From Caldithrix sp. RBG_13_44_9 (GTDB taxonomy: Bacteria; Calditrichota; Calditrichia; RBG-13-44-9): a stretch of DNA of 60,357 nt. Positions 1-60,357 of the stretch are shown one piece after another. The stretch covers positions 1 through 60,357 of the forward strand of contig MESS01000079.1 in assembly GCA_001771055.1 (NCBI GenBank), in the 5' to 3' direction. The notes beneath the pieces are model-generated. The model worked only from the letters and a program-made list of their open reading frames with translations, ran no database searches and was not told the DNA's origin. Numbering within the stretch: position 1 is the first letter of the stretch; each line of letters opens with the position of its first letter. The position numbers and the translations under genes were made by a program.

Positions 1-741
1 CTGGATAGCAGCAATAAGATGATTCAAAAACAGATCGATGATAGACAACAGCAGGCCATTGTCAATGCGGTGGATAAAGGATTGGCGGAACGCAATGCCG
101 AGCTGGTCCAGCAGTATGTGAGCAAGGGACAATTTTATCTGGAGAAAAGTCAGTTTACTGATGCCTTATACAATTTCAATTCTGCCCTACAGTTGGTCCC
201 GGATGATCCGACAATAATACAAGGTATTAATGCTACCAATCGCCGGATGGAGGAAGAGGTGAGAAAACTGGTAGAGCGTGGCAGGGAACAATTCCGGAAT
301 GGCAACTATTCAGATGCCTTGCAAACCTTGAGTGACGCCCTGGTCCTGGCTCCGGAAAATTTGCAACTAAAGGACGAAATAAATACCCTTGCAAATCGTG
401 TAAAAATTCAGCAATATACCACTCAGGCCTTACAAATGTTTGATTCAGGACGCTATGAAGATGCCTTAAAAATGTTTGAAGAAGCCCTGAAAATGGATCC
501 CACCAACCAGGCCCTGAAAAATTATGTGGAACGGACCAAACGCGGAATGGGAGCCGGAGAACAGGTGATGGATCCGGAATCAGAACGCAAATATATCCAG
601 GGCGTGGATTTGTTCCTGGCTGGAAAATATAAAGAAGCGCTGGAGATCTGGAAAGAACTGGAAGCTAAATATCCTTACAGCAAGAAGCTGCAGGATAATA
701 TCCGGAGCGCCGAGGAACGGTTGAAGAGAACCCAACAATAG
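1..741 (+). CDS. TPR-repeat protein, C-terminal part (true start probably upstream of the window)
   Basis: Frame 1 is open from nt 1 with no stop before the ATG at 19. Contains repeated ~34-aa helical units with TPR-like signatures ('GQFYLEKSQFTDALYNFNSALQLVPDD', 'GNYSDALQTLSDALVLAPEN', 'GRYEDALKMFEEALKMDPTN', 'GKYKEALEIWKELEAKYP'). Confidence 0.6.
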   Translation: MDSSNKMIQKQIDDRQQQAIVNAVDKGLAERNAELVQQYVSKGQFYLEKSQFTDALYNFNSALQLVPDDPTIIQGINATNRRMEEEVRKLVERGREQFRNGNYSDALQTLSDALVLAPENLQLKDEINTLANRVKIQQYTTQALQMFDSGRYEDALKMFEEALKMDPTNQALKNYVERTKRGMGAGEQVMDPESERKYIQGVDLFLAGKYKEALEIWKELEAKYPYSKKLQDNIRSAEERLKRTQQ

Positions 742-788
742 GGACAGTTCAGCAGCGAAAAGAAAATATCCGGAAATAATAGTCACCA

Positions 789-3476
789 ATGTTTAAGAAT
801 GTATTAAAAGAAGAAGTCATTATTCCCGCCCAGATGCCCTATCTGCGGCAGGTACGGGATTTTATCGAGCAGATTGGTGCCCGCCACAACTTCGATCATA
901 AAATCATTAACTCTTTCAAGCTGGTAGTGGATGAAGCTTGTACCAATATCATCCGCCATGGTTATCGTGACATTAAAAACGGACAGATCATGGTGCGGGC
1001 TATTGTCCGCCGCATGAGTCTGACCATCGTTATCGTCGACAGCGGCCACAGTTTCGACCCGCGCCAGGTGCAGGATCCCGATCTGGAAAAATATGTCTCC
1101 ATCGGTAAGAAGGGCGGTCTGGGTATCTTCATGATGCGCAAGCTGATGGATGACATTAAGTATAATGTCACCAGCCGCGGAAATGAGTTACGGCTCACCA
1201 AAGTACGGGAAAAGGTCGAACGTACCAGACCCATGGTGTTCTGGGAAGGTCTGACCCTGCGCACAAAATTTTATATCGTTACTTCCATTATTCTCACTGT
1301 CCTGGTTTTTGGATCTTTTATTTTTTTCAACTCCCGTATCCTCTCTAATGTCACTTCCCAGGTATATCTGGATGGTCAGGCCTTTAGCTCTAACCTGGCT
1401 AAAATATCCTGGGAACCGTATATCGCCTCCAAAGATATTACTCTGTTCGAAAATGCCAAGTCGGTCAAGGAAAACAATCCTGAAATGATCTCCCTGGTAT
1501 TGATTACTGATACTGCTTCCAGACCCCTGGCTACCTTTCCGGTGAAGGTTGATATGTTAGGTAAACCCCTGGAGATCCCTGCTAAGCAATTTTTAGACAC
1601 CCTGGATGCAACCCTGGTTTATCAATACACTTTTAATAAGGACAGCGTGATCTATGCTTTCGTCCATCCTATTTCTTTGACAGGAATTAACGATACCCCC
1701 ATCGGTTATGCCCAGGTATGGGCCAATCAAAAATATATCGAACGGAAAACGAAGCTTTCCCGGATCAATTTGGTCGCGGTGCTTTTCATCATTCTGATCG
1801 TGGGAAATGTGGGTGCCTTCGTGCTGATCACCCGCATCATGGATCCCTTTCATAAACTGGCCGGCTGGGTGCGCGAGGTGGGTCATGGCACCGTGGATGA
1901 AGATGAACTCGATATCGATGCCAGCGATGAGCTGGGTGAGATCGCCCAGGCTTTCAATGAAATGACCACCAAATTCCGGGAAGCCCAGACCAATATGATG
2001 GAGCAGCAGCGGATCCAGCGGGAATTACAGGTGGCGCAGGAAATTCAACAAATGCTGCTGCCCAGCGACTTCCCCAATGTGGTGGGTTATGATATCACCT
2101 CTTACTACCAGGCCGCCAAAGAAGTAGGCGGAGATTTGTTCGATTTCGTGGAGGTGGATGAGCATACCACTGGCATCTGTGTGGCCGATGTTTCCGGGAA
2201 GGGTGTTCCCGGTTCAATGGTAATGACCATGATCCGTACCGCTCTCCGTCTGGAAGCCCGCGGCAATAAAAATCCCGCTGAAGTTCTGTCCAAGGTCAAT
2301 GAATTTGTCACCGATGATATCCGTAAGGGAATGTTTGTCACTGCCTTCTATATTATCCTGGACTCTCGTGAACGGATGATTTCTTTTTCCAGCGCTGGTC
2401 ATAATCCCATGATTTTGTACCGCGGAAAATCCAAAGAAACCTATTACCTGAATCCGCCCGGATTCCCGGTCGGTATTACTCTTCCCGATATCCATCTGTT
2501 CAGTAATACCATCAAGGCGGATCGCATCCGGCTTCACCCCGATGATATCCTGATTGTCTATACCGATGGTATCACTGAAGCGATGAATCATAAGCGGGAA
2601 ATGTTTGGTGATGAAAGATTCCTGGAGGCCATCCGCAAGTATGGTACATTGGATGTTATTGAGTTTGTCAATAATCTCAAGCAGGAACTGCAGAATTTTA
2701 CCGGCGGATATGAACAGACTGATGATATCACCCTGGTTGCTATCAAAGAAAATATGGAAGCCGTGGATGTCAAAATAGACATGTTTAAGAATCTCTTTGA
2801 ACTGGCCGGTAAGAATGATGTGACCATCCTGCAGGCCTGCAAGGAAATGGATGTTTCTCCTTCCACCTATTACAAATATAAGAAGATCTATGATGAAGGC
2901 GGATATGAGTATCTGCGGGAAATGCTGCATGGTTATACCAATGTGGGCCTGCGTCATATGAGTGTGGAGGTCAAGACTAAACTATATGATATTATCCGCG
3001 AACATCCGGACTTCGGACCGAAACGGATCAGTGATGAGTTGAATACCGAGAAGTACGGATATGTGGAAGTTCTTCCCCGCCTGATTTATGAAGAGCTCAA
3101 GCGTGCCAAACTCAACTTGCAGCGTCAACGGGAAAAATTTGTACAGCGGGGGGGCAAGCGCCGCCTCAAACCCCCGGGAACACCGCTATTGACCCTGGAT
3201 GGCGAAGTGATGGTGGGATTTCGCTCCGATGAGCAGGAGGTGGCACCAAATATCTTTAACATTGCCACTCCGATATTTCCAGGAAAGGCCAAAGAAATTC
3301 TTTTATCGAAAAAAAGTAGCCGCAAGGAAAAAAGTGCATCAATATCTTCTGATGATCAGGACCTCGAGCCGCTGGATACCGGCCCTGCGCCTGATGTAAA
3401 AATTTCTTCAGATGAGAATAAAGCTGACGATAATGTAAATATTATTTCTGAAGAGACTGATAAAAAGGAAAGATAG
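789..3476 (+). CDS. Multidomain membrane sensor: N-terminal RsbW/SpoIIAB-type serine kinase (HATPase_c), 2 TM helices around a periplasmic segment, HAMP, PP2C/SpoIIE phosphatase, C-terminal transposase-like HTH pair, low-complexity tail
   Basis: Kinase boxes 'VVDEACTNIIRHGY', 'DSGHSFD', 'KKGGLGIFMMRKL'. Hydrophobic helices 'FYIVTSIILTVLVFGSFIFF' and 'LVAVLFIILIVGNVGAFVLI'. HAMP-like 'ELGEIAQAFNEMTTKF'. PP2C motifs 'EVGGDLFDF', 'VADVSGKGVPGS', 'VYTDGITEA', 'QTDDITLVAIK'. HTH-like 'TILQACKEMDVSPSTYYKYKKIY'. K/S/D-rich tail. Confidence 0.8.
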   Translation: MFKNVLKEEVIIPAQMPYLRQVRDFIEQIGARHNFDHKIINSFKLVVDEACTNIIRHGYRDIKNGQIMVRAIVRRMSLTIVIVDSGHSFDPRQVQDPDLEKYVSIGKKGGLGIFMMRKLMDDIKYNVTSRGNELRLTKVREKVERTRPMVFWEGLTLRTKFYIVTSIILTVLVFGSFIFFNSRILSNVTSQVYLDGQAFSSNLAKISWEPYIASKDITLFENAKSVKENNPEMISLVLITDTASRPLATFPVKVDMLGKPLEIPAKQFLDTLDATLVYQYTFNKDSVIYAFVHPISLTGINDTPIGYAQVWANQKYIERKTKLSRINLVAVLFIILIVGNVGAFVLITRIMDPFHKLAGWVREVGHGTVDEDELDIDASDELGEIAQAFNEMTTKFREAQTNMMEQQRIQRELQVAQEIQQMLLPSDFPNVVGYDITSYYQAAKEVGGDLFDFVEVDEHTTGICVADVSGKGVPGSMVMTMIRTALRLEARGNKNPAEVLSKVNEFVTDDIRKGMFVTAFYIILDSRERMISFSSAGHNPMILYRGKSKETYYLNPPGFPVGITLPDIHLFSNTIKADRIRLHPDDILIVYTDGITEAMNHKREMFGDERFLEAIRKYGTLDVIEFVNNLKQELQNFTGGYEQTDDITLVAIKENMEAVDVKIDMFKNLFELAGKNDVTILQACKEMDVSPSTYYKYKKIYDEGGYEYLREMLHGYTNVGLRHMSVEVKTKLYDIIREHPDFGPKRISDELNTEKYGYVEVLPRLIYEELKRAKLNLQRQREKFVQRGGKRRLKPPGTPLLTLDGEVMVGFRSDEQEVAPNIFNIATPIFPGKAKEILLSKKSSRKEKSASISSDDQDLEPLDTGPAPDVKISSDENKADDNVNIISEETDKKER

Positions 3477-3556
3477 TTGTTATATTTGGATCAGAATTTT
3501 AATTTCGTACTCATAATAAATAATCACAATCTCCTGGAATAAGCTGGAGGATATAA

Positions 3557-4312
3557 ATGGAAGGCATTCAGGTATCTACCGAAGTAAGAGGCAGTCAAAA
3601 TCAAGTTTCCATCATCAAGGTGGGTGGATTTATTGATACGACCACTTCCTCTGAAGTTGAGCGAACCTTACATAATTTATTAAAACAGAATCGCTATAAT
3701 ATTATTATTGATCTGGGTAATGTAGATTACATCAGTTCAGCCGGTTGGGGTATCTTTATCAGTGAAATTAAATCGATTCGTGAGCAGACCGGTGATTTGA
3801 AATTGGTCCGCATGATTCCGGACGTTTATGAGATATTTGAATTACTGGAATTCCATCATATCCTGGATGTGTATGATACGGTGGATGAAGCCGTGAAGCG
3901 GTTTGAGGATAATGTCCTGCGGCCCACTGCCGCTACGGTAGCCCGGGAATTTGACGAAGTGCGCCGCACTCCGGTTGGTACTGCCGGCCCCGCCGGGACC
4001 TTTACCCAGAGGCGTCCGGTTTTTCAGACTGAACCGGAAGAAGAAGAGCCGGAGCTTGCTGAGAAAGTAGAGTCCAGACAACAACCTAAAGAACCAGTAG
4101 GTGGCGCAGCGAAAATTGAGGATAAAATTAAAAATATCATATCCCGCAATCCGGATCTGAGCGCCTATAAAATTAAAAAAGTATTAAACAGCAGTAAATT
4201 CGGTTATACCAGGGTGGGTTGGTTCAGCATTCGCTCTATATTAAAAGATATGGGTCTGGGTAGCCGCAAAAGCCGGAAAGAATTTGCCCAGAAACAGGCA
4301 AAAACCGCTTAA
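3557..4312 (+). CDS. STAS-domain anti-sigma-factor-antagonist-like protein (RsbV/SpoIIAA family) with a C-terminal HTH-like extension
   Basis: GGAGGA Shine-Dalgarno sequence 6 nt upstream of the ATG. STAS core 'IIIDLGNVDYISSAGWGIFIS' has the conserved phospho-serine context. aa 184-243 resemble aa 725-784 of the upstream sensor. Confidence 0.8.
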   Translation: MEGIQVSTEVRGSQNQVSIIKVGGFIDTTTSSEVERTLHNLLKQNRYNIIIDLGNVDYISSAGWGIFISEIKSIREQTGDLKLVRMIPDVYEIFELLEFHHILDVYDTVDEAVKRFEDNVLRPTAATVAREFDEVRRTPVGTAGPAGTFTQRRPVFQTEPEEEEPELAEKVESRQQPKEPVGGAAKIEDKIKNIISRNPDLSAYKIKKVLNSSKFGYTRVGWFSIRSILKDMGLGSRKSRKEFAQKQAKTA

Positions 4313-4340
4313 GAATTTACTAAGGGTAACTGTAATATCT

Positions 4341-4841
4341 ATGGGAGTAATTGAAGTTTTTTTTGTCGTCATCTGTGCTTTTAGCCTGGTTTCGAATTTT
4401 TTGAGTATACCGGGAAATTTCATTGTTTTCCTGAATACCACCTGGTATGGAGTAGTTACCAGTTTTAATGAATTTTCCTTTGGATTTTTACTCACCATCT
4501 TTGCCATTGCAGTTGGAGTGGAATTACTGGAATATTTAATCATTGCCTTTGGTGCCCGTAAATATGGTGCCTCTCGCTGGGGAGTTATCGGTGCCATCAT
4601 CGGGGGAATTGGCGGAAGCATCAGCGGTTTTTTCTTCAGTCCGGTTATGGGAGCAGTGGTGGGCGGATTGATTGGGGTGATTGTCGGTACCGTTAGTATT
4701 GAACTTCTACGGGGAAAAAATATCCGCCAGGCTTCCTATGCTGCTCTGGGAGCTCTGCTGGGAAGAGTCGGCGGACTCTCCATCAAAGCAATCGGATCAG
4801 TCACCATGGTGGTGATTGTAGCCAACAAACTCTTTTTCTAA
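4341..4841 (+). CDS. DUF456-family small membrane protein
   Basis: Gly-rich multi-TM protein with 'ELLEYLIIAFGARKYGASRWGVIGAIIGGIGG', typical of DUF456 as I remember it. The ATG at 4341 is preferred over the track start at 4284, which overlaps the STAS gene. Confidence 0.55.
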   Translation: MGVIEVFFVVICAFSLVSNFLSIPGNFIVFLNTTWYGVVTSFNEFSFGFLLTIFAIAVGVELLEYLIIAFGARKYGASRWGVIGAIIGGIGGSISGFFFSPVMGAVVGGLIGVIVGTVSIELLRGKNIRQASYAALGALLGRVGGLSIKAIGSVTMVVIVANKLFF

Positions 4842-5042
4842 ACTAGATCTCCATTCATATTTAAGTGGTCTTCCTCGCTGGATCATTACCTCATCCCTGC
4901 TATTCCAGTTTTCCATTGATATTGACCAAGGTTGTCCAATAATTGTTATTGGATTCCTCTGGTAGCTGAGCTAAATTTTTTGCGGGTGAATCTTTTAGGT
5001 ACTTTAAGTGTAAGAATGATCAGCGGAATCAAGAGCCTGGAA

Positions 5043-5696
5043 ATGAAAACTAAATTGTGGTGGATGGTATTACTATCATTTTACAGCCTGCTGTATAGCC
5101 AGCAGGAAATCACGGTGGCCCGTATCAAATACAAAGGTGGTGGTGACTGGTACGGTAATCGCACGACTTTTGTTAACCTGTTTCACTATATGCGGCAGAA
5201 TACCAATATTCAAACCAGTGAGCGGGAGGCAACCGTAGAGATAATGGATCGGGATTTCTTCCGCTATCCTGTTGCCTATATCGCCGGGCACGGTAATATC
5301 AAATTCAACGAAGAAGAGGTAACTCGTCTGCGGAAATATCTGATCTGCGGCGGTTTTCTCTGGGCCGATGATGATTATGGAATGGATTTTTCTCTGCGGC
5401 GGGAAATGAAACGGGTATTTCCGGAATTGGAATGGATGGAATTACCATTTTCCCATTCCATCTACCACATCCTTTATCAGTTTCCCAATGGATTACCCAA
5501 AGTCCATAAACACGATGGCGGTCCTCCTGGTGGATTTGCTCTGTTCTATGAGGGCCGGATGATTGCCTTCTATTCCTGGAATACTGATATCAGTGATGGG
5601 TGTGAGGATCCTGATGTCCATGGCGATCCTCCGGAGATCCGGCAAAGCGCACTGCAAATGGGAACAAACATTTTACTGTGGATTTTAACTAACTGA
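5043..5696 (+). CDS. DUF4159-like secreted/periplasmic protein
   Basis: The ATG at 5043 gives the signal-peptide-like N-terminus 'MKTKLWWMVLLSFYSLLYSQQ'; the track start at 4932 is a TTG with a non-signal-like extension. Motifs 'ARIKYKGGGDWY', 'FFRYPVAYIAGHGNIKF', 'GGFLWADDDYG' match my memory of DUF4159. Confidence 0.55.
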   Translation: MKTKLWWMVLLSFYSLLYSQQEITVARIKYKGGGDWYGNRTTFVNLFHYMRQNTNIQTSEREATVEIMDRDFFRYPVAYIAGHGNIKFNEEEVTRLRKYLICGGFLWADDDYGMDFSLRREMKRVFPELEWMELPFSHSIYHILYQFPNGLPKVHKHDGGPPGGFALFYEGRMIAFYSWNTDISDGCEDPDVHGDPPEIRQSALQMGTNILLWILTN

Positions 5697-5782
5697 CTTT
5701 TTTTGCAGAAATACTGAAAGATCTTATAGAAACTTTTTTCCTTGAGCTTTAAAATTGGAATAAAACTGTTGTTAAAATATTT

Positions 5783-8700
5783 ATGACCATACCTTATCTT
5801 GAACAACAATATTTCTCGGTTATCCGGCGAATCCTTCGCACTCATCGACGGTACAATGCCTATAAAATCATTAATTTATTCCTGAAATATATCCTGATTC
5901 TCTCGCTGTATCTGGCATTCCTGCTGCTGATCAATCTATTATTTTCTGTCACCCCGATAGTGCGGTTGTCTTCTTTTACTCTCTTTCTGGCCGGCTCGGC
6001 GATTTTTTTTATTTTAAAAGTTTATCCGGCGCTGAAAGAGATATTTGATCCAACCCAACTGAAGATATTTCTGAGTGCCCGGGAAGTGGGAAATACCGAT
6101 CCGGCAATTCGGGATGCCGTAATCAATTACTTGCAAATATTTCATGATAAGGGAAGTTCGGGCTCAGCGGTCATAAAAAAAATGGCGCTGGAACAGCTAT
6201 ATCAACGAATCACCGGATTTTCCTTTGCCGATCAACGGCTGCCAAGATCTATTGTCCCTCAATTACGGTTGGTACTGCTGCCATTTGTACTCTTGGTGGT
6301 GGTCTATTTTCTTTTTCCGGCTTCGATTGGAACCGCCTTGCAGAAAATTATTCTGCCCTGGAAAAATTTTATCAATCCTTTCCCGGTAACAGTCCATAAT
6401 GACTCCGGTTTTTTGAAAGTGCTTAAAAATGAAGCAGTTACTCTTTCCGGTTCTTCACGCGGAGTAATACCCGACCAACTATTCCTCGTTATTGAGGAAA
6501 TGGCGGTGGATGATTTTGCTGAGCGGGAGAAGAAAGTAAATAAAATTAACCTTTCGACCGCAGCTTCTGGACATTTTTCTTACCAGATAGCTCATGTGAC
6601 AGGTTCTTTTGATTATTATTTTTTGGCAGAATTGAATCAAGCAAAATTCCGAAATAAAAGTGCGGTGTCAGAAAAAGCCCGGGTGGAGGTGCAGGAAAGG
6701 CCCCTCCTTCGTGCCATGCAGATTAAGATTATTCCACCCGCTTACACTGGTTTGAAGCCGGTTCTGCTGGACCCCAACCAGGGGGAAATTACCGCCCTGG
6801 ACGGCAGCCAGGTTTTTTTATCGTTGGAATCGGATAAACAGCTTTCCTCTGCGGTGGCGGTTTTTTCTGATTCGACCAAACTGTCCCTGAAAGTAAGCGG
6901 ACATACTGCCAATCTCTCATTTTCGGTCCATAAAAATCTGAATTACTATATTCTGCTCAGTGACGAAGAATCTATTACCAATGCTGATCCGGTAATCTAT
7001 GGTATTTATCTGTTACCCGATGAAATGCCATATGCCGAATTTAAACTGCCGGCTGCCGATGTCGATCTGCAGGATAATCTGAATCTGCCGGTGTTGATAG
7101 AGCTGCAGGATGATTTTGGTTTTTCCAAATTATGGATAAAGGGAAAGATTTTTCGCCAGGGATCAGCAGGTGATAGTGCTGACTTCGAAATGGAAGTCCC
7201 GTTTCAATTGCAGGAAAAGGGGCGGGCGGTCAGTGAATTCAACTGGGATTTGACACCTTTCTATCTGATCCCGGATGATTATATCCAGTATCATGCCCAG
7301 GTGTTCGATAATGACCGGGTAAGCGGACCCAAATCATTCACCACACCTACTTTTACTATCCGCCTGCCTTCGTTACTGGAAATCTTGACCCGCAGTGAAA
7401 GTGCCCAGGAAGAACAGCTGGAGAAGTTGGAGGATGTTGCCAGAGAATCGGAAGATTTAAAGGAGAAACTGGAAGAGATAAACCGGGAATTGAAAAAAGA
7501 GACTCAGTTGAATTGGGAACAGCAGCAGGAAATAAAAAAGCAGCTGGATCGTCAGCAGGAAATTTCGGAAAAGTTATTACAGATTCAAAAAGATATGGAG
7601 TCTCTGGTTCAGGAGATGGGACAAAAAGATTTTTTGAGCAAGGAAACGCTGGAAAAATATTTTGAACTGCAAAAAATGTTTCAGGAATTGGCCCCTCCGG
7701 AAATTCAGGAAGCTATGAAAAATTTACAGCAGGCTCTGGAAAAACTGGATATGGCCCAACTGCAGAAAGCGATGGAGCAATTTCAATTTTCGGCAGAACA
7801 ATTTGAAAATAATATTGAAAGATTATTTGAATTATTCAAACAGTTGCAATTGGAACAGCAGATGGATCAATTGGTCAAATTGGCTGAACAACTGACTCAG
7901 GATCAGTCTCAGGTGAATGAGAAAGTCGAGGAGCAGAACTTAAGTGATGATAATTTCCAGCGGTTGGAAAAGATGGAAGAAAATATTACTCAGAATTACG
8001 ATTTTCTGACAGAAAAATTGGAGCAGACCGCTGAAGATTATGAAAGTATGATGGACCAGCGTTCGGAGATGCTGGATCAGACCGGCAGCTTTATGGAATC
8101 GCAGGAAATGCAGTCGCAGCTTAAGGAAATGCAGCAGCTCCTGGAAGGGAAGATGCAATCCTCTGCATCTGAACAGGGTCAAAATCTGAAAAGCAATTTT
8201 GAAATGATTCAAAGCATGCTGCAAAAGGCCAAGCAGGATATGCTGCAGGCTCAGAAGAATGAGGTTACCGCCGAGATGCAGAAAGTGATGCAGGATATGC
8301 TCAGTACCTCCTTTGCCCAGGAAAATCTTTCTCTACGGGCAGAAAATTTAAATCCGGCTTCACCTCAGATTAATGATATTGCCAGACAACAGGCGCGCTT
8401 GATTGGCAATACTGGACAGATAATATCCCAGGTAATGGAAATATCTCACAAAACCTTTTTTCTGCCTTCCGACCTCAGTCAGAGCATGTCTAAGGTTTTA
8501 TCAAGTATGAGCGAAGCTGTTTCTCAGCTGGAGAACAGGAATCCACGCCAGGCTTCAGGCCAGCAGAAAAATGCCATGGCCGGTCTGAACCAATCTCTCC
8601 TGTCCATGCAGAGCAGCATGGATCAGTTGTCCCAATCGTCCTCTGCTTCCGGAATGGAACAATTCCTGGAACAGCTGCAGAAAATGTCCGGAATGCAGGG

Positions 8701-9208
8701 GCAGTTAAATCAGGAAAGCATGTCCTTATTTCAGGCCGGTCAGCAAGGCCGGATCCAGTTATCAGCCGATGATTTGGCACGCTTGGCTGCCCAGCAGGGA
8801 ATGATTAAAAATTCTCTTGAACAGCTTTCCGACGAAGCCGGCTCCAGACGTGATGTTCTTGGCCGGATGGACGAGCTGGGTGAAGAAATGGAGGAGGTGA
8901 TCCGGCAGCTGCAGGCCCAGAATATGGACCGCAAGGTTATTGAAAGACAGGAAAGAATACTTTCCCGGCTGCTGGACGCCCAGAAATCGGTGCGGGAGAA
9001 AGAGTATTCAAAGAAAAGGGAGGCCGAACGGGAAAAGATCCAGCTGGTTAAGTCGCCCCCGGAATTAAAAAAAGAGTGGATTCTAAAAGAAGATCGTCTC
9101 CGTAAAGAGCTCATGAATGCTCTGGAAGAGGGCTACTCTGCAGAATATCGTGAGTTTATTAAATCTTATTTTGAATTCCTTTCCCGGCAGCCCAATATCA
9201 CTCAATGA
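5783..9208 (+). CDS. Very large (1141 aa) membrane-anchored coiled-coil protein, DUF4175-like
   Basis: N-terminal hydrophobic helices ('ILILSLYLAFLLLINLLF', 'FTLFLAGSAIFFILKV', 'LVLLPFVLLVVVYFLF'), a central beta-rich region, then a ~550-aa Q/E/K/M-rich heptad-like region (about nt 7385-9050). The family name is from memory of typical DUF4159/DUF4175 gene pairs. Confidence 0.5.
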   Translation: MTIPYLEQQYFSVIRRILRTHRRYNAYKIINLFLKYILILSLYLAFLLLINLLFSVTPIVRLSSFTLFLAGSAIFFILKVYPALKEIFDPTQLKIFLSAREVGNTDPAIRDAVINYLQIFHDKGSSGSAVIKKMALEQLYQRITGFSFADQRLPRSIVPQLRLVLLPFVLLVVVYFLFPASIGTALQKIILPWKNFINPFPVTVHNDSGFLKVLKNEAVTLSGSSRGVIPDQLFLVIEEMAVDDFAEREKKVNKINLSTAASGHFSYQIAHVTGSFDYYFLAELNQAKFRNKSAVSEKARVEVQERPLLRAMQIKIIPPAYTGLKPVLLDPNQGEITALDGSQVFLSLESDKQLSSAVAVFSDSTKLSLKVSGHTANLSFSVHKNLNYYILLSDEESITNADPVIYGIYLLPDEMPYAEFKLPAADVDLQDNLNLPVLIELQDDFGFSKLWIKGKIFRQGSAGDSADFEMEVPFQLQEKGRAVSEFNWDLTPFYLIPDDYIQYHAQVFDNDRVSGPKSFTTPTFTIRLPSLLEILTRSESAQEEQLEKLEDVARESEDLKEKLEEINRELKKETQLNWEQQQEIKKQLDRQQEISEKLLQIQKDMESLVQEMGQKDFLSKETLEKYFELQKMFQELAPPEIQEAMKNLQQALEKLDMAQLQKAMEQFQFSAEQFENNIERLFELFKQLQLEQQMDQLVKLAEQLTQDQSQVNEKVEEQNLSDDNFQRLEKMEENITQNYDFLTEKLEQTAEDYESMMDQRSEMLDQTGSFMESQEMQSQLKEMQQLLEGKMQSSASEQGQNLKSNFEMIQSMLQKAKQDMLQAQKNEVTAEMQKVMQDMLSTSFAQENLSLRAENLNPASPQINDIARQQARLIGNTGQIISQVMEISHKTFFLPSDLSQSMSKVLSSMSEAVSQLENRNPRQASGQQKNAMAGLNQSLLSMQSSMDQLSQSSSASGMEQFLEQLQKMSGMQGQLNQESMSLFQAGQQGRIQLSADDLARLAAQQGMIKNSLEQLSDEAGSRRDVLGRMDELGEEMEEVIRQLQAQNMDRKVIERQERILSRLLDAQKSVREKEYSKKREAEREKIQLVKSPPELKKEWILKEDRLRKELMNALEEGYSAEYREFIKSYFEFLSRQPNITQ

Positions 9209-9294
9209 ACCATCCAGTTCCCGAAAATCAGCTCTTGGCTTTATCCGGAAATGGTCGTAATTTTTACTCTGATTGCTAAAGAACATGGTTTCCA

Positions 9295-11964
9295 ATGATT
9301 CATTATCTCTATCGGCTGGCGTTCTGTAGTCTGTTTATTATTTGTCATCCTCTGCAGAGCCAGGAGACCTATTTCGAAGAGAATATTTTTTTGCCTACCG
9401 ACACTTCCAGTGCTTACCGCCTGAATAATCTGACTTATCATTCGCCCAGGTCATTGAAAATAGCGCTGGTACTGAGCGGTGGTGGAGCCCGGGGATTGGT
9501 CCACCTGGGAGTACTTCAGGCTTTGGAAGAACATCAAATTCCGCTTAATCTGATCGTTGGCAGCAGCATTGGCAGTGTTATCGGTGGATTTTATGCCGCA
9601 GGTTATCGGGCCGAAGATCTGATTCAAATATTCCGGGAGATTGACTGGCAAAATTTATTCAGTGACCAGACCCAGCGTACTCATCTGTTCTGGTCCCAGA
9701 AGACCTCTCCCCGCAAACATTTGCTGGAGCTGCGATTCGACAAAGGTTTCCCTTATATCCCGCCTGCCCTCTCTCCCGGTCAAAAAATATTTGATATTAT
9801 TTATGCCCGTCTGCTGAATGCGAATTTTCAATCGGCCAACGATTTTGATAATCTCCGCATCCCTTTCCGGGCGGTGGCCACTGATCTGCTCAGCGGCAAA
9901 AGAGTTGTACTGGATCACGGAGACCTGGCCGAGGCGATCAGTGGAAGTATGGCTGTACCCCTGTTATTTGCACCGGTGGAATGGGATGGCATGTGGTTAG
10001 CCGATGGGGGGATCCGCGATAACCTTCCGGTGGACGTCGCTATCGAAAATGGTGCCAATTTGACTATTGCGGTGGATGCAACAGCTCCGCTGCGGACCGG
10101 AGAGCAAATGAAATCTCCCTGGCAAATTGCCGATCAGGTAACCACCATCATGATTCAAGAACCAACCCAGCAAAGCCGTTCCCTGGCCGATATCTTAATT
10201 TCACCTGCCGTGGACAACTATGGATCGAATGATTTTGCCGAGATCGATTCACTGATTCTGCTGGGATATCATTCTACTATTCAGATGATTGATTCCATTC
10301 AGCAGGCCATTAAGATGATTCAGGAAAATTTCTGGGGGGAAAACTATCGCTTTGGAAAAATCAGCAGTATTGCTATTTCTGGTATGGATTCGGTCTTGGC
10401 AGACAGTTTGAAAAAGTCCCTGGTGGTTAAAGAAGGGCAGGACCTGCGGCTCTATGATATATATGAGGATCTGACTTACCTGTATCGGGCCGGGTTTCTT
10501 GAAAATACTTATGCTTTTTTAAAGGGAACAGCATCATCACTTTCCTTGCAGTATGTTGTCAGGGAAAATCCATTGATACATCGGCTCATCATAAAGACCA
10601 ATCATATCAATCCGGATTCCCTCTTTTATGAAGGATATCTGAGCAATCTGAACCGGCCATTGAATTACAACCAATTGTTCATGCAGGTTGATGCTCTGTT
10701 GAATACTTTATTTGCCTCCGGTTATTCGCTGGCCCGGGTGGTCGATATTTCCTATCAACCTGGCTTGAGAACTTTACAGGTTAGAATTGATGAAGGTTAT
10801 ATTGAAAAAATTGAAATCACCGGCAACCTCATCACCAAAGACGGAATTATTCTTCGAGAACTTTTACTGAAAGAGGGTAGACCTTTCCGTTCCTGGGAAG
10901 CGATTGAAAGCCTGCAAAACATCTATAGCACCGGTTTATTCGACCGGGTAACTCTTAATGTTGTTCGAAATGATTCGGCCAATTCTATCATCTTTAGAGT
11001 TAAAGAAAAAAAATATCTGCTGCTGCGGGTGGGGCTCAATGCCTCACTTGAAAGAAAGGCCAAGGCCTTTATGGAGTTGGCGGAGGATAATCTTTTCGGC
11101 CGGGAAATAAAAGCCTCTTTATTTGGATTGATTGGTGATCTGGAGAAAGCAGCGGAATTTAAACTGTACAGCGTCCGCTTATTAAAAACCTATCTTACTT
11201 ATCGGTTTTCTCTTTATTATCAGGAAAGGTGGGATCGCTATTACCAGCAATATTCCAAAACTGATGATTATTTGACCATCCGGCGTGGTCTGAATTTCGT
11301 ATTGGGACAGCAAATTGCCCGCCTGGGATCAATCAGTGCAGAATTTCGCTGGGACAATATCAGTATTTTTTCTGAAAATTTTATTTTTCCTTATGATGAT
11401 AATTATAAAATTCGTTCTTTTACCATTCGCTCGGTAGTGGATAAAAGGGATAAACTGCCTTTCCCGAATAAAGGAATTTATAACCGCTGGTTCTGGGAAA
11501 CGGGAAATAAAAAAATACTTGGTGGATCCAGCTCTTTCACCCGTTTTTATATCGGCCTGGAAAGTTTTTATCCACTACATAATTCGTTGAATTACCGGAC
11601 TAGGGCTACGGCTGGCAGCGGTGACCTTACCGTACCTTTTTCGGAATTTTTTACCCTCGGCGGGATAGCTGATTTTCCGGGTTTGTATGAAAGAGAAAAA
11701 TTCGGCCGGCAAATTGCCTCCTGGCAGAATGAACTGCGTTACGCATTTTCCTGGGACCTGCCCGTTGACATGTATCTGGGAGCAAATTTCAATCTGGGAG
11801 CAACCTGGGAATCATCAGAAGATCTTATTAAAAAATCAGATTTTCTCACTAGCTGGAGTGTCTATCTGGCGATCAATTCCCTCATTGGTCCCATACAAAT
11901 CATGTACGGCAAACTGACCAATATCCGCGATATCATCTATTTTTCGATTGGTTATGAATTTTAG
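9295..11964 (+). CDS. Patatin-like phospholipase fused to POTRA + Omp85/BamA-type beta-barrel (PlpD-like, type Vd secretion architecture)
   Basis: Signal-like N-terminus. Patatin motifs 'LSGGGARGLVHLG' (oxyanion), 'GSSIGS' (GxSxG) and 'ADGGIRDNLP' (catalytic Asp). C-terminal half is rich in alternating beta-strands and ends in 'FSIGYEF', an aromatic terminal residue typical of outer-membrane barrels. Confidence 0.8.
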   Translation: MIHYLYRLAFCSLFIICHPLQSQETYFEENIFLPTDTSSAYRLNNLTYHSPRSLKIALVLSGGGARGLVHLGVLQALEEHQIPLNLIVGSSIGSVIGGFYAAGYRAEDLIQIFREIDWQNLFSDQTQRTHLFWSQKTSPRKHLLELRFDKGFPYIPPALSPGQKIFDIIYARLLNANFQSANDFDNLRIPFRAVATDLLSGKRVVLDHGDLAEAISGSMAVPLLFAPVEWDGMWLADGGIRDNLPVDVAIENGANLTIAVDATAPLRTGEQMKSPWQIADQVTTIMIQEPTQQSRSLADILISPAVDNYGSNDFAEIDSLILLGYHSTIQMIDSIQQAIKMIQENFWGENYRFGKISSIAISGMDSVLADSLKKSLVVKEGQDLRLYDIYEDLTYLYRAGFLENTYAFLKGTASSLSLQYVVRENPLIHRLIIKTNHINPDSLFYEGYLSNLNRPLNYNQLFMQVDALLNTLFASGYSLARVVDISYQPGLRTLQVRIDEGYIEKIEITGNLITKDGIILRELLLKEGRPFRSWEAIESLQNIYSTGLFDRVTLNVVRNDSANSIIFRVKEKKYLLLRVGLNASLERKAKAFMELAEDNLFGREIKASLFGLIGDLEKAAEFKLYSVRLLKTYLTYRFSLYYQERWDRYYQQYSKTDDYLTIRRGLNFVLGQQIARLGSISAEFRWDNISIFSENFIFPYDDNYKIRSFTIRSVVDKRDKLPFPNKGIYNRWFWETGNKKILGGSSSFTRFYIGLESFYPLHNSLNYRTRATAGSGDLTVPFSEFFTLGGIADFPGLYEREKFGRQIASWQNELRYAFSWDLPVDMYLGANFNLGATWESSEDLIKKSDFLTSWSVYLAINSLIGPIQIMYGKLTNIRDIIYFSIGYEF

Positions 11965-12173
11965 TTACCCGGCTTCTATAAGTCAGATGATGTTGAATAG
12001 CTTGGGAGAAAATAAGTGTGAGGGGATTATACCTCAGATGAACCATAATTGTCCATTCTAACCGGCGGATTTTACTGTAAGGATTCTTTAAAGTGAAATT
12101 TGAAGAAATATTAACTTGCAACTTGATTTTTATAAAAAAAGTATTATATTATATCGTTCAAACTTAGTCATTT

Positions 12174-12566
12174 ATGAAATCATTCTTTAGCTTAATATTT
12201 CTCACTGTTTTTACCACTTTACTGTGGGCTAATGCGGTTATTATTGAATGGAAAGCCGAGCCCGAGCAAAGTAAAATCATCCTGCAGTGGAAAACTTCAC
12301 AGGAGGATGAAGTGGTAAAGTTTGTGGTGGAAAGATCGACCGATAACTCCCATTTTTTCGATATCGGAGAAGTTACCGCGCGTGGTCCGGGATTTCAGTA
12401 TCGTTTTGAAGATAATAAATTGGGTTTTACTAATAGTATTTTCTATTATCGCTTAAAAATCGTGAATAACGATGGAAGTTATCATTACACCGATACCCTG
12501 CCGGTAATCCCGAATATCTCCAGCATCTCTCGAAGCTGGGGTAGCATCAAAGCTCTATTCCGTTAA
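12174..12566 (+). CDS. Small secreted beta-sandwich (FN3/Ig-like) protein of unknown function
   Basis: Signal peptide 'MKSFFSLIFLTVFTTLLWANA'. Pattern 'LQWKTSQEDEVVKFVVERSTDNSHFFDIGEV...YYRLKIVNNDGSYHYT'. Ends in the basic/aromatic tail 'SWGSIKALFR'. Confidence 0.5.
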   Translation: MKSFFSLIFLTVFTTLLWANAVIIEWKAEPEQSKIILQWKTSQEDEVVKFVVERSTDNSHFFDIGEVTARGPGFQYRFEDNKLGFTNSIFYYRLKIVNNDGSYHYTDTLPVIPNISSISRSWGSIKALFR

Positions 12567-12610
12567 TAACCGTATCAGGTGAATTTTTAATTTTTTTCTA
12601 TAGTGATTTT

Positions 12611-12633
12611 TTCCCTTTAAGGGAATTTTTTTT
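12611..12633 (+). terminator. Weak candidate rho-independent terminator
   Basis: TTCCC-TTTAA-GGGAA (5-bp stem) followed by a run of 8 T, about 45 nt after the stop of the 12174-12566 gene. Confidence 0.3.
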
Positions 12634-12909
12634 GTTTTTCTACCAAGGAAAGGTGGATTTAAATCAATTTAATATAAAATTTATACATTATAGTCATTTT
12701 GCTTATTCTTCTAACTTCAATAATTACAATGAATTTCATCTAAATTGGTTGTTTCCTGACAAATAAAAATGCGATCTGTTATTTTTTTTCTAAAAAATTT
12801 ATAAAAACAGTCGATAGTTAAAGTAGACCATAAAAATAAAAATATTTGAAAAGATTCTTGTAAAATATAGGGAAGTATGATTATCTTAAAAAACTTTATT
12901 TATTAAATG

Positions 12910-12938
12910 TTGACAAAAATCACAAATATTTTTATTTT
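12910..12938 (+). promoter_or_regulatory. Candidate sigma-70-type promoter for the M23 peptidase gene
   Basis: TTGACA (12910-12915), 17-nt spacer, TATTTT (12933-12938), about 38 nt upstream of the ATG at 12976. The region is very AT-rich, so chance matches are possible. Confidence 0.35.
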
Positions 12939-12975
12939 TATTGTTGTTACCGGTCTTCCTACAGGAAAATGAAAG

Positions 12976-13899
12976 ATGAATGATAAGCCACATTTCATTT
13001 TTATTGATCCCCGTAGTACAGTTGTTAAGCAATTTAAAATCTCCGTCACCAAGTTTGTTTTAGTTATTTTTGTCCTCTTCCTTCTTATCGGAGTATCACT
13101 TAAACTCGCCATTGACCTCGGCGTTAAATTCAATCACAATTCTCAAATTACTCAACTTCAGGCCGAAAATGGGACCTTGCAGCAGCAGTTGAAAATTATG
13201 GGCGATAAAATCCTGACTATTCGCAACCATATCGATCAGATTGAAATACTGGATGATCAAATCCGTTCCCGGCTCGATCTTTCTCCCATCGAAGATGATG
13301 TCCGCCAGGTGGGAATTGGAGGATCTGACCTGTCAAAAACTTCCGCGATAGCGATCGAGGATCTGAAATTACAGTCGGTTATTTTAAATAATCAAAGCAC
13401 CTTGGCCCGTTTGGAAAGAGAAATAAAATTGGAAAGCGAGAGCTTCCAAAAATTGATCTCTACCATGGATCGGAAAGAAGATTCCCTGCAGTATTTACCA
13501 GCCATTAAACCGGTTCTGAATGGCCGTATTACCGATGGATTCGGTAAAAGGCGACATCCTATTTATAAAAGAATTACTGACCATAATGGAATTGACATTG
13601 CTGCCAACCGTGGCACCCCGGTGCTGGCTTCGGGGGATGGTTATATTACTTTCACCGGGACTAACGGAGGATATGGCAATTTTATCTCCATTAACCATAA
13701 ATACGGTTTTGAAACCAAATATGGACATCTTCAGAAAATTTATGTCCGACGCGGCCAGTTCGTGAAGCGGGGAGATAAGATTGGTGAGGTCGGAAATAGT
13801 GGAATCTCAACTGCCCCCCACCTTCATTATGAAGTCCATTACCATGGTAAAAGCGTAAATCCTTCCGATTATTATTTTAACGATATTGAATTTGAGTAA
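12976..13899 (+). CDS. M23-family (LytM-domain) murein metalloendopeptidase with N-terminal TM helix and coiled coil (EnvC/MepM-like)
   Basis: 'HNGIDIAANRGTPVLASGDG' (HxxxD) and 'GNSGISTAPHLHYEVHYHGKSVNP' (HxH). TM helix 'FVLVIFVLFLLIGVSL'. Confidence 0.85.
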   Translation: MNDKPHFIFIDPRSTVVKQFKISVTKFVLVIFVLFLLIGVSLKLAIDLGVKFNHNSQITQLQAENGTLQQQLKIMGDKILTIRNHIDQIEILDDQIRSRLDLSPIEDDVRQVGIGGSDLSKTSAIAIEDLKLQSVILNNQSTLARLEREIKLESESFQKLISTMDRKEDSLQYLPAIKPVLNGRITDGFGKRRHPIYKRITDHNGIDIAANRGTPVLASGDGYITFTGTNGGYGNFISINHKYGFETKYGHLQKIYVRRGQFVKRGDKIGEVGNSGISTAPHLHYEVHYHGKSVNPSDYYFNDIEFE

Positions 13900-13955
13900 A
13901 AATAACTTCCTCTTTTGCCACTGCTTTTATTTTTTCTCAGAATGAGCCTGCCTCC

Positions 13956-14390
13956 ATGTTAGATTTTCAAACAGCCCTTTATCAGTTGCGTCAATTTCTT
14001 AAGGAAAATAATCTGCGCTTTACCAATGAACGATTGACTATTTTGGAAGAAATATTCCAATTTGCCGATCATTTTGACGCGGAGAAGTTGTTTAACCATA
14101 TCCGAAAGCACCATCGACATATTTCCCGAGCTACCGTCTATCGGACCTTGGATTTGCTCTCGCAGATCGGGATTATTACAAAAGAAAATTTGGGGAATGA
14201 TTTTGCCAGCTATGAGCTGGCTTTTAATGTGCCGCATCACGATCATTTGATCTGTGTGGAGTGCGGTAAAGTGATCGAGTTTAGTGATCAGCTGATCGAA
14301 GATAGTCAGCAAAAAATCTGCAAAAAATACAATATGGTAATGATCCGTCACCAGTTGCAAATCTTTGGCCGGTGTAAAGAACATCAATAA
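13956..14390 (+). CDS. Fur-family metal-responsive transcriptional regulator (Fur/Zur/PerR subtype not resolved)
   Basis: Winged-helix 'ISRATVYRTLDLLSQIGII'. Metal-site residues 'HHDHLICVECGKVIEF' and C-terminal 'GRCKEH'. Confidence 0.85.
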   Translation: MLDFQTALYQLRQFLKENNLRFTNERLTILEEIFQFADHFDAEKLFNHIRKHHRHISRATVYRTLDLLSQIGIITKENLGNDFASYELAFNVPHHDHLICVECGKVIEFSDQLIEDSQQKICKKYNMVMIRHQLQIFGRCKEHQ

Positions 14391-14406
14391 AACTCCATCT
14401 GTCCAT

Positions 14407-14429
14407 TTTCCGGAATTTCAATCCGGAAA
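14407..14429 (+). terminator. Candidate terminator hairpin after the Fur-family gene
   Basis: TTTCCGGA-ATTTCAA-TCCGGAAA (8-bp stem), 17 nt after the stop. The downstream T tract is interrupted ('tatcttgttgtttcttt'). Confidence 0.45.
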
Positions 14430-14936
14430 TATCTTGTTGTTTCTTTACCATCCTGTTAATTCCTTATTTCTGCTCTTATATTTCTGATCAGTCCGGTAGT
14501 TGATATTTCTTCCTGACATGATTAAATAATAAACCAAACCGAAACCTCAGGTGAGAACTGAATCTTCTTCACCAGCGGCCGGATCTTACACCTGCCGTAT
14601 TTCAAAGAACTGTATATTTCGATTGAATTCTCAAGAACGTACATTACTTTTAATCATTGTTTTTTCTCCAGTAATTTTTTATTTTAGCCAGGCACTCAGA
14701 TTGATTGCCGCTCATTGATTTTGCTCAGAAATTCTGAAAATCTCATGGTTCCATTCCAGACTGGAAAACGAAAAATTTTATTTATTATCTCTAAATTTTG
14801 CCGGATATTATTGGGATTTATATAAATAGTAACTTGTTGAATACTTTATCTTAAAGAATTGTTTTACTGAAAATCAAATTGGCAGGAACGAGATGTTGGT
14901 CATGTCCATTAATAGTAAAGGATTGGACAGTTAAGA

Positions 14937-17338
<2,402 letters not shown>

Positions 17339-17347
17339 GGACGAAAA

Positions 17348-17722
17348 ATGACCACTGTTAAAATTAATAATTTTTCTGAAATAGATTTTGTAAATATTGA
17401 TGCATCACAGGATGTATTGCTGCTGCCTGATGGCCAATCTTTCCGTTTCAGTGATCATATGTGTGATCACTGCTGGACCGCCGGAACGGTTCTGGAAACC
17501 CTGGAGCAGCAAAAAAAATATTATTGTCTTTTCTGTAACAATAGCCTGGTCTGGTTTTCATTTAAAAACGATTTTCTTCTCCCTACTGGCGACATGCTGG
17601 AATTTTTACTTCCGGGGAGCTGGAAGGAAGAAGACCGCGAAGAATGGTATACTCAATTTAAAGAAAGACGGAAAGCCCAGGAAAAGATTAAAGATGATAT
17701 CCTGGAACAGGGAAAAGAATAA
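17348..17722 (+). CDS. Hypothetical protein with a CxxC...CxxC (zinc-ribbon-like) pair
   Basis: ORF placed tightly between pyrG and kdsA. 'CDHC' and 'CLFC' lie about 20 aa apart. Charged C-terminal tail. No family recognised. Confidence 0.4.
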   Translation: MTTVKINNFSEIDFVNIDASQDVLLLPDGQSFRFSDHMCDHCWTAGTVLETLEQQKKYYCLFCNNSLVWFSFKNDFLLPTGDMLEFLLPGSWKEEDREEWYTQFKERRKAQEKIKDDILEQGKE

Positions 17723-17788
17723 ACATTTTTCAACGGATCCGTCATAAATTTACGATTTGATAAGGAAAGAAAAGGAATACCGCGGATT

Positions 17789-18610
17789 ATGGTTAAAATT
17801 GGAAAATATATTATTGCTAAAGATCAACCTTTGACAATCATTGCTGGCCCCTGTGTTATCGAAAATGAAAAGATGATCATGCAAACGGCTGAATCCATTA
17901 AAAAGCTGGCAGAAAAATCTCCCTTTCAGTTTATTTTCAAATCTTCTTACCGTAAAGCCAATCGCACTTCGGTGAACGGTTTCACCGGTCTGGCTTTTGA
18001 GGACGCCATTGGAGTGCTGGAAAAAGTTCGGCAGGATTTGGAAATTCCGATCCTTACCGATGTCCATTCTGAGCTGGAGATCCCAATAGTCGCACAAGTA
18101 GTGGATGTTTTACAAATTCCGGCGTTTTTATGCCGACAGACTGACCTTCTGCTGGCGGCCGGACGCAGCCAGAAAGCTGTAAATATTAAAAAAGGTCAAT
18201 TTTTGGCACCAGAAGATATGGCGCAGGCAGCTAAAAAAGTAAGCAGTACAGGAAATGAGAATATCTTACTTACTGAACGTGGAACCACCTTTGGATATCG
18301 CAATTTGGTGGTTGATATGCGAGCTCTGGTCATCATGGACCACATTGGTTATCCGGTGATTTATGATGCCACCCACAGTCTGCAGCTGCCAGGTGGTCTG
18401 GGAACAGCCAGCGGGGGACAACCAGAATTTATTTTGCCAATGGCCCGGGCGGCTCTGGCTACTGCTGCCCTTTCCGGCATATTCATGGAAGTACATCCCG
18501 ATCCGGCGAATGCCCTGAGTGATGCCGCTTCACAATTGTCACTGGCAGCTTTCCCGGCAGCAGTCAACCAATTGCTGGAATTGCATGCAGTAGTAGCAAA
18601 GTTGAAATAA
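17789..18610 (+). CDS. kdsA: 3-deoxy-8-phosphooctulonate (KDO-8-P) synthase
   Basis: 'IIAGPCVIENE', 'FKSSYRKANRTS', 'ILTDVHS', 'VLQIPAFLCRQTDLL', 'YDATHSLQLPGG'. Confidence 0.9.
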   Translation: MVKIGKYIIAKDQPLTIIAGPCVIENEKMIMQTAESIKKLAEKSPFQFIFKSSYRKANRTSVNGFTGLAFEDAIGVLEKVRQDLEIPILTDVHSELEIPIVAQVVDVLQIPAFLCRQTDLLLAAGRSQKAVNIKKGQFLAPEDMAQAAKKVSSTGNENILLTERGTTFGYRNLVVDMRALVIMDHIGYPVIYDATHSLQLPGGLGTASGGQPEFILPMARAALATAALSGIFMEVHPDPANALSDAASQLSLAAFPAAVNQLLELHAVVAKLK

Positions 18611-18630
18611 TTTGGAAAAAGGAACTGAGA

Positions 18631-19158
18631 ATGAAAATATCTAAAGAGCTACAGAAGCGGGCCAGAAAAATAAAAGTAATTTTAATGGATGTGGATGGAG
18701 TGTTAACTCGCGGAGATATTGTCTATGACAGCAATGGGCTGGAGATAAAACATTTCAATGCTCACGATGGATTGGGTATCCGGCTGGCTAGGCTTAGCGG
18801 TTTACAAACCGGAATTATTTCCCTGCGGGAGAGCGGCACTATCCGGACCCGGGCTGCTGAACTCCAGATTAATCACCTGCTGCTGGGCAAAGACAAAAAA
18901 CTGCCGGCCTTTGATAAATTAAGGAATTCTTTGAATTTGGCTGCGGAAGAATTCTGTTTTATTGGCGATGACTATCCCGATATCCCGGTGATGCGGGAGG
19001 TGGGTCTGGCAGTGGCCGTTCAGAATGCCTCGCAGCTTACCAAGAAAAATGCCCATTATATAACCCACAAATCCGGTGGAGATGGAGCGGTGAGAGAGGT
19101 AGTTGAAATCATTCTCCAGGTCCAGAATCTTTTGCAACAGGCAATTGAAAAATTATAA
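18631..19158 (+). CDS. kdsC: KDO-8-phosphate phosphatase (HAD-IIIA, KdsC family)
   Basis: 'ILMDVDGVLTRGDIVYDSNGLEIKHFNAHDGLGI', 'IGDDYPDIPVM', 'GGDGAVREVVE'. Position within the KDO cluster supports the call. Confidence 0.85.
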   Translation: MKISKELQKRARKIKVILMDVDGVLTRGDIVYDSNGLEIKHFNAHDGLGIRLARLSGLQTGIISLRESGTIRTRAAELQINHLLLGKDKKLPAFDKLRNSLNLAAEEFCFIGDDYPDIPVMREVGLAVAVQNASQLTKKNAHYITHKSGGDGAVREVVEIILQVQNLLQQAIEKL

Positions 19159-19243
19159 GAGTTCGAAAAAAAAGTAATTCATCGATCATATATATTGAGA
19201 AATTTAATCGTTTTTTGTCATTATCATCGGGGGAGTCTATAAA

Positions 19244-20224
19244 ATGAATGAATCTTTTTCCAGCCAGAGTACCTTGCAGATTGCCTATCGAGTGATTGAT
19301 CAGGAATTAGAGGCCATTAAAATCCTCCGATCTTACATTGATGAGAATTTTGAGAAAGCGGTAGAATTGATTTTAGTGTGTCATGGACGGGTAATCATCA
19401 CCGGTCTGGGAAAATCAGGGGCCATAGGCAGGAAATTGGCCGCCACTTTGGCTTCTACCGGGACCGTTTCTTACTTTCTGCATGCGTCGGAAGGGATTCA
19501 TGGTGATCTGGGCATTGTTCATAAAGATGATGTGATTATCTGCTTATCGAAAAGTGGTAACACTGAGGAATTGAACTATCTTCTACCGGTTTTTAGAAAA
19601 TTAAATGTTCCGATCATTTCCATCACCTCCAACCCTGAATCGGTTCTGGCGAAACACAGCCAGATAGTCTTAAATATTGGGGTGAAAGAAGAAGCTTGTC
19701 CACATGATCTGGCCCCCACTTCCAGTACCACTGCTATGACGGTCCTGGGTGATGCACTGGCAATTGCCTTGCTGGAAAAAAGGGGATTCAGCCGGGAGGA
19801 CTTCGCCTTTCTTCACCCGGCGGGCAGTCTGGGTAAACGGTTATTGATGCGAGTGGATGATATCATGGAAAAAGGAGCGCAGATCCCATCGGTAACCATT
19901 GAAGCAAAAATGAAGAAAGCGGTCCTGGAAATGGCCGCAAAAAGGGGGATCTGTATGGTGGTTGACCAGGGAATGCATATTCTGGGACTGATGACTACCG
20001 GAGATTTGAACCGCCTGGTGGAACGCACCGAGCACTTTTTCGACATCCCGGTCAGTGAAGTGATGAATCGGACGCCTAAAATCATTACCATCAATACCCT
20101 TGCTTATACCGCATATCGAAAGATGGAAGAGTATCGAATTATTGCTATGCCGGTCATTGACGAACATAAAAAACTGTGTGGAGTGATTCACCTGCATGAC
20201 ATTATGAGGGCTGGTATTTTTTAA
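19244..20224 (+). CDS. kdsD: Arabinose-5-phosphate isomerase (SIS domain + tandem CBS)
   Basis: SIS 'GRVIITGLGKSGAIGRKLAATLASTGT'. Two CBS-like segments in the C-terminal half. Position within the KDO cluster supports the call. Confidence 0.85.
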   Translation: MNESFSSQSTLQIAYRVIDQELEAIKILRSYIDENFEKAVELILVCHGRVIITGLGKSGAIGRKLAATLASTGTVSYFLHASEGIHGDLGIVHKDDVIICLSKSGNTEELNYLLPVFRKLNVPIISITSNPESVLAKHSQIVLNIGVKEEACPHDLAPTSSTTAMTVLGDALAIALLEKRGFSREDFAFLHPAGSLGKRLLMRVDDIMEKGAQIPSVTIEAKMKKAVLEMAAKRGICMVVDQGMHILGLMTTGDLNRLVERTEHFFDIPVSEVMNRTPKIITINTLAYTAYRKMEEYRIIAMPVIDEHKKLCGVIHLHDIMRAGIF

Positions 20225-20313
20225 TAATGAAAATCACAAATTAAACGAAACTATCCGGCAGAATCGAGATATATAGATTGTCAGTGTTCCGGTATAAATC
20301 TGAGAGTTAATAA

Positions 20314-20865
20314 ATGACCTTAAAAATCAGCTTGATTATTTTATTGTCTGCCATGTTGCTGGTCAGTTGCACAAAAATTGAGGAAGAGCAGTCAACCAGT
20401 TCCCTGGACCAGGCCAGAATTCCTGATCAGGAAAGTTGGAAATCGGTCATAACAATGACCAAGGATGGTAAGAAATTTGCCGAAGTCTGGGCGGGGTATA
20501 TTGCTTTTTACAGCGAGCAGGGCAAGACTTTTATGCGGGATAGCATCCATGCCGATTTTTTTGATAGAAATGGGATTCATAACTCTACCTTAACTGCCGA
20601 TTCGGGAATTGTTTTTAGCCAGACAAATAATCTGATCGCCTATGGAGAAGTCAAAGTTGTTTCCGATAGTGGAGTGGTTCTGGAGACCCGGGAACTCCGG
20701 TGGGACAATGAGAAGCAGAAAATAATCAGCGAAGTTGTAGTTCGCTTTTCCACCCAGGTTGACACGCTCCTTGGTGATTCCTTTGTCTCCGATCCGGATT
20801 TAACTAATTATGAAATCAAAAATGCCCGGGGATACTCTCGGCGATTAATTCCCCTGGAAAAATAG
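20314..20865 (+). CDS. lptC: LPS export protein LptC-like (lipoprotein-type signal)
   Basis: Size, position immediately upstream of lptA/lptB, signal 'LLSAMLLVSC', and the beta-jellyroll-like repeat pattern 'LTADSGIVFSQTNNLIAYGEVKVVSDSGVVLETRELRWD'. Confidence 0.6.
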   Translation: MTLKISLIILLSAMLLVSCTKIEEEQSTSSLDQARIPDQESWKSVITMTKDGKKFAEVWAGYIAFYSEQGKTFMRDSIHADFFDRNGIHNSTLTADSGIVFSQTNNLIAYGEVKVVSDSGVVLETRELRWDNEKQKIISEVVVRFSTQVDTLLGDSFVSDPDLTNYEIKNARGYSRRLIPLEK

Positions 20866-20879
20866 TTTATGATTGGTCA

Positions 20880-21998
20880 ATGATTTCCAATAAAAATATT
20901 TTTTGGCTGAGTCTTTCGTTGTTTAGTATTCTGCTGTTCGAGAGCCTTTCACAAGAAAGGTCCCGGGCGATTGATGTTTCCAGGTTAGAACTGCTGCATG
21001 CCGATTTATCCCGTGGTTACCTGGAAAATGGATTACCTCTAAAGATTTTAGAAGGTAATGTTCATGCCCGTCAGGATACTCTGGAATTATTTTGCGACCG
21101 CGCAATCTATGATGAGACCAATAAAATTCTTCACTTAATGGGAAAAATCCGGATGTATCGCGGAAAGGATACCTTGCTGGCCAGAGAAGCCCGTTATTTT
21201 GAGGAAAGTAAGATTGCGGTGGCCGAAGGAGAGGTGCGAGTATTCCGGCCGGCCCAGGAAATGAAATCTGATTATTTGGAATACAGTTATAAAAACGATC
21301 ATATCCGGGCCACCGGTAATCTGTTTTTGCATGATAGGGAAAACCAGGCCTTCATCACTGCTGATCAGGGAGAATATCTTCCCGAAAAAAATTTTAGTTA
21401 TGTGAAAGAAAAGGCCCATTTCTGGAGGATTGATAGTACCTCCAGCGATACCATTCACATTTACAGCCGGCAGATGGAATATCAGTTTGCTTCAAACCGC
21501 CAGGCAATTGCCAATGATTCAGTTCGCATTCTCCAGAAAAATCTCCTGGCCACTTGCGATTCTGCTGTCTATCAACTGGATCAGGATATAATCTTTCTGA
21601 AAAGTAATCCGGTGGCTACCCAGGAGAATAATAAAATCACCGGCGATGAGATGCAGCTGATTTTGAAAGACCGTGAATTGGAAAGAATTGTTGTTACCGG
21701 AAAAGCCCAGGCCGTTTCCACTTTAGATTCGCTGTTAAATAAAGAAGACCGGCTGGAAGGGCGGGAAATAGTTATTTTTATTTCCGATCGGAAAATAAAG
21801 GAAATTCATGCCATTTCTAATGCCCGAAGTTATTATCATTTAAAGGAAAAGACTGAAGATCGTGGAATCAACGTGGCATCGGCTGATACCATTAAAGCTT
21901 TTCTTTGGGAAAATGAACTGGATAGCATCGCGGTAATCGGTGGTGCCCAGGGGATATATTATCCGCAGGACTATAAAGGTAAAATTTTGCAGGAGTGA
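20880..21998 (+). CDS. lptA: LptA/OstA-family periplasmic LPS transport protein (double length, two OstA-like halves)
   Basis: Signal peptide. OstA-like pattern 'LEGNVHARQDTLELFCDRAIYDE' recurs as 'LLATCDSAVYQLDQDIIFLKSNPVA'. Position between lptC and lptB supports the call. Confidence 0.6.
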   Translation: MISNKNIFWLSLSLFSILLFESLSQERSRAIDVSRLELLHADLSRGYLENGLPLKILEGNVHARQDTLELFCDRAIYDETNKILHLMGKIRMYRGKDTLLAREARYFEESKIAVAEGEVRVFRPAQEMKSDYLEYSYKNDHIRATGNLFLHDRENQAFITADQGEYLPEKNFSYVKEKAHFWRIDSTSSDTIHIYSRQMEYQFASNRQAIANDSVRILQKNLLATCDSAVYQLDQDIIFLKSNPVATQENNKITGDEMQLILKDRELERIVVTGKAQAVSTLDSLLNKEDRLEGREIVIFISDRKIKEIHAISNARSYYHLKEKTEDRGINVASADTIKAFLWENELDSIAVIGGAQGIYYPQDYKGKILQE

Positions 21999-22001
21999 AA
22001 T

Positions 22002-22757
22002 GTGAAAGATACCCCTTCATCCAATGGAAATGCTCTGCTGTATACCGAGACTTTGGTTAAAATCTACGGCAAGCGAAAGGTAGTGGACAGGGTGAGCTTG
22101 AAAGTAAAACAGGGGGAGATCGTTGGGCTGCTTGGTCCTAATGGTGCTGGAAAAACCACCTCTTTTTATATGATTACCGGTCTCATCCGCCCCAACTCAG
22201 GTAAAATATTTCTGGATGAGGAGGAAATCACTCGGCTCCCCATGTATAAAAGGGCTCGTCGGGGCATTTCCTACCTTCCGCAGGAAGCCTCAATTTTCCG
22301 GAAATTAACAGTAGAGGAAAATTTATTGGCAATCATGGAAGTATTGGGTATTTCCCGGATTGAAAGAAAAAAAAGGGCGCAGAAATTAATGCAGGAACTG
22401 GGGATTGAGCATATCGCTGGAAATAAAGGGTATAATCTCTCAGGCGGGGAAAGGCGGCGTACCGAAATCGCCAGGACCCTGGTCACCCAGCCTAAATTTA
22501 TTTTGTTGGATGAACCTTTCGCCGGTGTCGATCCCATTGCCGTGCAGGATATCCAGAATATTGTGAGAAACCTTAAAGAGAGAAATATCGGGGTCTTGAT
22601 CACTGATCACAATGTCCATGAAACGCTTTCTATCACCGACCATTCTTATTTGTTATTCGAAGGTAAGATTTTAAAAGAAGGTAACAGTGAAGCCCTGGCC
22701 AACGACCCGGAAGCCCGTAAACTCTATTTGGGGGATCAATTCCGCCTCTATCGTTAG
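22002..22757 (+). CDS. lptB: LPS export ABC transporter ATP-binding protein
   Basis: Walker A 'GPNGAGKTT', signature 'LSGGERRRTEIARTL', Walker B 'ILLDEPFAGVDP'. GTG start. Confidence 0.9.
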   Translation: MKDTPSSNGNALLYTETLVKIYGKRKVVDRVSLKVKQGEIVGLLGPNGAGKTTSFYMITGLIRPNSGKIFLDEEEITRLPMYKRARRGISYLPQEASIFRKLTVEENLLAIMEVLGISRIERKKRAQKLMQELGIEHIAGNKGYNLSGGERRRTEIARTLVTQPKFILLDEPFAGVDPIAVQDIQNIVRNLKERNIGVLITDHNVHETLSITDHSYLLFEGKILKEGNSEALANDPEARKLYLGDQFRLYR

Positions 22758-22811
22758 AAATTTTTTCATTCATTACTGCTTCTGAACTAGATCTATTTTC
22801 AATCAGCAATT

Positions 22812-22840
22812 AAAAAAAGGCGATCGTCGATCGCCTTTTT
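22812..22840. terminator. Bidirectional rho-independent terminator between convergent lptB and pfp
   Basis: AAAAAAA-GGCGATCG-T-CGATCGCC-TTTTT. A GC-rich palindrome flanked by an A run and a T run. Confidence 0.7.
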
Positions 22841-22867
22841 AATAACCATTTGGAGTATTTCAATTTC

Positions 22868-24289
22868 TTATTTGGATCTTTTCCCTTTTCCAGTCTCGTG
22901 ATGGGATTTTTCAGCAGGTAGTTTTTCCGTACTCTCATCCAGAGTAACTTCTGGAGTTTCATGATGATGATTTTTTCTGGGGAATTTACCAGGATTCAAA
23001 TCGGGCATAGTCCAGACATCACTTTCAGCAATATAATAAAACCGCTTTCGGAAGGCTTCCAGACTGATTCCGGCAGTGGCTGCATATTTGGCGAGTTCAT
23101 GCGGATCCTCGAAATCTTCCTTAGTGAGGCGCAGCATATATCGCCTGGAGATCTGATAGTACTCGGACTGAGTATCTACCATCCTGACTTTTGTCCGTTT
23201 TGTGACAGGATCGATAATATCGCCAAAATACATTGGTACAAATCGTCCTTCCTGGATGGAAATCATTGCCCCGTTTCCTCCATCAATTAAAAACTGCGCC
23301 GCACAGTATCCAAGGTCGCGGGTGTATTCCATATCAAAAGGTATAGGATCGGAACATCTTAATTCATATCCGATATTTTTAGCGACAATGGTGGCTTTCA
23401 ATCCGAATTTCTTCAATTCATCCTGCACATGAAATTTGAGAATCTCACCAAAATTTACTTCTGCCAGGCGAATGTTATCATGAGCATCCCGCTCGATATT
23501 CAGAAGAAATTCCAGATCTTTCTGGTCAAGCCTTTCTACCAATCCTTCGGCCAGTATGGCCACTCCGTCCGGTCTTTCCGAGCTTAATCGTTTGATGATA
23601 GCTCCCACTAAAATGTCCACCAGCTTCTTGAGTTTGATGGTCTCTTCCGGAAATTCTTCCGGGATAATGGTGAGAGTGGAACCGGCTGATTTGCCAATCC
23701 CTAATGCCAGATGTCCGGCTTTTCTTCCCATCGATACCACGAAATACCAGCGCGAGGTGGTCTGGGCATCAACCATCAGGTTTTTAACAATATTTACCCC
23801 CACATGCCTGGCTGTTTGAAATCCGAAGGTGCAGATTCCATGCGGCAGATCCAGATCATTATCAATGGTTTTAGGAACATGTACTACCCGGATCCGGCCG
23901 GCGGCCAGTTCCTCTACTTTCATAGCACTGAAAGCGGTATCATCTCCGCCGATGGTAATTAGTTTATCAACGTTCAAACGCAAAAGGGAGGTCACTACAT
24001 TTTCTAAATATTTTTTATCTTTGGTGGGATTTTCCCGGGCTATGCCAATATAGGATCCGCCTCTGAAATGGATCCGGCTGACGTTATCGATATTTAATTC
24101 CTTTATATGAGAGATGTCTCCCCGCATGATCCACTTAAATCCATCCTTGATACCAATGATGTCTACCCCGTCAATGATACCACGGATAGTGGCTGCACTG
24201 ATGACGCTGTTGATCCCGGGAGCAGGTCCACCGCCCACTAAAATGGCCATATTTTTGGGTGCTACAGTCATACTGCTATGTTCCTCCAT
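22868..24289 (-). CDS. pfp: Pyrophosphate-dependent 6-phosphofructokinase (PfkA family) with a His/Lys-rich C-terminal tail
   Basis: 'ILVGGGPAPGINS', 'TIGGDDTAFSA' (Asp where ATP-PFKs have Gly) and 'VPKTIDNDL' (Lys where ATP-PFKs have Gly). Confidence 0.85.
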   Translation of the reverse strand: MEEHSSMTVAPKNMAILVGGGPAPGINSVISAATIRGIIDGVDIIGIKDGFKWIMRGDISHIKELNIDNVSRIHFRGGSYIGIARENPTKDKKYLENVVTSLLRLNVDKLITIGGDDTAFSAMKVEELAAGRIRVVHVPKTIDNDLDLPHGICTFGFQTARHVGVNIVKNLMVDAQTTSRWYFVVSMGRKAGHLALGIGKSAGSTLTIIPEEFPEETIKLKKLVDILVGAIIKRLSSERPDGVAILAEGLVERLDQKDLEFLLNIERDAHDNIRLAEVNFGEILKFHVQDELKKFGLKATIVAKNIGYELRCSDPIPFDMEYTRDLGYCAAQFLIDGGNGAMISIQEGRFVPMYFGDIIDPVTKRTKVRMVDTQSEYYQISRRYMLRLTKEDFEDPHELAKYAATAGISLEAFRKRFYYIAESDVWTMPDLNPGKFPRKNHHHETPEVTLDESTEKLPAEKSHHETGKGKRSK

Positions 24290-24381
24290 ATTAAATTCCC
24301 CGTTTAAATTGGGCTAAATCTACCAATATTTATGAGGAATTTCAATATCTATTCAATTCATTATTTTCAGTTGCTTATCAT

Positions 24382-24409
24382 AAAAAAGGGCGACCGGTGT
24401 CGCCCTTTT
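24382..24409 (-). terminator. Rho-independent terminator of the peptidase gene (minus strand)
   Basis: GGGCGAC-CGGT-GTCGCCC, with AAAAAA on the plus strand giving a U run on the minus-strand transcript. Lies about 30 nt after the stop at 24438. Confidence 0.7.
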
Positions 24410-24437
24410 ACTTGGTATGGTTATGAAACTGCCTGAA

Positions 24438-26510
24438 TTACTGCTTTAAATTTTTAACGGCCTTCTCTGCTGCTTCAATCAACGGTCGGGTTGATATTTT
24501 CTGTCCCACGGCCTGCTGCATCCATATCTGGGGAGACAGTCTTCCCAATTTGCACATTCGCTCCATTTCCGGCGCCAGGGTATGGCTCTTTAAAAATTCT
24601 TCAATCTGAAAGGAAATAATGTGACCCAATGGATAATCGGGAGTATACATTGCCCCATCTACAATATGGGAATAGATGGCCGGAAGAATCTGGTCTTTCA
24701 TCCCTAAAATGGGAGCATAATAGTCATTCCATACTTTTTTAGTAATTTCTATCATTGCGTTACGTAACTCAGCTGCATTGGCATTGGGATGCTGGTACAT
24801 CCAGCGCCAGATATACATATCGGTGAGGGCTACCCCGGAAATTTCGAAGGTCATCCAAAAAGTATTAAGCGCTTCTAAATCCTCGGCTTCCTGATTTTTA
24901 CTTTCCAATCCCAGAACCTGTAAATCCCGTGATTGAAATACAAAGGCAAAAGCTTCGGTAAAAGCAGTATTGGGAACTCCGTTGAGGGTGTAGTGATCAA
25001 TACCGTTCAGTGAAAATACCTGTTCCACATTGTGACCCAGTTCGTGAATGGCAATATTAAATCCCTTATACCGCATTCCATCTTCCGGAATTCTGGTGCG
25101 CAGGTGAGCTTTATCTTCCCTCATGGCAGCTCCCATGGCATGTCCGGCACCGCGGGAAGGATCGACCGCGATATAGGAGGCTAAAAATTCCGATTTATCC
25201 GGACTGAAACCAATTTTTCTCAGGATATATTGTAAATCTCGCTGGAAATCATCAACCGTAGGATACATTTTTCCTACTTTCACATCGAGATCCTCTTCAG
25301 TGTAGCTGGATCGGGGTTTAAATCCATTATACCAGATATCAAAAGGCTCTAATGGACGCCCGAGCCGTTGCTCAATTATCCGGGCGATATCTTTTAATGC
25401 CGGCGCAGAGGCTACTGATTTTAGCAGATCTTCCACTTCGGATTCAGACATTTCCCGGTTAATTTGAAATTTCCGGTCGATAAGGGTCGGGGCATGGGGA
25501 TGAAAGGGATCCACTAATCGTTCAACCTGGTAAATATTCCAGATATGCTGGTAGCGCTGGTTGGCTTCATTTTGGACATTGACTTCATTCTGGGTGTTGG
25601 ATTCAAAAACTTTATTGGTATAAGGATTCCAGTCATATTTATCACTATTGATTACTGCCGCCGGGATTTCCTGCAAAATAATCCGTTCCATCACTTTTTG
25701 AATAATTCGTTGTCTGTCCAGACCTTCGGTGCTGGCATAGTGAGCTTTGAGCTCGTCGCGCAGACCCCAGTGACTGATCAGTTTTAATCCTGGCGGGAAT
25801 AAGCGATTTCCCTTCTCATCAAGCAGCTTGTTCATTAAAATGTTATAATTGTTAATATAGTCATCGGCCATGGTATAAGTTTCGGAGCGTTTTTGGGACA
25901 CTTCTGCCGGTACCCGGGTCATGAACTCTTCCACCAGACGGACTTCAGCCCACTTCCTTCTTGACCATTCTTCCCCTAAGGTATTTTTCTGCTCTAAATT
26001 TTCAATTGGAAAATTCAGGAGCGCCGCAAAGGCCAATTTGGTATTAAAGAGATCATCACTGGTATGGGCAGAAGGTGAGTAATTCGCCCAGAGATAGTCT
26101 ATGGGAAATACTTTTCCGCGGTCAACATCCAACACCCATTTAAAGTCACGGGAAACCCGGTTTAAATTTCCATACAGACTTTCCAGATTTTTTTGGAAAC
26201 GGTCGAATATAGCATCCAATTCGCTCTGATCGGAAGAAAAATATTCGGTGCAAAAGACCTGGAAATCCTGATCGGTACCATCAGCCGCTTTCCAGCGGTC
26301 GCCAACCTGCTGGACGCCAATTTCAATGCGATTATTCGCACTGGCTCCAAATTTTTCTACCATGGCTTTAATGGTCTCTTGTCTGGTCATTTCACTTAAG
26401 CCCATTTGAATTTTTCCCTTCGAGTCAGGTGACTTGCAGCTGTTGATGATTATGGTAATACTCATTAGTAAAATAAAAATGGTCAGGTGACCGGCTCTGA
26501 TACCTATCAT
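24438..26510 (-). CDS. Lipoprotein zinc metallopeptidase (HExxH), family not resolved
   Basis: Lipobox-like 'IIINSC' after a hydrophobic signal. 'FNIAIHELGHNVEQ' zinc motif. No further family assignment is possible by eye. Confidence 0.5.
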   Translation of the reverse strand: MIGIRAGHLTIFILLMSITIIINSCKSPDSKGKIQMGLSEMTRQETIKAMVEKFGASANNRIEIGVQQVGDRWKAADGTDQDFQVFCTEYFSSDQSELDAIFDRFQKNLESLYGNLNRVSRDFKWVLDVDRGKVFPIDYLWANYSPSAHTSDDLFNTKLAFAALLNFPIENLEQKNTLGEEWSRRKWAEVRLVEEFMTRVPAEVSQKRSETYTMADDYINNYNILMNKLLDEKGNRLFPPGLKLISHWGLRDELKAHYASTEGLDRQRIIQKVMERIILQEIPAAVINSDKYDWNPYTNKVFESNTQNEVNVQNEANQRYQHIWNIYQVERLVDPFHPHAPTLIDRKFQINREMSESEVEDLLKSVASAPALKDIARIIEQRLGRPLEPFDIWYNGFKPRSSYTEEDLDVKVGKMYPTVDDFQRDLQYILRKIGFSPDKSEFLASYIAVDPSRGAGHAMGAAMREDKAHLRTRIPEDGMRYKGFNIAIHELGHNVEQVFSLNGIDHYTLNGVPNTAFTEAFAFVFQSRDLQVLGLESKNQEAEDLEALNTFWMTFEISGVALTDMYIWRWMYQHPNANAAELRNAMIEITKKVWNDYYAPILGMKDQILPAIYSHIVDGAMYTPDYPLGHIISFQIEEFLKSHTLAPEMERMCKLGRLSPQIWMQQAVGQKISTRPLIEAAEKAVKNLKQ

Positions 26511-26619
26511 GATTTATCTCCTTTTGTATTAAAACACTTTAAAATAACAAGGTTTCTTTAGCAATGGAAGTATGATTTTATATGATCTGGAGGGCGGATA
26601 ACCCGGCTATTTTTGAGAT

Positions 26620-27207
26620 TTATCGGTGACGATTAGCCTCAATCATGGAATTGATCTCCCGATAGCGGAAGCAGTCAATCTGGTGATCGTTCACCATTCC
26701 CACCGCCTGCATAAATGCATAACAAATAGTGGAGCCCACAAATTTAAATCCCTGTTTTTTTAAGGCTTTACTCATCTGATCCGATTCGGCAGTGCGGGCA
26801 GGAAGATCCGCTAAATGTACCCAATGATTGATCCGGGATTCATTTCTGATAAATTGCCAGATATAACGGCTGAAATTGCCATATTCTTTTTGGATCTTTA
26901 AGAAAGTTTGGGCATTTCCGATGGCGGCCGCTATCTTCAGATAGTTGCGAACGATGCCTGGATTATCCAGCAGTTCTCTTATTTTTTTATTATCATAGCC
27001 TGCAATCTTTTCGGCATTGAACTGATCAAATGCCAGCCGATATGATTCCCGCTTTTTGAGGATGGTTATCCAGCTTAAACCAGCCTGCATTCCCTCCAAT
27101 ATTAAGAATTCAAACAACAGTCGGTCATCATATACCGGTACACCCCACTCCTGGTCATGATAAGTAATATATAGCGAGTCTTCTCCCGCCCATTGGCACC
27201 TGTTCAT
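26620..27207 (-). CDS. tag: DNA-3-methyladenine glycosylase I
   Basis: 'CQWAGEDSLYITYHDQEWGVPVYDDRLLFEFLILEGMQAGLSWITILKKRE'. The ATG at 27207 gives the canonical 'MNRCQW' N-terminus. The track's TTG start at 27330 adds 41 unsupported residues. Confidence 0.85.
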   Translation of the reverse strand: MNRCQWAGEDSLYITYHDQEWGVPVYDDRLLFEFLILEGMQAGLSWITILKKRESYRLAFDQFNAEKIAGYDNKKIRELLDNPGIVRNYLKIAAAIGNAQTFLKIQKEYGNFSRYIWQFIRNESRINHWVHLADLPARTAESDQMSKALKKQGFKFVGSTICYAFMQAVGMVNDHQIDCFRYREINSMIEANRHR

Positions 27208-27533
27208 TTTCCTTTTCCTTTCTGGTATACATTCACTAAAAATTTCCACTTTTTTGAGAGAGTGATTGAAAATATAATTAGCCATACTGAATTTTTTACC
27301 TGATATGAATTTGCTAATTATATCACCCAACCACTATTTCTAATTAACTGATTTTATTTTCAATATGGGAAATCTTACCTAAAAGAAATTACCCCTATAA
27401 CTTATTGGGTAATTGGTGAAAATATACCGATAGGAATTTGCACTTGAATAAATATAAGAATTAAAAATTTAAAATATTGAGAAAGATTGAAGAATATGAT
27501 AATTTCACTATTGAAAAAGAAAAGTGATGCGAT

Positions 27534-29189
27534 ATGTTCCAAAAAAGACTAAAAGAGATCAGGGTTATTCTTCATTCTATCGGTTTTAAATTGTTTTTAC
27601 TTTTATTTTTATTGCTGATCCTGCTCTTTGGGCTTTATGGCGTACTGTATTCTGTGAAACTCACTCAAATTTATGAGATCACTATTGGTCAAAGCGCCTA
27701 CCGCAATAGTGATTTAATCAAAAAATCACTTTATCGTCTGATGCTGAATAATCAGCGAGATGAATTATATAAAACTATTCTGATGTTCCAGGACGAACCC
27801 GGGGTAGAAGGGATCCGCATTTATAACAAAAAGGGAGAGATCAAGTTTTCCACCAAAACCTCTGAAACTGGACATATCGTCGATATGAAAGCTGAGGCCT
27901 GCTATGCCTGCCATGCCGCCGATAAACCCATAGAATCTTTGCCGACTAAAAAGAAAATTCGGATTTACCGGGCGGTGGAAGGAAAACGAATAATGGGATT
28001 GATAAATCCCATCCGTAACGCCCCGGAATGCTCCAACAATCCCTGTCACGCCCATCAACCTGATTTAACGATTTTAGGAGTGCTGGATGTTCGGATGTCT
28101 TTAGATGAATTGGATATGGTACTTTCTGAAACCCGCCTCACGGTCTATGTTATCACCATCGGAATCGTTATCTTGGCGATGATTTTATTTGCGGTGGTGG
28201 TTTATCTGTTTATTTATCGGCCTATCAGTACCCTCAAAACGGGTACGGTCCGGCTGGCTATCGGGGATTTAGATTACCGGATTAACATGCACCGGCGAGA
28301 TGAGTTTGGTATGTTAGCGCGTTCCTTTAATAATATGGGTGAGAATTTAAAAAGAGCCTATAATGAATTAAAGGAGTGGTCTTATCGATTAGCTGAGAGA
28401 GTGAATGAAAAGACCATTGAGCTGGAAGAGATCCACAAAAGTATGCTGCAAGTGGAAAAAATAACCTCTTTGGGAAAGATGGCGGCCTCAGTGGCTCATG
28501 AATTGAATAATCCGCTGGCTGGAATTGTTACCTATGCCAAGATTCTGGAAAAAAAGGTAAAGAACAATGTTCCTGCTGGCGAGCAGCAAGAAAAGATGAT
28601 AAAGGAACTCGAACTGATCCGTTCTGAATCCATGCGCTGCGGTAATATTGTCAGGAATTTATTGGCCTTTGCCCGTGGAAAGTCAGTCAATTTTCAGGAA
28701 GCACAACTGGAGGATATCATCAACCGGAGTGTGGACATCATGCGCCATCATATCCAGTTGGCAAAGGTTGAACTGGAAAAAAAGATATCGTTGCAGAATA
28801 AAAAAATATTTTGTGATCCGGATCAGTTGCTCCAGGCCTTTATTGCTCTCCAGGTGAATGCAGTCGAGGCTATGCCGCAAGGAGGTCAGTTAACAATCTC
28901 GGCTGAGGATATGGAACATCCTTCCGATCAAATCATTATCAGAATCCAGGATACCGGAGCAGGTATACCGGAGGAGTTGTTGGATAAGATTTTTGAACCA
29001 TTCTTTACTACTAAAAAGGACCAGAAAGGTGTCGGACTGGGTTTACCGGTGGTTTATGGAATCATTCAACGACATCATGGTAAAATCTGGGTGAAATCCA
29101 AGGCTGGGGTGGGAACAACTTTTTTCATTCAGATTCCGGTAAGGCTGGATAAAATAGAAAATCAAGATATAAAAGGTATTGAATTATGA
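27534..29189 (+). CDS. Sensor histidine kinase (2 TM, periplasmic domain with CxxCH and CxxxxCH motifs, HAMP, HisKA, HATPase_c)
   Basis: TM helices at about aa 18-40 and 195-220. 'CYACH' (aa 123-127) and 'CSNNPCH' (aa 166-172) lie between them. H-box 'SVAHELNNPL'. G-boxes 'DTGAGIP' and 'GVGLGL'. Confidence 0.85.
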   Translation: MFQKRLKEIRVILHSIGFKLFLLLFLLLILLFGLYGVLYSVKLTQIYEITIGQSAYRNSDLIKKSLYRLMLNNQRDELYKTILMFQDEPGVEGIRIYNKKGEIKFSTKTSETGHIVDMKAEACYACHAADKPIESLPTKKKIRIYRAVEGKRIMGLINPIRNAPECSNNPCHAHQPDLTILGVLDVRMSLDELDMVLSETRLTVYVITIGIVILAMILFAVVVYLFIYRPISTLKTGTVRLAIGDLDYRINMHRRDEFGMLARSFNNMGENLKRAYNELKEWSYRLAERVNEKTIELEEIHKSMLQVEKITSLGKMAASVAHELNNPLAGIVTYAKILEKKVKNNVPAGEQQEKMIKELELIRSESMRCGNIVRNLLAFARGKSVNFQEAQLEDIINRSVDIMRHHIQLAKVELEKKISLQNKKIFCDPDQLLQAFIALQVNAVEAMPQGGQLTISAEDMEHPSDQIIIRIQDTGAGIPEELLDKIFEPFFTTKKDQKGVGLGLPVVYGIIQRHHGKIWVKSKAGVGTTFFIQIPVRLDKIENQDIKGIEL

Positions 29190-30526
29190 AACCTTACAAG
29201 ATATTAATAGTCGATGATGAGCTCTCGGTCAGGACTTCTTTGAATGAATGGTTTCTGGAGGATGGTTTCAAGGTGGAAACGGCTGAAAGCGCTGAAGATG
29301 CTCTTTATAAAATGCACCGGGGGCCATTCGATCTGATCCTTCTGGATATTAAGATGCCCGGGATGGATGGTATTACCCTGCAAAAGAAAATTAAAGAGAT
29401 CGATGCCGATGTTGTCATCATCATCATGACCGCCTATGCCTCGGTAGAAACAGCCGTAGAAGCTCTTAAGCTTGGCGCATTTGATTACGTCACCAAACCC
29501 TTCGATCCCGACGATCTTTCCCGCCTGGTTAGGAATGCTCTAAAACAGAAGGAACTTGCGGATGAGAATATTCAGTTGAAGGAAAAAATTACCGAGCTTG
29601 CCGGGGTCTCGAATATGGTTGGTGAGAGCGAAGGGATGAAAAGAGTATTAGAAATGGTGGATACGGTGGCAGAGACTGATTCGACGGTATTGATCCGCGG
29701 TGAAAGCGGTACGGGCAAGGAATTAATCGCCCGGGCTATTCACACCCGCAGTAAAAGAAGATATTTTCCAATCGTGGCGGTGAATTGCGGTGCCATCCCG
29801 GAAACCTTACTGGAAAGTGAATTGTTCGGCCATGAAAAGGGGGCCTTCACTGGAGCCCAGTACCGCCGGAAAGGTAAAATTGAACTGGCGAATGGCGGTA
29901 CTCTGTTTCTGGATGAAATTGGGGATATCAGTTCTCAGATGCAGGTTGATCTGCTGCGAGTGATTGAAAGTAAACGGTTTACCCGGGTTGGTGGGGGAGA
30001 TGAAATCCAGGTCGATTTCCGTTTGATTTGTGCTACCAATAAAAATCTGGAAAAATTGGTCGAGGAAGAAATTTTTCGGGAAGATTTATATTATCGGATA
30101 AACGTGTTTACCATCTTTATCCCTCCTCTGCGGGAACGCCGTTCGGATATACTCCTGCTGACGGAATTCTTCATTCAGAAATACTCCCGGACCATGGGCA
30201 AACCTGTGAAAAAAATATCTGCAGCTGCTCAGGAAATACTGCTGTCCCATCCCTGGCCGGGAAATGTACGGGAATTGGAAAATGCCATCGAACGGGCAAT
30301 GGTGGTGGGGAAGCATTCAGAAATTATGAGCGAAGATCTGCCGTTACATATCAATGAGCAGGAGAAGAAAAAGGATAATTTTATTAAACTGGACGACCTG
30401 GAAAAGCAGCATATTGAAAAGATCATTGCTGAAGCCAACGGAAATATTACCCGGGCTGCCAGTCTTCTGGGGATCGATCGGGTAACACTCTATAATAAAA
30501 TTAAAAAATACGGAATTAAAAGGTAA
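29186..30526 (+). CDS. Sigma-54-dependent response regulator (REC + AAA+ + Fis-type HTH; NtrC/AtoC family)
   Basis: REC 'ILIVDDE...[13 protein letters not shown]'. Walker A 'GESGTGKE'. Sigma-54 contact loop 'GAFTGA'. C-terminal '[26 protein letters not shown]'. ATGA overlap with the kinase stop. Confidence 0.9.
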
Positions 30527-31075
30527 TTGAATAAACAGATATATCTGGCTTTTATTAATGGACATTTTCCGCCAGATTGGAAAAATCTGGCAACTGATCT
30601 GCGTCACTGTCTGCCTTTTACCTTCGAGATCCTGTCGCTGAAAGTGAACCTACGGCTATTTCACTCTGCCGACCGGCATCAATATCACTCCACTTTACTT
30701 TTAGGACATCTCTTGAAAAATTTGCCCGAGCAGGGTGAGAAGATAATTGGAATTACCGATGTGGATATCTATATTCCAATTTTGACTTTTTTATTTGGGG
30801 AGGCTCAATTGAATGGAAGAGGAGCAGTGGTATCTACTTATCGGCTGAATACTGTATTCTATGGCCTACCCAGAAATGATAAATTACTGTATGACCGAAC
30901 TCTGAAAGAGATCATGCATGAATTAGGACATACTTTTGGTCTGGTCCATTGTGCAGACTTTGAATGTGTGATGAATTCATCTACCTATGTTGAAAACATT
31001 GATCTTAAGCAGGCATTTTTCTGTCAATCCTGCCAGGATAAAATGGGGATCACCTGTGATAAACGAACAACCTGA
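30527..31075 (+). CDS. amzA: Archaemetzincin-like zinc peptidase (M54 family)
   Basis: 'HELGHTFGLVHCADFECVMNSS...CQSCQDK' is the HExxHxxGxxH plus Cys4 arrangement. The TTG start directly abuts the regulator's TAA stop. Confidence 0.75.
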   Translation: MNKQIYLAFINGHFPPDWKNLATDLRHCLPFTFEILSLKVNLRLFHSADRHQYHSTLLLGHLLKNLPEQGEKIIGITDVDIYIPILTFLFGEAQLNGRGAVVSTYRLNTVFYGLPRNDKLLYDRTLKEIMHELGHTFGLVHCADFECVMNSSTYVENIDLKQAFFCQSCQDKMGITCDKRTT

Positions 31076-31219
31076 AAGGAAAAATTGTGTGCAGGGAGAT
31101 TTATTGGTCTTAAAGAATCGATCAGATCAATTTCTTAGAAGCTGCTGCTAATTTATTAAACAAAAATTTTGGCCACACCTGTACAGCTATTTTTTTGCGT
31201 TAGTAAATATGATCACCGT

Positions 31220-32029
31220 TTACTTCCGGATAAATAAATCATGAATAAATTCCCGGAAGAGTTTGCTTCCCATAATTTTTTCCAGATTCTGCTCCATCGC
31301 CCCGCCATCGCCTAATGTTAATCCGATATTCTCAGGTTGATGATCTCCCACGCTGCGCTGGAGATAGGTTTTAATACCGGATATCTTCTTCTGATAATTT
31401 TCTATTCCCCCGGTTGAATAACTTTTCCGTTTAAGATCCACTGCCAGATCTTTTGATTTTATCTTCAGGATAAAGGTGTCATCCGATAACGGATCAGCTG
31501 AGACATTCACATTCAAGGGATAGGACGGATTTACAGCGGCAATTTCACCTTTTACCGGGGCATATAAGGGAATCATTATTTCTCCACGAACCAGCCAAGC
31601 CATGAGTTGTCCATACTGAATATGTTCTCCCAGTTGAGGAAGAATGCACCGGTCTAATGGATATAATATTTTTAAACTCAGATTGTCAATTCCGATTTGT
31701 ACCTGATCGGATTCTTCAGGCTTAAACCAGAAATGAGAGGAATGATAAAAGCGATCTAAATGTATTTTGCATCCCTCCAGCAATTTATTCAGGCAGGCGT
31801 TCACCATCTGATTGGTATTTTCGGTAAAATTGGAGGCAACTATTTCAGAATGCTCGTTGTGTTGAGTCGTGCTGGAATGTTCGGTTCCCTGCATCGCATG
31901 GTGAAATTCACAGTGTTCACAGTTGAAATCCAGATCGCAGAGTTTGTAATTGACCAGGCCAGCGGACATCCAAACACATTTAAGATCATTGCTGTTTTTA
32001 TCTGAGTAAACTGGCATTATTGAACCCAC
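31220..32029 (-). CDS. Cys/His-rich N-terminal domain + glycine-cleavage-H-like (GcvH-fold) domain protein, lipoyl-Lys not conserved
   Basis: 'CVWMSAGLVNYKLCDLDFNCEHCEFHH'. GcvH-like 'HFWFKPEESDQVQIGIDNLS...LPQLGEHIQYGQLMAWLVRGEIMIPLYAPVKGEIAAVN'. Start uncertain: either the GTG at 32029, which overlaps the nrfD-like stop, or the ATG at 32017. Confidence 0.6.
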   Translation of the reverse strand: MGSIMPVYSDKNSNDLKCVWMSAGLVNYKLCDLDFNCEHCEFHHAMQGTEHSSTTQHNEHSEIVASNFTENTNQMVNACLNKLLEGCKIHLDRFYHSSHFWFKPEESDQVQIGIDNLSLKILYPLDRCILPQLGEHIQYGQLMAWLVRGEIMIPLYAPVKGEIAAVNPSYPLNVNVSADPLSDDTFILKIKSKDLAVDLKRKSYSTGGIENYQKKISGIKTYLQRSVGDHQPENIGLTLGDGGAMEQNLEKIMGSKLFREFIHDLFIRK

Positions 32030-33243
32030 TAATTTGATATTTTCTCTTTTTGGAGTTGATGGTTCTCTACCTTCCGAATTTTTATTTGTTTGCGATAGGG
32101 TATTTCAATATGATCTTTTTTCTCAAAAATAGGCAGATATTTAACGGCCATTCGGAAAGCTGCAAAACCTAAAGCTACGATCATTAAAGTCACGCTGATT
32201 TCCATCCAGGATGGGAAATAATCAGCTTGGGCGTAGGATTCCATTCCGGTGATGGCGATGTTCAGGCGGTTCATGATGAAGCCAAGAATGACCATCAGAA
32301 CCCCGCCGAACAGCGTTTTTTCGCTTTGGCGAATTTTAGGGATGGCTAAGATGATCATCGGGAGAACCACCCCCAGCAAAATTTCAGCCCAGAAAAAATA
32401 GGTCTCAGTTCGGTTAATGAACATGAAAGACCATGCATCCCGGCGGGCAAAATCCTGCAGTTTTAGCAGGGCATAGAGCGACAGTACAAATACCATTACC
32501 CGCGCCAATTCAGAGACCAGGGATTTCTCGAGATGTTTATTGAAAGCTCTGGCACTCAGGAATGATTCGAAAATAACCATGGCAAAACCTACTGCAACCG
32601 CTGATATGAAAAAAAGAACCGGCAGCAGGGGAGAGTACCACAATGGATATAGTTTTTCCGGAACGATCAGATACAACGAGCCTAAAGAAGACTGGTGCAA
32701 AGTGGAAAATATTACACCCAGAATAACCAGCGGTATAAGGAAATTGCGGATGATTTTTAACAATTTATTCCAGCGTAATTTTTCTAAGACTACCGGACTG
32801 AATTCCAATGCCAGAACGGTGGTATAGAGCATAACGCACCATCCTACCTCGAACATCACTGAATGGGGATTCCACATGATAATCGGATGCCAGATCCGGT
32901 AAGGCCTACCCAGATCAAAAAGGATAGCAATGATAACTATCAGGTAGCCCAGAAATGCAGTCAGAATAGCGGGACGTACTATGGGTTTGAATTTTTTAAT
33001 ATTGAAGATGTATACAATAGCTGCCAAAGTAAAACCGCCGGCAGCCAGACCAACCCCACAAAGGACATCAAATCCAATCCATAATCCCCAGGGAAACTGA
33101 TCACTTAAGTTGGTGGCAGTTCCTAAACCATAGAAGAATCTAACAAAGGTGGAATACATTCCCAGAATAAGCAGAACGATAAATACTCCTTTCCAGAAGG
33201 TCAGTCGAAAATGAAACCGGGAAGCCAGAGTGTAAGCATTCAT
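32029..33243 (-). CDS. NrfD/PsrC-family polytopic quinone-interacting membrane subunit
   Basis: About 10 hydrophobic helices. N-terminal 'FWKGVFIVLLILGMYSTFVRFFYGLGTATNLSDQFPWGLWIGFDV' is typical of NrfD-like proteins. TAATG overlap with the upstream Fe-S gene. Confidence 0.8.
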   Translation of the reverse strand: MNAYTLASRFHFRLTFWKGVFIVLLILGMYSTFVRFFYGLGTATNLSDQFPWGLWIGFDVLCGVGLAAGGFTLAAIVYIFNIKKFKPIVRPAILTAFLGYLIVIIAILFDLGRPYRIWHPIIMWNPHSVMFEVGWCVMLYTTVLALEFSPVVLEKLRWNKLLKIIRNFLIPLVILGVIFSTLHQSSLGSLYLIVPEKLYPLWYSPLLPVLFFISAVAVGFAMVIFESFLSARAFNKHLEKSLVSELARVMVFVLSLYALLKLQDFARRDAWSFMFINRTETYFFWAEILLGVVLPMIILAIPKIRQSEKTLFGGVLMVILGFIMNRLNIAITGMESYAQADYFPSWMEISVTLMIVALGFAAFRMAVKYLPIFEKKDHIEIPYRKQIKIRKVENHQLQKEKISN

Positions 33244-34013
33244 TAATTTTCCTCCTCTATCTGTGCACCGTCCTGATCCACTGGAATTTCCTGCAGTTTG
33301 ATTCTGCGGTTAATAATCCAGGATAATCCGAACAAGAATACTCCGCTGAATGCGACTACATTAGGGATTTCTTTCATCACCTGCCAGGTGAGTTTGGAGA
33401 AAGCCTCCTGGAAGTTTTTGGTTTTGAAACCCAGATCAGCCAGTGAAACTGAAGAAATGATAAAGACCGAAGTTCCCCCGGCTTCATTTAATCCATAGAT
33501 ATATGGATGGTATTTGTCTTTTTCCTGTTTTATCCGCTCCTGGGCGATTTGTATCAATCCTTCCTTTTGACCGAATAAAGTGGCGCCAGTGGGACAGGCC
33601 TCGGCACAAGCCGGAATTTTTCCTTCTTTGATGCGCTGATAGCACATGGTACATTTTTTTACCAGGGGCAGCGATTTGTTCCATTCAAATTTGGGAACAT
33701 CAAATGGACAGGCGATAATACAATACCTGCACCCCATGCATTTGTTTTCGTGATAAATTACCGGTCCCTCCGCTGTCTTCTCGAATGCACCCACCGGACA
33801 TACAGATCTGCAGGTGGGATCTTCGCAATGCATGCACATCCTGCGGTAATAAATATCCTGATCTGCTATGGTTTTGTTATTAACAACAGTATATCTTTCG
33901 GCAGAGAGTTCATAACTGTCATTCCTGGGAAGTTGATTCGTTTCCTGACAGGCCTCCATACAGGCCTCGCAGCCTATGCAAAGAGTGGTGTCGATGAGAA
34001 AGCCGTAACTCAT
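33243..34013 (-). CDS. 4x[4Fe-4S] ferredoxin-type subunit (NrfC/HybA/DmsB-like) with C-terminal TM helix and no Tat signal
   Basis: Four cluster motifs: 'CIGCEACMEAC', 'CMHCEDPTCRSVCP', 'CMGCRYCIIACP', 'CTMCYQRIKEGKIPACAEACP'. TM helix 'VVAFSGVFLFGLSWII'. The ATG at 34013 is preceded by AGGAG. A stop codon upstream leaves no room for a twin-arginine leader. Confidence 0.85.
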   Translation of the reverse strand: MSYGFLIDTTLCIGCEACMEACQETNQLPRNDSYELSAERYTVVNNKTIADQDIYYRRMCMHCEDPTCRSVCPVGAFEKTAEGPVIYHENKCMGCRYCIIACPFDVPKFEWNKSLPLVKKCTMCYQRIKEGKIPACAEACPTGATLFGQKEGLIQIAQERIKQEKDKYHPYIYGLNEAGGTSVFIISSVSLADLGFKTKNFQEAFSKLTWQVMKEIPNVVAFSGVFLFGLSWIINRRIKLQEIPVDQDGAQIEEEN

Positions 34014-34081
34014 TATATCTCCTGTATTAAGCAACCTTTAGCTGTTTACCAGAGCAATAGAAGCGATTCTGGAAATTGTGC

Positions 34082-34744
34082 CTATTTCTGTTTGCAGAAG
34101 TCATTTTCGAATTTTTCCCAGGTTTTCTCATCAAACTGGGACAGGATTCCAAAGGGAAGATCACCGCCATCAGCCATGGTTATTCCCATGTCGGTTTGAG
34201 TGACGCTTTCCTGGAAAAACTTTTTCATCTGAGCATACTTTTCATTCATCCAATTTTTTGCTTTTTCAGCGAGCATCCAATTGGGCACTTCAGCCGCAAC
34301 ATTTTCCGGCTTCATACTATAGATCCAGTTCTGACTGACCATCTCGACGGTTGAGTCTTCCATCACCCGGTTATTCAAACCAGTTATAGTACCGCTGATA
34401 GGTGCTATAACATCTAGTATTTTTTCACCCTTATGGATCTTCAAAAGAGTATCGCCCTTCTTTACTCCCTGCCCATTTTTCAGCATTTCAATTTCATCCG
34501 GCTCACCGATGAGTCCTAAGATGACCGGATGAATTCCCATGAGCAGATTTCCGCTGTCCAATAATTTAGTCCAGGTGAAAGAGGGTTGCAGGAAGACCCC
34601 GTCTGGCAGATATGATAGTACCTGAGACAAAGCCACCTTTCCGGGAAAGGCCTGGGATAAAACGCCCACTTTTTTCCGTTTTTGGATTGAATAATCAATC
34701 GCAATGAAAAGCAAGATGGTTAAAATTACCATTAATACGACCAT
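34082..34744 (-). CDS. Membrane-anchored GcvH-like domain protein (N-terminal TM helix), lipoyl-Lys not conserved
   Basis: 'MVVLMVILTILLFIAIDYSIQKRKK' anchor. GcvH-like 'FTWTKLLDSGNLLMGIHPVILGLIG...GDTLLKIHKGEKILDVIAPISGTITGLN'. Confidence 0.6.
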   Translation of the reverse strand: MVVLMVILTILLFIAIDYSIQKRKKVGVLSQAFPGKVALSQVLSYLPDGVFLQPSFTWTKLLDSGNLLMGIHPVILGLIGEPDEIEMLKNGQGVKKGDTLLKIHKGEKILDVIAPISGTITGLNNRVMEDSTVEMVSQNWIYSMKPENVAAEVPNWMLAEKAKNWMNEKYAQMKKFFQESVTQTDMGITMADGGDLPFGILSQFDEKTWEKFENDFCKQK

Positions 34745-34794
34745 TTTAAACTCCTTTTTTTTGATATTAAATAATAAAGTTCACTAAAATATAA

Positions 34795-34810
34795 TTCAAT
34801 TTTGGTGCCA
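34795..34810 (-). promoter_or_regulatory. Candidate sigma-54 (-24/-12) promoter for the GcvH-like/NrfCD-like operon
   Basis: The minus strand reads TGGCAC-CAAAA-TTGAA, against the consensus TGGCAC-N5-TTGCW. The spacing is correct and the -12 GC is GA. It lies about 50 nt upstream of the ATG at 34744 and is the only TGGCAC-N5-TTG match I found in an intergenic region of this window. Confidence 0.45.
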
Positions 34811-35166
34811 CAATTTGGAGACTACCATCATAAGTAATTGTAATTATGGCAGATAAAAAAAATATTGATTTAATTTAAGGGGTTTAGAGCAGAGGAGAAA
34901 ATGCTGAATTAATATACAGAAATACAAAGATAAATTTAAAATAGTGTTTAAGTTAAGTAATTACATATGCCTAGAAAACGTTGAATTATTAAACATGAAC
35001 AGTAGAATATATTTACATACAGTTTAGAAAATGTATAAAGGAATTATACATTGTAAATTAAATGATTATCAAAGTATGGCTGACAATTGGGTCAGATTGT
35101 GAAAATTTGCCACAAATTAGAAGTAAAATATCCAAAAATGGGAAATATATATGGGCATTGCTACGG

Positions 35167-35817
35167 TTAAAATGGTTTATTCCGCCGGAATATGTCGCGG
35201 AAAAAATTTTGCCCAATTCTTGAGTGCCGGTATTTATATCTTAAGTAAAAGAATCCGACTACCATTCCTCCCAGGTGGGCGGCATGAGCGATACCGGTCT
35301 GTGCCTGATTGTAGGCCGAAAAGAATTCCAGAGCGCCTAAAATTAAAGCCAGATATTTCATTTTTATCGGGAACAGAAAATACATATACACGTATCGATC
35401 GGGAAAAAATAAGGCATAAGCTGCCAGAATCCCATAAATAGCACCCGATGCCCCAATGGTCGGAATAATAGAGCCCCAGCTGAATAATGCCGTGCACAAA
35501 CCGGCAGCAATTCCGGTTGAAAAATAGTATTTCAAAAATTCTTTGGTTCCCCAAATTTCCTCTAGTCCAACCCCAAACATCCAGAGTGCAAACATGTTGA
35601 AAAATATATGACTGAATCCGCCATGTAAAAACATATAGGTGACAAATTGCCAGATAAAATAATGATTGAAGGCTAGCAGAGGTATCAGTCCAAATAACCG
35701 GACCATGGTTTCATTCAAGGCAGGAGCTAAAAACTGTAACAGAAAAACGGCAATATTGGCAAATAGCAGATTTTTTACTGCTGGAGATATCATCCCAGAA
35801 CCGGATTGATTATACAT
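35167..35817 (-). CDS. Rhomboid-family intramembrane serine protease
   Basis: 'HGGFSHIFFNMFALW' (H..xxN), 'GASGAIYG' (GxSG catalytic Ser), 'AHLGGMVVG' (catalytic His). Six hydrophobic helices. Confidence 0.85.
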   Translation of the reverse strand: MYNQSGSGMISPAVKNLLFANIAVFLLQFLAPALNETMVRLFGLIPLLAFNHYFIWQFVTYMFLHGGFSHIFFNMFALWMFGVGLEEIWGTKEFLKYYFSTGIAAGLCTALFSWGSIIPTIGASGAIYGILAAYALFFPDRYVYMYFLFPIKMKYLALILGALEFFSAYNQAQTGIAHAAHLGGMVVGFFYLRYKYRHSRIGQNFFRDIFRRNKPF

Positions 35818-35832
35818 AGTATGTTCCCGATT

Positions 35833-37260
35833 TTAGTAGGCTTTGGCAAAAATTACTCTACCCTCAGAATCCTTTCCGCAGATAATACATTTTCCCATTT
35901 CCTTTAGCCGGTCAAAAGGGATATTGCGGATGGTGGCCTTGGTTTCCTCTTTTACTTTATTTTCACATCCGGCTGACCCGCACCAGTGAGCTTCAATAAA
36001 ACCGCTCTTTTCTTCCAGGATCTTTTTAAACTCTTCATACTCGTTTATAGAATAGGTATTGGCTTTCTGAAAATCAAGAGCTTTCTGGAATAGATCCTGC
36101 TGAATTTGATCTAAAATCTGTTTTAATTGCGGAACCAGAGAATCAGCCCCAACCGAAATCTTTTGCCGGTTATCCCTCCTGACAATTGTCACCTGCCGGT
36201 TATCGACATCCCGCGGTCCTATCTCGATCCGCAGAGGAACACCGATCATCTCCCACTCAGTAAACTTATAGCCGGGTTTATACTGATCCCGGGAATCCAA
36301 TTGTACGGCAAAGTGCGGAAGTATTTTCTGATAGATTTGCTCAGTAAAATCTGACACTTTCTGGCGGGTGGATTCCTGCCAGATGGGAATAATAACCAGT
36401 TGTACCTGGGCCAGTTTTGGAGGAATAATCACTCCGCTATCATCCCCGTGGGTCAATATCAGTGCTCCCACCAGCCGGGTACTTACTCCCCAGCTGGTTG
36501 CATATACATGCTTCACTGACCCATCCTTATCCTGAAAGGTGACATCGAAAGCTTTGGCAAAATTTTGTCCCAGGTGGTGGGATGTGCCAGACTGCAGAGC
36601 TTTACCATCCTGCATCATGGCTTCGATGCTGTAGGTGTGCAGTGCTCCGGCAAATTTTTCCGATTCGGTTTTTCTACCGGTAATCACCGGCATAGCCATA
36701 TATTCTTCCGCAAATTTGCGGTAAACTTCCAGAATTTTTCGGGTTTCTTCTTCTGCTTCTTCAAAACTGGCATGGGCGGTGTGTCCTTCTTGCCATAAGA
36801 ATTCGGTAGTCCGTAAAAATAAACGGGTTCGCATTTCCCAGCGGACCACATTAGCCCATTGGTTGATCAGGATAGGTAAATCCCGATAGGACATGATCCA
36901 CTTTTTATACATGCTCCAGATAATGGTTTCGGAAGTGGGACGGACATACAATGCCTCTTCCAGAGGCTGTCCACCGCCAATGGTGACCACCGCGCACTCC
37001 GGAGCAAAACCTTTCACATGTTCCGCTTCCTTTTTCATGAAACTCTCTGGAATAAACAGCGGGAAATAGGCATTCACATGACCAGTCTCTTTGAACATTC
37101 TATCTAAAGTTTGCTGCATTTTTTCCCAGATCGCATATCCATTTGGACGGATAACCATGCATCCTTTTACCGGCGAATAGTCCGCTAATTTTCCCTGGAT
37201 AACCACATCAGTATACCAGCGGTTGAAGTCCTCACTTCGGGGGGTAATTCGTTCGGCCAT
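35833..37260 (-). CDS. proS: Prolyl-tRNA synthetase, short archaeal/eukaryote-like type
   Basis: '[35 protein letters not shown]', 'RPTSETIIW', '[16 protein letters not shown]'. Cys-rich C-terminus ending in 'AKAY'. Confidence 0.9.
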
Positions 37261-37459
37261 TAACTTACTCCTTAAATTTTCTGAGAGAAATCTATTCTTC
37301 TCTGCATCTAAAACGTTTTTTCGTAATTTCTTAAATCTATAATTATTAATAAGTTCTGAATAATAATTGAAAGAGTGACGAATTTAACCGCGGGGTCAAG
37401 GTAAAGTCAATTGGAATATTTTTGACATTCTTGTCACTTTCAATCCCTCCCTATTCATT

Positions 37460-37915
37460 TCAAAATAAAAACAGTTCTGATGATGCCTTGGAAAAATATT
37501 CATACAGCTTCCAGGTCTTTTCAAAATCATCAAGTTGAAACCCTGCTCCGGCATATAATTTTACCGGTTGCCCCTTCCGCAGTTCTTCGATGCTGACCCA
37601 TAAACCGGTAGAATGTTCCCCAGAAAGTTTCAAATCACCTCGCCGGTAAATAACCAGATAATCGATAGCGAGCAGCATTTGGTTCTGCCATTTTCCGAAC
37701 CAGGTGTTCACCGGAGTAATGATTTCTGCTTCCAGATGAGTTTCTTCTTTGATTTCCCGGAGCAGACCCTGAATCGGATCTTCATCCTGCCCTAAACGGC
37801 CGCCAGGCGGTGACCAGATGAGGGGAGGGTCAGTTCTTTTTAATAAAAGAAATTTTCCTTCCTTCAATAAATAGGCATTTACTGCCACTTGATGGCTGTA
37901 AGATTTTTCAGGCAT
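37460..37915 (-). CDS. NUDIX hydrolase
   Basis: Nudix box 'GGRLGQDEDPIQGLLREIKEETHL'. Confidence 0.8.
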   Translation of the reverse strand: MPEKSYSHQVAVNAYLLKEGKFLLLKRTDPPLIWSPPGGRLGQDEDPIQGLLREIKEETHLEAEIITPVNTWFGKWQNQMLLAIDYLVIYRRGDLKLSGEHSTGLWVSIEELRKGQPVKLYAGAGFQLDDFEKTWKLYEYFSKASSELFLF

Positions 37916-37924
37916 ACCATCTTT

Positions 37925-38326
37925 TTATTTTATGTCGAATGCTTCTCTGATTTTTTCCGGAATCGGAATAGGCTGACCTTTTAAATTGGTAAACACCCAG
38001 GTTACTTTGGCTTCTGCTGCCAGCCGCTCTTCGTTACCCTGATACACCTGCTGGGTAAAGGTCCCGCTGGTATTGCGCGATTCACTGGTAAAGGTTTTTA
38101 TGGTCACTTCATCACCTTGAAATAAAGGAGATTTGTACTCGATCTCAATTTTACGAATTACTACCAGATACCCGCTTTTCTTCATCAGGTCCAATGTGAA
38201 TCCCTTTTCCAGCAGGGCGCTCATCCGGGCAAATTCTAAATAATTAAGGTAGACGGCATTATTTACATGACCATAGGAATCGCACTCATAACTGCGGACT
38301 TTAAAGCTGGTGGTAAATATTTTCAT
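37925..38326 (-). CDS. Hotdog-fold acyl-CoA thioesterase (YbgC/4HBT family)
   Basis: 'VRSYECDSYGHVNNAVYLNYLEFAR' is the typical N-terminal catalytic-Asp segment. Size is about 130 aa. Confidence 0.75.
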   Translation of the reverse strand: MKIFTTSFKVRSYECDSYGHVNNAVYLNYLEFARMSALLEKGFTLDLMKKSGYLVVIRKIEIEYKSPLFQGDEVTIKTFTSESRNTSGTFTQQVYQGNEERLAAEAKVTWVFTNLKGQPIPIPEKIREAFDIK

Positions 38327-38674
38327 CTCCGTTCCTCATGAATCAAAAAAGTCACTTTTTTCTAACATGGTCTATTCCATGCCAATTCTGTTTTTAAATT
38401 CAAAATATAAGAATAAACAATGATTTTTTCTATCACTTATCATTCTTTTTCTGCCGGATTTTGAAAATAGGAGAATTTTAAAGAGAAGTGTGTTAGATAT
38501 GGAAATCAATCTATAATTTTAGTATTATTTCCACTGGATCAGATTTATTCGGCTGAAGTATATACCATTTTAGTTACTCGGCTTCCGTCATGAAATTTCA
38601 TAAAAACAAGAGATACTCATCGGTAATAGTAAATATAAAATCTGACATTTAAAATATTTTTAAAGGATTCTCAA

Positions 38675-39535
38675 ATGATCAATGGGTTAATTAAAAGTAC
38701 CAAGAGTTATGAGGGCTGCCGGGCCACTTTTGAAGAAGCTGGAATTGTTCTATTTGGTGCAGGATTCGATGGCACTTCCAGCTATCGGCCGGGTTCACGC
38801 TTTGCCCCAATGGCTATTCGCAGTGAGACCTATTTCGCCCAGGAAGATTACAGCCCGTATTTTGAGAAGGATTTAACCGAGAAAGCCATCCATGATCTTG
38901 GTGATGTTGAACTGGCCTTTGGCAATACCAGAGAGAGTCTGGACCGAATTGAAAGGGTCAGTCGTTTTATAGTGGAGAAAAATAAAATTCCGGTCTGTAT
39001 TGGCGGGGAGCATTTGATCACCTTACCGGTTATAAAACCTCTGATTGAAAAATATCCAGACCTGCAGGTGGTTCAGCTGGATGCCCATCTGGATTTAATG
39101 GATGAGCTATTTGGCGATAAACTCTCCCATGGAGCGGTGATGCGGCGGATTTATGAATTGTTAGCCAGTCCGAAACGGATGTATCAGGTGGGTATCCGAA
39201 GTGGTAATAAAGCCGAATATGAGTTTGCCCGATCCCATACCCGGCTCTTTCCTTTCCGGGTCTCTGAATTTCTGCAGATTGCCGATGAACTTGCCGGGAA
39301 ACCGGTCTATCTGACCATTGATCTGGATGTCTTTGATCCCTCTCTGATCAGAGGTACCGGTACTCCGGAGGCCGGCGGGATCCTTTTTCAGGATTATATT
39401 GAAATTCTCCGAAAAATACAATCATTCCAACTGGTAGGAGCAGATATTGTTGAACTTTCTCCCCAGATTGACACAACCAATGTTTCTACCATAGTTACTT
39501 CAAAAATATTGAGGGAATTGCTCATCATTATTTAA
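38675..39535 (+). CDS. speB: Agmatinase / ureohydrolase-family enzyme
   Basis: Mn-binding motifs 'GGEHLIT', 'QLDAHLDL', 'LTIDLDVFDPS', 'GADIVELSP'. Confidence 0.75.
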   Translation: MINGLIKSTKSYEGCRATFEEAGIVLFGAGFDGTSSYRPGSRFAPMAIRSETYFAQEDYSPYFEKDLTEKAIHDLGDVELAFGNTRESLDRIERVSRFIVEKNKIPVCIGGEHLITLPVIKPLIEKYPDLQVVQLDAHLDLMDELFGDKLSHGAVMRRIYELLASPKRMYQVGIRSGNKAEYEFARSHTRLFPFRVSEFLQIADELAGKPVYLTIDLDVFDPSLIRGTGTPEAGGILFQDYIEILRKIQSFQLVGADIVELSPQIDTTNVSTIVTSKILRELLIII

Positions 39536-39779
39536 TACATTGAGGGAAATGAATTTGAGCTAAGTTCAGTCAATGACTGATTATATTTGTTTTGATATCA
39601 GAGACTCGGTAAATGTGAATCAACTGAAAAATTCCATATCTGGATGTAAAGTGTATTATCTCCAGCCTGCACAGAACCTGCCGGAGAAAGTCTTTTTCTC
39701 AAGAGTCTCAGATTATTTTTAAGACCTGATAAATTTAAACCGATAATTATTATACATTTAAGCTGAAATTAAAACCGGC

Positions 39780-40676
39780 ATGTCACAGCTACTGAAAGAG
39801 TTGGAAGAAAAATATCGACCAGGAGTGGAGCTGCTCAAGGAAAAGGGATATTACGAGCAGACGATATCGGAGGTCTATTATTTGATCAAATATTTAGATG
39901 CTAATTGGGTTGTTCGTCTGCTCAGTGAGAATCTGTTCTCTGACATCCAGGGTGTATTCTCTCTTTTCATCCGGGAGGAGTTAAAAGATATTTATCATGA
40001 TTTAGAGGTTGCCGGTGATCTGCCTCTGAACGATCTATTAAATCGGAATTATGTCAATCTGGAAATTTTACTTAAATGTGCTACCAGCCTCAATTATCAG
40101 GTAAAGTCAATCATGAAAACGCCGGATGTGCGAAACCTTAAATTCAAATCACGATTTCTGGAAATTATTTCTCGGAAATTCAATGGGGAGATTCAATCGT
40201 ATTTTAAGATCCTGCAGGAGAATTATAAAAAATATTTTCGCAAAAAATTTACTTTTGACTTCAAAGAAAAAAACATTGTTTCCTTGCAGTGTCTGCGTAA
40301 TTTGGCCAGCGATTATGATATGAATTTTATATCTGAAGTGCTTCATTTTCAAGCGCTTTCCGCTGCCATCCATTTTGTAAAAGACCTGTTTATGAAAGAA
40401 CTGGAAAATAAGGTGAATCAGCAAATCCAGCCTATCGTTAATCACCATCACAAATTCAATAAGCTCATCATTTACTTTATCAATGATCTCAAACGAAGTT
40501 TTATTCAGTCATTAATACAGCAATTCAGGAAAGGCAAGAATTTTGATTGGATAAAATCCGGTCTGGAAGAGTACATCCACAGTGAACGATTTGCCAGATT
40601 GCTGAAAAAGGTTATTTTTCAGACTTTCTCAATCATTCACACCAGCCGGCCGCGGGCTGAATTTCAACAAAAATAG
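39780..40676 (+). CDS. Hypothetical all-helical protein, no recognisable family
   Basis: 298-aa ORF with its own flanking non-coding DNA. K/N/F/I-rich and visibly more AT-rich than its neighbours. No motif recognised. Confidence 0.4.
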   Translation: MSQLLKELEEKYRPGVELLKEKGYYEQTISEVYYLIKYLDANWVVRLLSENLFSDIQGVFSLFIREELKDIYHDLEVAGDLPLNDLLNRNYVNLEILLKCATSLNYQVKSIMKTPDVRNLKFKSRFLEIISRKFNGEIQSYFKILQENYKKYFRKKFTFDFKEKNIVSLQCLRNLASDYDMNFISEVLHFQALSAAIHFVKDLFMKELENKVNQQIQPIVNHHHKFNKLIIYFINDLKRSFIQSLIQQFRKGKNFDWIKSGLEEYIHSERFARLLKKVIFQTFSIIHTSRPRAEFQQK

Positions 40677-40751
40677 GTTATCCGATAATGACAGACGAAA
40701 GAGGTATTACTGTAACTGTCTATTGTATTTTAATCCGACCTCCCGGAGTTA

Positions 40752-42938
40752 TCACCGGATTATTAATTCCTTGATAAAAGAATAGCTCAATGGACTTTTA
40801 ATACCGGAATAATTTCCTTTCACTACATTTTTCCCATCAGAAAAAACCAGATAGCTGTATTTCCCATAGTGAGAGAGCAGGCTGCCCACCCGACCAATTT
40901 TATTATTTTCTCCCAACATGATCATGCAGATATTATTCTCAGAATCAGGTCGGCGGGTAACCCAGACCACCACTTCCTCAATTCCCGGGGTAGGCTTTCC
41001 GTTGAGATAAGCCAGTTGATCCTGCAGTGAAAATTCTTTCTCACTTTCGAATGTGAGCTTTTTATATAAACTGTTTTCTTTCGGGTTTCCCAGGAGATAG
41101 AATGATCTGTTTTCCAGATCAGCTTCGGACACTTCCTTAACCTGGTGGATGGTCAGCTGTTCTTCACCTTCGGACATCATCCGGGCCAGTTGTTGATAAG
41201 TTTCCAATTTCCCGGTTTCACAATTATCGGGTAAAATGATCCAGGCCTCCGGTTGAGCAAAAATTTCAGCAAGTGAGGGTGGAATTTCTGCTCTGGTCAG
41301 TTTGCGGAAAAGATCAAAATTGGGATCGATGCTGAGTTGTTTAGGCTGGGAATCCATATCCAGGGAGAAATTTTGTTCCGATTTTTCCAACCAGAGATAA
41401 GTAGCATAAGAAGAATCGTCCTGCAATGTGACCTCGACGGGTACAAATAAACGGTATACCTCCGGCTGATTTTGTCTCAGGGTAAAGGAAAGTTTATTAT
41501 TTTGCAGTAATACTGAGTTCAATTCAATTTCCGGCGCACCTTTCCGCCCAATCCATTGTTCAAAAAACCAGCTCAGATCTTGCTGGCAGACCTGGGCGAC
41601 GGTATTTTTTATATCATCCCAGGAAGCCTCTTTGAACTTAAAGTCCTGATAAAATTTTTGAAAACTTTTAAAAAACAGCGAGTCTCCAATGACCTGTTTC
41701 AGCTGGTGGAAGACCATGGCGCTTTTTCCGTAACCAACTGCCCGGGAGGCGCTTTCGGTTCGCTCTTTAAATTTACTGAGTGGAAAATCTTTGTTTTCTT
41801 TTACATATACGGTAAAGTCACGGTTTAAATCACGGCGGTAATCCCGGGCTTCTTCCGGACTTTTATTTTGTTTGTAATAATGATCAGCATAATAGGTGGT
41901 GAGTCCTTCACACCAGTTGCCAGAGTCATAATCTATATAAACCGAATTTCCCCACCAGTTGTGCGCCACTTCATGGCCCAGGGAGGTGTGAATGATGAAA
42001 GGCAGGCGAATGACCTGGCTCCCCAACAGAGTGTAGGAAGGCATCCCATACCCGGTAGGAAAGAAGTTTTCCACTACCGCAAATTTGCTGAAGGGATAAC
42101 TGCCGATCAGACTTTCATACATCTCCAGATATCGTTGACAGGCAGTTAAATATGATTCTGCCAGCTCCTGCGACTCTGGAAAAAAATAAGTATAAACTGA
42201 CACCTCCCGATATTTTTTCTCACCAATGGTATAATGTGAACCGACTAAATTCAAACCACTGGCGGGGTAATTAATACTCCAACCGGTTTTGCGCTGGCCG
42301 TTTTCAATTTTGTTTTCCGTCAGATCGCCTTCCGTGAGCACCATCAGACTTTCCGGGGTAGTGACAGTGATATCGAAGTGTGAAAGTTCATCCGGAATGG
42401 TAGGATACCAAAAATAAGCCGGGCTGAGGAAGATTCCCTCTTTCCCGATAAAGCCGTTGACTTCATAAGCTTTATATTCCCGGGAGAAAGCAGCTTTATC
42501 AACCGAGTCAGACGCAGTTAAGGAATAGGTGATGGTAATCTGACCTTTTTGAAAGGGTTTGTCAAAAGAAAGCGAGAGTTCACCGGCCTGTTTATATTCT
42601 TGATATAAGGAAGAGTCAGAATCATTGAAATATTTTTTCAGATCAAAGTCCGGAAGCAATTGAAACTTTAGATTTTTATCCTTCCAGACAATTTTAGAAA
42701 TAGTAGCATTTTTATTAATAAGGAAGGAAAAAGCCCTGGTTTTTTCTGCTGAATTCAGGGAAAGTGTATTCTCAATTTTCATCAGATGTTTATCTGGTTG
42801 AATGATCATTTGCAGAGACTGTTTTTCAATGGAGGTTGTGGATTGCTGACAATGGCCCGCGTCGTGCAGGCAGATAAATAAACCGAAAAGCAGTGTAATT
42901 ATCATGGTCTTCATATATACCTCTGAATTTTTGTTCAC
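40752..42938 (-). CDS. M1-family (aminopeptidase N-like) zinc metallopeptidase, secreted
   Basis: 'GHEVAHNWWGN' followed by 'WCEGLTTY' (gluzincin third ligand). Signal-like N-terminus. ATGA overlap with the upstream gene. Confidence 0.8.
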   Translation of the reverse strand: MNKNSEVYMKTMIITLLFGLFICLHDAGHCQQSTTSIEKQSLQMIIQPDKHLMKIENTLSLNSAEKTRAFSFLINKNATISKIVWKDKNLKFQLLPDFDLKKYFNDSDSSLYQEYKQAGELSLSFDKPFQKGQITITYSLTASDSVDKAAFSREYKAYEVNGFIGKEGIFLSPAYFWYPTIPDELSHFDITVTTPESLMVLTEGDLTENKIENGQRKTGWSINYPASGLNLVGSHYTIGEKKYREVSVYTYFFPESQELAESYLTACQRYLEMYESLIGSYPFSKFAVVENFFPTGYGMPSYTLLGSQVIRLPFIIHTSLGHEVAHNWWGNSVYIDYDSGNWCEGLTTYYADHYYKQNKSPEEARDYRRDLNRDFTVYVKENKDFPLSKFKERTESASRAVGYGKSAMVFHQLKQVIGDSLFFKSFQKFYQDFKFKEASWDDIKNTVAQVCQQDLSWFFEQWIGRKGAPEIELNSVLLQNNKLSFTLRQNQPEVYRLFVPVEVTLQDDSSYATYLWLEKSEQNFSLDMDSQPKQLSIDPNFDLFRKLTRAEIPPSLAEIFAQPEAWIILPDNCETGKLETYQQLARMMSEGEEQLTIHQVKEVSEADLENRSFYLLGNPKENSLYKKLTFESEKEFSLQDQLAYLNGKPTPGIEEVVVWVTRRPDSENNICMIMLGENNKIGRVGSLLSHYGKYSYLVFSDGKNVVKGNYSGIKSPLSYSFIKELIIR

Positions 42939-44173
42939 TTATTTTTTTGAGAAAGATCTCCCACTTGCCGGATGAGCTTATGATCCTCTGGCAAATAACG
43001 TCTCATGTAGTTTCGACTGATTTCCCAGAAATTATTGGCATCCGCCAGTGATTTCCGGGAAAAAGCCAGGTTGCCTTTTGACCAGTAAATATTAGCCAGC
43101 ACTTCATCCCAATTTTCATACTGTACCAGCATTAACTCAAACAAAGAATCCGGCAGGGAGTAATTCCGGGTGTGGGCCATATAGTTTTCCAGTTTCCGGT
43201 ATCCTTTTAATTCATAGGGATTGTTCAACAGCATTTCATGGAACAGGATCTTCACTTTGCCTGAATCATTCCGGGCTTCATAAAAATCTATTAAATCCAG
43301 GTAGGCATCTTGCAGATCCGGCAAAAGATCGATGCATTCCTGCATGGTAACCAAAAATTTTTCGGATTCTCTCAGTTGCTGCAAAGCATTAGCGGACAAA
43401 CGAAGAGCATCATATTTCAGATAGAGGTCTTCAGTTGTTAGATATTTTAAAGCCTCACTGGCATAATTGTAAGCCTGGGTATATAATTTTTTCTGAAAAC
43501 TGATTTCGGCCAGACGATAGAGTGAAATGCCGTCTGCCGGTTCTTTACGGGTATTTTTCTGATAATAACTCCGGGCCCGGTCGAGCTGGTTTCGATTGAA
43601 ATAATAATCTCCCATCCAGCGGTTCATCTGGATATTTTTATAACCCAGCTTTTCCGCCTGTGAGTAATTATTAAAAGTTCTATCTTCCAGGGATTTGATA
43701 GTGGTTGGTTTGGCGAACTCAAAGTGACTCAGATCCCGCAATTGAAGATCATAATAATCACCCAAAAATTTATAAGCCAGGGCATACCTGGAATGATCCT
43801 TAATAGTCTTTTCCAGGATCCGCTGAGGATATCTGAGACGAATAATTCGGGGGTTCTCATCTTCTGCGGTTGAAGGGATTTTGTCAGAGTCCGGATCTTT
43901 TAAATAAAAGAAATCATAATTCTCATGCCGGTAGTAATTGGTAAGAGCATTACTTACCATCCAACAGGTGAAAAAGGGTTTCATCCCGTTCTGCTGAAGA
44001 AATTCTTCCAGCAGTAAATGGACCGTAGCATATTTCTCCTGTTCCAGAAAGGTATTAACCTGCTGAACAAAGATAGTACTGTCTGTTTGGATATCCTGAC
44101 TCCAGCTTGTTGGAATCAACCACAAGACTAAAAGCAGGGTGAACAATATTTTTGGATGGGAAAGAATAAACAT
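42935..44173 (-). CDS. Secreted helical-repeat (TPR-like) protein, translationally coupled to the M1 peptidase
   Basis: Signal peptide 'ILFTLLLVLWLIPTSWSQ'. Y/L/A-rich helical repeats ('ARSYYQKN', 'AYNYASEALKY'). 4-nt overlap with the downstream peptidase gene. Confidence 0.45.
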   Translation of the reverse strand: MFILSHPKILFTLLLVLWLIPTSWSQDIQTDSTIFVQQVNTFLEQEKYATVHLLLEEFLQQNGMKPFFTCWMVSNALTNYYRHENYDFFYLKDPDSDKIPSTAEDENPRIIRLRYPQRILEKTIKDHSRYALAYKFLGDYYDLQLRDLSHFEFAKPTTIKSLEDRTFNNYSQAEKLGYKNIQMNRWMGDYYFNRNQLDRARSYYQKNTRKEPADGISLYRLAEISFQKKLYTQAYNYASEALKYLTTEDLYLKYDALRLSANALQQLRESEKFLVTMQECIDLLPDLQDAYLDLIDFYEARNDSGKVKILFHEMLLNNPYELKGYRKLENYMAHTRNYSLPDSLFELMLVQYENWDEVLANIYWSKGNLAFSRKSLADANNFWEISRNYMRRYLPEDHKLIRQVGDLSQKNK

Positions 44174-44288
44174 CTATTTTAGATCAGTTGGTGAATGTTA
44201 AATCGACCGATTATTTCATTCTGCCAGCCTTAAATTTTTTAACTCTGGCCAGAATAAACACTCAATTTTATCTTTTTCGGTACTCATT

Positions 44289-44771
44289 TTACTGCTTATA
44301 ACCTATTTTCCTGAGAAATTCCTTCCGTTGATTAATATCTTTTTCGCTCTCGATGCCAAGTGGAGGTTCTCCATCCACTACTCCCAATATTGCTCTCCCC
44401 ATCTCAGATTCGGCAATTATTACCTGGGTTGGATTGGCAGTGGCACAGAATATTCGGCAAACTTCCGGTACCATCTTCAGGGAATTTAACACATTGACCG
44501 GAAAGGCATTTTTCAGGAAAACAATAAAACTGTGTCCGGACGCAATTTGCATGGCATTGTTTTGCGCTAATTCAATCATCCCCTGATCATTACCGGTCCA
44601 GCGCACCAAACGCGGCCCCGAAGCTTCGCAAAAAGCCACTCCGAATTTAACTCCCGGAACGGCCTGAATCACTGCCTCGTAAACATCCTCGACGGTTTTG
44701 ATAAAATGACTTTGTCCCAAAATAAAATTGATTTCCGCTGGTTTATTGATTTCTACCATTTTCAGATTCAT
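44289..44771 (-). CDS. Adenosine-specific-kinase-family (Adenosine_kin Pfam family) small protein
   Basis: About 160 aa. 'ILGQSHFIKTVEDVYEAV...VKFGVAFCEASGPRLVR...HSFIVFLKNAFPVNVLN...ATANP' matches my memory of this family. Confidence 0.5.
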   Translation of the reverse strand: MNLKMVEINKPAEINFILGQSHFIKTVEDVYEAVIQAVPGVKFGVAFCEASGPRLVRWTGNDQGMIELAQNNAMQIASGHSFIVFLKNAFPVNVLNSLKMVPEVCRIFCATANPTQVIIAESEMGRAILGVVDGEPPLGIESEKDINQRKEFLRKIGYKQ

Positions 44772-44864
44772 GCAATTCTCCTGCTAAATATTGAATCGAA
44801 AATTTATATAACAATTCTTCCCCATGCAAACAGTTAAAGGGGCAAATTGACTCGATATACCGGT

Positions 44865-45617
44865 TTATATAAGCTGTTGAATATTTAATTCCTCTTTATT
44901 CAGGCGCTCCAGAATGTGAAAGTAATGTTCTTTGGAACCGAGATCAATCCAGGTTCCGTGATGTGGATACACTGCTATTTTCTCCTTTTTTCGGAGAGCT
45001 GGCCGGTAAAAATCTTCAACCACCGATGAAAATACCGGTTTTAAATAACCCCGGGCCTGGGGAGTGAGGATGTGATATCCCATAAAAATTCCGGTCTGGC
45101 TGTGGTTGCCAATTTCAGAACCTTTAGGAAGAATATCCACCAGTATTTCATTTCTATCGAACTGCAGCAGGGCATATTCCCGGGAATTTCGGGAAGGCCA
45201 TACTGCCATACTGGCCAGTGGATTTTTCAAGTAATGATTTTCCATCAACCCCAATAAAGAGAAATCAGACAGAATATCGGAATTTACCACTAAAATTGTT
45301 TCTTCTTTAAAATTAGCTTCGGCAAATGCAATTCCTCCTCCGGTTCCCAAAATATTTTTTTCTTCACTGAAGATAATCTGTAAATCGGGGTATTTTTTTT
45401 TCTCGAGATGTTCTTTTATCAAGGATCCAAGGTAGTGCAAATTGACGACGATCTTCTGTATTCCAGCTTTGCTCAATTTCTGAATGGTGATATCCAGCGG
45501 CGTCAAATGATCCAGCGGAAGCAGGGCTTTTGGAGTATCTTTACCCATCTCTTTCATGCGGGTCCCAAATCCGGCCGCCAGAATCATCGCGGTAGTGATT
45601 TTCTGATAATGTCTCAT
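44865..45617 (-). CDS. Sugar-phosphate nucleotidyltransferase (MurU / mannose-1-P guanylyltransferase-like)
   Basis: 'MILAAGFGTRMKEMGKDTPKALLPL' is the N-terminal NTP_transferase signature. About 250 aa. Confidence 0.7.
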   Translation of the reverse strand: MRHYQKITTAMILAAGFGTRMKEMGKDTPKALLPLDHLTPLDITIQKLSKAGIQKIVVNLHYLGSLIKEHLEKKKYPDLQIIFSEEKNILGTGGGIAFAEANFKEETILVVNSDILSDFSLLGLMENHYLKNPLASMAVWPSRNSREYALLQFDRNEILVDILPKGSEIGNHSQTGIFMGYHILTPQARGYLKPVFSSVVEDFYRPALRKKEKIAVYPHHGTWIDLGSKEHYFHILERLNKEELNIQQLI

Positions 45618-45745
45618 GGATCAATTTTTCGCTTTTCTTCTCTACATTTGCTTGCCGTGAAAGGTCATCTGACAATTTCATTGATTTAAATAACTGCTAA
45701 ACCTAAATTAATTTAAAAGATAAAGCAAGTTTAAGGAAACAGATT

Positions 45746-46690
45746 ATGAAACGGATTCTGGTAACTGGAGGTGCAGGTTTTATCGGTTCCCACCTTTGTG
45801 AAAAACTGCTGAATGATGGTCATGAAGTCATTTGTCTGGATAATTTTTTTACTGGTTTCAAACGGAATATTCTGCATCTGCTGGATAATCACCGTTTTGA
45901 ATTGGTGCGGCAGGACGTTACTCTGCCGGTACTACTGGAGGTTGATAAAATTTACCATCTGGCCTGTCCCGCCTCTCCTGTTCATTATCAGTATAATCCG
46001 GTAAAGACCATAAAAACCAATGTCATGGGTACCATCAATATGCTGGGTTTGGCGAAACGGGTTAGAGCCAGAGTATTGCTGGCTTCGACCTCGGAAGTTT
46101 ACGGAGATCCCAAAGTTCATCCCCAGACCGAAGATTACTGGGGGAATGTCAATCCAATTGGCATCCGCAGCTGTTATGATGAAGGCAAACGGGTAGCAGA
46201 GACCCTGATGATGGACTATCATCGGCAGAATAAAGTGGATATCAAAATTGTGCGGATCTTTAATACCTATGGACCCAGAATGGCTCCCAATGACGGAAGG
46301 GTCGTCAGTAATTTTATCCTGCAGGCGCTTAGAGGACAGGATATCACTATTTTTGGCAAAGGTGATCAAACCCGTTCCTTCTGTTACATCGATGACTTAC
46401 TGACTGGATTGATCCAGATGATGGAGGTTGATGATTTCATCGGACCGGTCAATTTAGGAAATCCGGATGAATTTACGATTCTACAGCTAGCTCAGCAAAT
46501 TCTGGCTATGATCGGCTCCAAATCAAAAATAGTATATCACCCGTTGCCTTCGGATGACCCCACTCAAAGGAAGCCGGATATTACATTGGCCAGAAATAAA
46601 TTGGGATGGTATCCTGGTGTTTCTCTAAAGACTGGTCTGAAGAAGACTATTAAATATTTTGAGGATCTGCTGCAAAGCGGACAAGTTTAG
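45746..46690 (+). CDS. UDP-glucuronate decarboxylase (UDP-xylose synthase), SDR family
   Basis: '[34 protein letters not shown]', 'YDEGKR' (YxxxK), '[10 protein letters not shown]'. Confidence 0.85.
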
Positions 46691-46715
46691 TTCTCAAATG
46701 AAAAAAAATTAGTAC

Positions 46716-47636
46716 ATGGGAAAGTTTAAGATTGGACATTTTACCGATTTAACAAAGGGAACCGGCTGTACGGTCATACTCTGCCCTGAGGGTACCAAAG
46801 CTTCAGGCTGTGCCCGGGGAGTATCCCCCGGTACCCGGGAGTTTGCTTTACTGTCTCCTTTCAGGAAAGTTGAAGAGATACATGCGGTTTTTTTAACCGG
46901 TGGGAGTGCATTCGGTCTGGATGCAGCCGGCGGAGTGATGCGTTATCTGGCAGAGCAGGGGCGGGGATACCACACCCCCCTGGCAAAAATTCCCATTGTT
47001 CCGGCAGCGGTGATCTATGATCTGGCAGTAATTGATCCAGGCGCTTTTCCAACTGCGGAAAATGCCTATCAGGCGTGCCAGGCTGCCCGGTCCGATGCCC
47101 AGCATCAGGGTACCATTGGTGCCGGTACCGGCGCTACCGTAGGTAAATGGGCCGGCTTGGAGTATATGATGAAAGGCGGAATAGGCATCTCCAGCTATCG
47201 AATGAATGATCTTTGGGTAGAGACCCTGGCAGTGGTCAATCCGGTAGGAGATGTTATTGATGCAAATGGAAATATCATCGCTGGAGCGCAGCGGCAGGGA
47301 ATATTTATTGCCCAGAATGATCCCAGTCTGCGCTGGAAGACCAGTGATTTAAAATTCGGGCAAAATACTATTCTGGTAGTGGTAATGACAAATGCCAGAT
47401 TGAGCAAGATGCAACTGTATTACCTGGCAGAGCGGGCTCATAATGGAATTGTCCGAGCGGTAATTCCGGCACATACCAGCTACGATGGTGATTTAGTATT
47501 TGCTCTGTCACTTCCTCAGACCGAGGCTCAAATCGATCAAATTACTGAGATTGCAACTGAGATCACCCGCCGGAGCATCATTCAGGGAGTGATGGAAGCG
47601 AAATCACTTGGGGGGATACCAGCCCTGAGAAAGTAA
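46716..47636 (+). CDS. P1-family (DmpA/BapA-like, formerly S58) aminopeptidase
   Basis: 'GTGCTVILCPEG', 'LTGGSAFGLDAAGGVMRYL', 'GAGTGATVGK', 'NTILVVVMTNARL', 'TSYDGDLVFALS'. Confidence 0.7.
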   Translation: MGKFKIGHFTDLTKGTGCTVILCPEGTKASGCARGVSPGTREFALLSPFRKVEEIHAVFLTGGSAFGLDAAGGVMRYLAEQGRGYHTPLAKIPIVPAAVIYDLAVIDPGAFPTAENAYQACQAARSDAQHQGTIGAGTGATVGKWAGLEYMMKGGIGISSYRMNDLWVETLAVVNPVGDVIDANGNIIAGAQRQGIFIAQNDPSLRWKTSDLKFGQNTILVVVMTNARLSKMQLYYLAERAHNGIVRAVIPAHTSYDGDLVFALSLPQTEAQIDQITEIATEITRRSIIQGVMEAKSLGGIPALRK

Positions 47637-48001
47637 ATTCTTTCCCAGTCATAAAATACTTTCCTCATCATCACTCTGGTCCTGCTCTCATTAAAAATTT
47701 CTTTTTAAAAACATTCCCACCGACTCATTCAGATAAATTTTCTCACCAGGATTATCGATCAGTTTATTGTGATTATTTCCAGAAGGCCTTCCTTACTTGA
47801 AGTAGCAAAATTTCAACATCTGTGCGATTTTAGACACATTTGTATTTTTATGTTTGGATTTTCGACATTTTTAAATAATCAGGTCGGCACGATGATTGTC
47901 AATAAACTTATTATAAATAATATCTTATAACAGATGCACAAAAACTCTTTTTTGCTGGCATTGGATTTGTATTTATTAGGAATCATAGTGAGGAATGCAA
48001 C

Positions 48002-48172
48002 ATGGTTGAAACGCAGGAATACTACAAGAAAATATCTGAAATTCAGGAACATTATCAGCAGGACTATCATCAGACCATCAGTTTTTATGAGGCAATGGCT
48101 ATATTTTTAAGCGCCATAGCCCTGGAAGAAAATGATCAGATAGCGAATTGGACACAGAAATATCAAAATTGA
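48002..48172 (+). CDS. Candidate small protein (56 aa), below the ORF-track cut-off
   Basis: ATG at 48002 preceded by GTGAGGAA. Translation: MVETQEYYKKISEIQEHYQQDYHQTISFYEAMAIFLSAIALEENDQIANWTQKYQN. Its TGA stop lies inside the Shine-Dalgarno sequence of the next small ORF. Confidence 0.35.
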   Translation: MVETQEYYKKISEIQEHYQQDYHQTISFYEAMAIFLSAIALEENDQIANWTQKYQN

Positions 48173-48180
48173 GGTATTGC

Positions 48181-48366
48181 ATGAAGAGGGTTTCGGATTA
48201 TCAAAAAATGCAGTTAAAGGCTATTCAAAATTTTTATAATGATGTGAACCAACGTACTCAGTCCCAGTTTTCCATGAGTGATGTAATTATCGCCTGGTTC
48301 ACTGAGGGTCATGCCGAGGTTTTTCGCCGGAAGAATTTACGAAATAAAATGTTAGCTATTTCTTAA
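48181..48366 (+). CDS. Candidate small protein (61 aa), weakly similar to the preceding small ORF
   Basis: ATG at 48181 preceded by TGAGGT. Translation begins MKRVSDYQKMQLKAIQNFYNDVNQRTQSQFSMSDVIIAWF. Shares an 'IQxxY...TxS.F......I' pattern with ORF 48002-48172. Followed by a good terminator. Confidence 0.4.
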   Translation: MKRVSDYQKMQLKAIQNFYNDVNQRTQSQFSMSDVIIAWFTEGHAEVFRRKNLRNKMLAIS

Positions 48367-48410
48367 ACGATTACCTCCTAAAAGTGGTTAGTCATCATAG
48401 ACCTCCTCCA

Positions 48411-48440
48411 AAAAGGCCGGGGAATCAACCGGCCTTTTTT
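48411..48440 (+). terminator. Rho-independent terminator after the small-ORF pair (overlaps the 3' end of yjbQ on the other strand)
   Basis: AAAA-GGCCGG-GGAATCAA-CCGGCC-TTTTTT. Confidence 0.6.
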
Positions 48441-48859
48441 AGTCCCATAAATTGAACAATCAGTCGGCGATTTCTTTTCCGGTTGTCAAAATCGATGAAA
48501 ACAATCTGTTGCCAGGTGCCAAGAAGCAAGCTGTTGGCTTTAAATGGAATAGTAAGAGCCGGTTTCAGCAGGGCAGCTCTTAAGTGGGCATATCCGTTTC
48601 CATCCTGCCAGGTCTGATCATGATGATATGATTTGTCCTGCGGAATTATAGAATCAAAAAATTCAGGAAGATCCTTTATAAGCCCGGGTTCATATTCAAT
48701 GGTAGTGATACCCCCGGTGCTGCCTGGTACCATTACGGTCACCTGTCCCTCGCTCAATTCAGTTTGCTTGAGCAAGGCAGCAACCTGCGGGGTTATATCG
48801 ATAATATCAGTATATCCCCGGGTCTGCAGAAGAATTTCTTCGGTCTTAATTTCCAGCAT
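48425..48859 (-). CDS. yjbQ: YjbQ/UPF0047-family protein (secondary thiamine-phosphate synthase)
   Basis: 'GYTDIIDITPQV', 'GQVTVMVPGSTGGITTIEYE', 'YHHDQTWQDGNGYAHLRAALL', 'LGTWQQIVFIDFD'. Confidence 0.8.
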   Translation of the reverse strand: MLEIKTEEILLQTRGYTDIIDITPQVAALLKQTELSEGQVTVMVPGSTGGITTIEYEPGLIKDLPEFFDSIIPQDKSYHHDQTWQDGNGYAHLRAALLKPALTIPFKANSLLLGTWQQIVFIDFDNRKRNRRLIVQFMGLKKAG

Positions 48860-49346
48860 ATTTTTTTTCGATCAATTTTTCCAGACTATAACTATTGGAG
48901 GTGGGTAAATCTTGACATTCAAAATATATTCCAGTTTTTATCAATTGGTTGAAAATGTGAATCTCTTCAATGGAGAGATACAGATATGATAAAAATTCCT
49001 GGCGGTCTTCCCGGTAATGGATACCACCAATATTTACTTTTTCTATGGATATTCCTTTATCCAGCAGGACTTTCAGAATTTGGGGTGACTTAAGCAGAAT
49101 CAGGGTGATCTTCTTAGAAGATTGCCACAGATGAACACTATTAGCAGTTTGTTCTACTGAGCATACTTCGGCTGGTAGATTTACAGGCGCTGCCATAAGC
49201 AGCAGATTTTTCTCCCACTCAGTCGAGGCGATCTCATTATTGCACACAATCAGCCGTTCCACCGGCAACTGTCCGCACCAGCCAATGATCACCTGTCCAT
49301 GAATGAGGCGGTCATCAATCCGCCAGATGATACCTGAATTTTGCAC
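48846..49346 (-). CDS. PTS EIIB component, mannose/sorbose family, stand-alone
   Basis: 'IWRIDDRLIHGQVIIGW' contains the conserved phospho-His context of EIIB(Man). 'VNIGGIHY'. GTG start. 14-nt overlap with yjbQ. Confidence 0.8.
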   Translation of the reverse strand: MQNSGIIWRIDDRLIHGQVIIGWCGQLPVERLIVCNNEIASTEWEKNLLLMAAPVNLPAEVCSVEQTANSVHLWQSSKKITLILLKSPQILKVLLDKGISIEKVNIGGIHYREDRQEFLSYLYLSIEEIHIFNQLIKTGIYFECQDLPTSNSYSLEKLIEKKYAGN

Positions 49347-49637
49347 CGTACTTCGTGTCCTTCAATATGATTCATTTTTATCTCATGAGGGTGACTCGTC
49401 TTTTCTTAACATTCAGGGAAGACTTCAATCATGATCGTCCAATTTAAACATTTAGAAAAAAATTGAAATTATTTTCGAAATACTCTTTTCCTCCTTAAAG
49501 CCTATTTGCTCTAATCCATTTCAGCTCAGCAAAAAAATAGCAGCGAGATTTTGTCGGAAGGATTCAGATACTCCCTTTTCTTGCACGGTTAAGCGAAAAA
49601 AGGAATTTCTCGCTGAATATTTTGGTCGGTCGTCATC

Positions 49638-50699
49638 TTATTTTATCGATGCCACGGGTAAGGTAAAATGAATGGCTAAACCACCCTGAGGTTCATTTTC
49701 TGCCCAGATTTTGCCTCCATGAGCCTCGGTGATCACTTTGCAGATATACAGGCCCAGCCCATGACCTTTGGGATTTTTCTTATGTGGGAAACGATAATAT
49801 TTTTTGAATAGTTGAGGAAGTTCTTTTTCGGGAATCCCCAGGCCAGTATCCCTTACCGAAATCCGGACAGAGTTCTCGTCAAAGGGCTGCACCTCCAGGA
49901 TAATCGAAGAATGTTCGGGTGAATAGTTAATGGAATTCATGAGGACATTTAGAAGTAGACGTTGAATCTGGAATTCATCTGCCAGCAGGTAGTTTAACTC
50001 CGGTGGAATCTTCTTGGTAATCTTAATATTCTTATTATCGGCTTTTATCCAGACTGTTCGCAGCACCGACTCTGTGACATTGGTCAGGTCAACCGATTGT
50101 TTGTCCAATTTAAAAGCATCCTGGTCAAACATATAAATATCTGATAATTCTTCCAGCAGATCCAGAGTGTCATCTCCCAACTCGATGGACTTCTCCAGGA
50201 TATTGCGGTGACCGGCATCCAGTTTCCCGAAAGTGCCGCTGATCAATAATTCCAGGTAACCGATGAGGCTGTTTAACGGGGAACGAATGTCATGTAATAG
50301 CATGCTGGATAGTTCAAGTTGAAGCTTTTCCCGTCGTAATAACTGGTTGATAAAGGTCAGGATTTTCGGGAAGGAGTTATCCTCCTGTGAAGTTAGATTA
50401 ACCAGGTTTCCGTTGATGTCCATATCTGCCGGAGGAGGAGTACCAAAGTTAAAGATAAAGGATTTTTGGGGAGGAGGATTTAGATTTTTAAAAAATGTCT
50501 GGTAGGGGAAGTGACCTGTTTCATTATCAATCAGGAAAAGATCACTGTTAACAAAAGCCGGAAGTTCTGATTTTTTTTTAAAAAGTACTCGTTCTACCTG
50601 AAAATGATGATCCTTTAAGATCCGCTCAAATTTCCGATAAAAATCCTGATTGCTGGTCAGAATTAAAGCCTGACTGATAATTGGAATCTGATGAATCAA
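49638..50699 (-). CDS. Cytoplasmic histidine kinase with a degenerate receiver-like N-terminal domain
   Basis: H-box 'LLHDIRSPLNSL'. N-box 'LLLNVLMNSINYS'. G-boxes 'RDTGLGIP' and 'GHGLGLYI'. N-terminal 'ALILTSNQDF...LFLIDNE' lacks the acidic pair of true receivers. Confidence 0.8.
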   Translation of the reverse strand: MIHQIPIISQALILTSNQDFYRKFERILKDHHFQVERVLFKKKSELPAFVNSDLFLIDNETGHFPYQTFFKNLNPPPQKSFIFNFGTPPPADMDINGNLVNLTSQEDNSFPKILTFINQLLRREKLQLELSSMLLHDIRSPLNSLIGYLELLISGTFGKLDAGHRNILEKSIELGDDTLDLLEELSDIYMFDQDAFKLDKQSVDLTNVTESVLRTVWIKADNKNIKITKKIPPELNYLLADEFQIQRLLLNVLMNSINYSPEHSSIILEVQPFDENSVRISVRDTGLGIPEKELPQLFKKYYRFPHKKNPKGHGLGLYICKVITEAHGGKIWAENEPQGGLAIHFTLPVASIK

Positions 50700-50702
50700 A
50701 AT

Positions 50703-51485
50703 CTATTTCCCTTTAAAGACTGCTTTGCGTTTTCCTAGAAAAGCTGTGATACCTTCCTTCATGTCATCGGTACCGCAGATGTTACCGAAAAGTTCACTTT
50801 CCAGATTCAGGGCGGTATCAAGATTTTTATCACTACCGTTGGTAACTGCCTGGAGAATATAGCGGAGAGCCACCGGAGGTTTGGCGATCATCAATTCGGC
50901 AATTTCATTGGCCCGGGCCATCAGTTTTTCCGGAGCTACCACTTCATTGATAAGGCCTATCTCCAGTGCTTGTTTAGCGTCAATTGTTTCACCGCTCAAT
51001 AACAGATACAGGGCTTTGGTTACCCCAATCAAGCGGGGAAGGCGCTGGGTACCACCATATCCCGGGATCAGACCGAGATTGATCTCAGGTTGACCAAATT
51101 TGGCATTTTTAGAAGCAATTCGCAGATGGCAGGCCATGGCCAGTTCCAGACCGCCACCCAGGGCAAATCCGTTTATTACTGCGATTACCGGCTTTTCCAT
51201 TTTTTCAATATAGCGAAATACCTTCTGGCCCCGGGATGAAAAAATCCGGCCGGAAATCTCGTCATGATTTTTGATCTCTGCGACATCGGCCCCTGCCACA
51301 AAAGATTTTTCTCCGCTGCCGGTGATAATGATGACCGCCACCTCATCATTTTGTTTCAGTTTTTTAAAGATTTGGAATAGCTCAGTTACGGTTTCGGCAT
51401 TCAGGGCATTTAATTTTTCAGGCCGATTGATGGTGAGCAGGGCGATTGTGTGTTCAATTTTCAAAGCGATGTTTTTGGGATTCAT
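50703..51485 (-). CDS. Enoyl-CoA hydratase/isomerase (crotonase family)
   Basis: 'LTINRPEKLNALN', 'ITGSGEKSFVAGADV', 'VINGFALGGGLELAMACHLRIAS', 'GQPEINLGLIPGYGGTQRLPRL'. Confidence 0.85.
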   Translation of the reverse strand: MNPKNIALKIEHTIALLTINRPEKLNALNAETVTELFQIFKKLKQNDEVAVIIITGSGEKSFVAGADVAEIKNHDEISGRIFSSRGQKVFRYIEKMEKPVIAVINGFALGGGLELAMACHLRIASKNAKFGQPEINLGLIPGYGGTQRLPRLIGVTKALYLLLSGETIDAKQALEIGLINEVVAPEKLMARANEIAELMIAKPPVALRYILQAVTNGSDKNLDTALNLESELFGNICGTDDMKEGITAFLGKRKAVFKGK

Positions 51486-51509
51486 AAAAGTCCTCCTTTA
51501 GAGCAAAAT

Positions 51510-52574
51510 TTAAAACAACTCAACCTGACTTTGGGTACCAAGAATAAAGCGGTGGGTCTTAGGTATCCCCTTGGCTTTAATAATATCCACATTGGATCCT
51601 AAAATGCTGCTTTCAATCCTGATTCCCACATTTTCAATACGGCAGTTTTCCATGACAATACTGAATTCTATTTCACTGTTGATTATTCGCGTCTCATTGT
51701 TGATAGAAGTATAGGGTCCGACATAACTGTTTTCCACCAGCGAGTTTTCTCCAATTATTGCAGGTCCGCGAATATGACTGGATTTTATTTGGGTACCTTT
51801 GCCAATCACTACCTCTCCGGCAATCGTTGAGTTTTTATCAAGCCGGCCTTCTATCCGTCCCTGTTGGTGGGAAAGTACCAGCCGGTTAGCTTCGAGTAAA
51901 TCTTCTGGTTTTCCGGTGTCTTTCCACCAGCCGGTGATTTCGGAAAATGTAACCTTGTAGCCGTGCTGAAGAAGATATTGATGAGCATCAGAAATTTCCA
52001 GTTCACCTCTGGGACTGGGTTTGATGGAATTGACTGCTTCAAATATGGTGGAATCATATAAATATATCCCGGCGACGGCAAAATCACTTTTAGGCTTTGC
52101 GGGTTTTTCTTTTACTCCGATGATCTGGTTTTTTTTAATTTCGGGAACCCCGAATCTGGAGGGATCTTTGACTTTAGAAAGGGTCAAATGGCAATTACTG
52201 TTTTCCGATTCAAATTTTTTAATAAATTTTTGGATACCACCGACTACCATGTTGTCCCCCAGGTAAAAAATAAATGGCTCATTTTTGATAAAATTTTGTG
52301 AGATTTTCACCACATGAGCCAGTCCCAGAGGGGCTTCCTGCGGAATATATTGAATTTTAACTCCCCATTTTTCCCCTTTGCCGATTGCATTTGCGACATC
52401 CTGATTATCTGCATTCACGACGATACCAATCTGTTTGATACCAGCTTCTGCCACCGCTTCGATGGCATAATATAATATGGGCTTATTGGCAATAGGAATC
52501 AGGTGTTTGTTTTGAGTATGGGTTATGGGACGCAACCTGGTACCTCTGCCGCCGCTGGTGATGAGAGCTTTCAA
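51510..52574 (-). CDS. Glucose-1-phosphate thymidylyltransferase-like sugar nucleotidyltransferase, long form with C-terminal left-handed beta-helix
   Basis: 'LITSGGRGTRLRPITHTQNKHLIPIANKPILYY'. C-terminal hexapeptide-like repeats. TTG start. Confidence 0.75.
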   Translation of the reverse strand: MKALITSGGRGTRLRPITHTQNKHLIPIANKPILYYAIEAVAEAGIKQIGIVVNADNQDVANAIGKGEKWGVKIQYIPQEAPLGLAHVVKISQNFIKNEPFIFYLGDNMVVGGIQKFIKKFESENSNCHLTLSKVKDPSRFGVPEIKKNQIIGVKEKPAKPKSDFAVAGIYLYDSTIFEAVNSIKPSPRGELEISDAHQYLLQHGYKVTFSEITGWWKDTGKPEDLLEANRLVLSHQQGRIEGRLDKNSTIAGEVVIGKGTQIKSSHIRGPAIIGENSLVENSYVGPYTSINNETRIINSEIEFSIVMENCRIENVGIRIESSILGSNVDIIKAKGIPKTHRFILGTQSQVELF

Positions 52575-52934
52575 AGATTTCTCCTTAACAAATTAAAATG
52601 TATGAAAATACTTCTTTGTCCGATCAGGCAAATATCACAATTCAGGCAATTTCTTAATGAAATTTAGAAAGTATAATTCCCATTTGAAATAAAAAAATTC
52701 CACGTTTTATTTTTTGCCCACTTTTAGCATAGCAGCCATAACAATGTATATTAAGTGATTTCAACCTTTCAGCCGATGCCATTGTATTTAACCAGAATCG
52801 TTCCACAGATATTAAGTAATTGTTTTTTAATGAAAAATTATCCCAAAATATCCGAATAATTCTAAAAAAATCATAGTACTATCTGCTTCAACCTGGTGAT
52901 AATAGAAATCACTGTAAAAATTTTAATTTTTTAC

Positions 52935-52962
52935 TTGCAAAAACCCATCAACCTTTTATAAT
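52935..52962 (+). promoter_or_regulatory. Candidate sigma-70 promoter of groES-groEL
   Basis: TTGCAA (52935-52940), 16-nt spacer, TATAAT (52957-52962), directly abutting the CIRCE operator. Confidence 0.55.
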
Positions 52963-52963
52963 T

Positions 52964-52990
52964 TTAGCACTCTTAATAATGAAGTGCTAA
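52964..52990 (+). promoter_or_regulatory. CIRCE operator (HrcA binding site)
   Basis: TTAGCACTC-N9-AAGTGCTAA against the consensus TTAGCACTC-N9-GAGTGCTAA, with one mismatch. Lies 58 nt upstream of groES. Confidence 0.85.
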
Positions 52991-53047
52991 AAAAACATAA
53001 TAACTTATTAAATAACAATATAATATAAAACAAATATGGAGGGTATT

Positions 53048-53341
53048 ATGAAGCTCAGACCATTAGCAGATCGAGTGGTGGTAAAACCCGTGGAAGACCA
53101 GGATAAGACTCCTGGCGGGATCATTTTGCCGGATACCGCTAAAGAGAAACCGATGAAAGGTGAAATAATTTCGGTAGGTCCTGGCAGTTTGAACGATAAG
53201 GGCGAACGGGTAAAATTGGATGTGAAAAAAGGTGATGTCGTGATTTACGGGAAATACTCCGGTACCGAATTTAAGCTGGACAATCAGGAATATTTAATTC
53301 TCAGAGAAAGTGACATCTTAGCTGTAATTGAAAAAAAGTAA
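53048..53341 (+). CDS. groES: Co-chaperonin GroES
   Basis: '[14 protein letters not shown]...[22 protein letters not shown]'. The ATG at 53048 follows GGAGGG. The track start at 53036 lies inside the Shine-Dalgarno sequence. Confidence 0.95.
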
Positions 53342-53351
53342 GAAAATTTAA

Positions 53352-54995
<1,644 letters not shown>

Positions 54996-55012
54996 TCCTG
55001 AATTATTTTCGC

Positions 55013-55043
55013 AAAAAAAACCCTCGGTTTCCGAGGGTTTTTT
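55013..55043 (+). terminator. Rho-independent terminator of groESL
   Basis: AAAAAAAA-CCCTCGG-TTT-CCGAGGG-TTTTTT, 18 nt after the groEL stop. Confidence 0.8.
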
Positions 55044-55211
55044 GTTTTATACGTGTTAGAAGTGACAATTTAAAATGGATGGGATGTCAGCCCTTTACTT
55101 TCTTGCTATTACTTAAAACTGTGATTCCTATAAATTCAATTAACGAGTGCAGAATATTTTGGTTGTAAGAGACTCTGTTTATTTATAAATTTTCGCTTCA
55201 ATAAGCTGGTT

Positions 55212-56036
55212 GTGACTATGTCAATCAATTCGGATATTAAAAAAATTACTGTCCCCGATATCATTGCCCGGAAAGGCAGTTCCCGGAAAATTTCTGCCCT
55301 CACTGCTTATGATTTTCTTATGGCTGAGATGCTGGATGAAGCCGGAATCGACATTATTCTGGTGGGGGATTCTGCCGGTATGGTAGTCGCCGGATATTCC
55401 ACTACTTTACCGGTGAGTATGGAGGAAATGCTGTATCATACCCGGATCGTGGGCAAAGCCGTAAAGCAGGCCCTGGTGGTGGCGGATATGCCCTTTTTAT
55501 CTTACCAAACCTCACTGGAGCAGGGAATTTTGAATGCCGGAAGATTCCTTAAGGAAGCGGAAGCTCAGGCAGTTAAAATTGAAGGGGGAGAGTGTTACGC
55601 AATGCTGGTGAGGCGATTAGTGGAAACAGGAATTCCGGTGATGGGACATCTGGGTCTATTACCGCAGTCAGTCCACAAATATGGCGGCTATAAGCTGCAA
55701 GGGAAAGAACCGGAAATTGCTGAAAAATTGCTGCGGGATGCCCGGATCTTAGAGGAAAGTGGTGTATTCTCCATTGTATTGGAAAAAATTCCGGTTGATT
55801 TGGCCAGGAAGATTACTCAGGCAGTCAAAGTCCCGACTATTGGTATTGGAGCAGGGCCGGCCTGTGACGGACAAATTCTGGTGAGTCATGATATGTTGGG
55901 AATTTATGATAAATTCAAACCGAAATTTGTCCGGCGTTATGCAGAATTGGGCCGCGAGATGAGAAAAGCTTTCCGCCAGTATATCAAGGATGTTCAGACC
56001 GGTCATTTCCCTGCAGCCGAAGAGTCTTTCGATTAA
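55212..56036 (+). CDS. panB: 3-methyl-2-oxobutanoate hydroxymethyltransferase
   Basis: 'ISALTAYDFLMAEMLDEAGIDIILVGDSAGMV', 'VVADMPFLSY', 'KIEGG', 'VMGHLGLLPQS'. Start is either the GTG at 55212 or the ATG at 55218. Confidence 0.9.
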   Translation: MTMSINSDIKKITVPDIIARKGSSRKISALTAYDFLMAEMLDEAGIDIILVGDSAGMVVAGYSTTLPVSMEEMLYHTRIVGKAVKQALVVADMPFLSYQTSLEQGILNAGRFLKEAEAQAVKIEGGECYAMLVRRLVETGIPVMGHLGLLPQSVHKYGGYKLQGKEPEIAEKLLRDARILEESGVFSIVLEKIPVDLARKITQAVKVPTIGIGAGPACDGQILVSHDMLGIYDKFKPKFVRRYAELGREMRKAFRQYIKDVQTGHFPAAEESFD

Positions 56037-56075
56037 AATAATCAGCTAAAAAATTATTTTGAGCCCAAAGGAAAA

Positions 56076-56930
56076 ATGCGGGTCGTAAAGCAGATCCCCG
56101 AGATGCAAACGCTGTCAAAAGAGTTTCGCAATTCCGGGAAAACCATTGGACTGGTTCCTACTATGGGGTATCTTCATGAGGGTCATATGAGTCTCATGCG
56201 AAATCTCCGGGATCAGTGCCAGGTACGGGTAGTCAGTATTTTTGTTAATCCAACTCAGTTCGGGCCCAATGAGGATCTGGCAAAATATCCCCGTGATTTT
56301 GACCGCGATAAGCAGTTGTGCCGGGAAGAAAAAGTTGATGTTATTTTTTATCCCTCCAGTCAGAAAATGTATCCACCTCATTATCATACCTATATTCAGG
56401 TTGAAAATCTATCGGAAGTGATGTGCGGCCGTTCACGCCCTGGCCATTTCCGGGGAGTAGCTACAGTGGTGGCTAAGCTCTTCAATATTATCAATCCTCA
56501 TATTGCCATCTTCGGGGAAAAGGATTATCAGCAAGTGGTGGTTATCCGGCAAATGGTAAATGATCTGAATTTTGAGGTCCAGATTTTAACGTCCCCGATT
56601 GTCCGGGAAACGGATGGACTGGCGATGAGCTCCCGGAATAAATATCTTACCGCCGCAGAACGAAAGTTCGCTCCGGTTTTATATCAGAGTCTGCTGGAGG
56701 CAGAGAAGATGTGCCAGCGAGGAATTCAGAATCCGGCCGAAATCGTTGAGAAAATGACCGCCTTGCTGAATAAAATTCCGCAATCGAGAATTGACTATAT
56801 TTCACTGGTCCGTCCGGAGACCTTAACTCCGGTTGAAAAAATCCAAGGTCAGGTACTTGTTGCTCTGGCGGTTTATCTGGGTAGTACCCGTTTAATTGAC
56901 AATATAATCATCAAGGGATTGTTAAAGTAA
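56076..56930 (+). CDS. panC: Pantoate-beta-alanine ligase
   Basis: 'GLVPTMGYLHEGHMSLM', 'VSIFVNPTQFGPNEDL', 'FGEKDYQQ', 'DGLAMSSRN'. Confidence 0.9.
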   Translation: MRVVKQIPEMQTLSKEFRNSGKTIGLVPTMGYLHEGHMSLMRNLRDQCQVRVVSIFVNPTQFGPNEDLAKYPRDFDRDKQLCREEKVDVIFYPSSQKMYPPHYHTYIQVENLSEVMCGRSRPGHFRGVATVVAKLFNIINPHIAIFGEKDYQQVVVIRQMVNDLNFEVQILTSPIVRETDGLAMSSRNKYLTAAERKFAPVLYQSLLEAEKMCQRGIQNPAEIVEKMTALLNKIPQSRIDYISLVRPETLTPVEKIQGQVLVALAVYLGSTRLIDNIIIKGLLK

Positions 56931-57093
56931 TTTTTAACTGAACCACTTTTCACCAGCTTCCTGATTCTTAGTCCAGAAAACAGTATGATCAATTTTTGAC
57001 CTTAATCAAGACTTGATACGGCATCAATGAGGTATTTTTATTTCGTTTGTTAAATAGAATTTCATTTGTTGATAATAATTATTAGAGGAAACG

Positions 57094-57828
57094 ATGAGTC
57101 TTGCAACGGTAATCCTGGCCGCTGGTAAAGGGAAGCGCATGAAATCTGATCTGCCGAAAGTTTTGCATCCTTTGCTGGGGCGACCCATGATCCATTATGT
57201 AATTGAAACTGCCCGGGCCATAGGTTCCACAAAAATCATCCTGGTCGTGGGTCATAAAAAAGAGCTGGTGATTGATGCCACCCGGGATGAGAATGTGGAT
57301 TATGCTTTTCAGGAACAGCAGCTGGGGACCGGTCACGCTGTGCTGCAGGCCAGGTCGTTTTTACAGGATGCTGAAAGTGATGTTCTGGTTTTATCGGGTG
57401 ACGTGCCATTGCTTACTCCTGTTACTTTAAGTCAATTGATAAAAATACAGCAGCAGGAACGTCCGCTGGCCTCCCTTTTAACCGCAGAAATGGAGGATCC
57501 CACCGGATATGGAAGGATTGTCAGAAATACTGCTGGCTTTGTTCGCCAGATCGTTGAGCAAAAAGATGCCACGGCTGATATCCTGAAAATTAGGGAGATC
57601 AATGTAGGCATTTACATTTTCCAATGCCGCCTGTTATTCGATACCCTGCCACGGTTGAGCAACAACAACAGTCAGGGAGAATATTATCTGCCGGATGTGA
57701 TAAAAATTTATGTGGATCGGGGAGATAAAGTGGCGGCGATCTTAACTCCCAATGCCGAGGAAACTCACGGTATCAACGATATCACTCAATTAGAGCATGC
57801 CGAAAAAATTCTGAGTAAAAGAAAATAA
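57094..57828 (+). CDS. UDP-GlcNAc pyrophosphorylase-like protein = GlmU N-terminal (uridyltransferase) domain only
   Basis: 'VILAAGKGKRMKSDLPKVLHPLLGRPMI', 'QEQQLGTGHAV', 'LVLSGDVPL', 'NVGIYIF'. The ORF stops at 244 aa, after the linker helix. No left-handed beta-helix coding sequence follows. Confidence 0.7.
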   Translation: MSLATVILAAGKGKRMKSDLPKVLHPLLGRPMIHYVIETARAIGSTKIILVVGHKKELVIDATRDENVDYAFQEQQLGTGHAVLQARSFLQDAESDVLVLSGDVPLLTPVTLSQLIKIQQQERPLASLLTAEMEDPTGYGRIVRNTAGFVRQIVEQKDATADILKIREINVGIYIFQCRLLFDTLPRLSNNNSQGEYYLPDVIKIYVDRGDKVAAILTPNAEETHGINDITQLEHAEKILSKRK

Positions 57829-58030
57829 CAGCCAATCGCAAGAAAGAGCTGACCCCGATTTTCAAGAACTTTACTAATTCCTCGAATTTGTTAAAACACA
57901 TCTGCAGAAGTTTTTCTCTATCCCTTCTATAAAAGATAGCAGCGATTCATATTTTCCCGCCTAAAGCATTGTTTGTCCGTCAAAAATAGAGTATATTTTC
58001 CACTTGTTAATAGAAGTTGAAGGTCAAAAA

Positions 58031-59416
58031 ATGAAAAATGGTGAAGAGACAATTCCGATCGATCAACGGCCGGATTACATATCGCAAATTAATGCCCGTA
58101 CTAAAATTATTGACATTCTGACCAAAGTAGATACCCGACAGGCATATTCTGATAAACTGCTGGAAAAAGAGCTGCTGAATTTGGAGGATGTGGATAAAAG
58201 GTTTATCACTGAAGTGGTGAATGGAGTTCTGCGCTGGCGGCTGCGGCTGGATTGGTATTTGAACCAGCTGTATTTAGGGGAATATGATAATCTACTGGTG
58301 GATGTAAAAAACAACCTGCGGTCATCAGTCTACCAACTGATTTATCTTGATAAAATTCCGGCATATGCAATACTCTATGAAGCAGTAGAAATTGCCAAAG
58401 CCAAGTATAACCAGAAAACCGCCAATCTGGTGAATGCCATCCTGCGGAATTTTTTACGGCAGTATAAAAAGTTTGAATTTCTGGAAACTCAGTTGGATGT
58501 ATTGGATAAACTGTCATTTCGCTATTCTCATCCTAAATGGTTGATTCAGCGCTGGATCGAATACTGGGGAGTTGATGAGGTCCGTTTATTATGTGAGGTC
58601 AATAATCAGCGTCCCCGGCTGGCAGTAAGAATCAATGAATCACTCATCGATCGGGATACATTTTTTCAAACCTTGGATTCTCATAAAATCATTTATGAAG
58701 TTCATGAGGAATTTAAAAACTTTCTCTGGATCGATAATTTTCAGGATTTCCGTAACCTGGAATTGATCAGTAAAGGCTGGGTTTCAGTCCAGGATATCAG
58801 TACTGGTCTGCCGGTGCTCTTGCTGGATCCCCGGCCGGGAGAAATTATTTTAGACATGTGCGCTGCTCCTGGTGGTAAAACCGGATTGATTGCTGAGAAG
58901 ATGAATGGCAGTGGCATTCTGTTAGCACTGGACAGGCAAATTGCCCGGTTAAAAACGCTGAAGGATAATCTGAAAAGAATGCAATATTCCCAGTATCAGG
59001 TGGTAACAGCTGATTCCACCAAAATCCCCAGCCGTCTTATTTTTGATAAGATATTGATAGATGCTCCCTGTTCCGGATTTGGGGTTTTGAGTAAAAGAGT
59101 AGATCTGAAATGGAAACGGACCGAGCAGGATATTATGAATATGAAAAATTTGCAGCTGCATTTGTTGGAGACAGCTGCCTCGGTATTGAAATCTGATGGG
59201 TATATGGTCTACTGTACCTGTACGATTGAACCGGAAGAGAATGAAAAAAACGTACTTCAATTCAGCAAACAACACCCGGAATTTGAACTCCTGAAGCTGC
59301 GGGAGCGGATTCCCGATAAATATATACATGACCAGTATTTTATTCAGACTTTTCCGCATAAACACCGCATGGATGGTTCTTTTGCGGCCTTACTGCGAAA
59401 AAAGTCCGGGAAGTAA
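58031..59416 (+). CDS. rsmB: 16S rRNA (cytosine-C5)-methyltransferase RsmB/Sun (NusB-like N-domain + SAM methyltransferase)
   Basis: 'DMCAAPGGKT', 'ILIDAPCSGFGVL' and 'YCTCTIEPEENE' are RsmB/NOL1/NOP2 motifs. The ATG at 58031 is preferred to the TTG at 58004. Confidence 0.85.
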   Translation: MKNGEETIPIDQRPDYISQINARTKIIDILTKVDTRQAYSDKLLEKELLNLEDVDKRFITEVVNGVLRWRLRLDWYLNQLYLGEYDNLLVDVKNNLRSSVYQLIYLDKIPAYAILYEAVEIAKAKYNQKTANLVNAILRNFLRQYKKFEFLETQLDVLDKLSFRYSHPKWLIQRWIEYWGVDEVRLLCEVNNQRPRLAVRINESLIDRDTFFQTLDSHKIIYEVHEEFKNFLWIDNFQDFRNLELISKGWVSVQDISTGLPVLLLDPRPGEIILDMCAAPGGKTGLIAEKMNGSGILLALDRQIARLKTLKDNLKRMQYSQYQVVTADSTKIPSRLIFDKILIDAPCSGFGVLSKRVDLKWKRTEQDIMNMKNLQLHLLETAASVLKSDGYMVYCTCTIEPEENEKNVLQFSKQHPEFELLKLRERIPDKYIHDQYFIQTFPHKHRMDGSFAALLRKKSGK

Positions 59417-59425
59417 CGTTTTATC

Positions 59426-60357
59426 CTACAGTTTTGTCCCGTAGATCCGGTAGGTTTTGTAAATTTTCCCGCCCATCAATTTTGCCGCTCTGAGCATCAG
59501 ATCATTATCTTCCAGGATCCAGGACATTTCTGCGCTGGGGTATCCTTTTTTGACACCTTTTTCGAACGTTTCCAGATAAAATAATCCACCAATGCCAGCA
59601 TGTTGTAATTCCTGTACCACTCCCAGAGTGATGACCCGCAGGCTGTTTATTTTTTTCTTGGCGGTGAGAAAGGTGATGAAGCCAAAGGGGAATAGCCTTC
59701 CATTGGGAATCTTTTTAAAGACCTGGTTATAATCCGGCAGGGCTAAAGAGAAACCCACCGGCTTATCTTTGATTTCAGCGATGAATACCAGATCGGGATC
59801 GAGTATTTTCTTGAAATCATCCGCGATAAAATCAAACTCTGCCGGGGTCATGGGAACAAATCCCCAGTTCCGGGACCAGGCGTTGTTGTAAACGGTGCGG
59901 ATGCGTTCCAGTTCGGCGTTAAAGTCATTCAAACGCACCGGCCGAATATTGATCCCCAATTTTTCTTTGGTAGCCTGAGAGACTAGTCTGAGTTTATCGC
60001 TCATTATGAAGAGATCCTTATGAATATAAATTGCTACTACATCCTTCACTTTTGGGTAGCCCAATTTCAGCATCAACTCATTGTAATAGGGTGGATTATG
60101 AGTCATCATGAAGTAGGGTGGAGTATCAAATCCATCGATTAAAAATCCGATCTCGTCATTGGTGGAAGGATTCATAGGTCCCATCATAAAATCCTTGCCC
60201 TTTTTCTTCAGCCACTCCCTGGCCTCATTGAGCAGAGCCTGAAACACCTCCGGATCATTGATCCCTTCCAGAAATCCGAAGAACCCGGCATTATCTTTCT
60301 GAAAATCGTTATGATTCTGATTGGTAATGGCCGCAATTCGTCCTACCAGTTCTCCAT
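59426..60357 (-). CDS. GNAT-like acyltransferase-family protein, N-terminus outside the window
   Basis: The reading frame stays open upstream of the track's GTG at 60247, to the window edge; hand translation gives '...GELVGRIAAITNQNHNDFQKDNAGFFGFLEGINDPEV'. C-terminal 'VITLGVVQELQHAGIGGLFY' resembles a GNAT acetyl-CoA motif. Confidence 0.5.
   Translation of the reverse strand, partial: GELVGRIAAITNQNHNDFQKDNAGFFGFLEGINDPEVFQALLNEAREWLKKKGKDFMMGPMNPSTNDEIGFLIDGFDTPPYFMMTHNPPYYNELMLKLGYPKVKDVVAIYIHKDLFIMSDKLRLVSQATKEKLGINIRPVRLNDFNAELERIRTVYNNAWSRNWGFVPMTPAEFDFIADDFKKILDPDLVFIAEIKDKPVGFSLALPDYNQVFKKIPNGRLFPFGFITFLTAKKKINSLRVITLGVVQELQHAGIGGLFYLETFEKGVKKGYPSAEMSWILEDNDLMLRAAKLMGGKIYKTYRIYGTKL

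Follow-up and report, generated by a model that had tools for sequence, protein, structure and literature searches.

We analysed a window of 60,357 nt from Caldithrix sp. RBG_13_44_9 (GCA_001771055.1, contig MESS01000079.1, forward strand, positions 1–60,357), in which two adjacent forward-strand genes encode a sensor and a STAS protein (STAS1). The sensor gene (789–3476), delineated by its open reading frame, Pfam matches, 205 homologues with the same C-terminal region and an AlphaFold2 model, encodes 895 residues and is composed of an RsbW-type kinase, a transmembrane helix, a periplasmic domain, a second transmembrane helix, a HAMP domain, a PP2C phosphatase, a bipartite transposase-type helix-turn-helix (HTH), a conserved motif and an acidic disordered tail, in this order. 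The RsbW/SpoIIAB-type serine kinase domain (residues 12–138; 822–1202) is matched by Pfam HATPase_c_2 (E 3.3e-29) and NCBIfam RsbW (E 1.8e-22), and its N-box and G-boxes are unchanged, with N53, D84, G86 and G109–G112 invariant among 54 orthologues. By hydropathy and AlphaFold2, two transmembrane helices (residues 161–180 and 328–347) flank an alpha/beta periplasmic sensor domain of about 145 residues (1269–1829 in all), which is modelled with six strands after a single long helix (pLDDT 80–90). The HAMP domain (residues 346–396; 1824–1976; Pfam HAMP E 6e-9) is followed by a PP2C/SpoIIE serine phosphatase domain (residues 458–653; 2160–2747; Pfam SpoIIE E 7.4e-50), whose metal-binding aspartates D449, D467, D593, D645 and D646 are invariant in the same 54 orthologues. 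Pfam thus places an RsbW-like kinase at the N-terminal side and a PP2C phosphatase at the C-terminal side of one protein and, judged by sequence, the sensor is a SypE/SiaA-like dual kinase/phosphatase with catalytic motifs intact in both domains. A conserved TPR protein is encoded upstream, and in other families the sensor itself is fused to TPR repeats.

The C-terminal region of the sensor comprises two HTHs. The first, 'PAI'-like HTH (residues 656–714; 2754–2930) is matched by Pfam HTH_23 (E 7.6e-4), with HTH_29, HTH_28 and HTH_Tnp_1 sub-threshold, and precomputed assignments place HTH_23-type first-HTH families on many sensor orthologues as well. Its helices span residues 656–674, 680–687 and 691–714 (pLDDT 80–87, AlphaFold2). 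A HGYTNxGLRH linker, nearly invariant in the 54 orthologues (2931–2960; the motif as located covers residues 714–724, 2928–2960), joins it to a second, 'RED'-like HTH of the HTH_32/HTH_21 type (residues 725–786; 2961–3146), defined by alignments, the AlphaFold2 model and the IS481 model, with helices at residues 726–738, 744–751, 763–772 and 778–786 (pLDDT 80–90, AlphaFold2). Immediately after it, the invariant motif RGGKRRLKPPGTPLLTLDGEVMVGF (residues 787–811; 3147–3221) is predicted to be disordered (pLDDT 27–43); columns G788–G805 are invariant among the 54 orthologues, and the motif, found in most full-length sensor representatives, is a candidate short linear binding motif.

The STAS1 gene (3557–4312), defined by its open reading frame and 1945 homologues, encodes 251 residues forming a STAS domain, a disordered linker and a C-terminal HTH. 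The SpoIIAA/RsbV-type STAS domain (residues 14–112; 3596–3892; Pfam STAS E 5.9e-19) is matched by Foldseek to SpoIIAA (1th8_B, E 1.4e-8, target TM 0.88). Specifically, S61 (3737–3739) aligns with the phospho-serine position of the RsbV/TM1442 'MDS(T/A)G' motif and lies in a DYISSAG motif that is invariant across 68 sequences, so that by alignment S61 is a conserved, predicted phospho-serine at the start of helix 2. The linker of about 65 residues (residues 118–183; 3908–4105) has no conserved column, with pLDDT below 50 at residues 123–183. The tail (residues 184–250; 4106–4306), defined by alignments and AlphaFold2, folds in the model into a three-helix HTH, to which a basic helix is added at the C-terminus (helices 187–197, 203–210, 222–231 and 237–250; pLDDT about 88). 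STAS1 lies directly 3′ of the sensor in 74/74 of the loci with an upstream sensor frame on the contig (80 related loci), often only 25–35 nt from the sensor stop codon, and the two genes are probably co-transcribed. The adjacent upstream gene thereby supplies a cognate RsbW-type kinase and PP2C phosphatase for STAS1. The downstream genes, conserved class-wide, encode a small membrane protein that by eye resembles DUF456, a 254-residue protein and a 1141-residue membrane protein.

The initial annotation had placed the same module at the C-termini of both proteins, with 18 of 60 positions identical without gaps. Both segments (sensor residues 725–784, 2961–3140; STAS1 residues 184–243, 4106–4285) were recovered exactly, as was the count of identities, and the segment ahead of the sensor module, TILQACKEMDVS..., begins at residue 679. 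BLASTP aligns the two tails over 66 residues without gaps at 30% identity (E 4e-8), their Smith-Waterman score of 76 compares with 21.4 ± 4.0 for shuffled sequences (z = 13.6; 0 of 5000 shuffles reach 76), and comparison of the tail profiles of the two families with hhalign gives a probability of 98.7% (E 2.8e-16, 67 columns), verifying that the segments are one homologous module. Comparison of 120 STAS homologues shows conservation in the tail but not in the linker (residues 118–183), indicating that the tail is a domain rather than part of a disordered linker. A chance likeness, a disordered tail of biased composition or the accidental fusion of a recent insertion-sequence fragment could be read from the identity of only 30% and from the sub-threshold Pfam HTH matches of the window's own sequences. 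This origin is, however, refuted, and its probability is negligible, given the shuffles, the profile-profile E value, the helical bundle at pLDDT about 88, the absence of a DDE domain, and copy number and synteny that are fixed across two phyla.

The module is a domesticated second HTH of the bipartite DNA-binding N-terminus found in IS481/IS3/IS630-type transposases. As in these and in Tc1-mariner transposases, the sensor has a first HTH (HTH_23/28/29), a linker and a second HTH (HTH_32/HTH_21/Tc3_2), in agreement with the initial reading of the module as a transposase N-terminal HTH and of the segment ahead of it as a first HTH; STAS1 carries the second HTH only, and the whole bipartite N-terminus occurs only in the sensor. 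Positions 7–114 (of 284) of the NCBIfam model transpos_IS481 align to sensor residues 671–782 (E 3.4e-9), a real transposase from a related genome matches the module by BLASTP (E 1e-4) with a collinear N-terminus, and the top PDB profile match is 5unk, a Sleeping Beauty transposase DNA-binding fragment, in which the matched region is presumably the RED subdomain. HTH_21, HTH_32 and HTH_Tnp_Tc3_2 match most family members sub-threshold (26, 10 and 10, respectively, of 40 tails). In the window itself all Pfam HTH matches fall under the gathering thresholds, at 16.0 bits for HTH_32 (cut-off 33.7) and 13.9–17.5 bits for HTH_Tnp_Tc3_2 (cut-off 31.5). The kinship to these families is therefore real but remote, and the module is a distinct family; its profile does not reach ordinary transposases in a search of the whole library. 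Unlike transposases, the module proteins lack a DDE domain and are inherited vertically at fixed copy number: no rve match was found in the sensor or STAS1 up to E 1, and the motif after the module does not align with the DDE core. The earlier term 'winged' has to be dropped, as AlphaFold2 models the module in the sensor and STAS1 as a confident helical bundle, of three helices plus a basic fourth helix, in which the beta wing is absent.

The module was surveyed in 61 Calditrichota genomes, 41 genomes of the KSB1-labelled phylum and 61 genomes of a third phylum, a set that includes the complete genome of Caldithrix abyssi. It is present in 61/61 Calditrichota genomes (exactly three copies in 46/61) and in 40/41 genomes of the KSB1-labelled phylum, mostly as a trio of the sensor, STAS1 and a second STAS protein (STAS2), and is patchy in the third phylum (11/61). 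In a profile search for the module, 566 module representatives were found among 1.84 billion, almost only in STAS-module or kinase-HAMP-PP2C-HTH-module proteins. Real HTH_32 transposases occur in only 5/21 relatives, whereas the module stands at three copies, in fixed contexts, in nearly all genomes of the two phyla, indicating that it is not a mobile element. In the module tree the sensor and STAS2 clades are separate, with both phyla within each; the trio has been inherited vertically since before the split between Calditrichota and the KSB1-labelled phylum. Transposase-type HTH tandems related to the module also occur in other phyla, as fusions to membrane enzymes such as GT2 and GspC-PDZ.

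The third copy, on STAS2, is unlinked to the sensor and STAS1 genes and sits in a conserved exopolysaccharide (EPS) locus, in the order sugar transferase, STAS2, Wza-like protein and Wzc-like protein. STAS2 lies between Bac_transf and Poly_export/GNVR genes in 16/18 loci, in both phyla. STAS1 and STAS2 are presumably the phosphorylation substrates of the sensor. A single conserved motif found upstream of STAS2 occurs neither at the sensor loci nor ahead of the STAS2 gene in this genome, and no partner candidate is conserved in the sensor and STAS2 neighbourhoods alike.

The STAS tails carry mean net charges of +8.1 (pI 10.3; STAS1, 83 orthologues) and +6.7 per 59 residues, and the invariant surface-type residues K208, N211, W222 and R226 are found where helix 2 ends and helix 3 begins, and a basic SRKxR helix comes next. 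The basic tails, these invariant residues, the invariant linker between the sensor HTHs and the precedent of the STAS repressor CapS all argue for DNA binding. We tentatively propose, at somewhat below an even chance, a phospho-switch whose STAS outputs bear a strongly basic, predicted DNA-binding HTH. In such a switch, a periplasmic signal would set the balance of kinase and phosphatase activity, as in SypE/SypA and SiaABC, and the phosphorylation state of the STAS proteins would determine whether they stay bound to the membrane-located kinase domain of the sensor or are set free. As the output, the strongly basic tail would direct the unbound STAS proteins to DNA, where they would regulate transcription in the manner of CapS, plausibly of EPS and surface genes, while the sensor HTH pair might gather enzyme and substrates on one nucleic-acid scaffold or compete for the same sites. 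Against a DNA output stand the two helices that anchor the sensor in the membrane, the fact that the closest functional relatives, SypA and All4160, act post-transcriptionally, the sub-threshold Pfam HTH matches of the window's own sequences, and fold searches in which the tail could not be isolated. In addition, no DNA target was found: the sensor–STAS1 spacer usually holds only a ribosome-binding site, and the motif upstream of STAS2 is not shared with the sensor loci. Helix 3, presumed to be the recognition helix, has the sequence WFGVRS in STAS1 but LIYEELKRAKL, which contains two acidic residues, in the sensor; this sharp difference between the classes makes it unlikely that both read the same DNA sequence. 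We regard as unlikely the more specific model in which the HTH is a common address tag of the membrane kinase/phosphatase and both STAS substrates, which would signal on, or compete for, specific DNA sites as a membrane-anchored, sigma-free, DNA-scaffolded switch directly controlling EPS.

The class-specific helix 3, with the acidic YEEL of the sensor facing very basic STAS tails, also fits docking or tethering, in which an HTH-derived domain that no longer binds DNA pairs module to module, or binds the first HTH or the invariant motif of the sensor. The two dedicated STAS proteins would thereby be held on their own kinase/phosphatase and insulated from the genome's five other STAS proteins, and the real output would be control of the EPS machinery at the protein level, for example of the neighbouring Bac_transf priming enzyme. 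The module is almost exclusive to the enzyme and its two presumptive substrates, in single copy in each, and occurs on only 2/7 STAS proteins of the genome; the linker is long, variable and disordered, as tethers typically are; and membrane enzymes of other phyla bear the kindred HTH tandems. Moreover, STAS2 adjoins Bac_transf, Anabaena All4160 is a post-transcriptionally acting STAS-Bac_transf fusion, and the SypA target is not a sigma factor. Docking nevertheless appears rather unlikely, although a serious contender: we know of no HTH_32/HTH_21-type domain that dimerises, and a protein that binds DNA would be expected to keep the fold, basic charge and conserved helix 2/3 face seen here.

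The strong positive charge would equally suit RNA or an anionic membrane, and all three modules might bind one common macromolecule (one of these, RNA polymerase/sigma, or an EPS-machinery protein), with competition for it as the switch. Classical RsbW-type kinases grip a helical sigma domain, and the conserved upstream TPR protein and the TPR-sensor fusions point to further protein partners. However, the tails show no Sigma70_r4 or sigma-like Pfam signal, no sigma gene lies nearby (Sigma70_r2 has 0 matches on the 60-kb contig; all 10 sigma genes of the genome are on other contigs, from which a distant partner might still come), and the sensor and STAS2 neighbourhoods share no conserved candidate for such a partner, making a shared third partner improbable.

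Partner switching is among the most widespread bacterial signalling devices, and its sigma-independent outputs, such as that of SypA, are mostly obscure. Here the presumed substrates and the enzyme alike bear a conserved, readily recognised domain as putative output, which opens such an output to direct testing, for example in Caldithrix abyssi, and the system ties the switch to a conserved EPS locus in the little-studied sediment phyla Calditrichota and KSB1. The module constitutes a domain family whose members current Pfam models see only sub-threshold, and it shows clearly, in bacteria, how the DNA-binding domain of a transposase has become a fixed host domain, kept through the history of at least two phyla. 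A DNA-scaffolded switch, if true, would suggest what type of target to seek for SypA-type STAS regulators.

Among known systems, SypE/SypA of Vibrio fischeri likewise combines an RsbW-like kinase and a PP2C phosphatase in one protein acting on a STAS protein, with the STAS gene in a polysaccharide locus beside export genes and no sigma factor involved. SypE, whose architecture was reportedly described by Morris and Visick in 2013, is cytoplasmic with a central receiver, whereas our sensor has no Response_reg match and carries transmembrane helices, a periplasmic domain and HAMP in its place; SypA is STAS-only, and the Syp proteins lack the HTH module. SiaABC of Pseudomonas aeruginosa, comprising a membrane PP2C phosphatase, a kinase and a partner-switch protein, controls aggregation. 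The sensor's HAMP and PP2C domains are most similar to SiaA, a biofilm regulation protein phosphatase (top NCBIfam match, E 6.7e-24, at only 84 bits against a cut-off of 700), but SiaB is a polypeptide of its own, a diguanylate cyclase serves as the output, and HTH modules are absent. All4160/HenR of Anabaena PCC 7120 also links a STAS phospho-switch to a Bac_transf sugar transferase for polysaccharide, except that the two are fused in All4160 and neighbouring genes here, the HTH module is absent, and the kinase and phosphatase are separate proteins (bioRxiv 10.64898/2026.04.08.717354).

The initial annotation knew of no described STAS-HTH output, a claim overtaken by CapS, a STAS-wHTH repressor from Enterobacter roggenkampii and Vibrio cholerae that leaves DNA once CapK, a kinase that itself bears an HTH, has phosphorylated it on serine (Chambers et al., EMBO J 2026; PMC13373217). 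In both systems the gene immediately downstream of an HTH-bearing GHKL/RsbW-like kinase encodes a STAS protein that ends in an HTH and has a conserved serine at the phosphorylation position (PMC13373217). The STAS-HTH output is thus already known from CapK/CapS, and the transposase-type version differs from it. The CapS HTH is MarR/ArsR-like, winged and packed on STAS, whereas STAS1 has a three-helix module on a 65-residue disordered linker; its tail matches only HTH_21, HTH_32 and Tc3_2, and the wing is absent from the model. CapK is a soluble HTH-STAS-GHKL protein without phosphatase, and deletion of its HTH has no effect (PMC13373217); neither its architecture nor an immune operon is matched here, where the domain order and the downstream genes differ and a membrane sensor carries kinase, HAMP, PP2C and a C-terminal bipartite HTH. 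Finally, CapKS lies upstream of immune operons on mobile islands, whereas here a core trio is passed on vertically, carries homologous HTHs on enzyme and substrate, and includes a second STAS protein in an EPS locus.

The module-bearing trio is real, ancient and conserved. The sensor, a protein of 895 aa, is encoded at 789–3476 on the forward strand, and the STAS1 gene (251 aa; 3557–4312, forward strand) starts 80 nt past it. The initial annotation, made from the sequence alone, had proposed that the two proteins share a C-terminal module of ~60 aa resembling a transposase N-terminal winged helix-turn-helix (HTH). Sequence comparison places the two copies where they had been reported, at sensor residues 725–784 (2961–3140, forward strand) and STAS1 residues 184–243 (4106–4285, forward strand), and a recount of the ungapped alignment again gives 18 identities in 60 positions. 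BLASTP aligns the tails over 66 aa, gap-free and with 30% identity (E 4e-8), none of 5000 shuffles attains their Smith-Waterman score (z = 13.6), and profile-profile alignment of the sensor-family and STAS-family tails gives a probability of 98.7% (E 2.8e-16), indicating that the similarity, at the level of sequence, is beyond chance. Conservation among STAS homologues extends over the STAS domain and the tail but skips the intervening residues 118–183, as for a domain rather than a linker.

Several independent comparisons point to derivation of the tail from the N-terminus of a transposase. Sensor residues 671–782 match positions 7–114 of the 284-position NCBIfam IS481-transposase model (E 3.4e-9), and BLASTP aligns the sensor C-terminus collinearly with the N-terminal part of a bona fide transposase encoded in a related genome (E 1e-4). 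Pfam assigns to the sensor, all on the forward strand, an RsbW-type kinase (HATPase_c_2, residues 12–138), HAMP (346–396), SpoIIE/PP2C (458–653) and HTH_32 (693–761), with weak matches to HTH_23/29/28/Tnp_1 at residues 675–709. Among 40 tails from both families, 26 match HTH_21, 10 match HTH_Tnp_Tc3_2 and 10 match HTH_32, every match being under the gathering cut-off. Against the PDB, the tail profile matches best, though weakly (E 0.058), a DNA-binding fragment of the Sleeping Beauty transposase (5unk), corresponding to its RED subdomain. No DDE domain is found in the sensor or STAS1 by Pfam, by the extent of the IS481 match or by BLASTP against transposases, and the module is best described as a relative, not a member, of HTH_21/HTH_32 and not as a transposase.

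AlphaFold2 models built from family alignments contain a confident helical bundle with an HTH in both proteins. Specifically, the sensor module comprises predicted helices 726–738, 744–751, 763–772 and 778–786 (pLDDT 80–90), preceded by a first HTH with helices 656–674, 680–687 and 691–714, while the STAS1 module comprises helices 187–197, 203–210, 222–231 and 237–250 (pLDDT about 88), preceded by a disordered stretch, 123–183. Neither module model has a beta wing; the transposase-type assignment of the initial annotation was upheld and its "winged" qualifier was not, whereas its reading of the stretch before the sensor module as the first HTH of a transposase N-terminus agrees with the weak Pfam matches and the modelled helices. 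Based on the family matches and the AlphaFold2 helices, the sensor bears a complete bipartite, paired-like transposase N-terminus, and STAS1 only its second HTH. A fold search with the full-length STAS1 model against PDB and viral libraries returned STAS-domain matches only. A role of the tails as sigma-factor mimics was rejected, as they give no Sigma70 Pfam signal, and the 60-kb contig carries no sigma-70-family gene.

A third copy of the module lies in the same genome on STAS2 (266 aa; contig C28, 886–1686 of fetched locus L002; also L103), so that two of the genome's seven STAS proteins, STAS1 and STAS2, carry the tail. The module is present in 61 of 61 sampled genomes of the window's phylum (labelled Calditrichota/Calditrichia and including Caldithrix abyssi), 46 of which carry precisely three copies, one each in the sensor, the adjacent STAS1 and the unlinked STAS2; in 40 of 41 genomes of a second phylum, mostly labelled KSB1 and mostly with three copies; and, as a sensor-STAS pair, in 11 of 61 genomes of a third phylum, including one MAG labelled Spirochaetota. 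Among 80 fetched loci, all 74 with an upstream sensor frame on the contig keep the order sensor then STAS1, the contigs of the other six showing the STAS1 copy only; the spacer, longer in the window, is often or mostly 25–35 nt. Searched with a profile, 1.84 billion representative proteins yielded just 566 matches at E <= 1e-3, nearly all STAS-module or kinase-HAMP-PP2C-HTH-module proteins, the latter usually continuing into an invariant motif. Real HTH_32 transposases are patchy (5 of 21 relatives). In the module tree, the sensor clade (support 0.997) and the STAS2 clade (0.946) each contain both phyla, and the three classes would therefore be older than the split of Calditrichota and the KSB1-labelled phylum, a conclusion to be read lightly given the short alignment.

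Metagenomic variants include STAS proteins with two tandem modules (P0250 and P0269, 383–386 aa) and N-terminally extended X-STAS-module proteins (P0329, P0347 and P0378, 399–483 aa). Patescibacterial (HTH-HTH)x2-GT2 proteins (P0356, P0369, P0379, P0384), a four-module T2SSC-PDZ protein (P0341) and a Chlamydiales protein of five modules alone (P0243) were rejected as members, scoring 10–44 bits per domain versus 55–70 in true members; these transposase-type HTH tandems in non-transposase proteins are other, independent domestications.

Directly after the sensor module, an invariant peptide, RGGKRRLKPPGTPLLTLDGEVMVGF (3147–3221; sensor residues 787–811), is predicted to be disordered (pLDDT 27–43), is found in most full-length sensor representatives and looks like a candidate short linear binding motif. 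The idea that the invariant PPGTPLLTLDG motif after the module is a remnant of the first DDE strand was rejected, BLASTP against two real transposases giving no collinear match. The sensor ends in a poorly conserved, disordered acidic tail of 83 aa (residues 813–895; 3225–3473; net charge −7), which gives way to TPR repeats in longer homologues; other families of the sensor class have sensors of 1070–1270 aa with C-terminal TPR repeats (P0225–P0241). A TPR protein gene (1–741) lies directly upstream of the sensor across a 48-nt gap, and the TPR part probably acts as a functional partner. The genes downstream of STAS1 (4284–9208) encode a small membrane protein, DUF456-like as judged by eye, and two further proteins, one of 254 aa and the other, with membrane and coiled-coil parts, of 1141 aa; their order is kept in 41–57 of 81 related Calditrichota loci but not in the KSB1-labelled group.

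The sensor kinase and phosphatase domains both retain their invariant motifs, and two TM helices flank a ~145-aa alpha/beta domain. The STAS domains resemble SpoIIAA/RsbV (Foldseek E 1.4e-8) and share an invariant DYISSAG, in which Ser61 falls at the position of the known phospho-serine. A periplasmic signal would lead the sensor to phosphorylate or dephosphorylate STAS1 and STAS2, on the SypE/SypA pattern.

The output of the module may be DNA binding, which we put at a little below an even chance. The module descends from a DNA-binding domain whose fold it retains; the STAS tails are very basic (mean net charge per 59 aa of +8.1 in STAS1, pI 10.3, and +6.7 in STAS2); K208, N211, W222 and R226 are invariant around the helix 2/helix 3 face, alongside a basic SRKxR helix; the linker joining the two HTHs of the sensor is invariant; and CapS provides a precedent (PMC13373217). 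The same fold, charge and helix 2/3 face weigh against a docking role, in which the module would mediate protein contacts instead. Docking, which we consider rather unlikely, would fit the restriction of the module to an enzyme plus the two proteins presumed to be its substrates, the length and flexibility of the linker, the class-specific helix 3 (WFGVRS in STAS1 versus acidic LIYEELKRAKL in the sensor), the membrane anchoring of the sensor, and the post-transcriptional action of SypA and the STAS-Bac_transf fusion All4160. Binding of all three proteins to a common third partner seems distinctly improbable.

By gene content, STAS2 resides in an exopolysaccharide biosynthesis/export locus: in 16 of 18 loci, spanning both phyla, it is flanked on one side by the gene of a Bac_transf priming sugar transferase and on the other by Poly_export (Wza-like) and GNVR/Wzc-like genes, with FemAB-like, epimerase or DUF3473-deacetylase genes nearby. 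In this genome STAS2 adjoins Bac_transf and is followed by other genes, one for a protein of 126 aa and one that is asparagine-synthase-like. A conserved, non-palindromic element, TTRACGNGGCGRAGC, occurs upstream of STAS2 in 6 of the 18 loci (L088, 6612–6626; L089, 6274–6288; L090, L091, L094 and L095), about 20–30 nt before the start codon in five of them, the placement being established for all but L091. It is absent from the sensor loci and from the STAS2 locus of this genome, which has four 1-mismatch sites on other contigs. No operator shared by sensor and STAS2 loci was found in the sensor-STAS1 spacers, most of which hold GGAGG only, and the STAS2 upstream regions. In KSB1-labelled L097, L098 and L101, sigma-54-like −24/−12 candidates (TGGCAT-N5-TTTGCC, TGGCAT-N5-ATTGCT and TGGCAT-N5-GTTGCC) were seen by eye within 110 nt upstream of STAS2.

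The output mechanism of the trio is now open to direct testing, and published systems offer partial parallels. The view in the initial annotation that no STAS-HTH output had been described is superseded by CapK/CapS, a STAS-HTH phospho-switch whose kinase also bears an HTH (PMC13373217). The system described here resembles CapK/CapS in both respects, but differs in HTH class, linker, kinase architecture and genomic context, and CapK/CapS has no phosphatase. SypE/SypA, which lacks an HTH, likewise joins kinase and phosphatase in one protein and is set in a polysaccharide context. SiaA is the top-scoring named relative of the HAMP-PP2C part of the sensor, with a score far under the SiaA cut-off. 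What the trio adds to sigma-independent partner switching is a domesticated transposase HTH, carried by each of the three partners.

Follow-up and report, generated by a model that had tools for sequence, protein, structure and literature searches.

A HybAB-like iron-sulphur/NrfD module linked to a haem-motif histidine kinase in Caldithrix: a possible redox-sensing membrane complex

RESULTS AND DISCUSSION

A minus-strand cassette of Caldithrix sp. encodes an iron-sulphur (Fe-S) protein, an NrfD-family membrane protein and two proteins of the GcvH fold, and it belongs to a larger conserved gene system with FeS-NrfD-histidine kinase-sigma-54 response regulator-M54 peptidase as its invariant core. 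The cassette most likely specifies a hitherto undescribed membrane complex for redox sensing, not a respiratory enzyme that works on its own. More specifically, and tentatively, we propose that its HybAB-like quinone module is the co-sensor of a two-component system within a seven-gene redox-signalling system, of which the cassette would form the input or accessory part. No published description or named complex of such a composition was found in the literature, in line with an earlier note on this DNA that knew of none.

Gene map of the cassette and its neighbours

The cassette lies on a contig that was analysed over a stretch of 60 kb (the window). The four open reading frames previously assigned to it are all present, and the kinase, regulator and peptidase genes (27534-31075) are convergent to them:

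34082 to 34744, minus strand: gene 1, TM-anchored, non-lipoylatable GcvH-fold protein (Pfam GCV_H, AF2 model)
33243 to 34013, minus strand: gene 2, HybA/HmcB-like 4x[4Fe-4S] protein with a TM helix at its C-terminus (motifs, NCBIfam)
32029 to 33243, minus strand: gene 3, 10-TM NrfD-family quinone-interacting subunit, HybB/HmcC-like (Pfam, NCBIfam)
31220 to 32017, minus strand: gene 4, Cys4 plus non-lipoylatable GcvH-fold protein (Pfam, AF2 model)
27534 to 29189, plus strand: histidine kinase with two haem-c motifs (Pfam domains)
29186 to 30526, plus strand: NtrC-type response regulator (Pfam REC, sigma-54 AAA+, HTH_8)
30527 to 31075, plus strand: archaemetzincin-like M54 zinc peptidase (Pfam Peptidase_M54, 1.9e-25)

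Two single-nucleotide gene overlaps had been described. The TAATG at genes 2 and 3 stands; the TAGTG at genes 3 and 4 exists, but probably not as a start, since homologues begin with MPV and the ATG at 32017 therefore appears a likelier start for gene 4 than the GTG at 32029. The same cassette genes were found again in about 85 loci (80 metagenome loci and 6 others), so their association is not due to chance.

A conserved core that includes a two-component system

The earlier note had treated the four genes as the functional unit. The neighbourhoods do not bear this out: the TM-anchored GcvH form is encoded upstream of the FeS gene in 31 of 54 loci and the Cys4-GcvH form after the NrfD gene in only 16 of 63, whereas the kinase gene follows NrfD in 59 of 63, and the sigma-54 response regulator and the M54 peptidase are each found in 38 of the 39 loci with at least 4.5 kb downstream. 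What is conserved is thus not the four-gene cassette but the core, of which the peptidase gene is the last. As only part of the family has the GcvH-fold proteins, we consider them accessory. The view of an Fe-S/NrfD module encoded without a molybdo- or haem enzyme was upheld, but not the GcvH-fold proteins as its defining partners.

The core genes usually overlap across the loci, NrfD and kinase by 14 nt in 21 loci and kinase and regulator by 4 nt in 17, the latter overlap being present in the window too. The genes converge in the window and in L001, L004 and L013, run in one direction in L007-L009, and have the kinase in an upstream position in L039 and L043; the partners are retained throughout, which indicates that the linkage survives rearrangement. 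Moreover, L016 and L091 carry duplicated, paralogous sets of the system. In 18 of 54 loci, the slot upstream of the FeS gene holds a monohaem periplasmic cytochrome c.

The kinase consists of TM1, a periplasmic domain of roughly 160 aa, TM2, HAMP, HisKA and HATPase_c. In the window, the periplasmic domain carries the haem-c motifs CYACH and CSNNPCH, and both CxxCH and Cx4CH are present in 53 of 58 orthologous kinases. The sensor domain gave no sequence match in Pfam or PDB.

The Fe-S/NrfD pair resembles HybA-HybB and HmcB-HmcC

Sequence comparison supports the assignment of genes 2 and 3 as a HybA-HybB/HmcB-HmcC-like pair. Gene 2 has exactly 16 cysteines in four motifs (C12 to C140) and, at the C-terminus, a hydrophobic helix with NRR after it, as had been read from it before. 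HybA of E. coli hydrogenase-2 likewise combines four [4Fe-4S] motifs with a C-terminal TM anchor and an RR behind it, and gene 2 is 32% identical to its mature residues 37-316. Gene 3, previously described as NrfD/PsrC-like with about 10 TM helices, matches Pfam NrfD (E = 1.8e-32) and has 10 hydrophobic segments in the layout of E. coli HybB, to which it is 32% identical. Its K+R bias (19.3 versus 6.0) has the same direction as in HybB, and the protein is predicted to be N-in/C-in, that is, in the canonical orientation and not inverted. The quinone-site and proton-channel residues of HybB are kept; within the NrfD family, in which the fetched loci are 55-90% identical, five of six HybB quinone-site residues and the equivalents of R89, Y99, E148 and H184 are invariant. 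With these residues retained, NrfD looks functional.

The best NCBIfam matches were to the Desulfovibrio Hmc subunits HmcB (237 bits, 2.4e-70) and HmcC (361.6 bits), neither of which reaches its equivalog cut-off (420 and 550 bits, respectively); HybA (5.2e-58) and HybB (316.4 bits) also scored below their cut-offs. A further resemblance to Hmc, and to the cytochrome-FeS-NrfD modules Nhc, Qrc and ACIII related to it, is that some lineages have a gene for a c-type periplasmic cytochrome alongside the module or a fusion between the two: NrfD of L009, L064 and L077 carries an additional TM helix and a trihaem c7 domain as a fusion, which puts the C-terminus of NrfD itself on the cytoplasmic side. 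In contrast to Hmc, the module lacks HmcA, HmcE, HmcF and a signal peptide. It differs from HybA-HybB in having no HybO/HybC hydrogenase subunits nearby and in its coupling to a kinase, a regulator and a peptidase.

Absence of a Tat leader and of a catalytic partner

Unlike HybA, gene 2 has no Tat leader. Its ATG at 34013 is preceded by GGAG, the longest open reading frame, from a TTG at 34034, is only 7 residues longer and is bounded by an in-frame stop, and this stop, 9 codons 5' of the ATG, makes a Tat leader impossible, as had been concluded earlier. None of 65 Fe-S homologues has one either. However, the RR after the TM helix is invariant, which predicts an inside tail and an outside Fe-S domain. 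The signals for how this subunit is oriented, already called ambiguous, still conflict, and more sharply than the note had stated.

FdnH, DmsB and PsrB hitchhike to the periplasm on Tat-exported enzymes, and hitchhiking partners are normally co-operonic. The module could be an electron-transfer orphan that serves a Tat-exported enzyme whose gene lies elsewhere in the genome, the Fe-S subunit hitchhiking with that enzyme, although we judge this improbable. The topology signals do favour a periplasmic Fe-S domain, tail-anchored Fe-S proteins without a signal of their own are known to hitchhike (PMC10924467), and MobA-like, FdhD and FdhE genes lie downstream in L010. This last neighbourhood, however, was seen in one locus only, and across 80 loci sampled in diverse environments no catalytic subunit or Tat-signal protein was found from 4 kb before to 8 kb after NrfD. 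No catalytic molybdo-, haem- or hydrogenase subunit was found in any of the about 85 loci, in agreement with the earlier claim that the cassette lacks one, and homologous cassettes do not regularly include a Tat-dependent catalytic gene that would merely have been lost here.

Two GcvH-fold proteins with Glu at the lipoyl-lysine position

Profile and structure searches support both GcvH-fold proteins as genuine and not lipoylatable. Gene 1 matches Pfam GCV_H (33.8 bits, 3.6e-8; cut-off 22.2), and its AF2 model (pLDDT 83) has a helix at residues 2-25, then a GcvH fold that matches the E. coli H-protein in Foldseek (TM-score 0.84, rmsd 2.1 A), as expected from its description as a TM helix plus a GcvH-fold domain. 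With no charge before the helix and KRKK after it, gene 1 is predicted to be N-out/C-in, with a cytoplasmic GcvH domain. Gene 4 encodes a cytoplasmic protein in which the N-terminal Cys cluster noted before is conserved (C18, C31, C37 and C40; C-x12-C-x5-C-x2-C), followed by a GcvH fold (GCV_H 40.2 bits, 3.6e-10; AF2 pLDDT 82; Foldseek TM-score 0.71-0.78 versus H-proteins); its family comprises >150 full-length cluster representatives. On profile comparison with the gene-1 family, gene 4 is a paralogue of gene 1 (hhalign probability 99.8, E = 1.7e-27, 179 columns), and the C-terminal extensions are of the same kind ('TMADGG + helix' in gene 1, 'TLGDGG + helix' in gene 4).

Both proteins thus share the barrel-sandwich hybrid fold of GcvH and LbpA (TM-score 0.71-0.84), from which they are distinguished by the helix-TxxDGG-helix extension, the N-terminal TM helix or Cys4 domain, the gene context and the lack of the lipoyl-lysine. 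A profile-based alignment with the GcvH proteins of E. coli and B. subtilis has no gap in this segment; in it, the lipoyl-lysine column holds Glu in both, as a hand alignment had indicated, and Lys occurs in only 2 of 59 TM-GcvH and 8 of 191 Cys-GcvH family proteins. These values, together with NCBIfam GcvH matches that all fall far under their cut-offs, argue against lipoyl or sulfur-carrier arms that, like LbpA of sHdr, bring a covalently bound substrate to the Fe-S module. We regard such a role as highly improbable, despite the genuine H-protein fold and L093, in which the extended GcvH module forms part of a fusion with an HdrA-like flavoprotein beside FlpD/MvhD.

The GcvH module is also used in signalling proteins. 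A TM-REC-GcvH protein takes the place of the sigma-54 regulator in L006, an operon of the KSB1 type that also encodes a 2x[4Fe-4S] ferredoxin; a 397-aa ORF of the TM-GcvH family occupies the same position in L021; and in P0194 a Cys4-GcvH is fused to HisKA-HATPase_c.

Redox sensing or energy conversion

Membrane machines of respiration or transport that are encoded with a histidine kinase, or act on one, are known to serve as co-sensors of two-component systems, as cbb3 oxidase does with PrrBA/RegBA and BceAB with BceS. In these cases the machine supplies a signal that the kinase cannot sense alone, and we suggest a functional analogy only, since there is no sequence relationship, the machine here is an NrfCD-type module and the kinase itself carries haem-c motifs. 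The Fe-S/NrfD pair would be dedicated to this kinase. The NrfD subunit would exchange electrons between quinone pool and Fe-S chain, and that chain would equilibrate with the predicted periplasmic haems of the kinase and, in other lineages, also with the monohaem cytochrome c of the operon or the NrfD-fused c7 domain. Kinase activity would then read out the quinone pool or periplasmic electron flux. At the cytoplasmic face, the two non-lipoylated GcvH-fold proteins, one held by its TM helix and the other with a Cys4 metal or Fe-S site, may act as adaptors that connect the membrane module with signalling or redox proteins of the cytoplasm. The invariant linkage to kinase, regulator and M54 peptidase, the lack of an enzyme partner near NrfD in 80 loci, the haem motifs of the kinases, the additional periplasmic haems, the apparently functional NrfD, the signalling fusions and the duplicated systems all argue for the co-sensor reading.

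Several observations argue against it. An Fe-S-to-haem path needs a periplasmic Fe-S subunit, and there is neither a Tat leader nor a nearby partner for hitchhiking. The Cys4-GcvH protein and the L006 ferredoxin are clearly cytoplasmic partners of a redox type, the HdrA-like fusion fits electron transfer at least as well as signalling, conserved proton-channel residues are expected of an energy-converting enzyme, and the adjacent two-component system may merely regulate the operon.

An alternative is a stand-alone energy-converting quinone oxidoreductase whose Fe-S subunit, for want of a Tat signal, stays in the cytoplasm; this reading, close to the view of the earlier note, we consider possible but rather unlikely. 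Such an enzyme would pass electrons to or from the Cys4-GcvH protein, ferredoxin or Hdr-like partners, reduce or oxidise quinone in NrfD and move protons through the NrfD channels, the kinase and regulator controlling expression only. The 65 leaderless Fe-S proteins, the cytoplasmic nature of the accessories (shown by the TM-GcvH orientation, the receiver-domain fusion, the Cys4 motif and the L006 ferredoxin), the L093 fusion and the conserved channel and quinone-site residues agree with it. A precedent is the sulfite:quinone oxidoreductase SoeABC, a proposed cytoplasm-facing NrfD complex (PMC8076601), whose Fe-S subunit, joined to an NrfD-type partner, also lacks a signal for Tat export. However, Soe has a molybdopterin catalytic subunit and the Caldithrix system has no substrate-converting subunit; SoeC has 8 TM helices and is thought to be inverted, whereas gene 3 has 10 and the HybB-like bias. 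With this canonical orientation and the C-terminus inside, the conserved quinone site would face the periplasm, too far from a cytoplasmic cluster, and the invariant RR predicts an Fe-S domain outside. Finally, the GcvH-fold and Cys4 proteins are missing from many loci, whereas no locus lacks the kinase.

A sigma-54-like element in front of the cassette

Two elements were found upstream of gene 1:

34796 to 34810, minus strand: sigma-54-like -24/-12 element TGGCACcaaaaTTGA, 53 nt ahead of the start codon of gene 1
35030 to 35052, no strand assigned: perfect palindrome AATGTATAA-N5-TTATACATT, found as an inverted repeat

In the co-sensor model, the phosphorylated regulator would switch on sigma-54 promoters, that of the cassette included. 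In favour of this, TGGCA..AAA.TTGA is invariant in five Calditrichota loci, within an AT-rich spacer that is otherwise 66% identical, and the element is the sole match on either strand of the window. Against it, the -12 position is GA and not the canonical GC, and the upstream enrichment of sigma-54-like sites is only about 3-fold when all loci are considered. The palindrome lies about 230 nt farther upstream and is a candidate site for the binding of an activator; a TATAAT..TATA dyad is partly kept in related loci.

Conserved core of the system

Modules of the NrfD type are regarded as anchors that couple catalytic enzymes to quinone. The four minus-strand ORFs that the earlier note had grouped into a cassette are all present in the window, and a histidine kinase, a sigma-54 response regulator and an M54 peptidase are encoded convergently beside them:

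27534-29189, plus strand: histidine kinase (HAMP-HisKA-HATPase_c)
29186-30526, plus strand: response regulator (REC-Sigma54_activat-HTH_8)
30527-31075, plus strand: bacterial archaemetzincin (Peptidase_M54)
32017-31220, minus strand: gene 4, Cys4-GcvH, from its likelier start
33243-32029, minus strand: gene 3, NrfD
34013-33243, minus strand: gene 2, Fe-S subunit (FeS), HybA/HmcB-like
34744-34082, minus strand: gene 1, GcvH-fold protein with a TM helix (TM-GcvH)

The TAATG overlap of genes 2 and 3 is real; the overlapping GTG once assigned to gene 4 is a less likely start than the ATG at 32017, because homologues begin MPV.... A profile search of genome contigs with the gene-4 alignment and narrow patterns returned one locus, from an uncultured Caldithrix. 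Since the close relatives of gene 4 provided conserved synteny only, the search was begun from the NrfD protein, whose relatives at 60-70% identity carry the source names Marinimicrobia, KSB1 and Calditrichota. Their loci contain GcvH-like genes, FeS and NrfD and, downstream of these in the same direction, genes for a HAMP histidine kinase, a response regulator of the sigma-54 type and a peptidase of family M54, the same trio that occupies 27534-31075 in the window. A metagenome scan with the NrfD alignment confirmed at least 584 relatives; 80 loci were fetched and annotated using HMMs built from the first loci.

Gene content and gene overlaps in the fetched loci (the first row counts loci with enough downstream sequence)
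Kinase directly 3' of NrfD: 59/63 loci
Sigma-54 regulator: 38/39 loci
M54 peptidase: 38/39 loci
NrfD/kinase gene overlap of 14 nt: 21 loci
Kinase/regulator gene overlap of 4 nt: 17 loci
TM-GcvH upstream of FeS: 31/54 loci
Monohaem cytochrome c (Sec-type leader) in the slot upstream of FeS: 18/54 loci
Cys4-GcvH after NrfD: 16/63 loci

TM-GcvH and the monohaem cytochrome c are found together upstream of FeS in a single locus. The four exceptions to the kinase rule comprise one convergent, window-like arrangement, one kinase located upstream and two loci short of flanking sequence. These counts, together with the nature of the exceptions, indicate that the conserved core is FeS-NrfD-kinase-regulator-peptidase and that the GcvH-fold proteins are lineage-specific accessories. 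The four-gene cassette is therefore not the unit that had been proposed. Two contigs carry two complete copies of the system, divergent in one (L016) and in tandem in the other (L091). In locus L010 (8801-11315), genes for MobA-like, FdhD and FdhE proteins, which belong to formate dehydrogenase/molybdoenzyme maturation, come after the cassette in place of the kinase; the contig ends close after the FdhD/FdhE genes, and the adjacency may be due to chance.

The Fe-S/NrfD pair and its missing enzyme

Gene 3, whose product matches an NCBI protein of the MAG Caldithrix sp. RBG_13_44_9 at 100% identity, belongs to the NrfD/PsrC family (Pfam PF03916, 113.7 bits; cut-off 25.8) and contains 10 hydrophobic segments at the positions of those of E. 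coli HybB, as expected from the about 10 TM helices previously counted. A search of PDB sequences with NrfD gave zero matches. Gene 2 encodes 16 Cys in all, arranged as four ordered [4Fe-4S] motifs, each complete as first read, and the same layout is present in 69 of 75 homologues; it shares 32% identity with mature E. coli HybA, starting at HybA residue 37, and ends with a HybA-type anchor, a C-terminal TM helix with an RR tail. The best NCBIfam matches are HmcC/HybB for gene 3 and HmcB/HybA for gene 2, well under the equivalog cut-offs: 316.4 bits against 450 for HybB (NF008133), and 237 and 361.6 bits against 420 and 550 for HmcB and HmcC (NF045715/NF045714). Because all these scores fall well below the cut-offs, the pair is best placed, on profile scores, in a sister clade that is neither the Hmc nor the Hyb family itself. 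A multihaem HmcA, a cytochrome b and a CCG protein (HmcA/HmcE/HmcF) are likewise missing from the cassette.

The HybB residues listed in the NrfD review of Calisto and Pereira (PMC8076601) were mapped onto 122 members of the NrfD family. Of six quinone-site residues, five have equivalents that are invariant or nearly so (D58, D109, S129, E133 and S190), and those of the proton-channel residues R89, Y99, E148 and H184, cited in this review as mutagenesis-tested, are invariant. Since the quinone-site and channel residues are kept, the gene-3 protein looks like a working quinone-reactive, proton-conducting protein of the HybB type. The system could then convert energy as a genuine quinone oxidoreductase that works with partners in the cytoplasm, while the adjacent two-component system does no more than regulate it; we regard this explanation, a main rival of the co-sensor reading given below, as rather unlikely.

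The absence of a catalytic subunit from the cassette was borne out, and no molybdopterin (Mo) subunit was found. The HybA/HybB pair is encoded with the small and large hydrogenase subunits HybO/HybC, whereas neither of these occurs in the window or in the 80 loci. An orphan module serving a Tat enzyme encoded elsewhere seems improbable.

Export and topology of the Fe-S subunit

HybA (NCBIfam NF008134) and the Tat-dependent tail-anchored Fe-S proteins bear a twin-arginine signal peptide, which gene 2 lacks. As the earlier note had stated, there is no room for one: an in-frame stop lies 9 codons 5' of the ATG at 34013, leaving only seven codons open. The 65 Fe-S homologues compared start ~11 residues ahead of the first Cys, with a Tat leader in none of them (0/65) and an in-frame stop <45 codons upstream of the first Cys in 78%. 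A hidden Tat leader was ruled out by these near upstream stops and uniform start sites. A neighbouring Tat partner was likewise rejected, as no recurrent Tat-signal protein exists within -4/+8 kb of NrfD, and so was the first TM helix of the kinase as a Tat signal anchor, its N-terminus having no conserved RR.

For the orientation of the Fe-S subunit, called ambiguous in the earlier note, the evidence conflicts: export signals are absent, yet the topology signals are those of the canonical periplasmic arrangement. The K+R bias of the NrfD family (19.3 versus 6.0) has the same positive-inside direction as that of HybB (15 versus 5). Moreover, three loci encode NrfD fusions with one additional TM helix and a cytochrome c7 domain of the trihaem kind, and these fusions require a cytoplasmic NrfD C-terminus. 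The cytoplasm-facing SoeABC, for which an inverted NrfD has been proposed (PMC8076601), is the sole such precedent found. SoeABC combines this proposed inverted NrfD with a molybdopterin subunit, whereas here the bias runs in the HybB direction, the C-terminus is predicted to be cytoplasmic and there is no Mo subunit; an inverted NrfD modelled on SoeC was thus ruled out by the K+R bias and the c7 fusions. The quinone site of HybB is on the periplasmic side (PMC8076601), and its residues are retained in this NrfD family. In the Fe-S subunit, the tail after the TM helix has an invariant RR, with a K+R of 3.8 after and 1.65 before the helix, as in HybA. Two outcomes are possible: export of a four-cluster protein by some route that bears no Tat features, or cytoplasmic docking of an NrfC-type subunit on an NrfD in canonical orientation.

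GcvH-fold proteins

The GcvH-like assignment of genes 1 and 4 held in both profile and structure searches. Pfam PF01597 (GCV_H, cut-off 22.2) scored 33.8 bits for gene 1 and 40.2 bits for gene 4, and Foldseek returned E = 6e-9 with a TM-score of 0.84 for gene 1 and E = 3e-9 with 0.71-0.78 for gene 4. The AF2 model of gene 1 (pLDDT 83) comprises an N-terminal helix (residues 2-25), a disordered linker and an H-protein-like domain that superposes on E. coli H-protein with a TM-score of 0.84 and an rmsd of 2.1 Å. In a profile alignment to canonical GcvH that runs without gaps through the hairpin, the position equivalent to E. coli K64 is Glu in both proteins, in agreement with the earlier hand alignment, and Lys occurs there in only 2/59 TM-GcvH and 8/191 Cys-GcvH family members. 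Neither protein scores as a functional GcvH in NCBIfam: the best values, 35.6 and 36 bits, were obtained with NF002270 (cut-off 117), and those with TIGR00527 (cut-off 115.85) were lower. A lipoyl-carrier role was rejected on the missing Lys in the lipoyl column. The sHdr-LbpA system has a lipoylated LbpA and HdrA/B/C-like genes, whereas here there is no lipoyl-lysine and no Hdr gene in the cassette or its neighbourhood in the window; despite the shared fold, a lipoyl or sulfur-carrier role for these proteins is essentially excluded.

Genes 1 and 4 are paralogous over 179 columns (hhalign probability 99.8) and share a module in which the H-protein fold is followed by a long helix, a T-(L/M)-x-D-G-G motif that hardly varies and a last helix. 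Only the N-terminus sets them apart: gene 1 has a TM helix there, gene 4 a Cys4 domain with four conserved Cys (C-x12-C-x5-C-x2-C). The gene-4 type, a large family, is represented by >150 full-length clusters at 50% identity and 611 matches at E < 1e-10. The extended module is also found in other proteins: after a TM helix and a receiver domain, in place of the sigma-54 regulator, in a KSB1-type operon (L006); ahead of HisKA-HATPase_c in one protein (P0194); with two to four Cys4 repeats in four others (P0185, P0246, P0268, P0225); and, in locus L093 (6907-10362), as the C-terminal GcvH + helix + GG + helix of an HdrA-like flavoprotein of 1151 residues beside FlpD/MvhD, which matches the TM-GcvH HMM at E = 2.7e-33. 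L093 is a second, purely cytoplasmic context of the module.

The TM-GcvH forms have no charge before the TM helix and an Arg/Lys run after it. From this pattern and the receiver-domain fusion, the module is predicted to act on the cytoplasmic side, as it must in the receiver fusion.

The L006 operon is without a sigma-54 regulator or M54 peptidase and encodes, at 9196-10109 and 11733-12884, a 2x[4Fe-4S] ferredoxin, a Cys-rich protein of 123 aa that matches nothing in Pfam, and the TM-receiver-GcvH response regulator. Another locus (L021) has a 397-aa ORF of the TM-GcvH family at the position matching this fusion, and a 450-aa protein with several Cys4 repeats and GcvH is encoded near the HdrA-like flavoprotein (L093, 5304-6656).

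Kinase, haem motifs and peptidase

By their Pfam domains, the kinase and regulator constitute an NtrC-type pair. In the kinase, two TM helices surround a periplasmic sensor domain of ~160 residues (window 27657-28154, plus strand) with the motifs CYACH and CSNNPCH, and the CxxCH and Cx4CH motifs are both present in 53 of 58 orthologues. Neither a Pfam family nor a PDB sequence matches this domain, which appears to be an undescribed, putative di-haem sensor domain. Given the haem motifs of the kinase and the NrfD-c7 fusions, periplasmic haem is predicted to be a recurrent component of the system. The archaemetzincin gene is the last of the core operon; as a speculation, the M54 peptidase might cleave the GcvH-fold proteins at their invariant DGG motif.

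Promoter region

The spacer upstream of gene 1 (420 bp, AT-rich) is 66% conserved among five Calditrichota loci, in all of which it contains an invariant TGGCAY-N5-TTGA, 53 nt 5' of the gene-1 start codon. This is the sole such site on both strands of the 60-kb window, and it probably represents a -24/-12 element of the sigma-54 type in which -12 reads GA rather than GC. About 230 nt 5' of it, a perfect 9-nt palindrome (window 35030-35052, AATGTATAA-N5-TTATACATT), partly kept in related loci, is a candidate activator binding site. Both features would link the cassette with the sigma-54 regulator encoded next to it. In the full set of 80 loci, the enrichment of sigma-54-like sites is weak (19 versus 7 matches, about 3-fold), and we therefore confine the promoter claim to the Calditrichota loci.

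A possible co-sensor of respiratory state

The most economical reading, which we hold tentatively and at somewhat less than an even chance, is that the HybAB-like module is a co-sensor of the two-component system. The state of the quinone pool or the periplasmic electron flux would reach the kinase haems by way of the Fe-S chain, the sigma-54 regulator would act on the cassette promoter and a regulon, and the GcvH-fold proteins would serve as cytoplasmic adaptors. As far as we can tell, the parts all belong to known families and the assembly is new: an enzyme-less HybAB-type module with a di-haem kinase, a sigma-54 regulator and an archaemetzincin, joined in some loci by GcvH adaptors that are not lipoylated. 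Literature searches, including the NrfD review (PMC8076601), the Caldithrix abyssi genome paper and the Tat tail-anchor survey (PMC10924467), found no description of this cluster, in line with the earlier note, which knew of no described complex of this composition. The survey was restricted to polypeptides that themselves carry a Tat signal and hence could not detect proteins of the gene-2 type.

Such a clade of NrfD proteins, wholly without an enzyme and paired instead with a two-component system, would give bacteria a direct, cofactor-based readout of the quinone pool or periplasmic electron flux. It would put the H-protein fold to a new use as a non-lipoylated adaptor whose TxxDGG tail is conserved, and supply the first genomic context for bacterial archaemetzincins, while Fe-S proteins without Tat signals pose a sharp biogenesis and topology problem. 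Taken in full, and here we remain more doubtful than convinced, the system may be a widespread, undescribed class of respiratory-state sensor, in which a HybAB-like quinol/quinone oxidoreductase module, itself complete, no longer has its enzyme partner and is instead hard-wired to a di-haem kinase, a sigma-54 activator and an archaemetzincin, the new non-lipoylated 'GcvH + TxxDGG' protein being a portable cytoplasmic adaptor (also in receiver, kinase and HdrA-like fusions) and a biogenesis rule of membrane complexes being broken.

Other ORFs of the window

Three long ORFs, of 1141 aa (5783-9208, plus strand), 690 aa (24438-26510, minus strand) and 412 aa (42935-44173, minus strand), have no Pfam match at E <= 1e-5. 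On the plus strand, 789-3476 encodes a single chain of 895 aa combining HATPase_c_2 (anti-sigma-type kinase), HAMP and a SpoIIE phosphatase, and 9295-11964 a patatin-like phospholipase of 889 aa fused to POTRA and an Omp85 barrel.
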